Of a stretch of 64,000 bases of DNA, positions 1 to 64,000 are shown piece after piece. The notes beneath the pieces are model-generated. The model was not told where the DNA came from. It was given only the letters and a program-made list of their open reading frames with translations, and did not search any database. Positions within the stretch are counted from its first letter, which is position 1. Every line of letters starts with the position of its first letter. A program made the translations under genes and the position numbers. Source of the stretch: an uncultured Aminicenantes bacterium. GTDB lineage: Bacteria; Acidobacteriota; Aminicenantia; UBA2199. The stretch is from positions 1-64,000 of the forward strand of contig CBDAFS010000034.1 in NCBI GenBank assembly GCA_965195285.1. Direction: 5' to 3'.

Positions 1-93
1 GACGGTTTCCCGGGTCTGGTCATCGCCCTGGTCTCATCATGGGGAACCGCCCTGAAATACCTCAAAGCCATTGAAATAAAGAGAACAAAATAG
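1..93 (+). CDS. 3' end of a probable family 2 glycosyltransferase (WaaE/KdtX-like LPS core type), truncated by the window edge
   Basis: Frame 1 reads DGFPGLVIALVSSWGTALKYLKAIEIKRTK*, resembling the DGxxGxxxA...LKY C-terminus of this GT2 group; not in the ORF track. Confidence 0.6.
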   Translation, partial: DGFPGLVIALVSSWGTALKYLKAIEIKRTK

Positions 94-487
94 AAAAGAT
101 TTTCTGTTTAATTTTGGCTTAATTCCTGTCAAATTCCTTGAAGCATATAATGAGATCATTAAAAGCAAACAAGCATCTGATGGATTAATGCCGGGATTTC
201 ATTTAAAAAAAGAAATTGAAAATTTTATTAAAATCCCAAAGGAACAAAATTTCTACGATTTAATAACTTATCTTTATAATAATTTTCTGTCCTGGAAAAT
301 TGCAACGGAAATACCTGGATATAAAATACCTACAACTCGAAATTTAGTAGAACAACTTAACATATTGGTAAATGAAGAAAAAATTGAAATTAAATGTTCG
401 GAAAAATACTTGAAACAGAAGAAATATTTAAAAATGTTAATAAAAAATAAAAATGAAATGAAAGAGATTTATTTGAAATCTAAATAA
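92..487 (+). pseudogene. AT-rich hypothetical ORF, probably a 5'-truncated gene remnant
   Basis: Frame of ORF 188..487 stays open upstream to about 80 with no start codon or SD, running into the composition change at the GT2 stop; converges on and overlaps the DUF5131 gene. Confidence 0.35.
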
Positions 488-1209
488 TTTTTTATGTTAA
501 AATCTTCTGGCATCTGGCTCCAGATCTTACCATCAAGAGACCTACCATTCTTCTTTTTATTTACTCCACCCCACTGTTTAAAAAAGAACGGAACATCTTG
601 CATCTCACATTGATGCTGAATGCTTCTTATCCAGTCTGGGTGGACCGGCCTTGAATTAAAACCACTTTCACCACCTACTATAACCCAGTCAGTATTCATT
701 AACTTCAATTTTGGAATATCTGAGAGTAAAGGCTCTAATGATAAAAACTTTATATGTGCATCGGTCATTATTAAATCCTCTATTCTATTTGAATAAATTT
801 CAGATTCAACTGTAACACCCATCCAGATATTCGATGTCCATTTTATTTTTTTATTTAATTCCAGCAATCGTTTTGATCTCTTGGTTAAAACCTGAAAAAT
901 GTGCCAATTTGCCTCATTCATAGTTTTAAAAACTTTTAATATAAACTCTTCCGGGACATTATCATGAAAAAGATCAGACATTGAACATAAAAATATTATA
1001 TGAGGTTTGATCCAGGATAAAGGATCATTTAAGTTATCATTGTGAAGAGTTAAGTTGAAACCATACTTGTATTTTTTTACTCCCATAGACTTCAATCTTA
1101 AAGCCATTCTTTCAGCATAACAATTTATACATCCCTCACTAATTTTTGTACATCCTGTTACAGGATTCCAGGTTGATTCTGTCCATTCAATTTTTGATCT
1201 TTGTCCCAT
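469..1209 (-). CDS. DUF5131 / phage Gp37Gp68 family protein (three-Cys motif)
   Basis: SKIEWTESTWNPVTGCTKISEGCINCYAE, SMSDLFH, FQVLTKR, SLEPLL, WVIVGGESG and FFFKQWGG motifs. Confidence 0.93.
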   Translation of the reverse strand: MGQRSKIEWTESTWNPVTGCTKISEGCINCYAERMALRLKSMGVKKYKYGFNLTLHNDNLNDPLSWIKPHIIFLCSMSDLFHDNVPEEFILKVFKTMNEANWHIFQVLTKRSKRLLELNKKIKWTSNIWMGVTVESEIYSNRIEDLIMTDAHIKFLSLEPLLSDIPKLKLMNTDWVIVGGESGFNSRPVHPDWIRSIQHQCEMQDVPFFFKQWGGVNKKKNGRSLDGKIWSQMPEDFNIKNYLDFK

Positions 1210-1328
1210 AATTATATATTAATAGAGATTTATTTTTTTATCAAAAAATATTTTTAAAAATCACTTCCAAAAAATCGGGGACAATCATTGCTTTTTTGAA
1301 AATTTTGATTTAATGAATAATTTTATTG

Positions 1329-1383
1329 TTGACTTTTATTAAAACATGATCCATAATTGTTGTAGAAACGATGTGTGTACATC
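1329..1383 (+). promoter_or_regulatory. sigma70 promoter and probable autoregulatory operator of the TA operon
   Basis: TTGACT(1329-1334)-17bp-CATAAT(1352-1357); inverted repeat GATGT-GTGT-ACATC at 1370-1383. Confidence 0.6.
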
Positions 1384-1407
1384 AATGTTGTTTTGATGGA
1401 GGATAAA

Positions 1408-1665
1408 ATGGGTGAAAGTATAATCAGGTCGAGAATCGATCCTGAAATAAAAGAGCAGGCGATAATGATACTTGAGAGTATGGGATTGACTTTAAGTGAA
1501 GGGATAAGAATGTTTCTTATCCAGTTAATTGCCCATGAGGCACTTCCTTTTGAAGTAAAGTCTCCAAAAAAAATAACCAGGGAAGCAATGGCCGCAGCTA
1601 AGAATAAGAAGGGGCTGGAAAAGATTACTGTGAAGGAATTAGGTGAAGAATGGGGAGTTGAATGA
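1408..1665 (+). CDS. dinJ: RelB/DinJ family antitoxin
   Basis: IRSRIDPEIKEQA...MGLTLSEGIRMFL...LPFEV; GGAGG SD before ATG 1408; ATGA overlap with toxin. Confidence 0.9.
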   Translation: MGESIIRSRIDPEIKEQAIMILESMGLTLSEGIRMFLIQLIAHEALPFEVKSPKKITREAMAAAKNKKGLEKITVKELGEEWGVE

Positions 1666-1934
1666 GGGATATCTTTCAACAGAGTCAGTTCAAAAAAGAT
1701 ATCAAGAAAATAAAAAAATCAGGGAAACACAATTTAAAGGAACTTTTGGAAGTAATTGAATTAATTGCGAAAGATATTGTACTAACTAAGAAATATTTTG
1801 ATCATAAATTATCAGGCGAATGGAGCGATTTCAGAGAATGTCATATTCGTTCGGACTGGCTACTGATATACCTACTGGAGCCGGGAAAACTTATCCTGGT
1901 TAGAACAGGTAACCATTCAGAACTATTTGGATAA
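1662..1934 (+). CDS. yafQ: YafQ family mRNA interferase toxin
   Basis: FKKDIKK, DHKLSGEW, RECHIRSDWLLIY, LVRTGNHSELF motifs. Confidence 0.93.
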   Translation: MRDIFQQSQFKKDIKKIKKSGKHNLKELLEVIELIAKDIVLTKKYFDHKLSGEWSDFRECHIRSDWLLIYLLEPGKLILVRTGNHSELFG

Positions 1935-2007
1935 TAAATCTTGATAATCTTTTTTTTTTGGAGGGAAACGGACCGACAGTTGAAGGTCGGGCAAAAATAG
2001 GATTCGA

Positions 2008-2931
2008 TTATTTTCTGGTGATCAGATAATCGGCCAGTTTCACGGCTTCAATCATGCTGGCTGGATCCGCAATTCCCTGGCCAGCGATATCAAAGGCAGT
2101 CCCATGATCGGGTGAAGTTCGAACAAAGGGCAATCCCAGAGTCAGGTTGACACCGGCCCGTTCCCGGGATAATTTAAAGGGGATCAACCCCTGATCATGA
2201 TACCAGCAGACCACCACCGAATCCTTGGCCCGGAGAGCAGTGGGAAATACCGTATCTGGCGGATATATACCGGCAATATTCATTTCCCCCTCCAGTTTGT
2301 TCAGGGCCGGCTTGATGATTTTCTCCTCCTCGGTTCCGAGATGTCCCTGCTCGCCGGCATGGGGATTTAACCCGCTGATGAAAAAATTAAATTTTTTTCC
2401 AAACAGTCGCCCCAGTTCCTGATCCAGGAAACGCATGAAATCAATGATCCTTTGCTTTTTAATATGCGGGAATATGTCTTTCAGTGAAATATGAAGGGTA
2501 AACAGTGAAACCTTCAAATCTTCAGACCAGAAAAACATCCCGTATTGTTTGATGCCCGATCGGTGAGCCAGATATCCGGTATGACCCCGAAACGGGATAC
2601 CCCGTTCCATCCATTTCTGCTTTGATATGGGAGCCGTGACCACGGCCTGAACCTTTCCGGTCAGGGCCAGGTCAACCGCTTTTCGGACATAGGCAAAGGA
2701 TTCATCGGTTTTGTCATCCGGGTTTTCCAGGGGATAAAAAAAAATCCCTTTTCCCAGCTTTTCTATTCGAGAAATAACCCGGATTTTAGGATCGGGGGAG
2801 CAACCATGACTACCGATGATGACCACCGGGTGTTTCGGATGATACCGGGAAAAGGTCTTTTCAATGATTTCCGGCCCTACACCGGTCGGCTCTCCCAGGG
2901 TAACGGCAATGATCTTTTTCAATCTAAGCAA
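2008..2931 (-). CDS. pdxA: 4-hydroxythreonine-4-phosphate dehydrogenase
   Basis: TLGEPTGVGPE, VTAPISK, GHTGYL, GLNPHAGE, YHDQGLIPFK, RTSPDHGTAFDIAG motifs. Confidence 0.93.
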   Translation of the reverse strand: MLRLKKIIAVTLGEPTGVGPEIIEKTFSRYHPKHPVVIIGSHGCSPDPKIRVISRIEKLGKGIFFYPLENPDDKTDESFAYVRKAVDLALTGKVQAVVTAPISKQKWMERGIPFRGHTGYLAHRSGIKQYGMFFWSEDLKVSLFTLHISLKDIFPHIKKQRIIDFMRFLDQELGRLFGKKFNFFISGLNPHAGEQGHLGTEEEKIIKPALNKLEGEMNIAGIYPPDTVFPTALRAKDSVVVCWYHDQGLIPFKLSRERAGVNLTLGLPFVRTSPDHGTAFDIAGQGIADPASMIEAVKLADYLITRK

Positions 2932-2937
2932 AGATAA

Positions 2938-3261
2938 TTAGGACGGTTTATCCTTTGAAACTTCCTCTTCCTGGAAGTCGGGATTCTTGTACATATACTT
3001 GATCACCTGTTTGAAAATGATGAAATTGTTCTCATCCGCTCTCTTTATTTTAAGGCAATTCTTATCATACCACTCGATTCGGCCTTTAAACACCTCACCA
3101 TTGATCAATTCGATCACCATGGGGGTTTTGTTGTTCATCTGCTTGATATAATAATAATTTTCGGCATGGGTTTTATAGGCGGGAGGTGGCTTTTTCCGGG
3201 TATCCTTTTTGGAAATATTCTTTATCTCTCTCAGGTCCGGTTTTATCAATTTGCGGATCAT
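2938..3261 (-). CDS. Hfq/Sm-like RNA chaperone family protein
   Basis: Sm1/Sm2-like pattern: PMVIELINGEVFKGRIEWYD...FIIFKQVIKYMY; basic N-terminal extension. Confidence 0.7.
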   Translation of the reverse strand: MIRKLIKPDLREIKNISKKDTRKKPPPAYKTHAENYYYIKQMNNKTPMVIELINGEVFKGRIEWYDKNCLKIKRADENNFIIFKQVIKYMYKNPDFQEEEVSKDKPS

Positions 3262-3357
3262 GGTTTCTCCTCCAGATATTTTTTATCTTAAACCAATTTC
3301 CATCAAAAGTCAACCGGATCCGGGATCCACGTTCCTGACAAATATAGATATGAGTAT

Positions 3358-4452
3358 TTACAGTTTTGGTTTTTTTTTCCGCTGGTGTTTAACCCAATCC
3401 GTTTTGGTTAACTGGACCTCTCTGGCAATGGCCATCGAATCGGGGGGGACATCCTCGGTAATGGTTGAACCGGCTGCTATCAGACTGTTTTTACCAATTT
3501 TCAGGGGGGCAATTAGCTCGGTACCGGAACCGATGAAAACACGATCTTCAATGGTGGTAGTATGTTTCTTTTGGCCATCATAATTGCAGGTAATGGTTCC
3601 AGCCCCGATATTGACCTGCTCTCCGATGGAGGCATCACCCAGGTAGGATAAATGCATGGCCTTGGCGCCTTTTCCCAGGATTGTTTTTTTGATCTCGACA
3701 AAATTTCCGGCTTTGCCCCCGCGCCTGATAACGGCCTGGTTTCTTAAATGGGTAAAGGGTCCCACCTGAACATCGTCCTCCAAAATCGAATCCCGCAACA
3801 CACAATGAGGTAACACCGTACAATTGTGACCGATGGCGGTATTCTCGATATAAGAATGGGCATCAAGACTTACATTCCTTCCCAGGCGGCTGTTCCCTTT
3901 GACCACCACGCCCGATCCGATGCGGGAGCCGCTTCCGATGGATACCCTGCCTTCCAGATAAAAATGACGGTAATCATCGATATGGACGTTCTGTTTCAAT
4001 AGTTGTTGAATTTGAAAGCGGGTAATACATTCTTCAACCTGGCCTGGATTCTGGTTCAGGCCCCATACCTGGTAAGGGTTCTTCAATCCGGCCAGCTTAA
4101 TTTCCGCTTTTTCCGATAAAACCGAACAGACTCCTTTTCTTATCCGGATCCGGTACCTGCGAACCGCCTCCCTGCTGAGGATGAAAAGCGGAAAGCCGGA
4201 AAGCGAAACAATATCTGCTGATAGTCTCTGAGATTTGAACAATCTCTTGAGTTCGGCAATTCCTGCAGGTTCGATGTCCAGGAATCTGGTAAAGTCAAAA
4301 ACAACCAGAACCTCATAATCCGGGTTCAGCTGTTCCGGATGATGAAAGTCGATGCCTTTGAACCGGCGGCCCATCCAGAAAAACAGGTCTTCACCCCGAA
4401 AACGCATAACAGAGACCGGTAAGGCTCCGGGATCAAAGGTGGCAACAATCAT
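3358..4452 (-). CDS. glmU: GlmU-like protein: intact hexapeptide-repeat acetyltransferase domain, shortened degenerate N-terminal domain
   Basis: GPFTHLR, GNFVEIKK, KAMHLSYLGDA, NIGAGTITCNYDG, FIGSGTEL; no LAAGxGTRM motif; 364 aa. Confidence 0.8.
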   Translation of the reverse strand: MIVATFDPGALPVSVMRFRGEDLFFWMGRRFKGIDFHHPEQLNPDYEVLVVFDFTRFLDIEPAGIAELKRLFKSQRLSADIVSLSGFPLFILSREAVRRYRIRIRKGVCSVLSEKAEIKLAGLKNPYQVWGLNQNPGQVEECITRFQIQQLLKQNVHIDDYRHFYLEGRVSIGSGSRIGSGVVVKGNSRLGRNVSLDAHSYIENTAIGHNCTVLPHCVLRDSILEDDVQVGPFTHLRNQAVIRRGGKAGNFVEIKKTILGKGAKAMHLSYLGDASIGEQVNIGAGTITCNYDGQKKHTTTIEDRVFIGSGTELIAPLKIGKNSLIAAGSTITEDVPPDSMAIAREVQLTKTDWVKHQRKKKPKL

Positions 4453-4964
4453 TCTATCATGGATAAGAACTCGCTGTTTTCGGATAAGGATTCAAAATCG
4501 GGCTCGTTATAAGCAATAATTTTATAGTAATCATCCTTGGCAATACTTTTTTCCAAATACATCAACGCCTTCTCCCCATCATCCTGTTTCATATAAACCA
4601 GCGAGAGTAAATAATATATATATGGATCCGAGTATTTTCTCTTCTCCGATAGTTCCAGAAAATGTTGAAGGGCCTGATCCAGTTGACCGGCATTCAGATT
4701 AAGCAGACCTTCATTCAGAAAGTCCTCATCGGTTTTCAGGACGATTTTTTGAGGATGTAATCGGGAATCGGCCAAATTCTTATATAATTTTGACTGGGTT
4801 TGAATTTCCGACACACTGTCATATTCGGAATCTTTATAATTCTCAATGATCTCCTTCAACAGATCCAGGGCACTCTTGAAATTCTTTTTGTGAAAAGCCT
4901 GCAGGGCCTTATTAAATTCCAAACTTATTTTTTTAAGCTCTTTTTCTTCCATACTCAATACCAT
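4449..4964 (-). CDS. tetratricopeptide repeat protein
   Basis: TPR-like helical pairs; AGGAGG SD at 4980-4975 favours ATG at 4964; overlaps start of the glmU-like gene. Confidence 0.75.
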   Translation of the reverse strand: MVLSMEEKELKKISLEFNKALQAFHKKNFKSALDLLKEIIENYKDSEYDSVSEIQTQSKLYKNLADSRLHPQKIVLKTDEDFLNEGLLNLNAGQLDQALQHFLELSEKRKYSDPYIYYLLSLVYMKQDDGEKALMYLEKSIAKDDYYKIIAYNEPDFESLSENSEFLSMIE

Positions 4965-5084
4965 TTTGATATTACCTCCTGATCCTGAAAGTGATGAACC
5001 GACTCTCCCGGAACTGCGTTTCAATATTCCTGAGTATCATGATACCAAATCGTGTGAAATTCATTTCTCTTTGCACCAGCTTTT

Positions 5085-5113
5085 ATTTTACACTGTTTTG
5101 GTATTGATTTCAA
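5085..5113 (-). promoter_or_regulatory. sigma70 promoter of TPR-glmU-hfq-pdxA cluster
   Basis: minus strand TTGAAA-17bp-TAAAAT. Confidence 0.55.
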
Positions 5114-5180
5114 CTTTTCCCGTCTAAAGGGCAGGCAAAAATGGGGAGTTTGGAAAAAATGATGAGACGACCGGTGTTGG

Positions 5181-5591
5181 TTACTCTGAAATGGTACTAT
5201 ATCTCTCAAGCATGACACCGATAACTTCAATACCGGCACCCTTGGCAATATCAATGACTTTCAACACATCTTTATAGGAAGCCGATTCATCGGCACGAAT
5301 AAAGATTTTTCTGTCGGTTTTGGTTTGATAAATGTTTCTCAATTCATTTTCCAGTAAATCGATTGTGGTGGGAATCTGGTTGATTTTTACGGAGAGATCC
5401 TGTTCGAGGGTTAATACAATTCCACTGGAAGGACCACCCTGATCTCCAACCATCTCGGGTAGATTAATGTCAATTCCCTTTTGAGCAACCGGAGTAATCA
5501 CCATGAAAATGATTAATAAAACCAGCAAGATATCACACAACGGAACCACATTTGGTTCAGATTTTTGTTCAATACCTACTTCCGCACCCAT
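5181..5591 (-). CDS. ExbD/TolR family protein (stand-alone)
   Basis: PNVVPLCDILLVLLIIFMV TM segment with conserved Asp; IFIRAD. Confidence 0.9.
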   Translation of the reverse strand: MGAEVGIEQKSEPNVVPLCDILLVLLIIFMVITPVAQKGIDINLPEMVGDQGGPSSGIVLTLEQDLSVKINQIPTTIDLLENELRNIYQTKTDRKIFIRADESASYKDVLKVIDIAKGAGIEVIGVMLERYSTISE

Positions 5592-5609
5592 TTATCCTCC
5601 TAGTAATTT

Positions 5610-5709
5610 AATTTATCAAATATGAAATAAATTGTCAAGAAAAAAAAATATTTTATTGACAAAAATGGATTTTTATTTTATATTAACCATATGGTTAAAC
5701 CAACTGGTT
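5610..5709. promoter_or_regulatory. back-to-back sigma70 promoters plus two TetR-type operators
   Basis: minus: TTGACA(5638-5633)-17bp-TAAATT; plus: TTGACA(5656-5661)-17bp-TATATT(5679-5684); perfect palindrome TTAACCATATGGTTAA (5683-5698) and AACCAACTGGTT (5698-5709). Confidence 0.75.
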
Positions 5710-5716
5710 AGTTAAA

Positions 5717-6331
5717 ATGATAAGATCAAAAAATACCAAAAAAAGAATTCTCAATGCCGGATTAAAGGAATTTTCTTTCCGCGGTTATGCGGGGACCCGA
5801 ATGGACAAGATCGCCATCCGAGCCAAAATCAACAAGGCCATGTTGTTTTATTATTTCTCCTCCAAGGAGAACCTTTACCATGAAGTCTTAAAACACGCGG
5901 TCAGAAGTATCGTTCCCAAGATACGCAACATCATTCTGCTGGAACAGAGTCCCAAGGGATTTCTAGAGAAGTTGCCCGAAGTCTATATTGGCTTTTTCAC
6001 CAAAAATCAGGATTTTGTCAAAATGGTGGCTTTTGATTTTGTTCAGAAAACCGATATTATCAAAGCCGCTTTCGAGCAGGCCATTGGGAAGGGATTCCAT
6101 CAGGGTCCCCGGCTGGTATTGAAAAAAATCGAGAAATGGTATGAAAAGGGGGAAATATCAGAGAGTGACCCCCTTCAATTCATGATCAATATCGTTTCCC
6201 TCTGCCTCTTTGCCTTTATTGCCAGGCCAATTCTGGAAGCTATTTTCAATCAAAAAATCGGTGACGAACAATTTATCAAGAAGCGAATAAAAAGCGTCAT
6301 CAATCTTTTAAAACAAGGAATGCTAAAATGA
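5717..6331 (+). CDS. TetR/AcrR family transcriptional regulator
   Basis: N-terminal HTH: EFSFRGYAGTRMDKIAIRAKINKAMLFYYFSSKENLY. Confidence 0.93.
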   Translation: MIRSKNTKKRILNAGLKEFSFRGYAGTRMDKIAIRAKINKAMLFYYFSSKENLYHEVLKHAVRSIVPKIRNIILLEQSPKGFLEKLPEVYIGFFTKNQDFVKMVAFDFVQKTDIIKAAFEQAIGKGFHQGPRLVLKKIEKWYEKGEISESDPLQFMINIVSLCLFAFIARPILEAIFNQKIGDEQFIKKRIKSVINLLKQGMLK

Positions 6332-7635
6332 ATAAAATCGCCATCTTGATTTTAATTGCCTTCAATTGGATACCGCTTTCGGCCAAAATCCCCCTGCAGC
6401 AGGCCATTACCAGAGGAATTCAAAAAAGCCTGGTCATCCAGAACAACCTTCTTGAACAGAAAAACCTGAAGCTGGAGAAAAAAAACCGGGATATGAAAAA
6501 ATGGTTGACTTTGCATCTGGGAGGATCTTATATATTCAAATCCCAGCAGATGGAAATCAACTTTTTGGAAATCCAGATCAATGAGGACATCTCCGTTCCC
6601 CTGGAACCCATCATCGTGGGTGCCCGACACAACTATGATTTGAAGCTGGGCCTTGCCCAGCCTATTTATACCGGCAACCGGTTATCCAATTCTGCCAAAC
6701 TAAAGGATATTCAGTATGAAATGGAAAAACACTATACCGGACTCAATACCATTGAAGTTTCCACTCAAATCAAAATCTCCTACTTCACCTACCGTATGCT
6801 GTTTTACCAGCAGCAATCCGTAAATGCCTTTATGGAAACCCTTCAGCTCCATCAACGGAAACTGGAAGATTTTTACCTTGAAGACCTGATCAAAAAAAGT
6901 GACCTGTTGGAAACTGAATCCCGCCTGCAGGAGCAGATGATGAACCTGGAGGAAATCAAACACCGGATCGCCAGGGAAAAAATTAATTTTAAATCCCTCT
7001 GTGATTTCAATATCGAAGATATCAGCGGAGATTACACCGAAACCATCGAACCCGGCCCTGAGTTACTTTCGGATTTTCAAAACCATCACCCCTATTTACA
7101 GATGCTAAACGCTCAAATCCGGCTGCTGGAAATCCAAAAAAGAATAACCAATGCCGAATACCTCCCCCAGCTGGTCGGGTTTGCCGAAATCCATTATGGC
7201 CGGCCGGGCATAGATTATTTCACCAATGAGTGGAGTTTGTATTTCCAGGGCGGTATTGGCTTTGACCTGAAGTTATTTGACTGGAACCAGCGGAAACGAA
7301 ACCAGAAAATCCTCAATTATTCACAGGAAAAATCCAGAAACGAGCAAAAAGACTTTTCCCGGGAAATTAAAAACCAGGTCCGGCAACTGCTGGAATCCAA
7401 AAAAGCAACAGAAATAAAACTGGCCATCATAGGGAACCTGATCGAAATTTCCCGGGAGGACACCGAGTTGAAGGCAGAATTGTTTCAAGAACAGCAGATC
7501 ACCAACAAAGACTATCTGGCCTCTTTGGCTACCAAGGAAAGATATGTCTTCATGGAAAAAGAACAACAATTGCAGATTGAAATGATAAAGGTCAGCATCA
7601 ACAAATGGCTGGGTTTATTTGATCGAAAATTTTAG
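6328..7635 (+). CDS. TolC family outer membrane efflux protein
   Basis: signal peptide, QPIYTG, YLPQL, LFDW motifs, coiled coils; operon context. Confidence 0.85.
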   Translation: MNKIAILILIAFNWIPLSAKIPLQQAITRGIQKSLVIQNNLLEQKNLKLEKKNRDMKKWLTLHLGGSYIFKSQQMEINFLEIQINEDISVPLEPIIVGARHNYDLKLGLAQPIYTGNRLSNSAKLKDIQYEMEKHYTGLNTIEVSTQIKISYFTYRMLFYQQQSVNAFMETLQLHQRKLEDFYLEDLIKKSDLLETESRLQEQMMNLEEIKHRIAREKINFKSLCDFNIEDISGDYTETIEPGPELLSDFQNHHPYLQMLNAQIRLLEIQKRITNAEYLPQLVGFAEIHYGRPGIDYFTNEWSLYFQGGIGFDLKLFDWNQRKRNQKILNYSQEKSRNEQKDFSREIKNQVRQLLESKKATEIKLAIIGNLIEISREDTELKAELFQEQQITNKDYLASLATKERYVFMEKEQQLQIEMIKVSINKWLGLFDRKF

Positions 7636-7643
7636 GAGGACAA

Positions 7644-8531
7644 ATGAAAAAAATTGTGGCGGTATTATTCGGAATTGTCCTGATATCATTTTGCAACAAT
7701 GGAAAAACCGCCGAGATCAAAGTCCCGGGCATTGTGGACGGGGACATTATCACTCTGACGTCCATGGTTTCCGGACAGGTGGATCAAATGCCCCTGAAGG
7801 AAGGTACCCGGGTAGCAAAGAATGATCTGGTCGTCGACATAAACAGCGACAAAACCGAAAACAAGTTAGAGGAACTCAATATCAGCTCCAAGGAAATCGA
7901 AATCAACATCCTGAAATTAAGGCAAAAATTAAACCTGGCCAAATCCAATATTCAATACATTGAGAACCAGGTGCAACGGTTCAAACGATTGAGAAAGAAG
8001 AATTCCATATCAGGAGAAAAACTGGAATCCATGGAGCTCAAACTGCTGGAAGCGAAAACCAGTGAGTTTGACATCCGGAAATCCCTGGATAGTTTGAGTG
8101 TTCGGACCCAGAAAATCGAGAACCAGAGAAAATACCTTCAGCTCATTTTGAAGGATCACCGGATCAAATCACCGGTTGAGGGGATCCTGATGGAAACCTT
8201 CATATCAACGGGGGAAAATGTTTTCCCCAATACCCCGCTGGTCGATATTCTGGACACCTCCAGTCTTTTTGTGGAGATTTTCATCGAAGAGCAGGAAATG
8301 TCATCGCTTGAACTGGGTCAGAGGGCCCGGATCATTATGGATGGCCTTGAAGAAAAGGACCTCGGCGGCACAGTCAGTTTTTTCGGCAAAAAAGCAGAAT
8401 TTTCACCGAAATACATCATTTCCGAAAAAGAACGCAAATCATTGCTGTACCGGGTAAAAATCGCCATTGACCGGGATATTGACCGGTTTAAAATCGGAAT
8501 GCCCGTGACCATTATATTGACCCGGAGATAA
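7644..8531 (+). CDS. HlyD family membrane fusion protein (YbhG-like)
   Basis: lipoyl half-motifs around a coiled coil, IKSPVEG, KAEFSPK, KIGMPV. Confidence 0.88.
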   Translation: MKKIVAVLFGIVLISFCNNGKTAEIKVPGIVDGDIITLTSMVSGQVDQMPLKEGTRVAKNDLVVDINSDKTENKLEELNISSKEIEINILKLRQKLNLAKSNIQYIENQVQRFKRLRKKNSISGEKLESMELKLLEAKTSEFDIRKSLDSLSVRTQKIENQRKYLQLILKDHRIKSPVEGILMETFISTGENVFPNTPLVDILDTSSLFVEIFIEEQEMSSLELGQRARIIMDGLEEKDLGGTVSFFGKKAEFSPKYIISEKERKSLLYRVKIAIDRDIDRFKIGMPVTIILTRR

Positions 8532-8550
8532 TGAGGATTCCGAATATTAT

Positions 8551-9477
8551 ATGATTAAGGTATTAAATCTCTCCAAGTCTTTCAAAGACATCAGTGCGGT
8601 CAATGACATTTCCTTCGAAATCCCGGTCAACAGCATCACCACCATTGCCGGCGCCGACGGTTCCGGTAAATCCACTATTTTTAAAATGCTCATGGGGCTC
8701 ATCAAAAGGGATGCCGGCAGTATTTACCTGAAAAATGAAGACATCGGTTCTGATTTCAACCAGATCACCCGGCTGACCGGGTATATGCCCGAACGCTTTT
8801 CTCTCTATCCGGATCTAAGCGTGGAAGAAAATCTCAATTTTTATGCAGACATCCATCAGGTGCCGAGATCCAGAAGGGAGAAACTGAAGCAAAGACTGCT
8901 GGAGACCACCGGAATGATTCAATTCAAAAACCGCAGGGCCCGGGACCTGTCCGGAGGTATGAAACAAAAACTGGCCCTGTCCACCATCCTGCTGTCCGCC
9001 CCTGAGCTGGTTCTGCTGGATGAACCGACCACCGGCGTGGATCCGTTATCCAGGATTGAATTCTTTAATATCATTCACGATCTGAAACAGGAGGGTAAAA
9101 CCATTTTTATATCCACTCCCTATCTGGATGAAGCAGAGCGGAGCGATCATATTATTTTTTTAAAAAAGGGAGAGATCATTAAGAAGGGCCCCCTGCAAAT
9201 CATCAGAAAGCAGTTTCCGGCCAAACTATTTTCCATTCTGCCCCGGGGAAACATATATGAGATCATGGAGAGGTTAAACCGGTATGAGGACCTGAAAAAT
9301 GCGGTGTATATCCGGGGAAAATATATTAAATACATCCAGTTTTCCCGGAAAAATCACCTGAACCTGTTCCCCTCCATTTCAATCAAGGAGGAACCTCCGA
9401 AACTTGAAGATATTTTCCTGTTCTATGAAAGGCAATCAAAAGCCAGTCCGGAAGGAATTCATGCCGCCACTGATTGA
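8551..9477 (+). CDS. ABC transporter ATP-binding protein (YbhF N-half-like)
   Basis: GADGSGKST, LSGGMKQK, LLDEPTTGVDP. Confidence 0.92.
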   Translation: MIKVLNLSKSFKDISAVNDISFEIPVNSITTIAGADGSGKSTIFKMLMGLIKRDAGSIYLKNEDIGSDFNQITRLTGYMPERFSLYPDLSVEENLNFYADIHQVPRSRREKLKQRLLETTGMIQFKNRRARDLSGGMKQKLALSTILLSAPELVLLDEPTTGVDPLSRIEFFNIIHDLKQEGKTIFISTPYLDEAERSDHIIFLKKGEIIKKGPLQIIRKQFPAKLFSILPRGNIYEIMERLNRYEDLKNAVYIRGKYIKYIQFSRKNHLNLFPSISIKEEPPKLEDIFLFYERQSKASPEGIHAATD

Positions 9478-10225
9478 AATCAAAAAATTGACCAAAAAAT
9501 TCGGGAGGTTTACAGCGGTAAACGCCATAAACTTTTCCATCCGCCAGGGAGAAATTCTGGGATTTCTGGGACCCAACGGGGCCGGAAAAACCACCACCAT
9601 CAAAATGATTAACGGCTTGTCAAAGATATCATCGGGCAGTGTGTCGATCAAGGGACTGGATTCCCGGAAGAACCGTCGGGAAATAAAGAAAATCATGGGC
9701 TATATGTCTCAAAAATTTTCACTCTATCCACTGCTGACGTCTCTGGAGAACATCGAGTTTTTTGGCGGCATATCAGGATTGAGCCGGCATGACATTCAGA
9801 AAAAAAAAGAGGAAATCCAGCCTCTTATCCCCCTTGCCATTCTGACCCAGAAGATCGTTGACATCCCCCCCGGGGTGAAGCAGAAGATCGCCCTTTTTAT
9901 CTGCCTGATGACCGATCCGGAGATCATTCTTCTGGATGAGCCCACCTCCGGTGTGGATCCGGAAGTTAGGCGAAATTTCTGGATGGAAATTTATCAATTG
10001 AAAAAAAGCGGCAAGACCATCCTGGTCAGCACCCACAATCTGGATGAGGTGGAGTATGCCGACCGGATCATTATCATTCATCGAGGCAACATCATCCTTG
10101 AGGGAGAGCCTTCGGAACTTCAGGCCCGGCAGGGCAAGGATTCCATCGAAGCCCTGTTCAAGGATGCCATCATCAACTATGACAATCAATTGTCCAGGAC
10201 CGGGGGAGCCGAATGCAGCGACTGA
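9461..10225 (+). CDS. ABC transporter ATP-binding protein (YbhF C-half-like)
   Basis: GPNGAGKTT, GYMSQKFSLY, LLDEPTSGVDP, STH; AAGGA SD before ATG 9461. Confidence 0.92.
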   Translation: MPPLIEIKKLTKKFGRFTAVNAINFSIRQGEILGFLGPNGAGKTTTIKMINGLSKISSGSVSIKGLDSRKNRREIKKIMGYMSQKFSLYPLLTSLENIEFFGGISGLSRHDIQKKKEEIQPLIPLAILTQKIVDIPPGVKQKIALFICLMTDPEIILLDEPTSGVDPEVRRNFWMEIYQLKKSGKTILVSTHNLDEVEYADRIIIIHRGNIILEGEPSELQARQGKDSIEALFKDAIINYDNQLSRTGGAECSD

Positions 10226-11331
10226 AAGCAGTCATTATAAAGGAATTTTTCCATATACTCAGGGACCCGGCCAGCCTCACCATTGTCTTTCTGATGCCGA
10301 TACTCATGGTATCCATTTACGGGTATTCAATCAGTTTCGACCTGAAATCCATTGATGCCGGTATCATCGACCTTTCCAGGGGAGACCTGGCCGGACAACT
10401 GATCGAAAAATTTGCCAACAATCAATACTTTCGAATCCGGTCACTGGGCCTTTCCCAATCCGATCCGATAGAAACAGCAGAGAGGCACCTGAAATCGGGA
10501 AAACTCAAAGAGGTCATCATCATTCCTCCGGATTTCTCCCAACAGATGCTTAAACAGCCTCCGGCTGAAATCGGAATTATTATCGATGGCAGCGATTCCA
10601 ATGTGGCCAACCTGATTCATCAGTACAATGAAATGGTCATCATGGAGTTCGTGTCCGAATTTCAAAACCTGAAGGATATCCTGACCATCAACACCTCTAT
10701 TCTTTTCAATCCGGAAGTGAAGAGCACATTTTTCTTCTTACCCGGAATCATCGCCATTATTCTGCTCATGATTTCCGCCCTGCTAACCTCTCTCAGTATT
10801 TCCCGGGAAAAGGAATCCGGCTCAATCGATCTGATCTTCATCTCTCCTCTGAAATCTCATGAAATCATTATCGGCAAAACCATTCCCTATATATTTGTAG
10901 GCCTGCTGGATGGCATCCTTATATTTCTGTTTGCCCGTTTCTGGTTTCATATTCCCTTCAAGGGGAATCTCCTGGTTCTGTTGATATTCTCACTGCTCTA
11001 CATCCTGTCAGGCCTCTCCCTGGGCATACTGATCTCCTCGATTGCCCCCAGTCAAAAAACGGCCATGCTGGCAACCCTGCTGATCACCCTGCTGCCCTCT
11101 ATCCTGCTTTCTGGCTTCATATTCCCTTTGGACTCCATGGCTCCGGTCCTTCGCTCGATATCCTACCTGATCCCGGCCACATACTTCCTGAAAATCATCC
11201 GGGGGGTGGCAGTCAAGGGAGCGGAATTAAAGTATTTCCTGGTCGATGGGTTGATCATGATCGCATTCAGTGCTCTTCTCATAGCATTATCAAGCATTCG
11301 CTTCAGTCATTCCCGGGAGAAATCGAAATGA
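10213..11331 (+). CDS. ABC-2 type transporter permease (YbhS-like)
   Basis: KEFFHILRD, IDGSD, REKESGS, LLSGFIFP. Confidence 0.92.
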   Translation: MQRLKAVIIKEFFHILRDPASLTIVFLMPILMVSIYGYSISFDLKSIDAGIIDLSRGDLAGQLIEKFANNQYFRIRSLGLSQSDPIETAERHLKSGKLKEVIIIPPDFSQQMLKQPPAEIGIIIDGSDSNVANLIHQYNEMVIMEFVSEFQNLKDILTINTSILFNPEVKSTFFFLPGIIAIILLMISALLTSLSISREKESGSIDLIFISPLKSHEIIIGKTIPYIFVGLLDGILIFLFARFWFHIPFKGNLLVLLIFSLLYILSGLSLGILISSIAPSQKTAMLATLLITLLPSILLSGFIFPLDSMAPVLRSISYLIPATYFLKIIRGVAVKGAELKYFLVDGLIMIAFSALLIALSSIRFSHSREKSK

Positions 11332-12425
11332 GGCTTTTTTATCTGATTAAAAAAGAATTTATCGAAATATTCCGGCAAAAAGAACTGCTTCCCCTTATTT
11401 TCATTGCCCCCATTATCCAGATTATTATTCTGGGTTATGTGGTAAAGACCGACATCAAGAACATTCCGGTTGAAATTATCAACCTGACAACCAACAAAAA
11501 TGCATCCAGGATCATCAACCGGATCAACAACACTCCCCTGTTCCGGGTAAAGGCCATTTCCGATCAAAACAAGGACACGGTTGAATTGCTGAAAAGGGGA
11601 CAGGTTAAAGCGGTGATTATTTTCAAGGATCCTCCCCGACAAAATCCCTTCAACTACCCCGAAATCCAGATAAATCTGGATGGCATCGACTCCAACACCT
11701 CCCTGATCGCAGCCGGTTATTTCAATGGGATTATCAAAAAATTTCTCCTGGATAACCTGAAAAAAGCCGGAATGCATCAGCCTGCGATGAGTAAAACCCT
11801 GATCCGCTTCAATCCCACTCTGGAAAGCATCAACTACATGGGTCCGGGAATCGTGGCCCTCCTGCTGACCATCATATCGCTGTTCTTTACCTCGATATCC
11901 ATCGTGCGTGAAAAGGAGCAGCAGACCATGGACACGCTGCTGATTTCCCGATTGACTCCCATCGAAATATATTTGGGGAAAGCCATTCCCACATCCATTA
12001 TCGGATTAATCAACATGAGCCTGGGAATCGCCATGGTCATGATCTGGTTTCGGGTGCCGGTGCGGGGCAATCTGCTCTATCTCCTGCTGGCATCTATTAT
12101 ATTTCTGTCCGCACTCCTGGCCTATGCCCTACTCATATCCGTCATCACCTCCACCCAGCAGCAGGCCCTGTTTTTTGCCTGGTTTACCATGCTGACCTTC
12201 ATGCTGTTGTCCGGCCTGTTCACGCCCATCGAGAACATTCCCCCCGGATTGAGGATTCTGGCCGACATCAATCCCATCCGCTATTTGATCAAGATCATCC
12301 GGGAAATATTCCTAAAAGGGAACGGGATCGAATACTTTTATAAAGAGTTACTCTACCTGCTGGCCATTGCCTCGGTAACCATAACTGTTTCCGTTCTGAA
12401 TTTCAAACGTTTCATATCAAAATAA
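11328..12425 (+). CDS. ABC-2 type transporter permease (YbhR-like)
   Basis: KEFIEIFR, SIVREKE, LLSGLFTPIEN, INPIRY. Confidence 0.92.
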   Translation: MRLFYLIKKEFIEIFRQKELLPLIFIAPIIQIIILGYVVKTDIKNIPVEIINLTTNKNASRIINRINNTPLFRVKAISDQNKDTVELLKRGQVKAVIIFKDPPRQNPFNYPEIQINLDGIDSNTSLIAAGYFNGIIKKFLLDNLKKAGMHQPAMSKTLIRFNPTLESINYMGPGIVALLLTIISLFFTSISIVREKEQQTMDTLLISRLTPIEIYLGKAIPTSIIGLINMSLGIAMVMIWFRVPVRGNLLYLLLASIIFLSALLAYALLISVITSTQQQALFFAWFTMLTFMLLSGLFTPIENIPPGLRILADINPIRYLIKIIREIFLKGNGIEYFYKELLYLLAIASVTITVSVLNFKRFISK

Positions 12426-12436
12426 TCGTCTATATT

Positions 12437-13339
12437 TTACCCCTTTTCAGTAAGGTATACACCAATTAAAACAGCCAGGGCACCGACAAACAAATTAAAT
12501 CCGATGGTTTCCTTCAGATAAATCGAGGCAATGATAACTGTCATGGGAGGAACGGTATACAGATATACCCCCACTTTCTGTGATTCGGTTTTTTCCAGGG
12601 CATAAAAATACAGCAGGGTGGCCAGAAAAGAACAGGTAACGCCCAGAAAACCGATTGCCGCCCAGGCCCGTACCGGAATAGTTAACAGCGATATTGAGGC
12701 CTGATTCATTTCCATTATCCCCAGGGGTGCCATATAGATGGCGCCCATGACAGTGACCACCGTGGTGATATCCAGGGCAGACATACGCCGGGTCATGCCC
12801 TTGCCCATCACCGTAAAAACAGCCCACATCAAAATACTGGAAAACACCAGCAGGTCACCCAGCAAATGGCCCTTCAGTTTGAAAGACAGCAAATTGTCAA
12901 TACCCATGACCACCAAAACCCCGGCCAGGGCACACCCGATCCCCAATGCTTTTTTCCAGGTGATCCGCTCGTTCAGAAAGATAACCGAGATGATGGTGAT
13001 CAAAACAGGTCCAGTGGCCGCATAAATGGAAGCATTGGAGGCAGTGGTCATTCCGATCCCTGCAGTTTGAAGCCCGTAATGCAGCCCGGTACCGAACAAG
13101 CTTAACACAAACAACTTCCCTATCCAAACCGGATGACCAAGTTTTATTCCGGACCGCCGGACCAAGAGCCACAATAAAAAACATATTCCGGAAATGATCA
13201 GGCGAAATGAGACCACGCTTAAGGCTGGAACCGTTTCCAGAGCCACCTTGGTGGCAATGAAAGATACCGCCCAGAAAAAACAGGCCCCCAGGAGTGCGAT
13301 TTTTGATGTCAAGGACACCTTTGTTCTTTTGGAATTCAA
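12437..13339 (-). CDS. DMT/EamA family transporter
   Basis: about 10 TM helices in two EamA repeats (FWAVSF...FLNERIT; LMWAVF...YLKETIG). Confidence 0.9.
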   Translation of the reverse strand: MNSKRTKVSLTSKIALLGACFFWAVSFIATKVALETVPALSVVSFRLIISGICFLLWLLVRRSGIKLGHPVWIGKLFVLSLFGTGLHYGLQTAGIGMTTASNASIYAATGPVLITIISVIFLNERITWKKALGIGCALAGVLVVMGIDNLLSFKLKGHLLGDLLVFSSILMWAVFTVMGKGMTRRMSALDITTVVTVMGAIYMAPLGIMEMNQASISLLTIPVRAWAAIGFLGVTCSFLATLLYFYALEKTESQKVGVYLYTVPPMTVIIASIYLKETIGFNLFVGALAVLIGVYLTEKG

Positions 13340-13555
13340 GCTTCAACCTCTTGGTCTGAAAAAATACATTCTACCAAAATGGCAAAATATTTTCAGATTC
13401 ACTGAAAAAAAAGATGAAAAAAGGCAGGGACGGTTTACAAATATTCACAATTAATGATATGATATACCCTTAAAATTTGAAAAGGACTTATAAATGCTAT
13501 TTTCTGGAAACTTTAGTTGCAATTCCAACGTCAAAACAATACTTGGAGCAAAAAA

Positions 13556-14221
13556 ATGAAAGGCACCAAAACCATTCAACTGGTATTATTATCTATCCTC
13601 TTAACCACTATGATTTTCGGACAGGAGAGCGAAAAACCTTTTAAAAGGGATATATTCGCCCTTACCCTAAAAGGTGCTTATCTTCCCAGTGAAGATGATG
13701 CTTATAGTGATCTCTACGGTAAGACCAAATATGCGCCCGAGGGGGAAATCGAAATCAGATTTTCCGGTAATTTTTATTTCTGGGGCAGTTACTGTCTTGT
13801 GATCGGCAATAGTGAATGGCCGGAATGGAGCTCAAAATCACTGGTGGACCCTGACTTCCGATGGGAAATCACTTCCAGCAAACACCTGGTTGCCTTCGGT
13901 GCCGGTTACTTTATAGGGCTGAATGAGCCCGGAGAGATATCCATTAAACTGGAAGCCGGAGTTTGCCTGATCATCAATAACGACGTAACCGATAAGTTTC
14001 TGGAAGTCTCCGATACCATCACCGACACCATCACTGAAAAAACCACCAAAATCGGTGCTATCGGAGAACTGGGAGTCACCTACGGACTATGGAAGAGCCT
14101 GTTTGCCGAGGCTTCGGTGGCCTATATCTATTCAACCGAAACCCGGCTGATTGATGATGAAGAAACAAGGATTCAGCTGGGTGGATTGAAAATCGGTGTA
14201 GGCCTGGGCATAAAATTTTGA
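13556..14221 (+). CDS. outer membrane beta-barrel protein
   Basis: signal peptide, amphipathic beta-strands, C-terminal GLGIKF; GGAG SD before ATG 13556. Confidence 0.7.
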   Translation: MKGTKTIQLVLLSILLTTMIFGQESEKPFKRDIFALTLKGAYLPSEDDAYSDLYGKTKYAPEGEIEIRFSGNFYFWGSYCLVIGNSEWPEWSSKSLVDPDFRWEITSSKHLVAFGAGYFIGLNEPGEISIKLEAGVCLIINNDVTDKFLEVSDTITDTITEKTTKIGAIGELGVTYGLWKSLFAEASVAYIYSTETRLIDDEETRIQLGGLKIGVGLGIKF

Positions 14222-14282
14222 ATCCAGCCATGTATACCTGTTGTGCCATGACAATAAGAAAAAGATTTAGGAGATTGAATCC

Positions 14283-14984
14283 ATGAAAAATAGATATTTA
14301 TTTACTTTATTTGGGTTATTACTAACCATAAATTTTCTCCTGTTCCTGCCAAACTGTTCCACCACCGAGGATGACGACTTTCAGCTCTTCGAACTGAATG
14401 TCATCATCGATGAAGGCGTGAGCGGGACTCCGGTAACCGGAACCTATCCCTATAACGAAGGTGACACGGTGGATTACAGTTATGACCTGATGAACAATTA
14501 TAAAAACCTGTCGGTCACCCTGGATAATGAAGCAATAGAACCCATCGGAACCGTTACGATCACCGGGATTCATACCATGAGAGCCCTTGCCGATCCGATT
14601 TATGACATTGCCGGCAACTGGGATTTAAGCGAAGAATACGATGATGGCAGCTCATTTGAAGTCAGCACCTCCTTTACCGGTACTCTGGACAACGGAACCG
14701 TTACCGATACGGACGGTGGCGAAGGGGTTTATACCGTGGATGAATACAACCGGATTGAGTTTAACCTTGAATTTGACAACATCAATTATGAATATGAGGG
14801 ACTCTTCGATGATGCCAATACCATGAGCGGTAGTTGCAAAAAGGTCTCCGATTCCGGTACTTCTTACGGCACCTGGAGCGCAACCCGAATTGAGCAAACC
14901 TCGCCAATTAAAACCAACTCCCGTTCAGGGAAAAAATCCGATCCCTTCCCCCTGAGCCAGCCCCACTTCAACCCGGATCTTTAA
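14283..14984 (+). CDS. hypothetical acidic lipoprotein
   Basis: hydrophobic signal followed by Cys (LPNC); beta-rich, Asp/Glu/Thr-rich. Confidence 0.6.
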   Translation: MKNRYLFTLFGLLLTINFLLFLPNCSTTEDDDFQLFELNVIIDEGVSGTPVTGTYPYNEGDTVDYSYDLMNNYKNLSVTLDNEAIEPIGTVTITGIHTMRALADPIYDIAGNWDLSEEYDDGSSFEVSTSFTGTLDNGTVTDTDGGEGVYTVDEYNRIEFNLEFDNINYEYEGLFDDANTMSGSCKKVSDSGTSYGTWSATRIEQTSPIKTNSRSGKKSDPFPLSQPHFNPDL

Positions 14985-14998
14985 GGGCTTGGGTCCGG

Positions 14999-15406
14999 TT
15001 ATTCCTTGATTTGGGTTCCGATGATCAGCTTTTTAAGTCCGCTGTTTTTTACAGCGTCCATGACTTCTACCACCAGGCCGTAATTGACATCCTTGTCTGC
15101 CTTGAGGATCAGGGCACGGTCCTTCATCCCGGAAAGCGCCTCTCTTATCCTGGTTTCCAGACCTTCAAGACTGATCTCACTGTCATTCAAAAAAAGCGTA
15201 CCATTCCGGCTCACGAACAGGGTGAATTCTTTTTGTTCAACCAGAACCGAACTCTTGGCCTCGGGCAGTTCCAGTTGAATTCCGGGTTGTTCCAAAAAAG
15301 TCGAGGAAACCATGAGGAAAATCAGCAGCAAAAAAAGCACATCGATCAATGAAGTAATATTGATCAGGGCCCTTCCCTTTTTACGGGCTCCGAATTTAAA
15401 CCGCAT
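14999..15406 (-). CDS. exbD: biopolymer transport protein ExbD/TolR
   Basis: INITSLIDVLFLLLIF, LKADK; downstream of exbB. Confidence 0.88.
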   Translation of the reverse strand: MRFKFGARKKGRALINITSLIDVLFLLLIFLMVSSTFLEQPGIQLELPEAKSSVLVEQKEFTLFVSRNGTLFLNDSEISLEGLETRIREALSGMKDRALILKADKDVNYGLVVEVMDAVKNSGLKKLIIGTQIKE

Positions 15407-16034
15407 GGGATTTCCTTTTCTTCTTGAAGCGGGTTACTTTTCTGAGTAAAATGCTTGAGTTCTTTTCAATTTCCAGTATCAGTCGCTCGGCTTTGTTGGA
15501 AAAATAATTGTAGCCCACCACCGCTGGAATCCCGATGGAGAGCCCTATAATGGTAGTAATCAAGGCTTCTGAAATACCACCTGACATGGCCCGGGCCTGG
15601 CCCACTCCTAGTGATGAAATCACATTAAACACTTTTAAAATCCCGATCACCGTACCCAGGAGTCCCAAAAGGGGCGCAATACCGGCAATGGTTTCCAGGA
15701 CCACCAGCCCTCTCTCCAGGTGATAAACCTCCTGGCGGCCCTGATCATTCACCGCTTCTTTTATTTCTTCGGTGGATGAATTCCGGATTTCCAGGCCGAC
15801 CCGGATAATATTGGCAAAAGGGCCTCTGTATTTCTCACAGATCGAAGATGCCAGCCCGATATCCCCGGGTCCTTTGATGTTATTGATCACACTTTCAATT
15901 TCCGGAATAATCACCCTTTTCCGGCGCAGCGAAAAAATCCTCTCAATAATAATTGACAGGCTGATTACCGAACAGAGCAAAAGCGGATAAATGATAAAAC
16001 CCCCTTTGCTTAAGAATTCAATTACATGTTTCAT
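15396..16034 (-). CDS. exbB: MotA/TolQ/ExbB proton channel protein
   Basis: APLLGLLGTVIG and GISEALITT motifs. Confidence 0.9.
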   Translation of the reverse strand: MKHVIEFLSKGGFIIYPLLLCSVISLSIIIERIFSLRRKRVIIPEIESVINNIKGPGDIGLASSICEKYRGPFANIIRVGLEIRNSSTEEIKEAVNDQGRQEVYHLERGLVVLETIAGIAPLLGLLGTVIGILKVFNVISSLGVGQARAMSGGISEALITTIIGLSIGIPAVVGYNYFSNKAERLILEIEKNSSILLRKVTRFKKKRKSHAV

Positions 16035-16038
16035 CCAT

Positions 16039-16935
16039 CTATTCTCCTCTTTTTCTTGGTTTTTTAACCAGGTACAAAAATTTTCCTGTTACCTCCAGAT
16101 AGGGTTCGGGAAAATCCGTGGGTAGCCGGGGGAACGGAGCGGAAATTTCAATCGCCGTATGACTGGTCTTCATCAATGATTCATCCCCCTGATACCCCAG
16201 TACTCTCAGATCTCTTAGCTCGCCATTGGGGTATATTTTAAACCGGAGCAGGGTCGTCCCGCTGATCATTCCCAGCCGGGTAAAGGCAATGGGAGGGTAG
16301 ATATTCTGCCGGATCCGTCTTTTCAACTCCAGCAAGTAGGGAGCAAAGCTCCAGTCATATGTATTAAATGACAGGCCGCCCATTTCCAGGGCCCGCGATT
16401 TCAGGTTTTCATGAGCCACATTGGGCAACTGATCCTTGGCACCGGATTTTTCGGTATTGGGATTTTTAAAAACATATTCTTTATAAAAAATACCGGCACT
16501 ATTCTTATCCAGGAATTCCCTGAGTTCGGACAAATCTTCATTTTCCGGTGTTTCGACCTGACGGGGTTTGGGTTGGCCCTTTTCCTGCCTGGGCACGGGC
16601 AGTTCATGAGAATCGAAATCTCCCCTGGAAAAGGCTTCTCCCGGTTTAACCCGGGAATCGGTTTCCGGATTCCGGGTCCGGGCATTCTTGTCGGATAAAA
16701 AATCGGCCTTTTCCGGCGGTTTCACGGTTCGGGCATCCTCCGGGTTTTCAATAACCTCCCGGGGCCGGTTGGGTGATTGCAAATCAAACACAATAGGGTC
16801 GCTGTCCAGAGGGGGAACCGGTTCCACCCGGAACCCGATGATCTTCCATTCCACGGCCAGATTCAACAATAGAAAAATGAGAATATGCAACACCAGGGAA
16901 ATGAAAGGAATATATCTTTTATAACCGGATTTCAC
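16039..16935 (-). CDS. TonB/TolA-like energy transducer
   Basis: N-terminal TM with SxxxH (SLVLH), charged Pro-rich linker, TonB_C-like end (IYPP...APFPRLP); upstream of exbBD. Confidence 0.75.
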   Translation of the reverse strand: MKSGYKRYIPFISLVLHILIFLLLNLAVEWKIIGFRVEPVPPLDSDPIVFDLQSPNRPREVIENPEDARTVKPPEKADFLSDKNARTRNPETDSRVKPGEAFSRGDFDSHELPVPRQEKGQPKPRQVETPENEDLSELREFLDKNSAGIFYKEYVFKNPNTEKSGAKDQLPNVAHENLKSRALEMGGLSFNTYDWSFAPYLLELKRRIRQNIYPPIAFTRLGMISGTTLLRFKIYPNGELRDLRVLGYQGDESLMKTSHTAIEISAPFPRLPTDFPEPYLEVTGKFLYLVKKPRKRGE

Positions 16936-17197
16936 TGGACTATTTCACCTCATATCGCTCGGGGCATTAAAGTAAATTGAAAGCTTTTTATTCATTTGTC
17001 AGAAACCAAAACGGATCACCCGGATTCTATTATACAACATATAACGGCCAATCGGTTAAAACACATTACCCTATAGACCGGTTTTAACCGCCAAGGGTTT
17101 CAAAACCCCTGAAAGTTACAATTTGTTACAATTTTGAAATGATTTATTTACACAGAGGGGGACGGAGGATGACAATTTACGAATAAGTCGGGTTTCA

Positions 17198-19960
17198 TTA
17201 TTGATCTTGCAGGCTGAATTCTTTCAATTTTATGGTCTGCTTGACAAGGCCCCGGGACCAGGGACGGGGCGGTTGCGGAGGCATCAAGTACTGACCACGG
17301 AGTTTAAAAGTCAAACGGGTAAGCGGTAAATGCTGCCGGGCGATCAACCAGACCGAGAGATTCCCGGATATTTTTCCACTGCCCGGGGAAGGTGAAAATA
17401 ACATTTCAATGGCCTGACGGCCTGGGGTAACCGGGATTTGAATCCATTTCCATTTTCCCTTCTGCTCCAGAACCTCGGGCTCAAGATCCTGTCCGTTTCG
17501 TAGAACCTGAACTTGAGGCAACTCAAGGCCTTTCCCTTTCTTGCGGTTTTCAAACAACACGGCCAGCCGGCCGCTTTCCAGAGAAGAATTCACCCTCAAC
17601 CTGGCCTTCAGGCAATAGCCCTGGGAACCGGTTTCGAACCGGACATCTTCATCTTCCAGAACCGGGGAGGAGAGTTCTTTTCTAAAATTCAGCCGGTCAA
17701 GATCAACCGGGTTACCCTCGCTGGACAGGCTTTTGATGCACTTCGGATTCAGAATACACAGATCGGATCCGGTCTGCAATACCCGGATACGGTAACTGTT
17801 TTTTTCACTTTCATCCGTTTCAAAAATCGCATCGGCTAAAAGGGGAACCGCAGCATCACTCAGGGGGTATATCTCATACACTGCGGTTTCAAATCCCATC
17901 AGGGAAATTTCGACTATGTCCCCGGCATCCAGGAGGCGGGGTGATATCCATCGGGTGGGATAGATCCGTTCCAGAACCAGTTCCGGAGATAAAGAGTACA
18001 GATTATTTTTTAATCCGGGCCGCAAAGAGATAACCGTGGGATCAATAACCGGGTTGCGGACAGCAATAACAGATCGATTGTCACATGTATGCACATACCC
18101 GTAGGCCTTACACTGACCCGGGTCTCCTCCGACCATTTCAGTCCGGGTCAGAATCGGAAAGCAGTGCCGGGCCCACAAGATTGATTTGGCAATGGCCTGC
18201 CACTCCCCCGGGGTCAGAAGATCCGGAGACACGTACAATTCCCACATGGATACACCTCTGGCCACGTACAACAGGGCATTATCGGTAAACTTATCCAAAG
18301 GTTCCGTCTCACCCCCCAGCATCTGCAGGTGCCCCTTGATGATTCCATGAGTCATTAAATTGGCCATGGGAAACCAGAAATTGTTTTTTTGCAGCCCTTC
18401 AAACAACACCACATCCCGGTAGGTCATGGCCCGGTCGCGGCGACTGATAGAGGGCACATCGGCATAACCGTAATCATGACCCTGCATCCAGATGGTGTTG
18501 GCATATTTTACCCACCAGGGACTCAACCAGGTACCCGAGGTAATATTCAAAAAAATATCCGGATCAGCCTGACGAACCGTCTGACAGAGTTCCTTGACCG
18601 TTTCCATCACCGCCCGGCGCGAATAGAGGCCGGTCTGGTGACCGTGATCGGGTTCGCTGCAGGAAAACTGAATACCATCCCACTTGAAATAGCCAGCCCG
18701 GTCCCGGCCAACAAAATCAGCCACTCTCTTTTTGAACAGTTTTTTATAGTTTCTTCCGGCCAGGCAGAGCTGGTCTCCGACAACTTCGTACCCGTTCTGC
18801 TTCATCCACTCAATCCGCCAGTCCCGATGGGAATACCCCCCGGTCGGTCCCAGCCAGATTCCCAGGACAGTCCCCTTTTGTATCAGGTAGTCGCTGACGG
18901 GTTTCAGCCCCCGGGGAAACTGCCTGGCTCTTAACTGCCAGTCGCTGCGGTACACATCCCAGCCATCATCCAGCACAAAGGCATCCAGCTTCAATCCGAA
19001 GGGTCTTTCCAGGTTATCCTCGAATAACCGGATGATCCGCATTACATTCTCTTCATTCATGACCTTTTCGGATTTCTTTACCATCTCCGGGGCCCGGAGG
19101 TCATACCAGGTATTGTAAAGGAGATAGGGTCTCAGGGGAGCCACCCGGATATCATTTACATATTGCATAAACCAGAATTTCACCCGGTCGTGGGGGATGA
19201 TGGCTGACACCACCCAATCACCATCAATCCATTTGCTGTGGATGGCTTCGCCCATTTCCTGGCCACAGCCGATTATGGTTAGGTTTTTCGATTGATCGAT
19301 CACACCATTCTCTGAGGCCGGATATTCCACACCCATGAAAATACCGGCAACGCCGTTCTGTAAAACCAGAGGCTGGCCGAACCCCCCCCTTTTGAGAATA
19401 GTGAAATCACCGGTTATCCTGCCATAACGGGACCACATCCACTGTAAAAAATGATGGCCCGCTTCTGGATCTCTTAAAGACAAACCTCTTCTGGCATAAA
19501 AGGTGTCCTTACCCAACTGATAAGTCAGTTTGAGTTCAAACGGATGGTCGATTCCGATAAAAAAAAGAGACAACTTTTCAATTCCCCCGGGCAGATCTTC
19601 TCTGTGGTAGCGCAGAAACCGGAAATCCTTTTTTGAAAGTGAGATTGGATTTTCAGCATTACTGGATTTTCCAGGAGCCCTCCAACCTGTCCAAACCACC
19701 TCCAATTTAAAATCGGCATCGGTTTCAAGCGGGTCTTCGACTCCCAGATAATCCGGTTCCCATTGGCCATTGTATTCAATCCGGTCGAAAAAAAGCGATC
19801 CGTTCTTTATAACCACTGAACAAGTTATATGGGTGTTCCTGATCCGAAATGTTTGGCTGTTTTTTTGATCCTTAACTTGACCTGATAAAGCCAATCCATT
19901 TAATGACAAAACTAACATTGCGGCTACAAAAACAGGCCTGCATGATTCAAAGAATCGCAT
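17198..19960 (-). CDS. secreted glycoside hydrolase, GH36/alpha-galactosidase-like (clan GH-D)
   Basis: YNTWYD, FVLDDGW, FPRGLKP, GIWLGP, YFKWDG; AAGGAG SD before ATG 19960; signal peptide. Confidence 0.7.
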   Translation of the reverse strand: MRFFESCRPVFVAAMLVLSLNGLALSGQVKDQKNSQTFRIRNTHITCSVVIKNGSLFFDRIEYNGQWEPDYLGVEDPLETDADFKLEVVWTGWRAPGKSSNAENPISLSKKDFRFLRYHREDLPGGIEKLSLFFIGIDHPFELKLTYQLGKDTFYARRGLSLRDPEAGHHFLQWMWSRYGRITGDFTILKRGGFGQPLVLQNGVAGIFMGVEYPASENGVIDQSKNLTIIGCGQEMGEAIHSKWIDGDWVVSAIIPHDRVKFWFMQYVNDIRVAPLRPYLLYNTWYDLRAPEMVKKSEKVMNEENVMRIIRLFEDNLERPFGLKLDAFVLDDGWDVYRSDWQLRARQFPRGLKPVSDYLIQKGTVLGIWLGPTGGYSHRDWRIEWMKQNGYEVVGDQLCLAGRNYKKLFKKRVADFVGRDRAGYFKWDGIQFSCSEPDHGHQTGLYSRRAVMETVKELCQTVRQADPDIFLNITSGTWLSPWWVKYANTIWMQGHDYGYADVPSISRRDRAMTYRDVVLFEGLQKNNFWFPMANLMTHGIIKGHLQMLGGETEPLDKFTDNALLYVARGVSMWELYVSPDLLTPGEWQAIAKSILWARHCFPILTRTEMVGGDPGQCKAYGYVHTCDNRSVIAVRNPVIDPTVISLRPGLKNNLYSLSPELVLERIYPTRWISPRLLDAGDIVEISLMGFETAVYEIYPLSDAAVPLLADAIFETDESEKNSYRIRVLQTGSDLCILNPKCIKSLSSEGNPVDLDRLNFRKELSSPVLEDEDVRFETGSQGYCLKARLRVNSSLESGRLAVLFENRKKGKGLELPQVQVLRNGQDLEPEVLEQKGKWKWIQIPVTPGRQAIEMLFSPSPGSGKISGNLSVWLIARQHLPLTRLTFKLRGQYLMPPQPPRPWSRGLVKQTIKLKEFSLQDQ

Positions 19961-20110
19961 TCTGATCTCCTTAAAGATAAAGATTGATCGGCTAACGGCA
20001 AAAAAACTGTTCACCTGTACATTGTATGAAAAATGCAAACAGAGTTCAATTATTGGGGAGGGGGCGGAGGATTACAATTTGACATTTTAAGACACTCTGG
20101 CTTTCTCTCT

Positions 20111-20641
20111 TTAAAAAGAGGTAGATGTTCCCCAGGGATAATAGTTTCGATTCAGGCAAAAAATTCCGGAGACACCGGAAGTGAGTTGGATGATAAATTC
20201 AAGGATTTCATCCCCGACCTGTACATATGGTTCAAGAATGCAAATGGTATATCCACCGGGTTCCAAATTTTCAATCTTGAAATCCAGATCAAAAAGGCAA
20301 AGGCAAAAACAGCCGGCTTCCTGTTCATTTTCAGTAATGGTAATCAGATTCCCAACAATATCAATATCTGCCAGTATTTCACCGGGACAACAATTAAAAC
20401 CGGCATTCACATGTTTTAATATCAATGTCTGGCCATCATAAGCATATTCAATACAATCTTGATTTTTGGCAGCATCGGTTCCGGTTTCAATTCCGGTGGT
20501 CCATTCTTTACAACCCTGATACTCGACCAATATACCGGAGGGAAGAAGCTCATCTACCTGGGAATCCCTGCAACTCACTACCAGCAAGGCCGCACTGACA
20601 AACACACATAAACCCAACCCAATAATAATTCGGCTATTCAT
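20111..20641 (-). CDS. Cys-rich hypothetical lipoprotein
   Basis: lipobox VVSC; NCCP and CFCLC motifs. Confidence 0.65.
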   Translation of the reverse strand: MNSRIIIGLGLCVFVSAALLVVSCRDSQVDELLPSGILVEYQGCKEWTTGIETGTDAAKNQDCIEYAYDGQTLILKHVNAGFNCCPGEILADIDIVGNLITITENEQEAGCFCLCLFDLDFKIENLEPGGYTICILEPYVQVGDEILEFIIQLTSGVSGIFCLNRNYYPWGTSTSF

Positions 20642-20793
20642 TGGATAATCTCCATTAATAAAAAATTAGCTATCGCATTTTTGCTTTTCTTTGATAATGA
20701 ATGCAAAATCATTTCCAAATCCACACCCTTTTTTTGTCTCAAAAACAGGACAATAAATTCGAATTTCAAGAAAAAAAGAAAATTGAAAGTCTT

Positions 20794-22767
20794 CTATTTT
20801 TTACCAAACAATCCCATTTCCACGATCTCGGCAATATCCCAGACCTTTAGCCGGTCATCCAATTCATTGTCTTTCACCGCATCGGTAAACATGAGCACAC
20901 AAAAAGGGCAGGCTGTGGCCACACCGTCAGGGCTCTTGGCCAGCACGTCTTTCAGCCGGAAGTGGTTGATGCGCTCACCCGTCTTCTCATCCATCCACAT
21001 CCAGCTTCCCCCGGCACCGCAACACAGGGAATCCCGACGGGAACGGTCCATTTCCACCAGCTCCAGCGACCTGGCGGAGCGAAGTACCTGGCGGGGGGAC
21101 TCATAAATATTGCTGTAACGGCCCAGATAACAGGGATCATGGTAAGTAATCTTTTTATCAACCGGATGGGTAAGTGAAATCCGCTGGTTCCGGATCTGCT
21201 GAGCCAGATAATCGGCATGGTGAATCACTTCGGCCTGAAAGCCCAGCTGAGAATACTCGACTTTCAGGGTATTGAGGCAGTGGGGGCAGGTGGTCAGGAT
21301 TTTTTTGATATTGTATTTATTGAAGGTTTCGATATTGGTCTGGGCGAGCATCTGGTAGAGGTATTCATTGCCGGCTCTCCGGGCCGGATCGCCGCAACAT
21401 CCCTCTTCCATACCCAGGATGGCAAATTTTTCCCCCAGATGTTTCAGAATCCTGACCATGGCCAGAGCCACATTCTTATTGCGGTCATCATAGGAACGCA
21501 TGCAGCCGACAAAAAGCAGGAAATCAATATTTTTATCTTCCAGCTCCGAAAGCACGGGGACGTCCAGTTCACTGACCCATTCCGCCCGGGTGCTCTGGCT
21601 CAGTCCCCAGGGATTGGAATTGGTTTCCAGCCCTTTAAATGCCACCTTCAATTCCTCGGGAAATTGGCCTTCCATCAACACCTTGTACCGTCTCATATCA
21701 ATGACTTTATCCACATGCTCGATGTGAACCGGACAGTGTTCCATGCAAGACCGACAGGTTGTGCAGGCCCATACTTCTTCCTCCTGAACGGCTCCCCCGA
21801 TCAGCTGGGGAACCTCCCCGGGTTCGGTGCCCCCGGACCTGGCCTTTACAATTAGGGGGGCCTGCCTTAGAAAATGATCGCCCAGATCATTGATCAGCTT
21901 TTTCGGAGAAAGCGACTTCTGGGTTAAAAAGGCCGGACAATGATCCTGACAGCGTCCGCAGCGGGTACAGGCATCCAGATCCATCAGTTGTTTCCAGGTA
22001 AACTCATGGATTTTCGAAATACCAAAAGTCTCGGCTTTTTCATCCTCCAGGTCAATCAGCTTCAACTCCCCCCGTGGCTTGCGGGAACTGAAAATCATAT
22101 TCAGGGGAGAGCTGATTAGATGGAAGAGTTTGGAATAGGGAATATAGGCAATGGTACCAAGGACCAGAAAAAAATGAATGCGAAAGGTAAAAAGTGAAAG
22201 CCACCTCTTGGCGGACAGTTCCATACCGGTCAGATTGATCAGGGCAGCCAAGACCTGGCCTACCGGCGCCCAGGCCTGGGAATCCTTTCCAATGATTGAC
22301 AGCCGGAAGGCCTCCATGAGTAATCCGGTGACAAAAATAAATAAAATCAAAAAAAGAGCGGTAAAATCATCAAACCGATTATCCAACCGATCGGGTCGGG
22401 AAATGAGCCGGCGATAAAACACCAGCAACACCCCTGATATGGCTCCCACGGCAATGATATCCAGCAGCAGCGAAATGAACCGGGTCAGAAAAACCGGCAG
22501 GGTAAAACTGAACTGGGTGAGGATAATTACTGCCAACGGTATTAAAAAACCAACAAATATCAACAAATGCAGGATGCCCGGATACAGATCCTGCAGAATC
22601 CGCCGATGAATTATCCCTTCCAGAAAAAAAACTTTTAAGCGGGACAGCAAGGAACCGGACCGTCTCTCTGCCGTGCCTATTTTCCAGAATCGTATTCGCC
22701 GCTGCAATCCAAGGGCAAATATAAAGAGGGCCAGGAGAATCAAAAAGACATCATTGGTTTTAATCAT
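20794..22767 (-). CDS. membrane Fe-S oxidoreductase, NarI/DsrM-like membrane domain fused to HdrD/GlpC-like 2x4Fe-4S and CCG domains (HdrF/FadF type)
   Basis: N-terminal TM helices with His residues, CTRCGRCQDHCP, CTTCRSCMEHCP, GCCGDP, YHDPCYLGR, CCGAGG, TACPFC. Confidence 0.88.
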   Translation of the reverse strand: MIKTNDVFLILLALFIFALGLQRRIRFWKIGTAERRSGSLLSRLKVFFLEGIIHRRILQDLYPGILHLLIFVGFLIPLAVIILTQFSFTLPVFLTRFISLLLDIIAVGAISGVLLVFYRRLISRPDRLDNRFDDFTALFLILFIFVTGLLMEAFRLSIIGKDSQAWAPVGQVLAALINLTGMELSAKRWLSLFTFRIHFFLVLGTIAYIPYSKLFHLISSPLNMIFSSRKPRGELKLIDLEDEKAETFGISKIHEFTWKQLMDLDACTRCGRCQDHCPAFLTQKSLSPKKLINDLGDHFLRQAPLIVKARSGGTEPGEVPQLIGGAVQEEEVWACTTCRSCMEHCPVHIEHVDKVIDMRRYKVLMEGQFPEELKVAFKGLETNSNPWGLSQSTRAEWVSELDVPVLSELEDKNIDFLLFVGCMRSYDDRNKNVALAMVRILKHLGEKFAILGMEEGCCGDPARRAGNEYLYQMLAQTNIETFNKYNIKKILTTCPHCLNTLKVEYSQLGFQAEVIHHADYLAQQIRNQRISLTHPVDKKITYHDPCYLGRYSNIYESPRQVLRSARSLELVEMDRSRRDSLCCGAGGSWMWMDEKTGERINHFRLKDVLAKSPDGVATACPFCVLMFTDAVKDNELDDRLKVWDIAEIVEMGLFGKK

Positions 22768-23389
22768 TTTTATCCTGTAGGTTTTCAAACTGGTTTTCTT
22801 CAAACACAACCCGACCCGGGGCCAGCATCACCTGGTGACAGTTGAGACATTTCAGGTTCTTGGGAGGCCCCTCGAATTCTTTGCGGTGACAGTCCAGACA
22901 CTCCCGTATACCGGGACGATTGGTGGTATTTTTCATATAGTCATGCCCGGCGCTACGATGGCAATCCAGACAATCCAGACCCTCATCATGATGGATGCGG
23001 TGATTGAACTGAATCACCTGCTTCTTGACCCGGTAGCCCAGGGTTAACACCTCCGGGTGGCAAAACAAACACAATCCGGAAGTCAAGGGATCATCGGCCA
23101 GATACTCGGGCGGAACCACCCAGTCTCTGATATTTTCCAGAAATTTTCCATCCTGGAACAAGGTCTTTGGTTTGCGGTAATGGCATTCATGGCAGCTGGT
23201 TTGATCCGAGGGGTGGCCATTTGATCGGACCCATAAATCATTATGCTCGGGATGACAGCTTTGGCAGACCGAAGAACTGGTGGCCGAATAGCGAACCATG
23301 AACCCGATCCCCCACCCGGCCATAACAATCAGACCCACCAGTATAAACAACAAAACAAAAAACTTCTTGCTTGCTTTTACCCCAGCCAT
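22760..23389 (-). CDS. membrane-anchored hexaheme cytochrome c
   Basis: N-terminal TM; six CxxCH (CQSCH, CHECH, CLFCH, CLDCH, CLDCH, CLNCH). Confidence 0.88.
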   Translation of the reverse strand: MAGVKASKKFFVLLFILVGLIVMAGWGIGFMVRYSATSSSVCQSCHPEHNDLWVRSNGHPSDQTSCHECHYRKPKTLFQDGKFLENIRDWVVPPEYLADDPLTSGLCLFCHPEVLTLGYRVKKQVIQFNHRIHHDEGLDCLDCHRSAGHDYMKNTTNRPGIRECLDCHRKEFEGPPKNLKCLNCHQVMLAPGRVVFEENQFENLQDKND

Positions 23390-23390
23390 A

Positions 23391-24686
23391 TTATTGCTTC
23401 GCTTTCACCACATCAATGGATAACACATAAATTTCCGGTGACTGTCGGCCAGTGGGCGGGCCTGACAACAACACTTTATCACCATTATAACTGATTCCCC
23501 GGGGAGTACAGAAAGCAGGAACCTGGGGGAAATCCATAGGAATTACCCCACTGGCATATCCGGGGACCCGGGGGTCCAGAATCAAATATTCCTTTCCGCT
23601 TGACAGGACCATCATCATCCCTTGGTACACATTTTTATAAAACAGGCAGAAACTTTTCCCGGCAAATCCGTACAGTTCAATCCGGGGAGTGGACGGCGAA
23701 CTGATTTTCTGCAATCCGGATCCATCCACTTTCACCCGATAGGTACCGATTCCCTGCTCTTTATTTCCGCTATAGAAAAACACCACCTGTTTACCGTCAA
23801 AACCAATATCAGCCATACTGAACCAGCGATCGCTGAAACGGGTAATTCGGGTTGCAGGGCCGTCCGGCCAGGTCATAACATACAGGTCATAGTCTGCTTT
23901 ATCTTCACTGGATTGGGCACCAAATAACAGTTTATCCCCGTTACCGCTCAGCGCAAACGCCCAGCCACCGCCCAGCAGGGGGTTTCGGGGGTAAGTCGGC
24001 CAGTTCCAGGTTTCATCAGCAAAAACCGGGCCCAAGGCCATAGACCGGGTCTTGTTTTTCAGATCCAACAAAATAATCCCGCTGCAACTTCCGAATCGGC
24101 GGGGTCCCAGATGCCCCTTTACCGCACAGGCAATCCGGGCTCCGTCATCATTGATGGCAAAATGTGAAATTCGCTCCCAGTTTGAACTCTGAAATCCCAT
24201 GGACCCGGCATCCAATCCTTTCAGACTCTCATGGGGAAAACTGAACAGTTGAATCCGCTTATCAGCGGTATTGGCTACGGCCAGAAAATGATCTATAATA
24301 TTTTCGGGCTCACCCAGAGACAGTAAAAAGACAGCGGTTCGGCCGTCTCCGCTCAGCAAGGGGGGTTTAGAACCCATCATAAGTCTACCCTGGCCAAATG
24401 GTTTCTGGAGCGAATGATCGGCTTCCGAAAAAATTTCGGCCTCTTGGCCGGTATCCAGCTGGAGGAAACGGACCGATTTATGGGTATTGCCATCCGATTT
24501 CATTTCCAGTATATAAATGATGGCCTGACCGTTTCCGCTGATACTGGAGGAAAGCACTTTGTGGTTTCCGGAAAAGGTTACCCGCTCGATTTTAGTGGGC
24601 AGGGTCGTCACCCGGGGAAAAACCAGGGACACCGAGACCAGAAATATAAAAATCCCCATCCATATATATTGACATGTCTTATTCAC
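23391..24686 (-). CDS. secreted TolB-like beta-propeller protein
   Basis: signal peptide; repeated SxxG blades (ISGNG, LSGDG, INDDG, LSGNG, GFDG, SYNG). Confidence 0.65.
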   Translation of the reverse strand: MNKTCQYIWMGIFIFLVSVSLVFPRVTTLPTKIERVTFSGNHKVLSSSISGNGQAIIYILEMKSDGNTHKSVRFLQLDTGQEAEIFSEADHSLQKPFGQGRLMMGSKPPLLSGDGRTAVFLLSLGEPENIIDHFLAVANTADKRIQLFSFPHESLKGLDAGSMGFQSSNWERISHFAINDDGARIACAVKGHLGPRRFGSCSGIILLDLKNKTRSMALGPVFADETWNWPTYPRNPLLGGGWAFALSGNGDKLLFGAQSSEDKADYDLYVMTWPDGPATRITRFSDRWFSMADIGFDGKQVVFFYSGNKEQGIGTYRVKVDGSGLQKISSPSTPRIELYGFAGKSFCLFYKNVYQGMMMVLSSGKEYLILDPRVPGYASGVIPMDFPQVPAFCTPRGISYNGDKVLLSGPPTGRQSPEIYVLSIDVVKAKQ

Positions 24687-24731
24687 CCTTCTTTACCTCC
24701 GTTTAGACCCAAACATTATTCCCATAACCAT

Positions 24732-27026
24732 TTAAATTTTTTCAACCGTTATGAGGGTGTCCTTCAATCCCTGGCCGGGCCAGCTGGCCGCACATTGGCT
24801 TTCAATGATCTGATGAGGGTTCACCCCGTTCCCTTTTTCCCCCCACCAGATCAATCCGGTATCCCGGTCCTGGCTTTTGAAGGCTTTGCCCCGGGCCACA
24901 TTACCGACACCCGAATGCCCCACTCCGGTAGCCAGGGCTGCCGAATCCGGATGAATTCTTTCCGTGGCCAGGACCCGTATGATCAGACTGCCAACCGAAG
25001 AGGTTACCCGTACCCTGCTGCCATTTTTTATTCCCAGTTTACGGGCTGAACCGGTGTTCATCCAGAGCTGATTCTGGTGGAAAAATTCTCGGACCCACTT
25101 GCTGTTTGCCGTTCCATAGGCTGACAAATTGGGTTTGAAGGTGGTCAGGACAAATACATTATTGCCTTTGGCCCCCTGGTTCGGAAGAGACTGATATTCC
25201 GGCAGGTCAAATGGTGTACTGGCTTTCAGAACCGGTGAATATTGCTGAAAAAGAACTTCGGTTTCAGCCAGAGAGAGCGAGTGCTCCCCCTCCCAGTACC
25301 CGTGTTTCATTAAATATTGAATCCCGCCCTGCCGGGAAATATCTTCGTGCCCGCCAATTTTCTTCCTCACAAAATCCAGGGTATCTTCATAGGGAAGGAA
25401 CTCGGCCATTTTTCCACCCAGCCTTCTGGACAGTTCCAGGCATAGGTTGCCTATTTCCCGGGATTCTCCCCGGGGACGAAACTGCCGGTCCAGTAATTTG
25501 CCGATATTGAATGCCGGGGACCTCAAGACCTGGGCATCACTCAGCAGGGTAGCTGCCGGCTGGTTGAAATTAATCAGAGGTTTCCGCTCCATCGAAAGCC
25601 GGGTTTCCACACCCCATGATTCCAGATAGGTAGCTGCCGGCAGCACCAGATCGGCCAGCAGGGCCGTTTCGGTCATATGGGTATCCATGACCACCAGAAA
25701 GGGAATCTTATCCTCATCTTTCAGTATTTTTTCAAGGGCCAGACAATCGGCATCAGAATAAGCCGGATTGGATTGATAGATCAAACAGGTATCCAGGCCG
25801 CTTTTCGATTCGACCATGGTCTTCAGGTCGGCAAAACCGGTTGGTCTGGTTTCGGCAGACTTTGAAATCCGGAAAATCCGATCTTTTTCCGATCCCCCCC
25901 CCGGATAAAACAGGCCGCCCTTTTTTCCGATATTACCCACCAGCAGATTTAACAGGGCAATACAACGGGCACTTTCAAATCCATTATAATGATCGGTTAC
26001 CCCTCCGCCCACCAGGGCAACAGCCGGTGATCCGGTGGCAAACCGCAGGGCCAGTTTTTCAATCACCCGGGAGGGAACACCGCATTCCGATTCAGCATAA
26101 TCAGGAGTATACCGGGACACATGCTTTTTTAATCGAGTGATGAAGCCTTGATTTTTTTTTCTGAAATAATCCCGGTGATACTGACCGCTATCCAGAATCA
26201 CCTTGACCAGTGCCAATGCCAGAAGTCCGTCGGTTCCTGCTTTCAGGGGTATCCATTCATCGCTTCCGGCTGCTGTCTTGGACATTCTGACATCAAAAGT
26301 GACCAGCCGGGCCCCGTTATCAACCCGGGCCCTTACCAGTCGCCGGGCCATGCCCACAAACCGGTCATGATTTTCATAAGGATTGGCCCCGAAATTAAAA
26401 ATGGTATGACTGTTCTCGATATCCGCTTCCAAAAGGGGCAGGCCAAATACGGATGCCAGAGCAGCCTGGCCACAGTTGTTTTTTTCAACCTGCCTCTGCA
26501 AAACGTTTGAACATCCCAGGCTTGAAAGAAACTCATTCAGTAACGGGTCTTCCGACCCTGAATCCACAACCAGCCGATGGGTTTCTCCCCGGGAAATCAA
26601 GGGCTCCAGACGGGTAAACAGAATGGAATAGGCTTCATCCCAGGTAATGCGGCTCCAGCTGGAGCTGCCCCGGGGCCCTACCCTTTTCAGAGGGTAGAGC
26701 AGCCGCTCCACATCATTGACCAGGTTGATCCCGGCAATCCCCTTGGCACACAAACCGCCGCGGTTATCGGGGTGATCGGGATTCCCCAGCACCTGTACCA
26801 GCCGGTCACCGTCCAGATAGGCGATAATCCCACAGCCGGCCGGACACTGTCTGCAGGTGGTGGGAATGGCCTGGTACTTTTTCAATGAAGTCCGGGAAAC
26901 CGAGGCCGGCAATCCCTGATCCGGCTTGGTTTTTCCCTGTGCGTATTTATGGGCAGTCAGCCCGGCAAATCCGGACAGGCCCAGTTTCATGAACCATCTT
27001 CTTGATATTCCTGTTTTAAAAAACAT
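24732..27026 (-). CDS. Tat-exported molybdopterin oxidoreductase-family subunit (PsrA/ArrA/TtrA-related, divergent)
   Basis: SRRWFMK Tat motif; CRQCPAGC...C Fe-S motif; RLLYPLKR; TETALLADLVLPAATYLE; AAGGA SD favours ATG 27026 (alternative 27035). Confidence 0.88.
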   Translation of the reverse strand: MFFKTGISRRWFMKLGLSGFAGLTAHKYAQGKTKPDQGLPASVSRTSLKKYQAIPTTCRQCPAGCGIIAYLDGDRLVQVLGNPDHPDNRGGLCAKGIAGINLVNDVERLLYPLKRVGPRGSSSWSRITWDEAYSILFTRLEPLISRGETHRLVVDSGSEDPLLNEFLSSLGCSNVLQRQVEKNNCGQAALASVFGLPLLEADIENSHTIFNFGANPYENHDRFVGMARRLVRARVDNGARLVTFDVRMSKTAAGSDEWIPLKAGTDGLLALALVKVILDSGQYHRDYFRKKNQGFITRLKKHVSRYTPDYAESECGVPSRVIEKLALRFATGSPAVALVGGGVTDHYNGFESARCIALLNLLVGNIGKKGGLFYPGGGSEKDRIFRISKSAETRPTGFADLKTMVESKSGLDTCLIYQSNPAYSDADCLALEKILKDEDKIPFLVVMDTHMTETALLADLVLPAATYLESWGVETRLSMERKPLINFNQPAATLLSDAQVLRSPAFNIGKLLDRQFRPRGESREIGNLCLELSRRLGGKMAEFLPYEDTLDFVRKKIGGHEDISRQGGIQYLMKHGYWEGEHSLSLAETEVLFQQYSPVLKASTPFDLPEYQSLPNQGAKGNNVFVLTTFKPNLSAYGTANSKWVREFFHQNQLWMNTGSARKLGIKNGSRVRVTSSVGSLIIRVLATERIHPDSAALATGVGHSGVGNVARGKAFKSQDRDTGLIWWGEKGNGVNPHQIIESQCAASWPGQGLKDTLITVEKI

Positions 27027-27038
27027 GGTTAACATTCC

Positions 27039-27947
27039 TTAAATCAACGGAACCGATTCTCCTCCGACCACCACCACATACCTCATGAAAAAAATCCCGA
27101 TTATAACCAGAATACTGGCCAGGATGATGGTGAAGACATTTCTGAACTTGGGGATGACCAGCAGGAAAAAGGGAAGCACCTTCCCCAACAGGTTCTCGAT
27201 GATCAGAAAGGGAACAAAAAACTTGCCCCGGATAAGCACCTGAAGTACCTCCTGGGCTTCGGAGTGGGAAACCGCCAGCACAATCAGATCGCTGCCCACC
27301 AGGAAGAGATCCAGTACAATGGCCCAGGCCAGGATGGTGGCCAGTTTTCCCACCAATTGGAAATCCGGTTTCCTGTTCTTGGAAAAAACGCCAAAGACCA
27401 CCAGGTACACGATGATTACCAGGGCAATACCGGATACGATTGCCGAAACCAGGAACAGCACCGGCATCAGAGCCGTATTCCACAGGGCCCTGGCCTTGCC
27501 CATAGCCACAATAAAACCGGTATAGCCATGAATCAGAATAGCCAGGGGAATGCCGATAAACGCAAAAATACGGGTCTGTTTGGGCTTATCCCTGAACATA
27601 AAATATCCGTAAATAATGCAATTAATGGGATACAGAATCAGCAGAAAAGTCCCCCAGGTAATGGGAGAAGCCGGATTCAGATAAACAAACAGATGCCAGA
27701 ACCGGATGGGAGAACCCAGATGAAGGAGTAAAAATACCGGTGCCAGCATTAGCAGAAATGTAGCCATGACCACACCGATTTTTCCCAGGGGTTTGAACAT
27801 TTTTATCCCGAACCCATAAGCCAGAGTGGACAGAATGAAGGATCCGGCACTCAAACCGGTCAGGTAAAAATAAATGGCAATGTTCAAACCAAAGGCCTCC
27901 TGGGGAACAATGTTTTGCAGTATCTGAATATCCATCGGGTTATTCAT
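27039..27947 (-). CDS. NrfD/PsrC family quinone-interacting membrane subunit
   Basis: YFYLTGLSAG, HLGSPIRFWH, SPITWG, GYTG, FMRYVVVVGG; about 8 TM. Confidence 0.92.
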   Translation of the reverse strand: MNNPMDIQILQNIVPQEAFGLNIAIYFYLTGLSAGSFILSTLAYGFGIKMFKPLGKIGVVMATFLLMLAPVFLLLHLGSPIRFWHLFVYLNPASPITWGTFLLILYPINCIIYGYFMFRDKPKQTRIFAFIGIPLAILIHGYTGFIVAMGKARALWNTALMPVLFLVSAIVSGIALVIIVYLVVFGVFSKNRKPDFQLVGKLATILAWAIVLDLFLVGSDLIVLAVSHSEAQEVLQVLIRGKFFVPFLIIENLLGKVLPFFLLVIPKFRNVFTIILASILVIIGIFFMRYVVVVGGESVPLI

Positions 27948-28560
27948 CCCCTTCTATTTTTTTGGTTTCCACTACATCCCGGTCAAGCCCGATATAAAAG
28001 GTATAGGGTCTGGTGCCCATATCGGCTTTTATCGACTGCACGGGATTCCGGGCCACGGCTTTGGCAATAGGACTATCCGGATCATTGAGATCCCCGAAAA
28101 GGATGGCACCGGTCGGACAGGCTTCCACACAGGCCGGGTCAAGACCGGCATCCACCCGGTGATGACACCAGTAACACTTTTCGGCAATCTTACGGGTCGG
28201 GTGAATATAGCGGACACCGTAGGGACAGGCAGCCATACAGTAGCGGCATCCGATACAGCGGTGGGGATCAATATACACAATCCCGTCGGGCCTCTTGATC
28301 GAAGCGCCCACCGGACAGACCGTCACACAGATGGGATTGTCACAATTATTACAGACAATGGGTAAAATAAATTCCCTGGCAGCCGGGTAACGCCCCTTTT
28401 CAATCCGTTTGATCCAGCTTCTCCAGACCCCAAGGGGAACATCATTCTCGCTCTTGCAGGCCAGCACACAGGCATGGCAACCAATGCATTTGCGCAGATC
28501 AAAGAGCATGGCATAGCGGATAGGCCGTTTTTCTGATTTTGATCTCGCTGGTTGGCTCAT
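27940..28560 (-). CDS. 4x[4Fe-4S] electron transfer subunit (NrfC/PsrB/DmsB family)
   Basis: CIGCHACVLAC, CNNCDNPICVTVCP, CIGCRYCMAACP, CYWC...PACVEACP; no own Tat signal. Confidence 0.93.
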   Translation of the reverse strand: MSQPARSKSEKRPIRYAMLFDLRKCIGCHACVLACKSENDVPLGVWRSWIKRIEKGRYPAAREFILPIVCNNCDNPICVTVCPVGASIKRPDGIVYIDPHRCIGCRYCMAACPYGVRYIHPTRKIAEKCYWCHHRVDAGLDPACVEACPTGAILFGDLNDPDSPIAKAVARNPVQSIKADMGTRPYTFYIGLDRDVVETKKIEGDE

Positions 28561-29447
28561 TCCTGGTCCTGTTCTCCGGGCTCGCTTTCCGGCGGAGCCG
28601 GTTTGTTTTCTTTTTTCTTGGTTTCCAGAAACTTCCTGATTCCGGCCACTATTTTTCCCGATGACCGGTATCCCTGAAACAGGAACAGGGCCAGGAAAAA
28701 GAGAAATACCAGCCCAACCCCCGCCATATTAAGGCCGGACCACCTCCGGGAATTGATGTGGGTGCCACCCATCATCAGGTTTCCCTTGGAACCGGGATCG
28801 TGACAGCGGACACAGAATACCTTGTAGACCCGCTTGGTTCCATGGGCGGAATCCGCATAATGACAGCTGATACAGACCCGCATGTCAAACTTTTCCCCCG
28901 GGTCCCCCTTGCGGTGTCCGGAAATTTTACCCAGGGAAAATCCCCTGAATATTCCGGTCACCATGACTTCCGCATGACAGCTTCCGCAGGTATCACCGAT
29001 ATTGTCTTCATGCACCGAGGATACGGGATGGTCATGTTTGAGAACCTGATGTTTGGTATGACAGTGATAACACTGGGGCAGTTCTTTTCCCGGGGTAGCG
29101 GTTTCCGGTTTGAAAGTATAATGAATATTTTTCAGATACTCCTCTTCCTCCTCCGGGTGGCAACGTGCACAGTTGACATTAATATTCCCCTCCCTGAAGT
29201 GAATGAAGGGGTTGGCATAAATGTGACAGTCAGTGCAGGACATTCCCTTTTTTTTGTGAACATCCTGTTTCCACTCTTTTTCATCAACAAATAACGACCG
29301 GGTTTTTCCCTCCGGGGTGATCTGGGAAAGCTCCGGTTTGCCGTGGCACTCCAGGCAATCTTCATCGGTATACTTCTCGGACTGAAGGCAAGCAAAGCAT
29401 ATGAAAAACAGGGCAAGAAAAAAAATTGAACGTTGTATTAAAGCCAT
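28557..29447 (-). CDS. heptaheme cytochrome c with C-terminal membrane anchor
   Basis: signal peptide; seven CxxCH (CLECH, CTDCH, CARCH, CYHCH, CGSCH, CISCH, CVRCH); C-terminal TM. Confidence 0.88.
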   Translation of the reverse strand: MALIQRSIFFLALFFICFACLQSEKYTDEDCLECHGKPELSQITPEGKTRSLFVDEKEWKQDVHKKKGMSCTDCHIYANPFIHFREGNINVNCARCHPEEEEEYLKNIHYTFKPETATPGKELPQCYHCHTKHQVLKHDHPVSSVHEDNIGDTCGSCHAEVMVTGIFRGFSLGKISGHRKGDPGEKFDMRVCISCHYADSAHGTKRVYKVFCVRCHDPGSKGNLMMGGTHINSRRWSGLNMAGVGLVFLFFLALFLFQGYRSSGKIVAGIRKFLETKKKENKPAPPESEPGEQDQE

Positions 29448-29520
29448 ATGTCTGGATTCAAAAAAGGCGAATAACCGGGATTATTCAGGTTATCCGGCGA
29501 AAAACACTTTATCATTAATT

Positions 29521-29549
29521 ATTATAGAAAATCAAAAATACGATGTCAA
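29521..29549 (-). promoter_or_regulatory. perfect-consensus sigma70 promoter of the redox operon
   Basis: minus strand TTGACA(29549-29544)-17bp-TATAAT(29526-29521). Confidence 0.8.
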
Positions 29550-29567
29550 CAAAAAAAAAGGGAGGAA

Positions 29568-29606
29568 AAGAGGTCAAATCTCCCCTTGTTTCTATAGTGA
29601 CCCCTT
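29568..29606. repeat. short imperfect inverted repeat at insert boundary
   Basis: AAGAGGTCA (29568-29576) / TGACCCCTT (29598-29606), 21-nt spacer. Confidence 0.5.
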
Positions 29607-29766
29607 ATTATACGATTTCTATAATAAGAATATATTCATTGAAAAAATGTAAAATTTCCTTTAAAATAGCCCTGAGTATAAAAAAGGAGTTTTTACTCAA
29701 TTTAATCCCCGTTGAAAAGAACGTTCTATGAGCTCCTTATTATGTTGAAAAATCCGGAATCAAGTT

Positions 29767-32700
29767 ATGAAAAAAATAGATGAAAGGACAGGTAAACAAC
29801 CTATTCTAAAACTGCAAATTCTTATTATTATTATAAGCCTGGTTCTGGTTACGGTAGTAATCTTACTCGGGAGCAAAGTCTTTCGGGAGACCAGGAAAGT
29901 AGCCACAGACCAGTTCAACCAACAACAGTTGATATTAGCCCGTTCGGCTGCCACCAGCATCAAAGTTATCTTTACGGAATATGCTGCTGAATTATCGTCA
30001 TTGACGCAACTACCAGCAATCCAGCAGATGACTCCTGAATGCTTAAAATACATGCAACATGCATATTCGGGTTTCCCTCTCAGAACCTCAATACGACGGT
30101 TAGACCAGAATGGTATCCTTCGATTCATTTACCCCTTCGAAGGTTGGCGAAAAGAACTGATAGGGAAGGACTATAGTAAAAAATATTTTTTTCAACAAGC
30201 CAAGAATACCGGGCGCATTATTATATCCAGCTTGATCAGTAACAAAAAGGGCAAAACCCGTATAAGAGTTGCGGTTCCAGTCTATCAGACACATAAGATG
30301 GTTACAATCAAGACCGGAAAAATGACCGGCGTAATGGTAATGCCTGACCGGGATAATAAGCCAGAATCGAAAAAATTTACAGGAATTCTGGTGGGATCAT
30401 TTGATATTTACATGATCGCTCAAAATATCATCTCTCCCATCATATCGGGTAAGACCGGTTATGCCTGGTTGTTAAACGAAAAGGGCGTTTTTATAGCCTA
30501 CCACGAGAAAGAATTAGTTGGCCGAAACGCTTTTAAGGTAAGGAGAGAAAAAAATCCTGAAATTATCCATAAAACGATTGATAAAATCCAGAGGCACATG
30601 ATAGCAGGAAAAGAGGGAGTAGGTCGATATATCACGGGCTGGCATAAGGGGGAAAAAAAGAAAATTGAGAATCTTATCGCTTATACTCCCGCCCATCTCA
30701 ATAGCCAAACATGGTCTGTAGCCGTATGCGCTCCGGTTTATGAAGTAGAGGAAATTATTCGCTCAGCCCATCGATCTGAGCTATATATATTGGGCTTTGT
30801 CATATTGGTATTGATAGGAGGCGGAATTTTTTCCTTTCTAATTTCTTATCGCTGGGCACATTCTCTGGAACGAGAAGTCATAAAGCAGACGAAGGAACTT
30901 AAAAAAACCAGTGACTATTTACAAAATCTAATAGAATATGCCAATGCCCCCATTATTGTCTGGAATCCTGAGAAAAAAATAAGTATTTTTAATAAGGCTT
31001 TTGAAAAAATGAGCGGACGAAGTGCAGAAGAAATGGTTGGACAACCACTGGACACCCTGTTTCCTGAAAAATACCGCTCGGTTTCCCTGAAAAAGATTGA
31101 AAGCACTTCGGAAGGGAAATACTGGGAAACAGTGGAAATCCCAATTCTTCGCAAAGACGGTGAAACACGTATAGGGTTGTGGAATTCAGCAAATATTTAT
31201 AACCAGGAGGATCAAACACTCCTGGCAACCATAGCCCAGGGTCAGGACATAACTGAACGCAAACACACAGAGGAAAAATTACTGTATCGAGTTAAACTGG
31301 AGAGACTCATCTCTACATTATCAACAAACTTCATCAACGTTATGCCGGATGAGATCGACCAAAGAATAAACGATGCCTTGCAAAAAATTGGAGAATTTGC
31401 TGATATTGACCGCAGTTATATCTTTTTGTTTTGCGACAACCTCACCAGGATGAACAATACACATGAGTGGTGTGCCGAAGGAATTAAACCTCAAATCCAC
31501 ATCAACCAGGGTTTATTGGTTAGTGACTTCTCCTGGTGTGAAGGTAGAATAAAGAGATTTGAAACCATCCTTGTTCCCCGTGTTGCCGATCTTCCGGCTG
31601 ATGTAACTGAAAAGGAATTTTTCCAATCGCAAGGAATCCAATCGCTTATCCTTGTTCCGATGATATATGGTAAGTCGCTTTATGGATTCCTTGGGTTTGA
31701 TTCGGTAGGGAAGGAAAAGCACTGGTCTGAAGATATAATCGCGCTGCTAAAAATCGTAGGTGAAATGTGCGTGAATGTATTGGAACGAAACCAGACAGAA
31801 AAAGCACTTCGCGAAAGCGAGGAAAATTACAGAACATTAACAGAAAATATAAATCTTGGTATATATAGAAACTCTCCCGACCATAAAGGCACATTTCTCG
31901 AAGCTAACCCTGCAATTATTAAGATATTTGGCTTTAAGAACAGAAAAGAATTTCTGACTATAAATGTTGTTGATTTATATCAGAATCCAGAAGACAGAAA
32001 TAAATTTAATCATAAAATGTTGAGAGAAGGATTTGTAAAAGATGAGGAATTAAAATTAAAGAAAAAGGATGGAACCCTCATAATTGTCTCTGTCTCTACT
32101 GTAGCAGTAAAAGATGAGAAGGGAAAGGTGAAATATTATGATGGTATTATCGAAGATATCACAGAACGTAAACACCTTGAACAGCAGTTTTTCCAGGCTC
32201 AGAAAATGGAAGGTATAGGAAGGTTAGCAGGCGGTATCGCCCATGATTTTAATAACCTGCTCACTTCAATAATTGGCCATGCAGAAATAGCAAAAATGAA
32301 ACTCCCTTCAAATAGTCAAACTTTTAACTACATGAAGCAGATATTAAAAACAGCAGATAAAGCCACAACTCTCATTCAACAACTCTTGGCTTTTAGCCGC
32401 AGGGCTTTGATTCAACCCAAAGTTCTTGATTTAAATAAGGTTATAAGAAACTTCAAGCCCTTGCTTCAGCGTATTTTGGGAGAAGATATCATATTAGAAT
32501 TTATATCTGACAAGACACTCGGAAATATAAAAATCGATCCCAATCAAGTTGAACAGATAATCATGAACCTGGCTGTGAATTCTCGAGATGCAATGCCCAA
32601 AGGAGGAAAACTAACTATTGAAACCAGGAATGTGGAACTTGATAAGGACTATACCAAGAGATATCTAAATTTGAAACCAGGGAGATATGTTCTTTTTGCT

Positions 32701-33318
32701 GTAAGTGACACAGGATATGGAATGAACTCTAAGACTCTATCTCACATTTTTGAACCATTCTTTACCACTAAGGAAAAGGGCACCGGTTTAGGGCTTTCCA
32801 CTGTATATGGAATAGTAAACCAAAGTGGAGGTCACATTAATGTGTATTCTGAAGTAGAAAAAGGAACAATTTTTAAGATTTATTTGCCAAAGGTGGATGA
32901 AGAATTGGAAAAAGAAGTTACCTTGTCCGAGTCATCCAGACTCTTTAAAGGAAAAGAAACAGTTCTATTGGTTGAAGATGAAGAAAATATCCTTGAACTT
33001 ACGGTAAAGGTTCTAACTGAATGTGGATATAGGGTCTTAACAGCTAAAAACGGAAAAACGGCTCTCCCCATTTGGGAGAAACATAAAAAGGAGATTGATT
33101 TACTTCTAACTGATGTCGTAATGCCTGGTATAAGTGGTAAAGAATTGGTAGAAAAACTCTCACCCTCAAAACCTGAACTTAAGGTGTTATATATGTCAGG
33201 TTATTCGAGAGATATAATATCCTACCACGGATTAGTAGAGAGCGATATTCACCTTATTCAAAAACCGTTTACTCCTGAGGAGTTGACAAGAAAGATCAGA
33301 GAAGTTTTGACTTCATAA
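29767..33318 (+). CDS. hybrid sensor histidine kinase (Cache-PAS-GAF-PAS-HisKA-HATPase-REC)
   Basis: two TM around a Cache-like domain, DITERK PAS ends, [36 protein letters not shown]. Confidence 0.93.
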
Positions 33319-33401
33319 AAGGCAAAATGTTATCTTAACATTAACAAGGCCAGGTCAAACATAGTTAATACAAAAAAGACAATTTTATCAGGGAGAATTG
33401 A

Positions 33402-36038
33402 ATGAAATTCCATCGCTTGACATCTCAGGAGGTTCTAAAACACTTTTCGTCAGGAATAAACGGCCTTGGTGAGGTTGAAGCACAAAAGAGACTTGCTCAA
33501 TACGGCCCCAACGAAATAGCGCGCAAGCGTGAAATCTCTCCTGCCAGGATCTTTCTTTCTCAGTTCAACAGCTTCATCGTTTACATACTCATCGCTGCGG
33601 TTATCATATCATTAATACTCCACGAATACATTGACAGTGCTGTGATCATCGCCATCCTTATCGTAAACGCGGTTCTCGGGTTCTTTCAGGAATATAGGGC
33701 GGAGAAGGCCATCGAGTCGCTCAAGAAAATGGCAGCTCTTCAGGCAACAGTGTTAAGGGATGGCCACAAGGTAAGGATCAATAGCAATAGACTTGTGCCC
33801 GGCGACATGATCGCTTTCGAGTCAGGGGATCGGATACCTGCCGATGCCCGTATCATCGAAGGATACCAGCTTGAAGTCATGGAGTCATCGCTGACAGGTG
33901 AAAGTCTGTCGGTAAGAAAGGAGTCAACACCTATAAATGATACCGGCACGCTTGGTGATATGAAGAACATGCTTTTCGCCGGTACCCACGTCACCAGTGG
34001 TTCCGGCAGGGCGGTCGTGGTGAGAACGGGCATGGACACCGAGATGGGAAAGATTGCTGAATCGATTGACTCTGTCGAGGATGATGAAACACCGCTTCAA
34101 AAGAGACTGGATCTGCTGGGGCGAAAACTCGGGATACTGACACTCATCATCTGCGGAATCATCATCGTCTTCGACATCTTCAAGGGTGGGAATATCCTTG
34201 AGATGATAATGGTTGGGGTGAGCCTTGCCGTAGCTGCCGTACCCGAGGGTCTTCCAATTGTAGTGACCATTGCGCTGGCTCTCGGAGTCAAGAGGATGGT
34301 TCGACATAATGCCCTGGTAAAACGCCTGCACAGCGTTGAAACACTGGGATGCACCACGGTCATCTGCACGGATAAAACCGGGACCCTTACGCGCAACGAG
34401 ATGACGGTAACGAAATTGTACGTCAACGATACCATCATCGATATTACAGGCACCGGATACGGGACTTCCGGAGAGTTCTTTTCTTCAGGAAAGAAAATAG
34501 ATCCTTTATCTGCTGAACTTCTCCTGAGGATAGGCGCTCTTAACAATGATGCCGCATTATCAGAAAAGGAGAGTGTTATCGGCGATCCCACCGAAGGATG
34601 CCTTATTGTCAGCGCCGCAAAGGCGGGACTTAGAAAGTCGATTTTAAATGATAATTTTCCACGGATTAATGAGATACCCTTTGATTCGGAGCGCAAGAGG
34701 AAATCTACGGTTCATCGCACTAAAGAAGGCCTTTTGATGTACACCAAGGGAGCTCCGGACATGGTGATAAAGCTCTGTTCCAGGATAGATGCCGGCGGGA
34801 AGATATCGCCCCTTACCGATGAAGCGAAAAGCATGATCATTGAAACAAACCGAAGGTTCGCATCGCAGGCTTTACGGGTGCTTGCCTTCGCTTATAAACC
34901 GCTGGCTTCCGGTAGGGCCGTTGATGAATACGATGAGAATGACCTTATCTTTGTGGGTCTGCAAGGCATGATCGATCCTCCCCGTGACGAGGTTCCGAGT
35001 GCCATCGAAAAGTGCAGGAATGCAGGGATTCGATCCGTTATGATAACCGGCGACTATGCACTCACCGCACAAGCCATAGCCCACCGACTGGGCATGAAAG
35101 GTGATGCGGTAACCGGAGAAGAGCTTGAAAAGATGAATGATGAAGTGTTGGAAAAAACAGTCAAGGAAATCTCAATTTTTTCAAGGGTAAACCCGGAGCA
35201 CAAGATACGGATCGTGCGGGCCTTAAGAGAAACAGGAGAGGTGGTTGCCATGACCGGAGACGGTATTAACGATGCTCCGGCGCTCAAGGAGGCTGATATC
35301 GGCATCGCCATGGGTATTACCGGCACGGACGTGACCAAAGAAACGGCTGATATGGTGCTCCTTGATGATAAGTATACCTCAATTGTAAATGCTGTGGAAC
35401 AGGGAAGGGGCATCTACGAAAACATTAAGAAATTCGTGAATTACCTGCTTTCGAGCAATCTGGGTGAAGTCTTAATACTTTTCATAGCCATGATCATTGG
35501 CTTTAAAGACGCTTCCGGAGTCATAGTAATGCCGCTTCTGGCCACGCAGATCCTCTGGCTGAACCTCATTACAGATGGCCTTCCCGCAGTAGCTTTAGGT
35601 GTTGATCCCATACGAAAAGGAATCATGGATGTACCGCCACGCAATCCCGGTGAACCGATTATAACAAAAAACATGGCGACAAACATTATCATCATATCAG
35701 TACTCATGGCAGCCGGAGTCCTCTTTCTCTTTAATCGGTTTCTTCCCGAAGGGGACACAATCGCGCGAACGATTGCCTTCACCTCCATCGTAATGCTCGA
35801 GATGGTGAGGGTCACTATGGTCCGTTCCCAGTACAAACTTCCATTCTTCTCAAACTTTTATCTTATCGGGGCAATAATTTTTTCTGTGTTGCTCCAAGTG
35901 GCGGTCGTCTATGTGCCGGTAATGAACATAGTCTTTAAAACCACGGCGCTCACCCTTTACCACTGGGGCTATATGGGTGTGGTGATGGCAATAACATTCG
36001 TTATAGGGACAGTTATGACCAGGCTGACAAATCGATAG
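33402..36038 (+). CDS. P-type ATPase, type IIA (Ca2+-translocating-like)
   Basis: TGES, VPEGL, DKTGTLT, KGAP, DPPR, TGDGINDAPAL, NLITDGLPA. Confidence 0.95.
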   Translation: MKFHRLTSQEVLKHFSSGINGLGEVEAQKRLAQYGPNEIARKREISPARIFLSQFNSFIVYILIAAVIISLILHEYIDSAVIIAILIVNAVLGFFQEYRAEKAIESLKKMAALQATVLRDGHKVRINSNRLVPGDMIAFESGDRIPADARIIEGYQLEVMESSLTGESLSVRKESTPINDTGTLGDMKNMLFAGTHVTSGSGRAVVVRTGMDTEMGKIAESIDSVEDDETPLQKRLDLLGRKLGILTLIICGIIIVFDIFKGGNILEMIMVGVSLAVAAVPEGLPIVVTIALALGVKRMVRHNALVKRLHSVETLGCTTVICTDKTGTLTRNEMTVTKLYVNDTIIDITGTGYGTSGEFFSSGKKIDPLSAELLLRIGALNNDAALSEKESVIGDPTEGCLIVSAAKAGLRKSILNDNFPRINEIPFDSERKRKSTVHRTKEGLLMYTKGAPDMVIKLCSRIDAGGKISPLTDEAKSMIIETNRRFASQALRVLAFAYKPLASGRAVDEYDENDLIFVGLQGMIDPPRDEVPSAIEKCRNAGIRSVMITGDYALTAQAIAHRLGMKGDAVTGEELEKMNDEVLEKTVKEISIFSRVNPEHKIRIVRALRETGEVVAMTGDGINDAPALKEADIGIAMGITGTDVTKETADMVLLDDKYTSIVNAVEQGRGIYENIKKFVNYLLSSNLGEVLILFIAMIIGFKDASGVIVMPLLATQILWLNLITDGLPAVALGVDPIRKGIMDVPPRNPGEPIITKNMATNIIIISVLMAAGVLFLFNRFLPEGDTIARTIAFTSIVMLEMVRVTMVRSQYKLPFFSNFYLIGAIIFSVLLQVAVVYVPVMNIVFKTTALTLYHWGYMGVVMAITFVIGTVMTRLTNR

Positions 36039-36079
36039 GGTGGAGAGCTATAAAAGAGAAGGGTCAAGTCTTGTTTTAT

Positions 36080-36616
36080 TTACTTACCGATTTTGGTGCC
36101 ACAATGGGGACAGATTTTCCAGCCGTTTCGGATCTCGGTTTTACACTTCGGACACTGGGGCTTTAACACATGACCGCAACCGGGACAGAAGGCAAAATCG
36201 TCCTGAATGGGCTTCTGACATCCGGGGCAGGTAGGGAGGTTCTCCTCCGGAACCCGGGTCCTGGATTCGGTACGAATGATCAGGTAAATGATCAACCCGA
36301 TCAGGTTGCCGATCAATACCAGCAATGCCCACAACAGACCATTCATTTTCCTCCGTTCCGCATCCCGGTACACCCAGGCAATCACCAGAATCCAGATCAC
36401 CAGCAGGATCAGGGAAAAAATGTGTATAATGGGAAAAGGGAAAATGAAGTTGTTTCCCATGGATAATCTGTTACCGATAGTGTGTTTTATGGTCTGGGAT
36501 ATATTGGAAAAAATGCCAAAGGGGGCAAAATAAAAAGGAGTAAACCTCAAGGCGATCCAGGCCAGGACCATAATCAGTAGAATAAGTCCGAATACTTTTC
36601 CTTTATTGTTTGTCAT
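36080..36616 (-). CDS. membrane protein with PLDc_N-like hairpin and double zinc ribbon
   Basis: WVYRDAERR...LIIYLIIR; four CPxC motifs; GGAGGT SD before ATG 36616. Confidence 0.8.
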   Translation of the reverse strand: MTNNKGKVFGLILLIMVLAWIALRFTPFYFAPFGIFSNISQTIKHTIGNRLSMGNNFIFPFPIIHIFSLILLVIWILVIAWVYRDAERRKMNGLLWALLVLIGNLIGLIIYLIIRTESRTRVPEENLPTCPGCQKPIQDDFAFCPGCGHVLKPQCPKCKTEIRNGWKICPHCGTKIGK

Positions 36617-36684
36617 TTCATACCTCCGTTTCAATTATAAAATCCGGGATATTCCCGGAAAATCCTTCTGTTTTCCTCAGATAT

Positions 36685-37188
36685 TTATCCATTTCTGGCC
36701 TCCTGCCTGGATAGGCCCGCATAGCGTCCATAACGCCGGATCAACAGGGGGGACAACAGCAACATCACTGCATTCTGGAGCACCAGTATGAAGGCCAGGG
36801 TCTCCTGAGATGAGAATGAAGTCTCAAACGACAATTCCCCCACAACCGGAAAGATCAGGACCAGGGTAATGGCCATCAAGGCCATCAGGGCCAAATAAAC
36901 CGACCGGGGGATCCGGCCCGGGTCAATAGCCTGGCGTTTCAACCGCTTTCCGGCCAAGACCTTCTGGATTTTCCGGTGACACACTTCCCGGCTCACCCGT
37001 TCACAATCATCCGGCAAAACCGGTTCGGGGATTGCCTTTAGTCCCCACTGCAGCTGTTTGAGTTCCTGTTGAAATTCACGACAATCCCGGCAGTTTTCAA
37101 TATGATCAGCCAGTAGCCTGGATTGGGGTTTGGACAACAACTCCGGCCGTTGATCAATCATCAATGCTCTATAGCCTTTACATTTCAT
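36685..37188 (-). CDS. zinc-binding (zf-HC2) membrane anti-sigma factor
   Basis: HIENCRDC motif, two C-terminal TM, ATGA overlap with ECF sigma gene. Confidence 0.82.
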   Translation of the reverse strand: MKCKGYRALMIDQRPELLSKPQSRLLADHIENCRDCREFQQELKQLQWGLKAIPEPVLPDDCERVSREVCHRKIQKVLAGKRLKRQAIDPGRIPRSVYLALMALMAITLVLIFPVVGELSFETSFSSQETLAFILVLQNAVMLLLSPLLIRRYGRYAGLSRQEARNG

Positions 37189-37748
37189 GCGAAATCTCCC
37201 AAATGAATACCGGAAATATGGTGGGTCTCCGCCAACTCCTTCCGGATCATCCTGATGGCCCGGTGTTGGCGGGACTTGGCCGTGCCCAGGGGAAGTTTCA
37301 GCAACCCGGCAATCGCCTCATAACTGAATCCTTCAATCTCCCTGAGTATGAAAACCTGACGCATTTTCAGAGGTATTTTATCCAGGACCTGCAGGACCGC
37401 AGCCGCCATCTCCCGTTGTTCGGTCTTGGTTTCGGGACTGTCGACGCTATCACTGCCCAGAAATCGGGTGCTGGAGGGGTCTGATTCAGCCCGGTTCTTG
37501 AAACTCAGCCGGATCCGTTTTTTGCGCAGGTGATCCCGGTAGAGGTTGGTGGCAATGGCATAAATCCAGGCTTTCTTCTCTTTAACATCCTGGATTTTAT
37601 CCAGGTGCTTGACCACCCGGAGCCATGTTTCCTGGAACAGGTCTTCGGATTCGACCCGGTCATGGGTTAAATAGCAAATATATCGGTAAATGGCTGATTT
37701 ATACATGTCATACAATTGATCAAAAATCTGTTTCAAATCCTGATTCAA
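37185..37748 (-). CDS. ECF RNA polymerase sigma factor
   Basis: SEDLFQETWLRV, WIYAIATN, EGFSYEAIAGLLKLPLGTAKSR. Confidence 0.93.
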   Translation of the reverse strand: MNQDLKQIFDQLYDMYKSAIYRYICYLTHDRVESEDLFQETWLRVVKHLDKIQDVKEKKAWIYAIATNLYRDHLRKKRIRLSFKNRAESDPSSTRFLGSDSVDSPETKTEQREMAAAVLQVLDKIPLKMRQVFILREIEGFSYEAIAGLLKLPLGTAKSRQHRAIRMIRKELAETHHISGIHLGDFA

Positions 37749-37792
37749 TCAGACCTCCATGCCCGAATTCTGTCATCGATCTTTCTTTTTCA

Positions 37793-37819
37793 TACGCATT
37801 TTCCGGTTCCAAAGTTACA
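37793..37819 (-). promoter_or_regulatory. putative autoregulatory ECF promoter
   Basis: minus strand TGTAAC-17bp-CGTA about 45 bp upstream of the sigma gene. Confidence 0.6.
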
Positions 37820-37984
37820 GACGGTTCAATTCGAAAAAGGTTCCCAAAGACATTGTTTTATCAATAATTCAATTTTTCCTGTTATTTTTAAACATTGGCT
37901 TTGGCCTGTTTGAAAAAGGTGTCGGCCCGTACTTTTCTAATGTACAGGCAAGAATCTTTTTTGAGTAGTACCCGTATATTATCC

Positions 37985-38013
37985 TTTACACGGTTTTTCT
38001 GTTTATATAAAAT
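37985..38013 (+). promoter_or_regulatory. sigma70 promoter
   Basis: TTTACA-17bp-TAAAAT upstream of the GcvT-family gene. Confidence 0.55.
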
Positions 38014-38073
38014 ATAATTGATGTTTTTCAAATTAAGTCAAACACAGAACAGTCAACAAAGAGGGAAGAAAAA

Positions 38074-40527
38074 ATGAATTCATTTCCAAAACAGTCACAG
38101 GTAGTAATTATTGGCGGAGGAGTTATTGGTTGTTCGGTTGCCTATCACCTGGCCCATATGGGTCTGAAGGATGTTGTGCTTTTAGAAAGAGATCAACTCA
38201 CCTCCGGGACGACCTGGCACGCGGCTGGCCTGATGGTTACATTCGGGTCAAGCTCTGAAGTATCCACAGAAATGCGCAAATACACCAAAGACCTCTATTC
38301 ACGGCTGGAGGCAGAGACCGGGCTCTCAACCGGTTTCAAACCAATTGGTTTTATAGAAGCGGCCGCAGATAAGGACAGGCTGGAGGAATACAGGCGTATT
38401 GCCACATTTAACAGGTATTGCGGGGTTGATGTCGAGGAGATATCTCCGAAAGAGATAAAGGATTTTTTCCCCCTGGCCAGGGTAGATGACCTGCTGGCCG
38501 GATTTTATGTAAAAGAAGACGGCCGGGTTAATCCTGTAGATGCTACCATGGCACTTGCAAAAGGGGCCAGAATGCAGGGAGCCAGAATATTCGAAGGTGT
38601 TCCTGCAACAGGTATACTTAAAAAAAATGGTGCTGTTACCGGTGTTAAAACCTCCCGGGGCGATATCCAATGTGAATATGTTGTAAACTGCGCCGGCATG
38701 TGGGCCAGACAGCTTGGAGATATGGCCGGAGTGAATATACCCAACCAGGCTGCAGAACACTATTATGTCATCACAGAAGAATTGAAAGACCTCCCGCCAA
38801 ACATGCCCATCCTGGAGGACCCGTCACACCACGGCTACTACAGGGAAGAGATTGGCGGTATAATGGTAGGATTGTTTGAACCTGTCTGTGCTCCCTGGAG
38901 CATTAAACGTGTTCCTGAAAATTTTTCATTCGGAGAGATAAATCCCGACTGGGAAAGGATGGGGCCATTTGTAGAAAAGGCGATGTCCAGGGTGCCGATC
39001 ACAATGGAGGTTGGAATTAAAACCTTTTTCTGCGGGCCCGAAAGTTTTACTCCTGATCTGCAGGCAATAGTCGGGGAAGCACCGGAGCTAAAAAACTATT
39101 TTGTCGCCGCCGGTTTGAATTCGATTGGGATCATTGTTGGAGGAGGTCTGGGCCGTATAATGGCCCACTGGATTCTCAATGGACAGCCCGATGTTGATAT
39201 AACCGGCTTTAATATCGACAGGCTCCATCCGTATCAGAACAATCCCGAATATAGAAAACACCGCACAGTCGAATCCCTTGGAATGGTCTACCAGTGTCAT
39301 TACCCGTTTAAATCACTGCAGACAGCCCGGGGTGCTAAGAAACCACCCTTTTATGACCGGCTGGCTGCCCGGGGAGCCTATTTCAAGGATGTGAGCGGCT
39401 GGGAGGGGGCAGATTGGTATGCCCCCCCGGGCCAAGAGGCAAAAGTGGAAAAACACTGCTGGGGCCGTGAAAACTGGTTTCCCTACTGGGAGGCTGAACA
39501 CAGAGCGACCCGAGAGAATGTGATCCTGATGGATATGTCATTCATGTCAAAGTTTATGGTCCAAGGTCCGGATGCGGGAAAGGCGTTGAATTATATTTCC
39601 GCCAACGAAGTAGACGAGAAAGTCAATCGGATTACCTACACCCAGTGGCTAAATGAACATGGAAGACTCGAAGCAGACCTAACCGTGTCCAAACTGAGTG
39701 AGGAAAAATATATGGTAGTGGCCACCGATAACATGTACGGGCATGCAAAGACCTGGCTGCAACGACATATTCCTCCAGATGCCCATGCATTTGTTACGGA
39801 CATGACATCAGCTTTCGGTCAACTGAACATTCAGGGACCAAGGTCACGGGACTTGATGCAGGCCATCACTACAACTGATATGTCCAATGAATCATTTCCC
39901 TTCAGGCATATCCGGGAGATTGATATCGGTTATGCCCGGGTCCTCTGCATTCGCATCACCTACCTGGGCGAACTCGGCTACGAGCTTTACATACCGGCCG
40001 AACAGGCGGTTCATGTCTATGACATCATTGTTGAGGCCGGGAAAAAATTCGACCTGAGGCATGCCGGGCTTAAGGCTCTTGCCAGCCTGAGAATGGAAAA
40101 AGGATACCGCGATTACGGGCACGACATTGACAACACCGATAACCCTTATGAAGCCGGTCTCGGATTTGCAATAAACCTGAAAAAAGAGGCAGATTTTATC
40201 GGCAAGGCTGCCTGTCGCAAATTTAAAGAAGAAGGTGACAAAACAAGACGATTGGCTCAGATCCTGGTAAAGGACCCTGAACCGTTTTTATTCCATGCCG
40301 AGGTTGTCAAAAGAAACGGTAAAGCAGTTGGATATGTCAGGTCCGGTTCTTACGGTTTTACCCTCGGCGGAGCTGTCGGCCTTTTCATGATAGAAGCTGG
40401 TGAACCAATAGGCAAAAGTTATATAAAGGATGCAAAATGGGAAGTTGAGATCGCTGGTAAAACCTATCCTGCAGAGGCCTCACTGAGACCTCTTTACGAT
40501 CCCAAGATGGAGAGGATAAAGTCCTAA
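38074..40527 (+). CDS. FAD-dependent oxidoreductase with GcvT domain (sarcosine/dimethylglycine dehydrogenase family)
   Basis: IIGGGVIG, SGTTWHAAG, GPESFTPD, TYLGELGYEL, SLRMEKGY. Confidence 0.92.
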   Translation: MNSFPKQSQVVIIGGGVIGCSVAYHLAHMGLKDVVLLERDQLTSGTTWHAAGLMVTFGSSSEVSTEMRKYTKDLYSRLEAETGLSTGFKPIGFIEAAADKDRLEEYRRIATFNRYCGVDVEEISPKEIKDFFPLARVDDLLAGFYVKEDGRVNPVDATMALAKGARMQGARIFEGVPATGILKKNGAVTGVKTSRGDIQCEYVVNCAGMWARQLGDMAGVNIPNQAAEHYYVITEELKDLPPNMPILEDPSHHGYYREEIGGIMVGLFEPVCAPWSIKRVPENFSFGEINPDWERMGPFVEKAMSRVPITMEVGIKTFFCGPESFTPDLQAIVGEAPELKNYFVAAGLNSIGIIVGGGLGRIMAHWILNGQPDVDITGFNIDRLHPYQNNPEYRKHRTVESLGMVYQCHYPFKSLQTARGAKKPPFYDRLAARGAYFKDVSGWEGADWYAPPGQEAKVEKHCWGRENWFPYWEAEHRATRENVILMDMSFMSKFMVQGPDAGKALNYISANEVDEKVNRITYTQWLNEHGRLEADLTVSKLSEEKYMVVATDNMYGHAKTWLQRHIPPDAHAFVTDMTSAFGQLNIQGPRSRDLMQAITTTDMSNESFPFRHIREIDIGYARVLCIRITYLGELGYELYIPAEQAVHVYDIIVEAGKKFDLRHAGLKALASLRMEKGYRDYGHDIDNTDNPYEAGLGFAINLKKEADFIGKAACRKFKEEGDKTRRLAQILVKDPEPFLFHAEVVKRNGKAVGYVRSGSYGFTLGGAVGLFMIEAGEPIGKSYIKDAKWEVEIAGKTYPAEASLRPLYDPKMERIKS

Positions 40528-40545
40528 AATGCAAAAGGAAATAAA

Positions 40546-41244
40546 ATGGCCATGAACAATTTTTCGACCCGAGCATTTATCGAAGCTATCAACGATTATT
40601 TTTTCCTGTTAAACCGGGGATACCCGGAAAAAGCCGGATTAAAGCTGGTGGGGAACCGCCACCGGCTCTCGGGAAATCAGCGCAATTGCCTATACCGGGG
40701 AATTACCTCCCGACTCAAAGCACGCAATCGAAAATCAAAACTAACTCAAAACTTGAAAAATCAGTTCATCCATATAGACGGGTATAATGTAATGTTTACC
40801 ATCATGAATTACTTGTTAGGCAAAACCACCTTTATCGCCAATGACGGTCTGATGAGGGATTCCGGAGCGGCCTACGGAAAAATTGAGGATGAAAAGATTT
40901 TTTTTCGAGCAGCCCATCTGCTGTTCGATTATCTCTCCGGGACCCATGCCCGGGAAACCATCATATACCTGGACACCACAGTGGAAAACTGTGAAAATCA
41001 TAAAATGAAACTTGAAACAGAGCGGACCCGCCACAACAGCTCTGGAACAATATTACTTTTAAAACATGCGGACACCAGATTAAAAGAGATCAAGGACGGC
41101 ATCGTGGCTACCTCGGATTCAGAAATCATCGACTCTTTTTCCGGAAGAATTGTTGATGCTGCCAGGCAAACATTGAGGCAGGCATTCAAAATCAAGATGA
41201 CTGATCTGAAGAGTTTATTAAGATATAAAAAGCAAAGCCGTTAA
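40546..41244 (+). CDS. DUF434 domain-containing protein
   Basis: FLLNRGYP...LVGNRHRL, IDGYNV, DGLMRD, VATSDS. Confidence 0.85.
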   Translation: MAMNNFSTRAFIEAINDYFFLLNRGYPEKAGLKLVGNRHRLSGNQRNCLYRGITSRLKARNRKSKLTQNLKNQFIHIDGYNVMFTIMNYLLGKTTFIANDGLMRDSGAAYGKIEDEKIFFRAAHLLFDYLSGTHARETIIYLDTTVENCENHKMKLETERTRHNSSGTILLLKHADTRLKEIKDGIVATSDSEIIDSFSGRIVDAARQTLRQAFKIKMTDLKSLLRYKKQSR

Positions 41245-41276
41245 TAATACGATTAAAAAAACTATTCGGGAAGTTG

Positions 41277-41325
41277 TTTAAAATTTTCTCAATAATCTGG
41301 GGAAAAATTGCCTCAGGTCATCAAA
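41277..41325 (+). repeat. 49-bp direct repeat copy 1 (displaced 3' end of RND gene)
   Basis: 46/49 identical to 42847..42895; minus strand reads FDDLRQFFPRLLRKF*. Confidence 0.92.
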
Positions 41326-41627
41326 CAGAGTGAAAAAAACTTAGTTTGCCTATCTCAGATTTATATTTGTCTTTTGCATTTATTTGGTAAGCATCATCCG
41401 GAATTGCGGTCTCAAGAGAAGGCCAGATCTTCTCTATTTTGTCATTGCGAATAATTACAGTTTGATTTTTAGTGACATCTTCGCTATCCATTGGAACGAT
41501 ATTTACATTCATAAAAGCGACAGGTTGATTGGATTTGTAATTTGAATCGGAACGACAACTTAATAGGAGTAACAATGTAAAAAATAAAACTAATTTGGAT
41601 AAAATATTGATTGTTATTTTATTTCAA
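41321..41627 (-). pseudogene. N-terminal fragment of an amidohydrolase-family lipoprotein
   Basis: LLSC lipobox, AFMNVNIVPM...QTVIIRNDKIEKI...INAKDKY, breaking off just before the expected xxPGLxDxHxH; start out of frame with the SD-proximal TTG. Confidence 0.7.
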
Positions 41628-42079
41628 CGTATAAACTCCAAAGATGTTTTGTTATTCCTGTGTCAATTTTTTATTGCGGCAAGAGAATTGGAATTGTTTT
41701 CTATCCTTTTTTGTATCGGATTGGGAATCCGAATGACCCATGCCCAAAAAAAAGGAATTTCTTATCTGTCCGTCATCCTGCCATGCCTTGGTATTTTGAA
41801 ACTTGAGGCTTTATAAAAAAATTCATATCTCCTTTCGGAATAAAAAAGATGAAGTGTTCAGTTTTTGTCGGGAGATATTGTCTGATTCAAAGGAATCAAA
41901 GGCGATAAGTATCAGATTGGGATTCAATTTAGTGAGTTGTTTAAAGAAAAACTCCGTTTTTAACACCTTATAGAAAAATTACATCAATTAATTTTTAATG
42001 TTATAAAAATTTATTTTTAGCTACAATTTCATTTTTATTGGTTTATTCATAAGATTAATATCAGTCAATCCAATGATAA

Positions 42080-42141
42080 TGTCTTATTTAGATTACAAAA
42101 TGTAAAAAACTCTTGACATTTAGTAAAATGTACTTTATATT
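42080..42141 (+). promoter_or_regulatory. sigma70 promoter with three XRE-type operators
   Basis: TTGACA(42113-42118)-17bp-TATATT; 18-bp pseudo-palindromes starting at 42080, 42101 and 42122. Confidence 0.65.
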
Positions 42142-42166
42142 TTAATAAAATTTTTAAGAGGTAAAA

Positions 42167-42388
42167 ATGGAATTAAAAAATTGTTTAAAAGTCTGGAGAG
42201 CAAAAAGAGACATCACTCAAGAAAAACTTGCCCTATCGGTCGGTCTGAGTAGGCAAACCATTAATTCTATTGAAAGGGGACGTTTCATTCCGTCTGTATT
42301 ATCTGCATTAAAAATTGCGAATTTTTTCAAGGTAAACATAGAAGAAATTTTTTATTTAAAGGAGGACGAAAATGAAACTAAAAGGTAA
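42167..42388 (+). CDS. XRE family helix-turn-helix transcriptional regulator
   Basis: ITQEKLALSVGLSRQTINSIERGRFIPS...IEEIF. Confidence 0.93.
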   Translation: MELKNCLKVWRAKRDITQEKLALSVGLSRQTINSIERGRFIPSVLSALKIANFFKVNIEEIFYLKEDENETKR

Positions 42389-42710
42389 CTATTACTGGTT
42401 TTTTTCAATGGTATTACTATCCGGTATAATTGCATATCCATTGATGTTAAAATTCGGTGCTGTTAAAGGGATACTGCTATCTTTTATACCATTTTTCATT
42501 GGCCTGATCACTACAAATTATAAATTTAAAGCCGATGAAAGAGATATGCAATTGGTTCACCGGATTGATAGTTATTCCTCAATTCTACTCACCATTGTTA
42601 TGGCGATCATATATCTTTACTTTCCATCTTTGAACTGGTTTTTTGTATTCATAGCTTCTGCAGGGATTTCCAGAGGGATTTCAGGGTTAATTATCTTTTC
42701 TATGAACTGA
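42372..42710 (+). CDS. small membrane protein (4 TM, DER motif) coupled to XRE regulator
   Basis: hydrophobic helices, ADERD, GGAGG SD, overlap with XRE gene. Confidence 0.7.
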   Translation: MKLKGNYYWFFSMVLLSGIIAYPLMLKFGAVKGILLSFIPFFIGLITTNYKFKADERDMQLVHRIDSYSSILLTIVMAIIYLYFPSLNWFFVFIASAGISRGISGLIIFSMN

Positions 42711-42846
42711 GGATATTATTGACTTTTTATTGGATTTGAAAATGTGCGTCCATTTTAAATTAGGAATGGATGATGGGATTATATATAATTGTATATATAC
42801 TTTTGAATAAAAAAGTAAACCTGGAAAAATTTTGTTTCAGGATACC

Positions 42847-42895
42847 TTTAAAATTTTCTCAGCAATCTGGGGAAAAAATGCCTCAGGTCATCAAA
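42847..42895 (+). repeat. 49-bp direct repeat copy 2 (current 3' end of RND gene)
   Basis: 46/49 identical to 41277..41325; minus strand reads FDDLRHFFPRLLRKF*. Confidence 0.92.
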
Positions 42896-45800
42896 ATAGG
42901 TGTATAAGACCGGTACGGCAAACAGGGTCAGGAAAGTGGAACTGATCAAACCGCCGATCAGTGTAATTCCCATGGGCGCATAGGGCATACCGATCAGGCC
43001 GGTATTGCTGACCGCCATGGGAAACAATCCGAAAATAGTGGTAAAAGCAGTCATCAGGATGGGACGGAAACGGTGCATGGCTGCCACCAGGATGGCCTGT
43101 TCCCGGCCCATGCCGCTCTTGCGGTACTGGTTGATCAGGTCAATCAGAACAATGGCATTGTTAACCACCACCCCGATTAACACCACCAGACCGATACCGG
43201 CAAAAATCTCAAATGTGGTTCCGGTAATGAACAACAGCCAGTAGGAGCCCACAAATGCAGCCGGGATGGACACCAGCACGGTCAGGGGCAGAACAAAGCT
43301 CTCGAATAACACCCCCATGATCAGAAAAACGAACACGACGGAAAAGATCAGGGCTGTGTCCAGATCCTGAAACGCATTTTCAAACCGCCGGGACCGGGCC
43401 CCCTTATTATAGGAATAGCCGGTGGGGAAGCGGAAGCTTTTGAAAATATTGTCCAGTTTGGCGGAAATCTCCTTCATATCGGCATCACCGGTATAAATTT
43501 TCATTTCCAGGGTGGACTTACCGTTTTCCCTTCGGATATTCCCCTTGCTCTTGTGATAGGTCAGGTTGGCCAGCGAGATCAGATTGGTGCCGGTATTGTT
43601 TTCGGTGGCGATAAAGGTATTCTTCAGCTGGGCCACGGTTTCTCTCTGATCCGGCCGGGTTTTGACAAAAATTTCTATTTCCTTTTCCGGGGTCTGGTAG
43701 TTGGAAATCTTTCGCTTGCTGAGATTAAACCGCACAAGCTGACTGAGAAAAAATGGATTGACCCCGATATTGAAGGCCTTTTCCCGGTCAATGGCAATAT
43801 GAATTTCATCATTACCGGTCTCGGTATCGGTATCGATGGTTAATACGCCCGGAACCAGTTTCAACTGTTTTTCCAGCTCGGTGGCCAGATCATCCATTAC
43901 CCCGGTATCGTAGCCGCTCAGCGTATAGGTCAGGGCACCCTCGCTGGGCCCCTGCTGTTCGCTCCAGCTGGTTCTCATCCTCACACCCGGGATTACCGGA
44001 AGGTTTTTCTTGATATCTTCGGTCAATTCCTCCCGGGTCATGCGCCGGTAACTGCTCAACCCCAGCGTCCTGACTATTTTCCGGTAAATAACGTCATACC
44101 ATTGTTTGTCACGGTCCGGTTTCATATAGATTTCAATCCGGCCGCGAAAGGCCCTCACCCGGGTGGATATGTGGTCAATATGGTAAACATCCTTTTTTTC
44201 CATGATTTTATTCACAACGTAGTTCAGGGTTTTATCCACCTTATCCAGGGTGTAATTGCTGGGAAAATTGCAGATTACCCTGGCATCCCGGATCCCGCCC
44301 TCGGCCACATCGGTCTTCTTGATGCTGTTTATGGGAATGACCATACTGAAAATGACCAGCAGGATAATGATCAGGGCATTGACCCGGTTTTTCAGGATTT
44401 TAACCAGTAAGTCCTGGTATTTCTGGGTGAAAACACTATGGGTGGAATGAATGGCTTTTACTTTTTTTGGAATGGCCTTGATAGAACCCAGGGGGATAAG
44501 GATCAGGGCAATGAAAAGGCTGGCCAGCAGAGCAAAGATCACCGGCAATCCGATCCGGGTCAAATAAAAGGTCAGGAACATATTTCCGCCCATCACCATC
44601 AGGGGCAGGAACACCACCACCGTGGTCAGGGTAGCCATGATAATGGCCATCCCCACTTCGGATGCCCCCATAAGCGCAGCCTTCCTGGTTTTGTACCCCA
44701 GTCCGTTAAAACGGTAAATATTTTCGGTAATCACGATGGAATTATCCACCACCAAACCGATGGAGATCATCAGACCCATCATGGTAAACCCGTTCAAAGT
44801 CCAGCCCAGAGTATATATCACCATGACCGATACCAGTAATGACAGTGGAATAGCCAGGGTCAGCATCAGGGTAATCCGGAATCGTCTCAGAAATAAAAAC
44901 AACACAAAAAAGGCAAAGATGCCCCCCCAGAGCATGGTGGTCTGGACATTTCCGATGGAATCATTGATCAGTTCACCCTGGTTGAAGAAAATGAAATAAT
45001 TGACCCCCTTCAACTCCGAATATTCCGAAAATTGGGCCTCCAGTTTTTCAACCAGGTCCCGGCATACGTCCACGGTATTGGCCTCGCTCTCTTTGTACAG
45101 CACCAGGCCGGCCGCGATTTTTCCATCCACCCGCATCATGCTGGTTATTTCTTCATCAAAATCATAGACAATATCGGCGATATTTTCCAGGCGCACCCCA
45201 TTGCCGATTTCAATTTTTTTAATATCCTCCAGACTGCTGAAACGGGATTTCGAGCGCAATAGATATTTTTTTTTGCCAACGTACACATAACCGTGGGACA
45301 TGGCAAAATTATCCCTCATTAATCGGTTCATCAATTGATAGAGATTGACATTATAGGTTTTGACCTTATCGGTATCCAGAATAATCTGCACATACTTTTC
45401 CCGCAGGCCGAAGATTTCCGAGTTGGCCACACCCTTTATTCCGTCCATGGGCATTTTGATGAATCGTTCGGTCACATAGTACGGGTCCAGCACATCTTTA
45501 TCGTAGGAAATTCCCATATAGATCACCGGGTCATCATTGGAGCGAAACCGGCGGATATAAAAATACTCAATTTCATTGGGCAAAAAAGGCCTGGCCCGCT
45601 CCAATCGGTCACTGACCTGGGTATAGGCCAGGTCCATGTTGGTTCCCTGGGAAAACTCCAGCCAGAACCAGCACCCCCGGTTGGAAGAATTGCTGAATAC
45701 CCGCTTCAGGTTCTTGATGGTTTTAACCTCCCCTTCCACGGGCTTGACGATCTGTTCCTCGATTTCCTTGGGGTTGCCATCCCCGTAGGGAATCCAGACA

Positions 45801-45964
45801 CCCAGAAACGGAGCACTTAATCCCGAGGGCATCAGGTCCAGCTTGATGCGGGAATAGGAAATAAAACCCACCACCAGGATGGCCAACAGAATCATGGTTA
45901 CCGTCACCGGTCTTCTGATGGAAAACCTGGGCAACATGCGTTCGGTTATCTTTGGTTCGGTCAT
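42848..45964 (-). CDS. RND efflux transporter permease (AcrB/MdtBC family)
   Basis: RRPVTV, GLVVDNSIVITENI, VNNAIVL, RFRPILMT. Confidence 0.93.
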   Translation of the reverse strand: MTEPKITERMLPRFSIRRPVTVTMILLAILVVGFISYSRIKLDLMPSGLSAPFLGVWIPYGDGNPKEIEEQIVKPVEGEVKTIKNLKRVFSNSSNRGCWFWLEFSQGTNMDLAYTQVSDRLERARPFLPNEIEYFYIRRFRSNDDPVIYMGISYDKDVLDPYYVTERFIKMPMDGIKGVANSEIFGLREKYVQIILDTDKVKTYNVNLYQLMNRLMRDNFAMSHGYVYVGKKKYLLRSKSRFSSLEDIKKIEIGNGVRLENIADIVYDFDEEITSMMRVDGKIAAGLVLYKESEANTVDVCRDLVEKLEAQFSEYSELKGVNYFIFFNQGELINDSIGNVQTTMLWGGIFAFFVLFLFLRRFRITLMLTLAIPLSLLVSVMVIYTLGWTLNGFTMMGLMISIGLVVDNSIVITENIYRFNGLGYKTRKAALMGASEVGMAIIMATLTTVVVFLPLMVMGGNMFLTFYLTRIGLPVIFALLASLFIALILIPLGSIKAIPKKVKAIHSTHSVFTQKYQDLLVKILKNRVNALIIILLVIFSMVIPINSIKKTDVAEGGIRDARVICNFPSNYTLDKVDKTLNYVVNKIMEKKDVYHIDHISTRVRAFRGRIEIYMKPDRDKQWYDVIYRKIVRTLGLSSYRRMTREELTEDIKKNLPVIPGVRMRTSWSEQQGPSEGALTYTLSGYDTGVMDDLATELEKQLKLVPGVLTIDTDTETGNDEIHIAIDREKAFNIGVNPFFLSQLVRFNLSKRKISNYQTPEKEIEIFVKTRPDQRETVAQLKNTFIATENNTGTNLISLANLTYHKSKGNIRRENGKSTLEMKIYTGDADMKEISAKLDNIFKSFRFPTGYSYNKGARSRRFENAFQDLDTALIFSVVFVFLIMGVLFESFVLPLTVLVSIPAAFVGSYWLLFITGTTFEIFAGIGLVVLIGVVVNNAIVLIDLINQYRKSGMGREQAILVAAMHRFRPILMTAFTTIFGLFPMAVSNTGLIGMPYAPMGITLIGGLISSTFLTLFAVPVLYTYFDDLRHFFPRLLRKF

Positions 45965-45972
45965 TTTACTGT

Positions 45973-48900
45973 TTATTTACTGAATTTATTATACACGACC
46001 GGGATTAAAATCAGGCTTAAGAAGGTGGCACTCAGCAAACCTGCAATGATGGAAACGGCCATGGGTGCCCGGATCTCAGTTCCTTCACCCAATCCAACGG
46101 CCATGGGGAACAGTCCTAATACCGTGGTAAAGGTGGTAATCAAAATCGGCCGCAACCGGACCCGGCCGGCCTGTTTAATGGCTTCCAGTTTCTCCATTCC
46201 CCGCTTACGCAGGGTATTGATGTAATCTATCAACACAATGGCGTTATTCACCACAATTCCCACCAGAACAATCATCCCGATATAAACGGTGATACCAATA
46301 GGAATGTTCAACACAAACAGGGTAATGAAAACCCCGATAAAGGCCATGGGAATGGTAAACAAAATCAGGAAGGGATGCAGAAAGGATTCAAACTGGGAAG
46401 CCATGACAATGTAAACCAGGAACATGGCCAGGATCATGGCCATGGCCAGGCTATTCATCGACGTTTTCATCTCCTTGTTCTGGCCGGTCAACTCATAGCT
46501 AAACTCCGGAGGTAAGGGGTAATTTTGGACCACATCGTAAATTTTTTCCACGGCATCCTTCAAGCTGATATCCGCAATATTGGCAGAAATGATGGCTGAA
46601 CGATCCTGATCCACCCGTCGGATCTCATTGGGTCCGCTCCGTATCGAGACATTGGCCACACTGCTCAGGGGAATGGGCACCTCACCACCGGGATTCACGA
46701 TCAGGTTTTTGATGTTTTCCGCCCGGCGTCGTTGATCATCCCTCAGGTAAACCCGGACATCGATACGCTTGTCCTTTTCCTTGAATTTGGTGGCCACAAA
46801 GCCCTCAACCTTGTTCTTAATCAGGCTGGCCACATCATAGGCATTCATGCCAAAATGGGATAATTTCATCCGGTTAAACTCTATCACCAGTTCCGGAAAT
46901 CCCGGCTTGACACTGCTCTGGACATCTTTCAAACCAGGCAGGCGGGCAATTTTTTCATACACCTCCCGGCTGATCCGGCGCAGCTGGGCCAGGTTGTATC
47001 CCTTGATCACCACTTCGACCGGGGGCTTCATGCTGAATAAAACCGGCCGGGAAATATTGTAATCCATGTCGGTAAAATTTTTCAACACACCACGAATATT
47101 ATCGATAACCATCTCTTCGGATTTTTGCAGCTTGCGGCTCTTCTTGATGTTGACGGTAACCTTACCAATATGCTCGCCCACTTCCTCTTCGCTAAGCTCC
47201 TCCTTGGTGGTCCCGGCAAAAAAACTGAGACTGTCAACCAGGGCTAGCCCGCTGATCTCTTGGCTGATGCGCTGCAGCGTGCTATCACTCTTTTCCACCG
47301 GGGTTCCCACCGGGAAGGTCACATTCACATAGATGGTGCCCTGATGGACCTCCGGTATCAACTCGCTACCTATCTGGGGTAAAATCACCAATATGGTGAT
47401 CAGAAAAAGCACCACAACGGTTCCCATGATTTTCATGTCATTCTTCAATGAAGCGGCCAGTAATCTGGGGTAGCCCTTATACAGGAATTCCAGTAATTTG
47501 TTGAAAACCAGTTTGACCAGATTGACCAGAAATCCAAAAACCGTTAAAAATAGGATTCCGAGTCCTTTCACAAAAACAATTCCCATACCCAGCCAGGAAA
47601 TTACCAACCGAACAAAGCCAAAAACAAACCCGGTCAGCACAAAGCGGAAGACATAATAAAGAAAGGAGAAAACCTTATTAATGGCGATCCACAACAGAAT
47701 CGGAATCAGAAAAATATTTTTTTTCAGGGGGAACCAGCGGGATTTAATTCTTTTTGCCTTTTCGCTCATGGATTCCACAAAATGGTGAAAGAGGCGGATC
47801 ACCATGAAATCATCCCACAGTAGTTTTTTCTTTTCGAATTTGGCTTCCACCCAGCGGATGAATTGGACTCCATATTTTTTCAAGCCCAGCGGAACCAGCA
47901 GAGGATATAGCAGTATAAAAATGGCGGAAATCAACAGCAGGGTCAGAACAACCGCCAGGTTGAAAAACAGAACGGCCAGGTAACCAATGGTCTGAATGAC
48001 TATCAGGACATAATTTTTAACTGATTTTTCCTTTTCAAAATGAAAGGAAAACTGTCTCATCTCCAGGTATTTTTTCCGATCGATTTTACGAGAGGCCAGC
48101 ATGGGGATAAAGAAAAGAGAAACCATCAGAGAGGCCAGCAAAGAAAACACCACTGCCAGGGAAAGATCCCCGAATACCTGGCCCGCAATCCCCTCCACAA
48201 AAACAATGGGGAAAAATACAGCGATGGTGGTCAGGGTGGAGGCGGTTACCGCTCCTCCAACCTCAGACACCCCGCGAATTGCAGACTCCACCCAATCATC
48301 ACCCTCTTCCCGGCAGCGGAAAATACTCTCCATGACCACGATGGAGTTATCCACCAGCATGCCGATCCCCAGGGCCAGTCCTCCCAGTGACATGATGTTC
48401 AGGCTGACCTGAAAAATATTGAGAGGGGCAAAAGTGGCAATAATGGAAATGGGAATGGATACCGCCACGATCAGGGTGGTGCTAAAATGCTGCAAGAACA
48501 GAAACAAAATAATGACAGCCAGAATTCCACCGATTAAAGCGGTGTTTCGGACCTCATTAATGGAATTCTGAATAAATATGGATTGATCAGCTAAAATATG
48601 ATATTGAATGCTGCCGGGCAGACGGTAGGCAATAAAATCGGTCATCCGTTTTTCCAGTAATATTTGCTGAAAGGATTTTTTGGCCTGGGGCTTCTGTTTC
48701 TCCAGTTCCTTGGTAAATTTCTGCTGTTCCGGAGTTCCCAGCAGCCTCTCCTTGACCCGGGTACAAACGTCAACGATATTGGCATCCGCTTCCTTGAAGA
48801 CATTGACCTCGATACTTTCCCTCTTGTTGACCCGGGTAATAACCCTTCTCTCTTTGTGGCTGTAGGACACCTCGGCAATATCTTTCAGCCGCACCGAAAC

Positions 48901-49650
48901 ATCCTGTTTTTTGGCAATGATGATATTTCCGATTTCCCCGACCGAACGAAATTCATTTAAGGTTCTCACGATATATTCGGTTTCGCCTTCCTTGATATTA
49001 CCGCCAGCCAGGTTGATGTTTTCCTGGCTCAAGCGGGTGGTGATATCATTGAACCTGATCTTGGTGGTTACCAGTTTTTTTTCATCCAGCTTGATGAGGA
49101 TTTCCTTTTCAAATCCACCCTTTACCCGGGCAGCAGCCACCCCTTCCAGGGATTCGAGCTCTCTGGAAATTTCATCCTCAACAATTTCCCGCAATTCAAT
49201 CAGGGGCATATCACTGATAATACCGATCCGCAGAACCGGATCCAGGGACGGATCATAGCGCAGGATCATGGGCCGTTCCACGGCCCGGTCCAGATAAACC
49301 TGGTCGATTTTTTCTCGAATTTCCTGAGCCGCCCGATCCAGGTTGGCTCCCCAGTTGAACTCAAGAATAATATCCGACTGTTCCGGCCTGGATATGGAGG
49401 TCACCGAGACCAGGTCCTTGATCAGGCTCAGCTGCTCTTCCAGAGGCCTGGACACCACGTTTTCCACTTCCTCGGGAGCGGCGCCGGGGTACTCGGTCCG
49501 GATGGTATAGGAGGGATATGAAATCTCCGGCATCAATTCCCAGCTCAGGCGGTTCAGACTCACATATCCAAAAACCACAATACCCAGCACAATCATGATG
49601 ATAGCCACCGGCCTGGTGGTGGTAAACCCGAATCGCGATTTTAGCTTCAT
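45973..49650 (-). CDS. RND efflux transporter permease with large internal hydrophobic insertion
   Basis: GMLVDNSIVVMESI, VNNAIVL, RLRPILIT; 1225 aa. Confidence 0.92.
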   Translation of the reverse strand: MKLKSRFGFTTTRPVAIIMIVLGIVVFGYVSLNRLSWELMPEISYPSYTIRTEYPGAAPEEVENVVSRPLEEQLSLIKDLVSVTSISRPEQSDIILEFNWGANLDRAAQEIREKIDQVYLDRAVERPMILRYDPSLDPVLRIGIISDMPLIELREIVEDEISRELESLEGVAAARVKGGFEKEILIKLDEKKLVTTKIRFNDITTRLSQENINLAGGNIKEGETEYIVRTLNEFRSVGEIGNIIIAKKQDVSVRLKDIAEVSYSHKERRVITRVNKRESIEVNVFKEADANIVDVCTRVKERLLGTPEQQKFTKELEKQKPQAKKSFQQILLEKRMTDFIAYRLPGSIQYHILADQSIFIQNSINEVRNTALIGGILAVIILFLFLQHFSTTLIVAVSIPISIIATFAPLNIFQVSLNIMSLGGLALGIGMLVDNSIVVMESIFRCREEGDDWVESAIRGVSEVGGAVTASTLTTIAVFFPIVFVEGIAGQVFGDLSLAVVFSLLASLMVSLFFIPMLASRKIDRKKYLEMRQFSFHFEKEKSVKNYVLIVIQTIGYLAVLFFNLAVVLTLLLISAIFILLYPLLVPLGLKKYGVQFIRWVEAKFEKKKLLWDDFMVIRLFHHFVESMSEKAKRIKSRWFPLKKNIFLIPILLWIAINKVFSFLYYVFRFVLTGFVFGFVRLVISWLGMGIVFVKGLGILFLTVFGFLVNLVKLVFNKLLEFLYKGYPRLLAASLKNDMKIMGTVVVLFLITILVILPQIGSELIPEVHQGTIYVNVTFPVGTPVEKSDSTLQRISQEISGLALVDSLSFFAGTTKEELSEEEVGEHIGKVTVNIKKSRKLQKSEEMVIDNIRGVLKNFTDMDYNISRPVLFSMKPPVEVVIKGYNLAQLRRISREVYEKIARLPGLKDVQSSVKPGFPELVIEFNRMKLSHFGMNAYDVASLIKNKVEGFVATKFKEKDKRIDVRVYLRDDQRRRAENIKNLIVNPGGEVPIPLSSVANVSIRSGPNEIRRVDQDRSAIISANIADISLKDAVEKIYDVVQNYPLPPEFSYELTGQNKEMKTSMNSLAMAMILAMFLVYIVMASQFESFLHPFLILFTIPMAFIGVFITLFVLNIPIGITVYIGMIVLVGIVVNNAIVLIDYINTLRKRGMEKLEAIKQAGRVRLRPILITTFTTVLGLFPMAVGLGEGTEIRAPMAVSIIAGLLSATFLSLILIPVVYNKFSK

Positions 49651-49663
49651 GTCCAGTTCTCCC

Positions 49664-50767
49664 TCATGTCACCGGCTCGACAACCTTGACCATCATATCT
49701 GTTTTCAATGAACTCTTACCGGCCGTGACCACCTTTTCCGATCCGGTCAGGCCCTGGTCGATCTCCATCACATTGCCCTCTTCGAAGCCCAGTTTCACCA
49801 GTTTTTTCTGGGCCTTGTTGTCCTTATCAATAACAAACACATAGACTTTTCCCCCTTCATAGAGCAGTGCATCCTTGGTCAACAATATGACATTTTCATG
49901 AACCTTTTTTATTATTTTGACATTCACAAACTGGCCCACGGCAAACACATTTTTCTTATCATTCACTGCCACCGTTACCCTGAAAGTACCGCTTTCCGGG
50001 TCAATGGCCGGTGAAATGCGCTTGACAAAACCGGTAACCTGCTGATCACCGGCGGTGATAATGCATTTCTGTTTGAGGAAAACGAAATTTTTCTCCTGCT
50101 CGGGGATATTCACCACGGCTATTTTTTCCCGGATCTGGACAACCGAAAAAGCAATCTGGGAGATATTGATTTTGTTGCCGATTTTAATATGACGCCTGGT
50201 CACCACACCGCTAATCGGAGAGGTAATCCGGGTATAGGACAGCAACAGGCGTTTATGCTCCCATTCCAACCTCGCGGTTTCCAGATTGTATTTAAATCGA
50301 TCATACGCCTCTTTACTCACCATTTGTTTTTCATATATCTCTTTTTGCCGATTAAATTCCATTTTTAGTTTTTCATAATTGATACGGGCTTTCTGCTCAT
50401 TGATCAGGGCTTCACGATCATCCAGAACAGCCAGCACCGTGCCCTTTTTCACATCGTCACCTTCATCATGCCGGATTTCTTCTACAATGCCGGAGGTCAT
50501 GGGATAAATATCCACCACTTTTTCGGAGTCCATATTACTGCTGAAAAGAATAAACGAACTGATATCTCCCCGGTAGAGATCTACCACCTGAACCGGAATC
50601 GCTTCCGTATCTTTTTCCGTTTTCTTGTCCCCGGGCTTACCTTCCTTTTTTTTCTGGCCTGATTCCGTATCAGCCTTTTCCGTTTTTTCCGGCGCCCTTT
50701 TACCGCCGCAATCCAGCAGAAAACCAACCATCAATACAATCACTACGTATGATAATACTTTCTTCAT
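49664..50767 (-). CDS. RND periplasmic adaptor (membrane fusion protein), lipoprotein
   Basis: LLDC lipobox, ITSPISGVV, ISPAIDPESGT. Confidence 0.92.
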   Translation of the reverse strand: MKKVLSYVVIVLMVGFLLDCGGKRAPEKTEKADTESGQKKKEGKPGDKKTEKDTEAIPVQVVDLYRGDISSFILFSSNMDSEKVVDIYPMTSGIVEEIRHDEGDDVKKGTVLAVLDDREALINEQKARINYEKLKMEFNRQKEIYEKQMVSKEAYDRFKYNLETARLEWEHKRLLLSYTRITSPISGVVTRRHIKIGNKINISQIAFSVVQIREKIAVVNIPEQEKNFVFLKQKCIITAGDQQVTGFVKRISPAIDPESGTFRVTVAVNDKKNVFAVGQFVNVKIIKKVHENVILLTKDALLYEGGKVYVFVIDKDNKAQKKLVKLGFEEGNVMEIDQGLTGSEKVVTAGKSSLKTDMMVKVVEPVT

Positions 50768-50873
50768 AATAACTCCTTTAACCTGACACTACCTACTTAT
50801 AACGAATTTAATATAAAAAAGTTATTGATTTTTAAAAAAAAAATTTTTTCCCCGACATTTGATGATTTTTTTA

Positions 50874-50902
50874 TTGACAAAGAACCTTTTTGCGATTAAA
50901 AT
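50874..50902 (+). promoter_or_regulatory. sigma70 promoter of ferredoxin-mrp
   Basis: TTGACA-17bp-TAAAAT followed by AGGAGG SD. Confidence 0.75.
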
Positions 50903-50925
50903 AGAAATCTTTTGAAGGAGGAAAT

Positions 50926-51114
50926 ATGGCATTACATATTGATGATACCTGTATCAATTGCGGCGCCTGTGAAAGTGTCTGCCCGGTCGATGCAATCTCC
51001 GAGGGTGAAGAGTATTACGAAATCAAGACCGATCTCTGTGTGGAATGTGAGGGTCACTTTGACGAACCTCAGTGTGCTTCGGTTTGCCCCACCGATTCCT
51101 GCATAAAAGACTGA
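50926..51114 (+). CDS. 2[4Fe-4S] ferredoxin (YfhL-like)
   Basis: CINCGACESVCP and CVECEGHFDEPQCASVCP. Confidence 0.93.
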   Translation: MALHIDDTCINCGACESVCPVDAISEGEEYYEIKTDLCVECEGHFDEPQCASVCPTDSCIKD

Positions 51115-51131
51115 ATGTTTAATCCATTACA

Positions 51132-51923
51132 GTGACTGAGAAAAAAAACAGTCCATTCTCTCCTATACCGGTAAAGGCCAAAAATATTATTGCCATTGCC
51201 TCGGGAAAAGGGGGTGTGGGAAAAACCACAGTTACAATCAACCTGGCCCTTGCCCTGGCTGAAAAGAAAAAAAAGGTTGGCCTGCTGGATGCCGACATCT
51301 ACGGTCCCAATGTCCCCCTCATGTTAGGGCTTCAAAATGAAGTGGCCGTTGTCAAAAAGTCTAAACTGATCCCGGTCAAAAAATTCAACATCAAAGTCAT
51401 GTCCGTGGGATTTGTGGCCGATCCGGAAAAGGCCTTGATCTGGAGAGGACCGCTGGCCAACAAAGTCATTGAACAATTCCTCAGCGATGTCGACTGGGGA
51501 GAACTGGACATCCTTTTGATCGACCTGCCCCCGGGAACCGGAGATGTCCCGCTCTCCATAGTCCAGAAAACCGAACTTTCCGGAGGAATCATTGTCACCA
51601 CCCCCCAGGAAGCCTCGATTGCGGATGTAAAAAAGATGATCAACATGTACCAGACCACCAATACACGGATTCTCGGTATTGTCGAAAACATGAAATTTCT
51701 GGTCTGCCCGGATTGCTCATCCCAGATAGAACTTTACCCCAATGAGGATAACCGCAGTATCCCCAAAGTCCTGGGTTATGACCTGCTGGCCGAATTTCCT
51801 TTTGAACCCCGGATCGGTTTGAAAAAAACAGACGGATCCCCCTTTTATTTTTCCAATAAAAAAAGCCCGGCCTTTCAGGAAAACCAGAAACTCGCTGAAA
51901 AAATCCTGAAAATTCTTAAATAA
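51132..51923 (+). CDS. mrp: Mrp/NBP35 (ApbC) Fe-S cluster carrier ATPase
   Basis: SGKGGVGKTT, DADIYGP, WRGP, DLPPGTGD, VTTPQ, ENM...CPDC. Confidence 0.92.
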   Translation: MTEKKNSPFSPIPVKAKNIIAIASGKGGVGKTTVTINLALALAEKKKKVGLLDADIYGPNVPLMLGLQNEVAVVKKSKLIPVKKFNIKVMSVGFVADPEKALIWRGPLANKVIEQFLSDVDWGELDILLIDLPPGTGDVPLSIVQKTELSGGIIVTTPQEASIADVKKMINMYQTTNTRILGIVENMKFLVCPDCSSQIELYPNEDNRSIPKVLGYDLLAEFPFEPRIGLKKTDGSPFYFSNKKSPAFQENQKLAEKILKILK

Positions 51924-51998
51924 AAGCAGTGGCTGTCACCCGATTCAACCATTTTCTGCTGAAATGTCCCAAATAAGTTACACCCACAGCCCCACCGG

Positions 51999-52015
51999 TT
52001 GGCATTGAATTTGCT
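51999..52015 (+). promoter_or_regulatory. sigma54 (-24/-12) promoter
   Basis: TTGGCATTGAATTTGCT with GG(52001-52002)-N10-GC(52013-52014), followed by AGGAGG SD and ATG 52037. Confidence 0.7.
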
Positions 52016-52036
52016 TCTCTGTTTCAGGAGGTTAAA

Positions 52037-54034
52037 ATGAAACGTATTTTTACTCTACTCATATGTCTGGTTGTCCTCAACCTCTCTGTTTTTACAGATG
52101 ATTCGAATCCGGTAACTTCTGAAGCCAAGTACTATGAAAATGCCAAAGTGCTCAGGGTCAAATACACCAGCGGAGAAGCCTTTGTCCAGCGCAGTTATGA
52201 GCAAGGATTGGAGCAGGCCACCGTTAATTTGCCGGTTTTTGAAAAGGATAAGATTGGCACCACTTCCGGCCGGCTGGAGCTGTACCTGGGCCGCAGCAAC
52301 TATTTAAGGTTGGATTATGATTCGGAAATCATATTAACCGAAATTCCCAGCCTTAGGAAAACCAACCTTATCATGCGGATTTTAAAAGGTGGTATATATC
52401 TGGATATGGAAAATATCGACCGGGAAAAAGATATTGAAATCCAAACTCCGGACTGCGGTATTTTCCTTCTGGACCGGGGTATATACCGGATCAATGTCAA
52501 TGAATCAGGCAGTACCGAGATATATGTGCAAGAGGGAATTGCCGAAGTGGCCGGTGATAATACCAGTCTGAATGTGCGGGCCAATCAAAAAACCGTGATG
52601 GCCAACGGAAATGTCAGGGAACGGCCATTTTATTTTCAGAGCTCTGACCGGGATAGTTTCGATCAATGGAATAATCAAAGAAACCAAATCATCGGATATT
52701 CCCGCCACAGCTCGTCACGCTACCTGGAAAGCGGTTACGAAGATTACGAATATGAATTATCCAGATCCGGCCGGTGGATTTACGAACCCGGATACACATC
52801 ACATATATGGATCCCCTATAATGTCGGATACAACTGGAGACCCTACTGGAACGGGCGATGGGTCCAGAATCCGTTTTACGGGTATGTCTGGTCCAGTCAT
52901 GATCCCTGGGGATGGTATACCCACCATTACGGTCGGTGGCACTGGAGTGCATTTCACGGCTGGTACTGGATTCCCGGCTATCACTGGTCACCGGCCTGGG
53001 TAAGCTGGTCCTGGAACCATTATCACTATAGCTGGTGCCCATTAAGCTACTGGAACCGCCCGCTGATCATCCTCAACAAGAAATGGATGAGAAATTACAA
53101 TTACCGGAAGGGAATACCCGTTCACTCCAAATCCAATATCATCGTCAAGAAAAACCAGCTTTCAGCTTCCCACATCAACAAGGTGGCCCTCAAACGGAGC
53201 GACCTGGCCAGGGTCAAATCCAATACACTGACCCACCGAACCACTGCCCCACGGGATCAGATATCTGGTTCCCGGATGAATGTCACCGATGCCAGAGGCA
53301 GGTCCGTCCAGTACAAGCGAGCCGGTTTTGTTTCAACATCCCGAACCACAAACAGCACCCGTTCCAGATCAAATGCCTTTAAATATTCCCGGAGTCGGAA
53401 TTCATCGATCCAGCCCTTCACCCATTCCAGAAACACATCAACCTCAAGAACCTCCTACCGGAGCCGATCTTATAAATCCTACCGCACTGTACCCAAATCA
53501 ACCCGGGGATCTTCTTACAAATCCTATCCAAGCCGCTCTTATTCTCCCACCACCCGAAAACGCTCGAGTACCGGAACCCAGAAAGCCAAGAGAAAGAAGA
53601 GCCAATCCTATTATAGCGGGGGAAAAACATCGTCTGCAAGTCGCAATACCTCCACCAGCAGCAGCCAGAACCAGTCTTCATATAAATCCTACCGGCCCTC
53701 GAATTCAACCAGTTCTTCTTACCGCCAATACCGTTCCCGCACCCCTTCATCAACCCGGTCCACCCAAAGCCGGAGTTATTCGTCCCGGAACTATCGATCC
53801 AGTTACCGGTCTTCTAATAGATCCTATTCACCCAGCCGATCGACCAGTCAATACCGTTCATCTTACCGGAGTTCCAGCCAGCCTAGATCTTCATACCGCG
53901 GTTCCAGCAGCCGGACCCAATCCCGCTCATCCTATTCCGGATCCCGTTCATCATCCAGATCCTCATCCAGATCATCATCTAGATCTTCTTCGGGAAGTTC
54001 CAGATCATCCAGCTCAAGCAGGAAAAAACGATAA
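52037..54034 (+). CDS. secreted FecR-domain / DUF6600 protein with long Ser/Arg-rich tail
   Basis: signal peptide, FecR-like domain, WRPYWNGRW...PWGWYTHHYGRW...WSPAWVSW, low-complexity S/R/Y/T C-terminus. Confidence 0.8.
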   Translation: MKRIFTLLICLVVLNLSVFTDDSNPVTSEAKYYENAKVLRVKYTSGEAFVQRSYEQGLEQATVNLPVFEKDKIGTTSGRLELYLGRSNYLRLDYDSEIILTEIPSLRKTNLIMRILKGGIYLDMENIDREKDIEIQTPDCGIFLLDRGIYRINVNESGSTEIYVQEGIAEVAGDNTSLNVRANQKTVMANGNVRERPFYFQSSDRDSFDQWNNQRNQIIGYSRHSSSRYLESGYEDYEYELSRSGRWIYEPGYTSHIWIPYNVGYNWRPYWNGRWVQNPFYGYVWSSHDPWGWYTHHYGRWHWSAFHGWYWIPGYHWSPAWVSWSWNHYHYSWCPLSYWNRPLIILNKKWMRNYNYRKGIPVHSKSNIIVKKNQLSASHINKVALKRSDLARVKSNTLTHRTTAPRDQISGSRMNVTDARGRSVQYKRAGFVSTSRTTNSTRSRSNAFKYSRSRNSSIQPFTHSRNTSTSRTSYRSRSYKSYRTVPKSTRGSSYKSYPSRSYSPTTRKRSSTGTQKAKRKKSQSYYSGGKTSSASRNTSTSSSQNQSSYKSYRPSNSTSSSYRQYRSRTPSSTRSTQSRSYSSRNYRSSYRSSNRSYSPSRSTSQYRSSYRSSSQPRSSYRGSSSRTQSRSSYSGSRSSSRSSSRSSSRSSSGSSRSSSSSRKKR

Positions 54035-54056
54035 GCCAATTCATTTTAGATAGATT

Positions 54057-54092
54057 AAAAGCAGGGAATCGATTCGGGTTCCCTGCTTTTTT
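54057..54092. terminator. bidirectional rho-independent terminator
   Basis: AAAAGCAGGGAATC-loop-GGTTCCCTGCTTTTTT between convergent genes. Confidence 0.85.
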
Positions 54093-54110
54093 ATTTTCGG
54101 AATTCAGGTC

Positions 54111-55685
54111 CTAAACAATCCCGTGGATACGAACCGGACATTTCCCGGCAGCCTTGATCTCTCCTGTCAGGACTTTAAACAGGGCCTCGATCTGAATCCG
54201 GCGAAATCCATAGGTAGCCAGATAGGTTTTTATTTCCGGAAAATGACTGATATCGTAAGGATTTCCCAGGGCCACGACAATCACATCCCCACGGATTTCA
54301 TTGATTCGCTTCAGGGCACTGGATTGAACGGCGGCAATCCCGGGATTACGCGAGTATAGTCCGGCAATCACATAATCAAACCGGTTCAACAGGTCCAGAA
54401 TCCCTTCCGGTACCGACCCGTCCAGTTTCAACAGCCGGGTTTCAACCTGTTGAAAAATGTTGCCGGCCATTTCCGTTAACAGGGCTGTATCATCTGCCTG
54501 GGAAAGCGACTGGGTGGCCTTCACTTTCTGCCATTCCAGGATCAGGATTTTCCGGTTTCGGTTTAATGGGATCAGATCCAACTCATTTCGCAGCAGGGTA
54601 ATGGACTTCTCCGCCAGTTTCAACTCCTGCTTGAGATGGCTTCTGGCTGCTTTTTCACCCAAAACCCCATCCCTTGATTTTCGTTTGGTCAGGAGATGAT
54701 AGCGGTTTTTCAGGTCCAGGATCCGGGACAGGGACTGGTCCAGTCGTTTCTCTTTGATCTGATTGTTCTTTACTTTAAAATACAGAATATCAAACAGTTC
54801 TTTCTGAAAATCAAGATGGTGACTGGCAGTTATGACATCCACCCCGGCCCGGACCGCCCGGGTCACGATTTCCTCGGTTGAGAAATGGTCCTTAATGGCC
54901 TGCATTTCCATGCAATCACTGAACACCACGCCCTGATAATTGAACTCTCCTCTCAATACCCGGTCAATCAGGTCCGGTGAAAAAGTGGCCACATCCCGGG
55001 CAATCCCCTGGTAAATCACATGAGAGGTCATCAGGGAATCGATTTGCTCCCTGGCCAGGGCCAAAAAAGGCTGTAAACAGAAACGGGAAAAAACCTCCGG
55101 GGATATATCCACCCGGGGAATGGTCAGATGAGAATCCTCCACGGTTCCGCCATGACCGGGAAAATGCTTGCCACACCCTGCCAGGCCGCTGTCCTGCAGG
55201 CCCTGGTAAAACTTTTTGGCATAGCGAATGACCACCTCCGGATCATCCGAAAATGACCGGATCCCGATAATGGGATTTTTCTCCTCGAAATTCACATCCA
55301 GAACCGGGGCCAGAATTCCGTCAAATCCGCAGGCATCCAATTCCATAGCCAGGATACGTGAAGCCCGCCGGGCATTATCCGGCTGACCGGTTGCAGCCAG
55401 TCCCATGTGGGAAATCACTGTGGCAGCCATCTCCCTGAATTGAACCACGGTGCCGCCCTCCTGGTCAATGAACAGGAAAGGGGATAGCACTGTCATGGCA
55501 TGGAGGGTATTGGTCAGTTCAATGACCTGTGGAATAGATGGGATATTCCGCGAAAAAAGGATGAAAAATCCGGGATGATACTCCCGGATAAAGGCTCTGA
55601 CCTCATCAGCGGGTTCGGTCCCGTAAAAACCCACCATGAACATCTGGCCGACTTTTTCCTTGAGCGATAATTGTATCCCCTTCAT
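54111..55685 (-). CDS. nagZ: beta-N-acetylhexosaminidase, GH3
   Basis: IDQEGG, IGIRSFS, KHFPGHGGTVEDSH, SDCMEM; two-domain form. Confidence 0.88.
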   Translation of the reverse strand: MKGIQLSLKEKVGQMFMVGFYGTEPADEVRAFIREYHPGFFILFSRNIPSIPQVIELTNTLHAMTVLSPFLFIDQEGGTVVQFREMAATVISHMGLAATGQPDNARRASRILAMELDACGFDGILAPVLDVNFEEKNPIIGIRSFSDDPEVVIRYAKKFYQGLQDSGLAGCGKHFPGHGGTVEDSHLTIPRVDISPEVFSRFCLQPFLALAREQIDSLMTSHVIYQGIARDVATFSPDLIDRVLRGEFNYQGVVFSDCMEMQAIKDHFSTEEIVTRAVRAGVDVITASHHLDFQKELFDILYFKVKNNQIKEKRLDQSLSRILDLKNRYHLLTKRKSRDGVLGEKAARSHLKQELKLAEKSITLLRNELDLIPLNRNRKILILEWQKVKATQSLSQADDTALLTEMAGNIFQQVETRLLKLDGSVPEGILDLLNRFDYVIAGLYSRNPGIAAVQSSALKRINEIRGDVIVVALGNPYDISHFPEIKTYLATYGFRRIQIEALFKVLTGEIKAAGKCPVRIHGIV

Positions 55686-55724
55686 GCCGCTTCGAAGTGA
55701 ATGTTTATGCAGATATTCTATGCT

Positions 55725-56855
55725 TTATCTGATATCTTTCCTGAAAATTCTCCGGCTTTTGTGATGGGTGGGATTGAAAAACTTCCACTGGGCCTGGACT
55801 TTTACATTGGTTTCCAGTTCCAGATTTGATTCGGTGTATTTGAAGCCCATTTTCAAAACGGTTTTGCCGATGTCAACCACCATCATCAGGTCAACCCCGA
55901 CACCCCGGTACTTTTTCCGGACCCCAGCCAGATAAAAATCAAGGACTTCATAGGTTTTCATGGCCTTTAACAGATGATACCAGCCAAATGGAAAGAGCCG
56001 GCCCTTGGCCTTCTGGAATCCCTTGGTCAAACTGGGCATGGTAATCATGAACCCTACCATTTCATCCCGTTCGTTCACCACTGCCTTAACCAGATCCTTG
56101 TGAACAAAGGGAATATACTTTTTCACGTAATATTTAACCTGCTTGTCGGTCAGGGGAACCGAACCGTATATTTCTTCAAAAGACTCATCCAGCAGATAAA
56201 ATAATTCTTCCGCCCGTTTCATCAACTGTTTTTTGTTATCGAATTTCAGAAGCTTTAAATTACCCCGTTCACCGATTCGGTCAGCGATTCGCAGCAGTTT
56301 ATCCGGAAGCCCGGTATCATGAGGAACAATGGCAATAAATTCATGGTAATCAATTTCCTTTTCAAATCTATATTGCTCCAGCAATTCCTGATAGTAGGGG
56401 AAATTATAATTGGAGGCAATGGTGGGAACCTTGTCAAATCCATCGATTAACAACCCCTCCGGATCCAGATCGGTGAAACCATGGGGCCCGGTCATGGTAC
56501 TCATGCCCTGTTCTTTTCCCCATTGTTCCACGGCCTGCAGCAGCGCCCCGGATACTTCGGGATCATTGACACATTCAAACCAGCCAAATCTCAAGTTCCG
56601 AGTCTGATATTTTTTATTGGCAATATGGCTGAGGATCCCCACAATCCGTCCCACTGTCTTGCCCTCCCGGTAGGCCAGAAACAAACGGGCATCCGCGTTT
56701 TCAAAGGCCGGATTCTTTTTGGGATTAAAAACCTCTTTTTCATCCATAATCAGAGGAGGGACCCAGTACTGGTTGCCCCGGTAAAGCTGGTAAGGAAAAA
56801 GAATAAACATTTTAAAATCCTTTTTACTTTCAACTGTTTTTATCTCTACGCTCAT
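55725..56855 (-). CDS. tandem GNAT acyltransferase, YghO / bacterial ceramide synthase-like
   Basis: FPYQLY...WVPPL...NPAF, VGRI, FGWFEC, GLLIDGFD, YNFPYY, GRLFPFGW, ELETN; GAGGTG SD favours ATG 56855. Confidence 0.78.
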   Translation of the reverse strand: MSVEIKTVESKKDFKMFILFPYQLYRGNQYWVPPLIMDEKEVFNPKKNPAFENADARLFLAYREGKTVGRIVGILSHIANKKYQTRNLRFGWFECVNDPEVSGALLQAVEQWGKEQGMSTMTGPHGFTDLDPEGLLIDGFDKVPTIASNYNFPYYQELLEQYRFEKEIDYHEFIAIVPHDTGLPDKLLRIADRIGERGNLKLLKFDNKKQLMKRAEELFYLLDESFEEIYGSVPLTDKQVKYYVKKYIPFVHKDLVKAVVNERDEMVGFMITMPSLTKGFQKAKGRLFPFGWYHLLKAMKTYEVLDFYLAGVRKKYRGVGVDLMMVVDIGKTVLKMGFKYTESNLELETNVKVQAQWKFFNPTHHKSRRIFRKDIR

Positions 56856-56938
56856 GCTCACCTCATTCATGATTATACTATACTCCAGAAATAAAAAACA
56901 ATTCGAATTTTATTCATACTTCCGATCCTGAAAAGGTT

Positions 56939-56967
56939 TTGACAACCCGACTACCCGGGGTTATGAT
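56939..56967 (+). promoter_or_regulatory. sigma70 promoter directly before the start codon (leaderless-type)
   Basis: TTGACA-17bp-TATGAT, 5 nt before ATG 56973. Confidence 0.65.
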
Positions 56968-56972
56968 GGACC

Positions 56973-59303
56973 ATGAAACGATTGAAAAAAATCCTGCTGT
57001 TTAGCCTGGCTCTCATTTTATTGCTGCTGGCCCTGGCCCTGATCCTGCTCAACCAGTCACTGCCCCCCACCAGTGGTGAGATTGTAGTGACGGGAATTCA
57101 GCACCCGGTCATTATCAAGCGAAATACCTGGGGTGTACCCCTCATCGAAGCCCGTTCCCGACAGGACTTGTTCTTTGCCATTGGATTTCTGCATGCTTCG
57201 GACCGGCTGCTGCAGATGGATTTGAATCGGCGCTACGCCACCGGAAGACTCTCGGAAATATTCGGGGAAAGAACCCTTGAACTGGATCGGTTTCACAAGG
57301 ATATGCTGGTTGAAGAAGCAGCGGAAAAAATTGCCGGCAATCTCTCCCCCCGCCAATCAGAGCTTCTGCTTCACTACTGCCGGGGAGTGAATGCCTTTAT
57401 CGACACCCAGAAATTACCTCCGGAATTTACCCTGTTGAATTACCGGCCCGAAGCCTGGAAACTGAAAGATATTGCCAGTATTTTCAAAAACATGGAACTC
57501 ATATTAGCCGGGTCCGGGTCCGAACTTTTCAATGCCAAGGTCCTGGAGGTATTCGGGGCTGAGCGGGCCAAAAAACTCATCCAGGGCCTGCACGGCGCCA
57601 CCATAATCAATCCGGATGAATATCAGCAAATCTACAAAAACCAAAGTTTGAAGACCGCATTTCTAAGGGAAATCAATCAGATGGGCAACCGGATTGGCAG
57701 CAACAGCTGGGTGATATCCGGTAGCAGAACCGATACCGGGCATCCCCTCCTGGCCAACGATCCCCATCTTCCCAATACTTTTCCCAGTCATTTTTACCAG
57801 ATTTTTGCCAGAACCGATCAATATGAGTTGTCGGGACAGACCTTTCCCGGTGCTCCTATTCTTATCATCGGCAGAAATGCCCGGGTGGGCTGGGGATTCA
57901 CCAATACCGGGACCGATGTGATCGATTACCTGATCCTGGAAATAAATCCGCAAAACCCCGATCAATATAAGCTGGACGAAAAGTGGGTTAATTTCAAAAT
58001 CATCAAAAAAATCATAAAAATAAAGGGCAAAGCGAATATTGACCATCCGGTTAAAGTGTCCCGGTTCGGCCCCGTACTCCGGGAAGGCAGGCGATCTTAT
58101 GCCAGGCATTCGATCATGCAATATCCCTCCACGATCCTGGATGCCTTTCAGGAGATGAATTTTTCCCGCAATATCGATGAGTTTATTGCCGGGCTAAAAA
58201 AGTTTTCTTCACCGGCTCAGAATGTGGTCATGGCCGATAACCGGGGAAATATTGCCTATTTCCCGACCGGGCTCATCCCCAAAAGAAGAACCGGCACCGG
58301 GGCCTTCCCGATCCGGGCCAGCCGCAGCACCGACATCTGGGAGGGTTTTTATACTGAAGAAGAAAAGCCATTGTTGATAAATCCGGAAAAGGGTTATGTG
58401 GTGACCGCCAACAATCCGGTGATTCCCGACAGTCAGCTTCCCCTATTTGCCCGGAACTGGTACCCTTCTTTCAGGGCCGACCGCATCGATGGCCTGATAA
58501 ACCGAAAAAACCGCTTGTCCATCCGGGATATTCAAGCTATTCAGACCGATAGCTTTCTCAGCGGAGCTGCGTTCCTGATCAGACAAGTAAAAAACTTCAG
58601 TTTTACATCGGAAAAAGCCAATTTCGTCATGAAACACCTGCGAGCCTGGGATTTCAAAACCGAAACCGGGCTGGCCCCGTATTTGTTCTACAAATTCGAA
58701 CATCTTTTGAACCGGAATACCTTCAGCGACCACATCAAAGATCAAGAATTAAAGAAAAAACTGATTTCCTACACCTGGATATACCGGATCCTCGACTACC
58801 CCGAGGGCCGGACCGATCCGGATGAACTTGCTTTCTGGATGAATGACATCAATACCCCGGCCAGAGAAGGTTTCAGGGAAATGGTGGCCACTAGCCTGAT
58901 CGATGTCTATGACCTGTATCAGGAGGAATCCCGACACCGGGATCTGTCCTGGGAAAGTGTGCATACCCTTTCCTTTCAGCATCCCCTGGGCTCGATCCCG
59001 GTGCTGAAAGGGCTGCTGAATCGGGGACCATATTACATGCCCGGAGGTCGGAACTGTATATTAACCGCCAGTTTCCGACAGTCCCGGGGATTCAGTATCA
59101 CCTTCCTATCCACATTTCGAATGCTCCTGGATTTTTCCGATTTTTCAAACTCACTTTTTATCAATTCCTCAGGGCAGAGCGGTCATTTCCTGAGCCCCAA
59201 CTACGACGATCAGATCGATTTATTTATAAACTTGAAATACCGCAAAATGGAAGACTTCAGTGAAAATCTGAAAATATTGAGGTTAATCCCGGGAAATCAA
59301 TAA
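56973..59303 (+). CDS. penicillin acylase family (Ntn hydrolase) protein
   Basis: WGVPLI, DRLLQMD, GSNSW (Ser nucleophile), LLANDPHL, TANN, GQSGH...YDDQ. Confidence 0.92.
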   Translation: MKRLKKILLFSLALILLLLALALILLNQSLPPTSGEIVVTGIQHPVIIKRNTWGVPLIEARSRQDLFFAIGFLHASDRLLQMDLNRRYATGRLSEIFGERTLELDRFHKDMLVEEAAEKIAGNLSPRQSELLLHYCRGVNAFIDTQKLPPEFTLLNYRPEAWKLKDIASIFKNMELILAGSGSELFNAKVLEVFGAERAKKLIQGLHGATIINPDEYQQIYKNQSLKTAFLREINQMGNRIGSNSWVISGSRTDTGHPLLANDPHLPNTFPSHFYQIFARTDQYELSGQTFPGAPILIIGRNARVGWGFTNTGTDVIDYLILEINPQNPDQYKLDEKWVNFKIIKKIIKIKGKANIDHPVKVSRFGPVLREGRRSYARHSIMQYPSTILDAFQEMNFSRNIDEFIAGLKKFSSPAQNVVMADNRGNIAYFPTGLIPKRRTGTGAFPIRASRSTDIWEGFYTEEEKPLLINPEKGYVVTANNPVIPDSQLPLFARNWYPSFRADRIDGLINRKNRLSIRDIQAIQTDSFLSGAAFLIRQVKNFSFTSEKANFVMKHLRAWDFKTETGLAPYLFYKFEHLLNRNTFSDHIKDQELKKKLISYTWIYRILDYPEGRTDPDELAFWMNDINTPAREGFREMVATSLIDVYDLYQEESRHRDLSWESVHTLSFQHPLGSIPVLKGLLNRGPYYMPGGRNCILTASFRQSRGFSITFLSTFRMLLDFSDFSNSLFINSSGQSGHFLSPNYDDQIDLFINLKYRKMEDFSENLKILRLIPGNQ

Positions 59304-59371
59304 AAGAATTAATGGAAAATGATAATCTAGATACAATTTGATTTTTTCTCTATCAAATATTATTATCAGAT

Positions 59372-60859
59372 ATGATTTCAAATAATACAAACATCTTATT
59401 TTCATTCTTGATATATCTTATTTTTATGCTTGGTATTGGAATAATATTTTATAGAAGAACAAAAAACTTATCTGATTATATTCTGGGTGGAAGAGGATTG
59501 AACAGCTGGGTAACTGCAATGAGTGCACAGGCCTCTGATATGAGTGGATGGCTATTAATGGGGTTACCAGGATATGCATATATTGCAGGCCTGGAATCTC
59601 TATGGATAGCAATTGGATTAGGTGTGGGAACTTATTTAAACTGGAAATTTGTTGCAAAACGCCTAAGAAAATATACTGAGTATGCAGGAAATTCACTTAC
59701 AATACCTGATTATTTTGAAAACAGGTTCAAAGATAATTCAAAAATCCTTCGTATTGTATCAGCTTGTTTTATATTGATATTTTTCTTGATCTATACATCC
59801 TCTGGATTTGTTGCTGGCGCAAAACTCTTTAGTACGGTTTTTGGATTATCTTACGAAAATGGTTTATTCATTGGGGCATTTGTTATTATTTCTTATACCT
59901 TTTTAGGCGGATTTATGGCAGTAAGCTGGACAGATTTTTTTCAGGGAATGATTATGTTTGTCGCTATCATTGTTGTTCCAATGGCAGGGATTAATCTTCT
60001 TGGAGGACTTGAATCAGTTTGTTTTTCAATAAAAAATATAAATCCGGAATTGTTAAATATGTTTACCAAAATAGATGGGACCACTCTTTCTATTATCTCT
60101 ATAGTCTCATTGCTTGCATGGGGTCTTGGATACTTTGGACAGCCACATATACTTGCCCGTTTTATGGCAATCCGCTCTCCGGAAAGAATCAAACGAGCCC
60201 GCCACATAGCTATGATCTGGGTTGTAATAAGTTTATTCAGTGCTGTAATTATTGGTGTTATAGGCAGAGCATATCTTCAAACATCTTTAAATCAAGCTGA
60301 AGCAGAAACCGTTTTTATAATTTTAGTTAATAGTTTTATTATTCCTGTTGTTGGAGGCATATTAATGGCAGCAATTTTAGCAGCAATAATGAGCACAGCT
60401 GACTCTCAACTACTTGTCACTTCTTCAGCTATTACAAAAGATTTCTATAAGGTTTTATTTAGAAAAAAGGCAGGTCACAAAGAACTTGTTTGGATAAGCC
60501 GAGCAGCTGTTATTGTAGTTGCAATAATAGCTTATATAATAGCATTAAACCCCAAAAGCAGTGTTTTAGGCCTTGTTGCATACGCATGGGCAGGTTTTGG
60601 AGCTGCATTTGGCCCTCTTGTGCTAATCTCTCTATTTTGGAAAAGAATGACAAGAACAGGTGCAATCGGAGGAATTAGTATAGGAGGAATTGTTGTTATT
60701 ATATGGAAACAACTTGGTGGAGGCATTTTTAATATGTATGAAATAGTACCCGGATTCATACTTTCTGCATTGGCAATTATTATAATTAGCCTTCTGGATA
60801 AAAAGCCTTCAAGAGATATACTTAAAGAATTCGATTCTATAAATCAAACAGACCAATGA
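59372..60859 (+). CDS. putP: sodium/proline symporter
   Basis: SDYILGGR, ASDMSGWLLMGLPG, AVSWTD, LGYFGQPHILARF, MSTADSQLL. Confidence 0.93.
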   Translation: MISNNTNILFSFLIYLIFMLGIGIIFYRRTKNLSDYILGGRGLNSWVTAMSAQASDMSGWLLMGLPGYAYIAGLESLWIAIGLGVGTYLNWKFVAKRLRKYTEYAGNSLTIPDYFENRFKDNSKILRIVSACFILIFFLIYTSSGFVAGAKLFSTVFGLSYENGLFIGAFVIISYTFLGGFMAVSWTDFFQGMIMFVAIIVVPMAGINLLGGLESVCFSIKNINPELLNMFTKIDGTTLSIISIVSLLAWGLGYFGQPHILARFMAIRSPERIKRARHIAMIWVVISLFSAVIIGVIGRAYLQTSLNQAEAETVFIILVNSFIIPVVGGILMAAILAAIMSTADSQLLVTSSAITKDFYKVLFRKKAGHKELVWISRAAVIVVAIIAYIIALNPKSSVLGLVAYAWAGFGAAFGPLVLISLFWKRMTRTGAIGGISIGGIVVIIWKQLGGGIFNMYEIVPGFILSALAIIIISLLDKKPSRDILKEFDSINQTDQ

Positions 60860-61004
60860 AATGGATATATGATCTATCTTCAAATGAATTAACATAGATT
60901 TGTATCGATCTTGAAAGACATATCCGCTGCCTTTATTTTTCTTCGCCTCTTCCGGATAAAATTGATACCCCGTAATCATTAACCGCAAAAATGGGGTTGT
61001 TTAA

Positions 61005-62729
61005 TCAAACCGTACAGCAGCTGAGGTAACCGGCCGGTGAGCGATCCACCTTTACATAGTAAAAATACTTCAGCTTCTCAATTTCAGGAGCATCAACCGC
61101 ATAGGGTTCGGAAGGCCGGGTCTCCAGGTCTTGAGCCTGTTGTTGAGCTTGCTGAAAATATAATTCCCGGAGAGCTTCGAGCGGTTGGTTTTCAATTACA
61201 GGGGGCTCGAATGAATGGTCAATCTCCATGGGAAACTCCGTGTCCTGAAAACCTTCAAACCGCCATTCCCCGGAATGGATGTAAAACACATATTGTTGCA
61301 GAAACAGATGGCCCCGGTCAGCAATGAATTCCAGAGCCCGGATTAAGAACCGAATATCCGCCTCTGAAAAAGTGAAATGCAGGTTGATCCGGACCCATCC
61401 GGGTTTTAATCCATTCAGGCCCTGCTGGATAACCTCCCTGAATTCCTGGGACCTGGCATCATCAATATCGAGAAGAATATGCCCGTAGGGGCCCGCACAG
61501 CTGCAACCGGCCCTGGACTGGATGCCAAACAGGTCATTCAACAGCTTGGTAACGAACTTGGGATGCAGGATCCGGTCCTCGTGCCTGATATTGAAAGAAA
61601 TGATGGGGACGCGCTTACTGGGATCCAGATTTCCCAGAAAATGGAAGCCGGAATGATTCTTTAATGTGGAGAAAAACAGATCCAGGCTCTTTTGTTCAAA
61701 GGCTTTGATGGCCGGGACTCCTATTTTGTCTTTCAGGTCCATGACCAGTGCCGATTTGATGGCCTGCAGGATACCCGGCGTACCCGGCTTTTCTCGGGTT
61801 TCAATTTCCCGGCTGAAATCATGGCTGGTAAATCCCACATAATCAACGGTTCCGCCCCCGGCAGTGGTGGGAGACAGATCCTGACGGTAAATCCGCTGGT
61901 TGAAGATCAGAATCCCGCTGGTACCAGGACCACCCAGGAATTTATGGGGAGAGAAAAAAATGGCATCAAAGTAAGATTCCGGGTCCCGGTTCATATTGAT
62001 TTCTTCATAGGGGGCAATGGCGGCAAAATCAAAAAAAATCAGGGTATGATGACGGTGACAGATCCGGGCAATTTCATATACATCGGTTTTCAGCCCGGTG
62101 ATATTGGAGCCGGCTGAAAACGAGGCAAAGCGATTTCGGGAGGCATAGCAGGGGTCGGCCAACCGGGTTTCCAGGTCTTCCAGGTCAATCTCACCGGTCC
62201 TGCTTAACCGGATCACCTCAACCTTGGCCATAGACTCCCGCCACATCAAATCATTGGAATGATGCTCATAGGGACCCACGAAAACCACCGGACAGAACTT
62301 CTCGATGATCTCATTGAACCGGGCGGGGGAGATTCCCTTGGACAGCCGGCTTATACAATGGACCATGCGTTCCCGGGTAACCGGGGGCTGGTAAATGCCG
62401 ATGATCTTCTGGAGCCGTTCCAGAGCCCCGGTGGCACCACTTCCGGTAAAAACAATTCTTCCATCGGGTCCAGCATTGACCAGGGATTTAATCCGGTCCT
62501 CGGCCCGGTGCAGCAGGCGGGTAGTGCTGACTCCTGTATAATCATCCTCGGTATGGGAGTTGCCATAGGATTTCAGGATGTTGTTCATTTTATCTTCAAT
62601 AAAAGCCAATCCCCTTCCCGAAGCCGTATAATCGGCATAAAAAATATTCCTCTCCCCGAATGGGGTTTCGAACACCGTATCACTGCCGACAATCTGGCTT
62701 CTGATATAAGCCATTGTATAATCAGTCAT
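61005..62729 (-). CDS. class V PLP-dependent aminotransferase / cysteine desulfurase-like protein
   Basis: YADYTASGR, PYEHHSN, SPHKFLGGPG, QSRAGCSCAGPY. Confidence 0.88.
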   Translation of the reverse strand: MTDYTMAYIRSQIVGSDTVFETPFGERNIFYADYTASGRGLAFIEDKMNNILKSYGNSHTEDDYTGVSTTRLLHRAEDRIKSLVNAGPDGRIVFTGSGATGALERLQKIIGIYQPPVTRERMVHCISRLSKGISPARFNEIIEKFCPVVFVGPYEHHSNDLMWRESMAKVEVIRLSRTGEIDLEDLETRLADPCYASRNRFASFSAGSNITGLKTDVYEIARICHRHHTLIFFDFAAIAPYEEINMNRDPESYFDAIFFSPHKFLGGPGTSGILIFNQRIYRQDLSPTTAGGGTVDYVGFTSHDFSREIETREKPGTPGILQAIKSALVMDLKDKIGVPAIKAFEQKSLDLFFSTLKNHSGFHFLGNLDPSKRVPIISFNIRHEDRILHPKFVTKLLNDLFGIQSRAGCSCAGPYGHILLDIDDARSQEFREVIQQGLNGLKPGWVRINLHFTFSEADIRFLIRALEFIADRGHLFLQQYVFYIHSGEWRFEGFQDTEFPMEIDHSFEPPVIENQPLEALRELYFQQAQQQAQDLETRPSEPYAVDAPEIEKLKYFYYVKVDRSPAGYLSCCTV

Positions 62730-62750
62730 GACCACCTCATTTTTTTGCTT

Positions 62751-63194
62751 TCAGGAAAACTGCCTTTCAATAATAAAGGTGACCGGGCCGTCATTGATGG
62801 AATGGATCTGCATCATGGCTCCGAAGATCCCTTCTTCCACTTTGACGAATTCCGAAAGCCGCTCATTGAAAAGCCGGTACAATGATTCGGCCCGGGCCGG
62901 TTTCTCGGCATTGTTAAAGTCCGGCCTTCTTCCTTTCTTAATATGCGAGGCCAGGGTAAACTGGGAAATCGACAGAACGGTTCCCCCTACCTCGGCAAGG
63001 TTCAAATTCATTTTCCCCCCGGCATCCGGAAAGATTCTCAGGTTCACAATTTTATCCGCCATAAAATTGACCTCTCTCTCTCCATCATTTTTCTCCACAC
63101 CCACATAAACCAGCACTCCCCTGTTAATCTGGCCCACGGTCTCTTCTTCCACCGAGACCCTGGCCTGGCTTACCCGCTGTACCACCAGACGCAT
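62751..63194 (-). CDS. dtd: D-aminoacyl-tRNA deacylase
   Basis: MRLVVQRV, SQFTL, KGRRP, FGAMM, NDGPVT. Confidence 0.96.
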   Translation of the reverse strand: MRLVVQRVSQARVSVEEETVGQINRGVLVYVGVEKNDGEREVNFMADKIVNLRIFPDAGGKMNLNLAEVGGTVLSISQFTLASHIKKGRRPDFNNAEKPARAESLYRLFNERLSEFVKVEEGIFGAMMQIHSINDGPVTFIIERQFS

Positions 63195-64000
63195 CAGGGA
63201 GTCGCCTCCTTTTCTTTCACAAAAATGGATTTGAAAGCCCTGATAGGTAATGTCTTTTCGGTCTTATCGGCAGAATAATAGTGATAGACCGGTTTTAACA
63301 GCAGGGGGGAATTCAAATCAATAAAACTCTCGGAGATCCTCTCAGGGGGATCACCCACCCGGCCGGGGGCAGTTTTTTTTCGGTAAAATACCCGCAGGGC
63401 CAGTAGGAAATATGGACTACCCGGTCCAGCGACAATACGGGTTTCGGCAATCTCCAGCTGAAGCGGACAATTCACCATACCGGCCAGGGCCCGGAGCCCG
63501 AAACTGATCGGGACCTGAAAACCCAGGAAATAGTTGTCGGAGAAAACCCTTTCTCCGGAGGGGAAATCCCGCAGCAGTGGTTGTTGGGGGTTTTTGAATT
63601 CTTGCCCGAGCAGTTTTGCCAGTTCATTTTTGGCCGGGAAATCCGAATGGATTAACATATTCGGAACTTCATCGGCATCAGTCATTATCAGCTGATGAAT
63701 TCCCTGTTTCCCGGCTGTATTCCGGATATAAGAAACCAGTTTTTCCCGCCACTCATTCCGATCCCGCCGATTCTTCAGGACGGGGATCCGGCTCCGGTAT
63801 CTGGTATCTGTGCGACGGAACATTTTTTTTTCCCGTTGATCGGAAAAGGTGATGGCCACCATTTCCTGGTTCAGATCCTGAATCCTTAATTTCACATCCT
63901 TAATCTCCCGGCGGTAATGGTTGACATCGATCAGGGCCGGGAATAGATAAACAGCCAGATAGACCAGAATCAGGCCCAGGGTCAACAGAAAAAATCCCAA
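63194..64000 (-). CDS. hypothetical membrane-anchored protein, 5' end outside window (weakly PilO/GspM-like)
   Basis: N-terminal TM then coiled coil; frame open to the window edge; stop overlaps dtd start. Confidence 0.5.
   Translation of the reverse strand: MGFFLLTLGLILVYLAVYLFPALIDVNHYRREIKDVKLRIQDLNQEMVAITFSDQREKKMFRRTDTRYRSRIPVLKNRRDRNEWREKLVSYIRNTAGKQGIHQLIMTDADEVPNMLIHSDFPAKNELAKLLGQEFKNPQQPLLRDFPSGERVFSDNYFLGFQVPISFGLRALAGMVNCPLQLEIAETRIVAGPGSPYFLLALRVFYRKKTAPGRVGDPPERISESFIDLNSPLLLKPVYHYYSADKTEKTLPIRAFKSIFVKEKEATP

Follow-up and report, generated by a model that had tools for sequence, protein, structure and literature searches.

An uncultured Aminicenantes bacterium carries seven closely packed genes that combine parts of several membrane-bound respiratory complexes, which raises the question of whether these parts belong to one machine and which known system it resembles. 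The whole stretch of DNA that was analysed (64,000 nucleotides) is termed the window. The initial annotation had listed a perfect promoter followed by tightly packed genes for two multihaem cytochromes c, an iron-sulfur protein, an NrfD protein, a molybdopterin-family subunit, a beta-propeller and a NarI/CCG fusion; this parts list was right, and every element was recovered in its place on one strand (Table 1).

Table 1. Features of the seven-gene locus, in order of transcription.
Feature	Position	Strand	Basis
sigma-70 promoter TTGACA-17-TATAAT	29521..29549	minus	12 of 12 matches
g1, heptahaem cytochrome c	28557..29447	minus	7 CXXCH
g2, ferredoxin-type subunit	27940..28560	minus	16 Cys in four [4Fe-4S] motifs
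g3, NrfD/PsrC-type integral membrane subunit, 302 aa	27039..27947	minus	Pfam NrfD 4.3e-45
g4, Tat-exported Mo/W-bisPGD-family (MopB) subunit	24732..27035	minus	three molybdopterin-family Pfam domains
g5, PD40/TolB-like beta-propeller, membrane-anchored or secreted	23391..24686	minus	AF2 + Foldseek
g6, hexahaem cytochrome c, ActA/QrcA/NrfH-like	22760..23389	minus	6 CXXCH
g7, NarI-like cytochrome b with two cubane [4Fe-4S] sites and two complete CCG domains	20794..22767	minus	Pfam, PDB

The promoter sequence has no second exact match in the 64 kb, against an expectation of 0.01 from 100 shuffles, and the first ATG follows 73 nt downstream. The two closest relatives, L001 and L002, likewise have an exact TTGACA-N16-18-TATAAT ahead of the first gene of the block, in L001 at the same offset, and nucleotide homology between the window and L001 extends up to position 29576. 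The successive intergenic gaps from g1 to g6 are -4, -8, +3, +45 and +1 nt, while the g6/g7 junction, by arithmetic from the coordinates, measures -50 nt with a TTG start of g7 and +4 nt with the ATG at 22767. Inside the operon, neither promoter-like sites (14 vs 11.2±3.6) nor terminator-like sites (16 vs 14.5±4.5) rose above chance. All seven genes are colinear, in the same order and on one strand, in 33 of 49 Aminicenantes-type loci; the remaining 16 are cut by contig ends, and gene loss inside covered DNA was found in none of the 49. The flanks differ between the group formed by the window, L001 and L002 and the other loci, but the block itself stays together. The gene-neighbourhood check for co-occurrence of all seven families thus returned a conserved syntenic unit, and the unique promoter, the abutting or overlapping genes and the colinear conservation support reading the seven genes as one operon.

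From the TTG start at 22809, the open reading frame of g7 covers 20794-22809, and Pfam recognises in it Nitrate_red_gam, Fer4 and a pair of CCG domains. We favour the ATG at 22767 as the start, since the resulting protein has 657 aa, as do many of the listed homologues. The closest match was PDB 9ojn_A, the EtfD of M. smegmatis (E = 2.9e-120, 405.8 bits), and His67, His216 and His198 of g7 correspond to the EMO haem ligands. The eight cubane Cys and the ten CCG Cys are conserved in 33 rows, and the CCG motifs, counted from the conserved Cys positions, read CX34CCX35CXXC and CX35CCX36CXXC, spacings that we take to match the HdrB/HdrD pattern. By its sequence, g7 belongs to the EMO/EtfD family (ETF:menaquinone oxidoreductase) and not with DsrK. 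A cytoplasmic CCG reaction on a DsrMK/HdrF-type module had been suggested earlier; the CCG domains stand, and g7 is not DsrK-like, scoring 55 bits against a cut-off of 400, with the EtfD match far closer.

PMC13083937 presents EtfD as a wire that conducts electrons from ETF to menaquinone, and a preprint (10.64898/2026.08.18.745454) reports that the S. aciditrophicus EMO operates within a reverse redox loop and that EMO-like domains conserve its three haem His. The three-domain architecture is common to g7 and these proteins, and g7 also has their haem bP ligands and distal His, a pair of cubane clusters and a pair of CCG domains. It differs from them in keeping all ten CCG Cys, whereas the distal site is given in the relevant passages as a linear [3Fe-4S] cluster in MsEtfD and as [4Fe:5S] in SaEMO, in having no counterpart of the ~30 kDa disordered C-terminal region of MsEtfD, and in sitting within a cytochrome c/NrfD/Mo-like operon. 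Membership of this family makes ETF no less likely than a thiol/disulfide couple to be the cytoplasmic partner, although the completeness of both CCG motifs leans toward an HdrD-like catalytic site over a pure ETF wire. Pfam scans of the window's other ORFs (17, 19 and 20 proteins, two proteins scanned twice) returned no DsrAB, DsrC or ETF family, in agreement with the earlier statement that dsrAB and dsrC are absent from the window. Genes for Moco biosynthesis, etfAB, acyl-CoA dehydrogenase and DsrC are missing both from the window and from the conserved neighbours examined, which leaves the cytoplasmic partner unsupported by gene context.

The outward-facing candidates center on g4, whose Tat motif is SRRWFMK, whose best solved relative is PsrA of T. 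thermophilus (2vpw chain A) and whose best NCBIfam match is PhsA (269.6, cut-off 694). The FS0 ligands Cys61/64/68/96 are conserved in 64 of 64 ligand-less rows, and the canonical pterin-binding motifs (R250, S252, T254, GTD, NP, ETA..AD..LP and others) are conserved both in the ligand-less clades and in the outgroup. The metal-ligand column, however, holds Lys185 in all five profile alignments listed against solved enzymes, and the 43 Aminicenantes-type rows display K (34), N (4), R (4) or E (1), with Cys/Sec in none; Y, F or H occupies it in Actinomycetota rows. Throughout the ligand-less clades this column is never Cys, Sec, Ser or Asp. A Cys ligand is present in 3 of 8 outgroup Mo-family rows, and a supported branch of the tree divides the ligand-less g4 proteins from this outgroup, whose gene order is A-B-C (loci L070, L071, L074-L079), as against B-C-A here. 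Since the Tat signal, FS0 and pterin motifs are kept while the Cys/Sec ligand is lost, g4 is not an ordinary Psr/Phs enzyme, nor is it a QrcB devoid of cofactors, and the 'Psr-type' label given to it at the outset is not supported. Loss of the ligand implies that catalytic activity may be missing, and then no terminal reaction would be evident.

The adjoining g2 and g3 are better conserved (median identity 76% and 67%) than g4 (50%), the second least conserved of the seven proteins. For g2, Pfam gave Fer4_11 (1.4e-25), NCBIfam gave TtrB (215), DsrO (202.2, cut-off 200) and NrfC (196), and the best PDB match was T. thermophilus PsrB (2vpw_B, 3.7e-57). No signal peptide was detected in g2, which, by analogy with Psr, is probably exported together with g4. 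In g3, seven hydropathy peaks and a weaker N-terminal segment judged by eye amount to ~8 transmembrane helices; its best NCBIfam matches were DsrP (83.8, cut-off 350), NrfD (67) and QrcD (37), and no PDB sequence matched at E <= 0.01. It would be the quinone-interacting subunit.

Among the cytochromes, the six motifs of g6 recur in 37 of 37 homologues, and a transmembrane helix is indicated by hydropathy at residues 10-28. Its best PDB matches were ACIII ActA chains (8k9e_A at 1.7e-8, 6lod_A, 6btm_A and 6f0k_A), with NCBIfam matches to QrcA (2.1e-9) and the NrfH N-terminus (3.6e-7). In 21 Actinomycetota loci (20 with a near-full-length g4), genes for the FeS, NrfD and Mo-like proteins are followed by a g6-like cytochrome, and a g7 homologue was found in none of them. 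Its ActA/QrcA likeness and this association place g6 in the quinone module, so that the original division into the first four and last three genes does not hold: the HdrD-type part is g7 only. A Desulfomonilaceae locus encoding FeS, NrfD, Mo-like, 5-haem cytochrome, NarI and Fer4+2xCCG proteins links the Mo-like module with an HdrD-type part in a second phylum. The other cytochrome, g1, carries a signal at its N-terminus and, by hydropathy, a membrane helix at its C-terminus (residues 239-257), and keeps its seven motifs in 34 of 36 complete homologues; further His at 64, 83, 109, 133, 178, 202 and 230, each conserved in at least 97% of rows, would be consistent with bis-His haems. It returned no informative PDB or NCBIfam match. 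The g5 protein matched neither Pfam nor NCBIfam, and its AF2 model (pLDDT 87.8, pTM 0.86) consists of an N-terminal helix followed by an all-beta domain, for which Foldseek retrieved TolB, oligogalacturonate lyase and S9-peptidase propellers (E about 1e-11, TM <=0.55), the nearest Atlas clusters being PD40. Relatives at E <= 1e-30 numbered only 14 representatives among 1.84 billion, and this propeller is specific to the lineage.

The reading that we tentatively put forward, at slightly short of an even chance, is that the operon encodes a menaquinone-linked system with two sides, through which electrons would pass between a cytoplasmic carrier and a multihaem/Mo-like module in the periplasm; its seven products may associate physically. 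The outer-face module would comprise g2, g3, g4, g6 and g1 on a plan like that of Qrc, alternative complex III or Psr, in which g3 would exchange electrons with menaquinol or menaquinone, g2 would carry four FeS clusters, g4 would contribute its FS0 and pterin sites and g6 and g1 would be membrane-anchored cytochromes with six and seven haems; g5 is probably a periplasmic scaffold or docking subunit. On the inner face, g7 would exchange electrons between the same quinone pool and a cytoplasmic carrier, most likely a reduced electron-transferring flavoprotein, with a thiol/disulfide couple as the alternative. In the resulting redox loop, oxidations in the cytoplasm (acyl-CoA or amino-acid breakdown) would feed electrons through menaquinone into a periplasmic sink, or the flow might go the other way. 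A precedent is DsrMKJOP, for which passages of PMC8076601 propose that quinone cycles between its two halves.

Two other arrangements seem rather unlikely. One is a single complex of the DsrMKJOP/Hmc type, complexes of sulfate reducers and sulfur oxidisers, in which periplasmic donors would pass electrons through the cytochromes and FeS proteins and the g7 haems b to a cytoplasmic disulfide or trisulfide at HdrD-like non-cubane clusters. The two-sided plan is common to both, with a periplasmic cytochrome c, a four-cluster FeS protein, an NrfD-type protein, a NarI-type cytochrome b and a cytoplasmic HdrD-like CCG protein; set beside Table 1 of PMC8076601, the parts map one-to-one to DsrJ, DsrO, DsrP and DsrM+K or to HmcA, B, C, E and F. 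The DsrO score above its equivalog cut-off, the DsrP match of g3 and the complete CCG motifs, set against the altered distal clusters of the two characterised EMOs, point the same way. Yet besides DsrK and DsrP, DsrM (22.5, cut-off 300), HmcF (40, 750) and TmcB (65, 735) fall far below threshold, dsrAB and dsrC were not found in the window, and g7, with its cytochrome b and HdrD-like parts fused, is far nearer to EtfD. Moreover, the Mo-family subunit and propeller have no counterpart in Dsr or Hmc, the operon has two multihaem cytochromes, and the ~8 helices of g3 differ from DsrP, grouped with ten-helix proteins in passages of PMC6303296. The other, of doubtful standing too, is a non-catalytic Qrc/ACIII-like quinol:cytochrome c (or cytochrome c:quinone) oxidoreductase, with g4 a structural relic, cytochromes exchanging electrons with soluble or extracellular partners (metal oxides, humics, a syntrophic partner) and g7 an independent feeder of the quinone pool. 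The variable ligand column and the ActA and QrcA matches of g6 favour it, as does the composition of the periplasm-facing menaquinone reductase QrcABCD described in passages of PMC6303296, namely a membrane-anchored hexahaem cytochrome with ligand-less Mo-family, four-cluster FeS and NrfD-type subunits, which alternative complex III (ActABCDEF) parallels. About 21 other Aminicenantes loci carry an upstream, same-strand gene for an outer-membrane beta-barrel of ~900 aa, in ~12 loci a ~275 aa gene directly precedes g1, and FeS/NrfD/multihaem clusters of MBNT15 and Melioribacter are proposed as quinol oxidases for iron reduction in passages of PMC9386147. Such barrel genes are, however, absent from the window. 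QrcB is without redox cofactors in passages of PMC13059093, whereas g4 keeps the FS0 Cys and pterin motifs; QrcD is given ten helices in the source passages against ~8 in g3; the Qrc equivalog scores lie far under their cut-offs (37/180, 195/440, 118/400 and 37/570), and the gene order differs, with a second cytochrome, the propeller and g7 added here. Alternative complex III further departs in the Mo-like/FeS fusion of ActB, encoded here by separate genes, in its two NrfD-like subunits, as opposed to one NrfD, and in having ActD and ActE as well.

An ordinary thiosulfate/polysulfide reductase (PhsABC/PsrABC) beside unrelated genes is very improbable, even though homologues are annotated at source as 'thiosulfate reductase/polysulfide reductase chain A', 2vpw chains A and B are the closest solved structures for g4 and g2, PhsA is the best NCBIfam match of g4, and Tat export and an 8-helix membrane subunit are common to both. 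Thiosulfate reduction has been assigned to Aminicenantes bins in one metagenome study (PMC6646835), the underlying gene not being apparent from its passages. Against it are the PhsA score, the Cys ligand missing in 43 of 43 Aminicenantes-type rows, the B-C-A order, the supported branch in the tree and four extra genes, encoding the cytochromes, propeller and EMO-like protein, that are strictly co-conserved.

Apart from DsrO, which g2 just attains, none of the NCBIfam equivalog models for Qrc, Dsr, Hmc, Tmc, Psr/Phs or Ttr reached its cut-off, and a full-text literature search found no description of the cluster, which upholds the initial view that the combination is not a named complex. Complex I genes lie a few kb away (nuoA-like in 10 of 49 loci, others in 3 to 8), which implies that these organisms have a quinone pool to serve. 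The operon encodes an undescribed seven-gene membrane machine for electron transfer made of familiar respiratory parts, which probably links electrons from the cell interior to the quinone pool and to cytochromes beyond the membrane.

The seven genes, numbered here g1 to g7 in transcription order, form a unit whose conservation was followed through g4, the molybdopterin-family (MopB) subunit. A profile of g4 and 28 homologues was scanned against species-representative genomes, which gave 580 pattern matches, 467 of them encoding a relative, and the seven window proteins were compared by blastp with all ORFs of the best 80 of these 467 loci (numbered with the prefix L). Forty-nine of the best 80 are of the Aminicenantes type (g4 identity 42-95%), an assignment that relies on protein similarity and on those records with Aminicenantes in the title, and many of the loci bear record taxon names ('uncultured Eubacteriales', 'Clostridia', 'Proteobacteria') that look like placeholders. 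In 33 of the 49 the full set of seven is colinear on a single strand, and the other 16 are interrupted by a contig border at the very place expected for the missing genes; in none of the 49 was a gene missing inside covered sequence. Two of the loci that carry the cluster, L018 (CP070825.1) and L020 (CP070750.1), belong to complete Aminicenantes chromosomes. The initial annotation had proposed synteny as the test of the operon, and across the 49 loci the seven genes indeed stay together. The flanks of the window and of its two closest relatives, L001 and L002, differ from those of the other loci, which indicates that the genes are kept together while their surroundings change.

A pyridine-nucleotide oxidoreductase gene was found near the operon in 22 and a beta-eliminating lyase gene in 24 of the Aminicenantes-type loci, and complex I genes lie a few kb off in 3 to 10 of the 49. 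Upstream and on the same strand, ~21 other Aminicenantes loci harbor a gene for an outer-membrane barrel of ~900 aa (CarboxypepD_reg plus beta-barrel domain), and in ~12 loci the gene directly upstream of g1 encodes a ~275 aa His/Asp-rich protein, the final residue of which is aromatic, as in outer-membrane barrels. These two proteins could provide the cytochromes with an outlet in the outer membrane, or reflect mere synteny. The conserved flanking proteins of the other loci have no homologue in the window, which shares with L001 and L002 the possession of other neighbours, and the outer-membrane barrel genes were on this ground rejected as part of the unit.

The ORFs are arranged head to tail, with junction gaps of -4, -8, +3, +45 and +1 nt from g1 through g6, while the g6/g7 junction, from the coordinates, is +4 nt with the g7 ATG start at 22767, which yields a protein of 657 aa, the length of many homologues among the matches listed. 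The sigma-70 consensus is matched exactly once in the 64 kb window, against a mean of 0.01 expected from 100 shuffles, and an exact TTGACA-N16-18-TATAAT is also located upstream of the first gene in L001, at the same offset, and in L002, the proteins of which are only 55-78% identical to those of the window. Weaker promoter- or terminator-like sites within the operon were no more frequent than in shuffled sequence, and an Rfam gathering scan of the whole window gave 0 matches, with no known riboswitch or leader.

When ORFs, motifs and domains were rechecked, every item in the earlier description of the promoter and the seven genes proved correct. The g1 product possesses seven CXXCH motifs, seven more conserved His, a signal at the N-terminus and a membrane helix at the C-terminus, and its PDB sequence search returned one match only, at chance level. 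In g2, 16 Cys are arranged as four ferredoxin motifs with no signal peptide, the best solved relative being PsrB of T. thermophilus, and g3 is a 302 aa member of the NrfD family with ~8 hydrophobic helices, for which the PDB sequence search gave nothing at E <= 0.01. In g4, three Pfam domains of molybdopterin oxidoreductases were identified together with a Tat motif, SRRWFMK, and g7 combines a NarI-like domain with two ferredoxin motifs and two CCG domains (Pfam). Downstream of g7 by 152 nt, with no terminator-like site between, lies a gene for a 176 aa Cys-rich protein with a lipoprotein-like signal and no Pfam family, which at that place is conserved only in L001 and L002 and may be a sublineage-specific eighth operon gene.

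Features of the window and of homologous loci, with their positions
Feature	Position	Strand	Remark
RelB antitoxin and YafQ/ParE-type toxin gene pair	window 1375-1934	+	
TetR, outer-membrane factor, HlyD, ABC-2 exporter cluster	window 5717-12425	+	
176 aa Cys-rich protein	window 20111-20641	-	
Seven-gene operon, g1 to g7	window 29447-20794	-	
Sigma-70 consensus TTGACA, 17 nt, TATAAT	window 29549-29521	-	12/12 match, 73 nt upstream of first ATG
Region that looks like an insertion	window 29577-36050		
Divergent hybrid sensor kinase	window 29767-33318		dCache, PAS, GAF, HisKA, HATPase, REC
P-type cation ATPase	window 33402-36038		
Zinc-ribbon and sigma-factor genes	window 36080-37748		
Two adjacent AcrB-type RND transporter genes and membrane-fusion protein gene	window 42848-50767	-	transporters of 1038 and 1225 aa
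2x[4Fe-4S] ferredoxin and Mrp/NUBPL-type FeS-cluster carrier ATPase	window 50926-51923	+	62 aa ferredoxin directly upstream of ATPase
FeS, NrfD, Mo-like, 5-haem cytochrome c, NarI-like, Fer4+2xCCG, in a row	L048:8486-15153		Desulfomonilaceae
Outer-membrane barrel / upstream-gene examples	L003:1671-4463, L018:3764-7286, L007:6374-7198 and equivalents		

The kinase and ATPase genes separate the operon from the zinc-ribbon and sigma-factor genes, and the GC content is 0.39-0.40 over most of the kinase gene (window 30001-34000) versus 0.47-0.50 around it. In L002 the operon directly adjoins homologues of the zinc-ribbon and sigma genes, and in L001 nucleotide homology with the window ends at 29576. 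The outer-membrane factor gene of the exporter cluster indicates that the organism has two membranes.

The g7 protein aligns with 9ojn_A of the PDB at E = 2.9e-120, spanning the membrane and the soluble parts, and 9OJN is the M. smegmatis enzyme according to a preprint on the S. aciditrophicus member of the ETF:(methyl)menaquinone oxidoreductases, termed EMO or EtfD (10.64898/2026.08.18.745454). Similar to this family, g7 is a single chain with a NarI-like 5-helix domain, two cubane [4Fe-4S] and two CCG/non-cubane domains. The M. smegmatis protein, MsEtfD, is described as wiring ETF to menaquinone by four FeS clusters and one haem b on His78/His241 (EMBO J 2026, PMC13083937), with which His67 and His216 of g7 are aligned in the printed alignment. 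For the S. aciditrophicus enzyme, SaEMO, three haems b are described, the distal twin haem being held by His233, and H87, H251 and H233 are given as conserved across EMO-like domains (10.64898/2026.08.18.745454); a third His of g7, His198, is found 18 residues before His216, a spacing as in SaEMO, and H67, H198 and H216 are invariant in 33 sequences. Likewise conserved in 33 rows are the Cys of the cubane sites (eight) and of the CCG domains (ten). At the distal site, MsEtfD is reported to carry a linear [3Fe-4S] cluster (PMC13083937) and SaEMO to miss one Cys (10.64898/2026.08.18.745454), whereas g7 differs from both characterised EMOs in keeping all ten Cys of the two CCG motifs. In this respect, g7 stands nearer to heterodisulfide reductase, which keeps alive the thiol/disulfide reaction suggested in the initial annotation. 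Among the 120 matches listed in a homologue search, only Aminicenantes-type co-orthologues at at least 62% identity appeared, and etfAB was found neither in the window nor among the examined conserved neighbours of the 49 loci.

The previously proposed division of the operon into a Psr/Qrc-type first four and a Dsr-type last three genes is not a natural one, because the six-haem cytochrome g6 is ActA/QrcA-like and Actinomycetota loci that lack g7 still encode a g6-like cytochrome after the Mo-like protein; thus g6 belongs with the quinone module. It is constructed of six CXXCH motifs and an N-terminal membrane helix, and among solved structures it comes closest to four ActA chains, 8k9e_A (1.7e-8) followed by 6lod_A, 6btm_A and 6f0k_A. 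Its match to the QrcA model has an E-value of 2.1e-9 but reaches only 37.2 bits where the cut-off is 180, and it matches the N-terminus of NrfH at 3.6e-7. Co-folding of g6 with residues 1-262 of g7, the membrane domain of the latter, using 30-row alignments, scored 0.01 against a mark of 0.32, a result that speaks neither way. The propeller protein g5 has no match in Pfam or NCBIfam, and its predicted fold (pLDDT 87.8) displays an N-terminal helix and an all-beta domain, which Foldseek related to the beta-propellers of TolB, oligogalacturonate lyases and S9 peptidases (E ~1e-11, TM <= 0.55); feature-based look-alikes were PD40 proteins. Its profile, searched against 1.84 billion representatives, retrieved 14 proteins at E <= 1e-30, of which several are fragments, followed by generic PD40 repeats only, so that g5 represents a narrow family.

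Relatives were also found outside Aminicenantes. In the Desulfomonilaceae locus L048, blastp of the window proteins detected neither g1 nor g5. Twenty-one Actinomycetota loci (L049-L069) encode FeS, NrfD and Mo-like proteins followed by a ~260 aa cytochrome, which is NapC/NirT-like with 7 haems where examined; no HdrD-type gene was found in these loci, and some have a 12-haem cytochrome upstream. The loci L070, L071 and L074-L079 show the usual A-B(-C) gene order. In a FastTree analysis of 72 near-full-length g4 relatives, an unrooted tree for which the tool warned of long-branch joins, Aminicenantes (support 100), Actinomycetota (99) and the A-B-C outgroup (100) each occupy one side of a branch. 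From L048, the Actinomycetota loci and this tree, a recurring core emerges, composed of FeS, NrfD, Mo-like protein and N-terminally anchored multihaem cytochrome, to which an HdrD-type protein is joined in two phyla, and g1 and g5 are Aminicenantes additions to it.

The Mo-family subunit g4 is hallmarked by the loss of the expected metal ligand. The alignment column which harbors Cys/Sec in the solved MopB enzymes, and which is the metal ligand in PsrA, ArrA and FdhH, aligns to Lys (K185 in the window, family motif LKNLNR) in each of the five alignments of profile to structure that were printed (PsrA 2vpw, F420-dependent FDH 9t1s, ArrA 6cz7, HDCR FdhF 7qv7 and FdhH 1aa6). At this column, the 43 Aminicenantes-type rows have K in 34, N in 4, R in 4 and E in 1, the 20 Actinomycetota rows Y in 11, F in 8 and H in 1, and the single Desulfomonilaceae row (L048) E, and Cys is found in three of the eight outgroup rows (L070, L077 and L078). 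No replacement Cys, Ser or Asp common to all ligand-less relatives was found in the alignment, C431 and C532 being restricted to Aminicenantes. The four Cys of the cluster site FS0 are present in 64/64 ligand-less rows, and R250, S252, T254, GTD, H..G, N363, GG, NP, ETA..AD..LP and QP, presumably the pterin-binding segments, align with high confidence to solved enzymes and are conserved in outgroup and ligand-less clades alike; judged from its sequence, the cofactor scaffold other than the ligand appears intact. Three residues after the ligand column, position 188 is Asn in 58 of the 64 ligand-less rows, whereas the window, L001 and L002 alone have Cys, which may have arisen by chance or represent a ligand regained. 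Only one of the seven proteins is less conserved than g4 (median identity 50%), a degree of conservation that fits a relaxed structural role as well as a fast-evolving enzyme. Lacking the Cys ligand and retaining FS0 and the pterin motifs, g4 is neither a canonical Psr/Phs enzyme nor the equivalent of QrcB or ActB.

The comparison with named systems, in which NCBIfam model scores served as a proxy for placing the NrfD and MopB subunits against PsrC, QrcD, ActC, DsrP and QrcB/ActB, bears on what the operon might do. An ordinary thiosulfate/polysulfide reductase would agree with a predicted Tat-exported A subunit bearing FS0 (g4), a four-cluster B subunit (g2) and an NrfD-type C subunit of 8 helices (g3, ~8), but the conserved Mo-ligating Cys of the catalytic subunit of PsrABC and PhsABC is absent and g4 reaches only 269.6 bits with the PhsA model (cut-off 694), and this reading is considered highly improbable. 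In arsenite oxidase, the pterin cofactor is held without a protein side-chain ligand. The g4 clade of Aminicenantes, Actinomycetota and Desulfomonilaceae might likewise be a new catalytic Mo/W-bisPGD branch, with the seven Aminicenantes products forming one transmembrane supercomplex, where periplasmic chemistry would be tied directly, by way of the HdrB-complete EMO-like module, to an ETF or thiol reaction in the cytoplasm; we regard this combined proposal as quite doubtful, and if true, it would be a respiratory pathway that nobody has assigned to the abundant, uncultured, supposedly fermentative Aminicenantes. A non-catalytic cytochrome c/quinone oxidoreductase resembling Qrc, which would feed extracellular or partner acceptors, is an unlikely but more serious candidate. 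QrcB is described as being without redox cofactor (PMC13059093) and ActB as being without pterin (PMC10100899), whereas g4 and its clade keep four FS0 Cys and canonical pterin-binding motifs; moreover, QrcD has 10 transmembrane helices versus ~8 hydrophobic segments in g3, which scores 37.1 against a QrcD cut-off of 570. Alternative complex III differs in having a Mo-like/FeS fusion (ActB) and two NrfD-like subunits (ActC and ActF), whereas here g4 and g2 are separate genes and one NrfD gene is present.

A direct conduit of the Dsr/Hmc type to a cytoplasmic disulfide is in our estimation also rather unlikely. The g2 protein reaches the DsrO equivalog with 202.2 bits against a cut-off of 200, and it scores 215 with TtrB, above its DsrO score yet below TtrB's own cut-off. 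In contrast to DsrMKJOP, the DsrM score is 22.5 against a cut-off of 300, and g7 falls far below the cut-offs of DsrK (55/400), TmcB (65/735) and HmcF (40/750). In agreement with the earlier remark that dsrAB and dsrC are lacking in the window, none was found by Pfam in its scanned ORFs, nor among the conserved neighbours of the 49 loci. The reading that we favour, to which slightly less than an even chance is given, is a loop via menaquinone that would start from a donor in the cytoplasm, ETF being the likeliest, and lead to the haem/Mo-like module of the periplasm. Thereby g3, g2, g4, g6 and g1 would form a periplasm-facing module on the plan of Qrc and alternative complex III, where the NrfD/FeS pair is reported as the quinone-reactive unit (PMC6303296), and g7 would follow the plan of an enzyme connecting a cytoplasmic carrier with menaquinone, of which the known EMO/EtfD examples are described as running in either direction (PMC13083937; 10.64898/2026.08.18.745454). 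Given the plans of the two modules, one operon would thus unite a quinone reductase inside with a quinol oxidase outside, or the reverse, and the same two-half quinone logic has been proposed for DsrMKJOP (PMC8076601). The complex I genes nearby indicate that a quinone pool is in use; as to the menaquinone loop, we infer its direction, its terminal substrate and the physical association of the products.

The initial annotation did not recognise the combination as a named complex, and this holds, since no NCBIfam equivalog cut-off was reached save that of DsrO, marginally, and no published description was found. The full-text literature yielded none for the seven-gene cluster, which the supplementary tree of the EMO preprint may include as a clade, and the accessible parts of the EtfD/EMO structure papers make no mention of it (PMC13083937; 10.64898/2026.08.18.745454). 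The parts and the logic are known; what is new is the combination, a ligand-less and motif-complete MopB clade, and an HdrB-complete EMO relative.

Annotation sources name the g4-type large subunit 'thiosulfate/polysulfide reductase', a label that is likely wrong for this family because the Cys ligand is missing, and Aminicenantes have been credited with thiosulfate reduction in a metagenome study (PMC6646835). The locus couples an EMO/EtfD-type protein, of a family with structures only since 2025-2026, to a Qrc/ACIII-like module, which makes it a natural experiment for bioenergetics. An evolutionary link has been proposed between heterodisulfide reductases and ETF:quinone oxidoreductases, to which both this pairing of modules and an EMO relative with its two HdrB-type cluster motifs preserved are relevant. 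The widespread, uncultured anaerobes of the Aminicenantes lineage are as a rule described as fermentative. The strict conservation of the operon, together with the proximity of complex I genes in several genomes, suggests that they run an unrecognised membrane electron-transfer chain.
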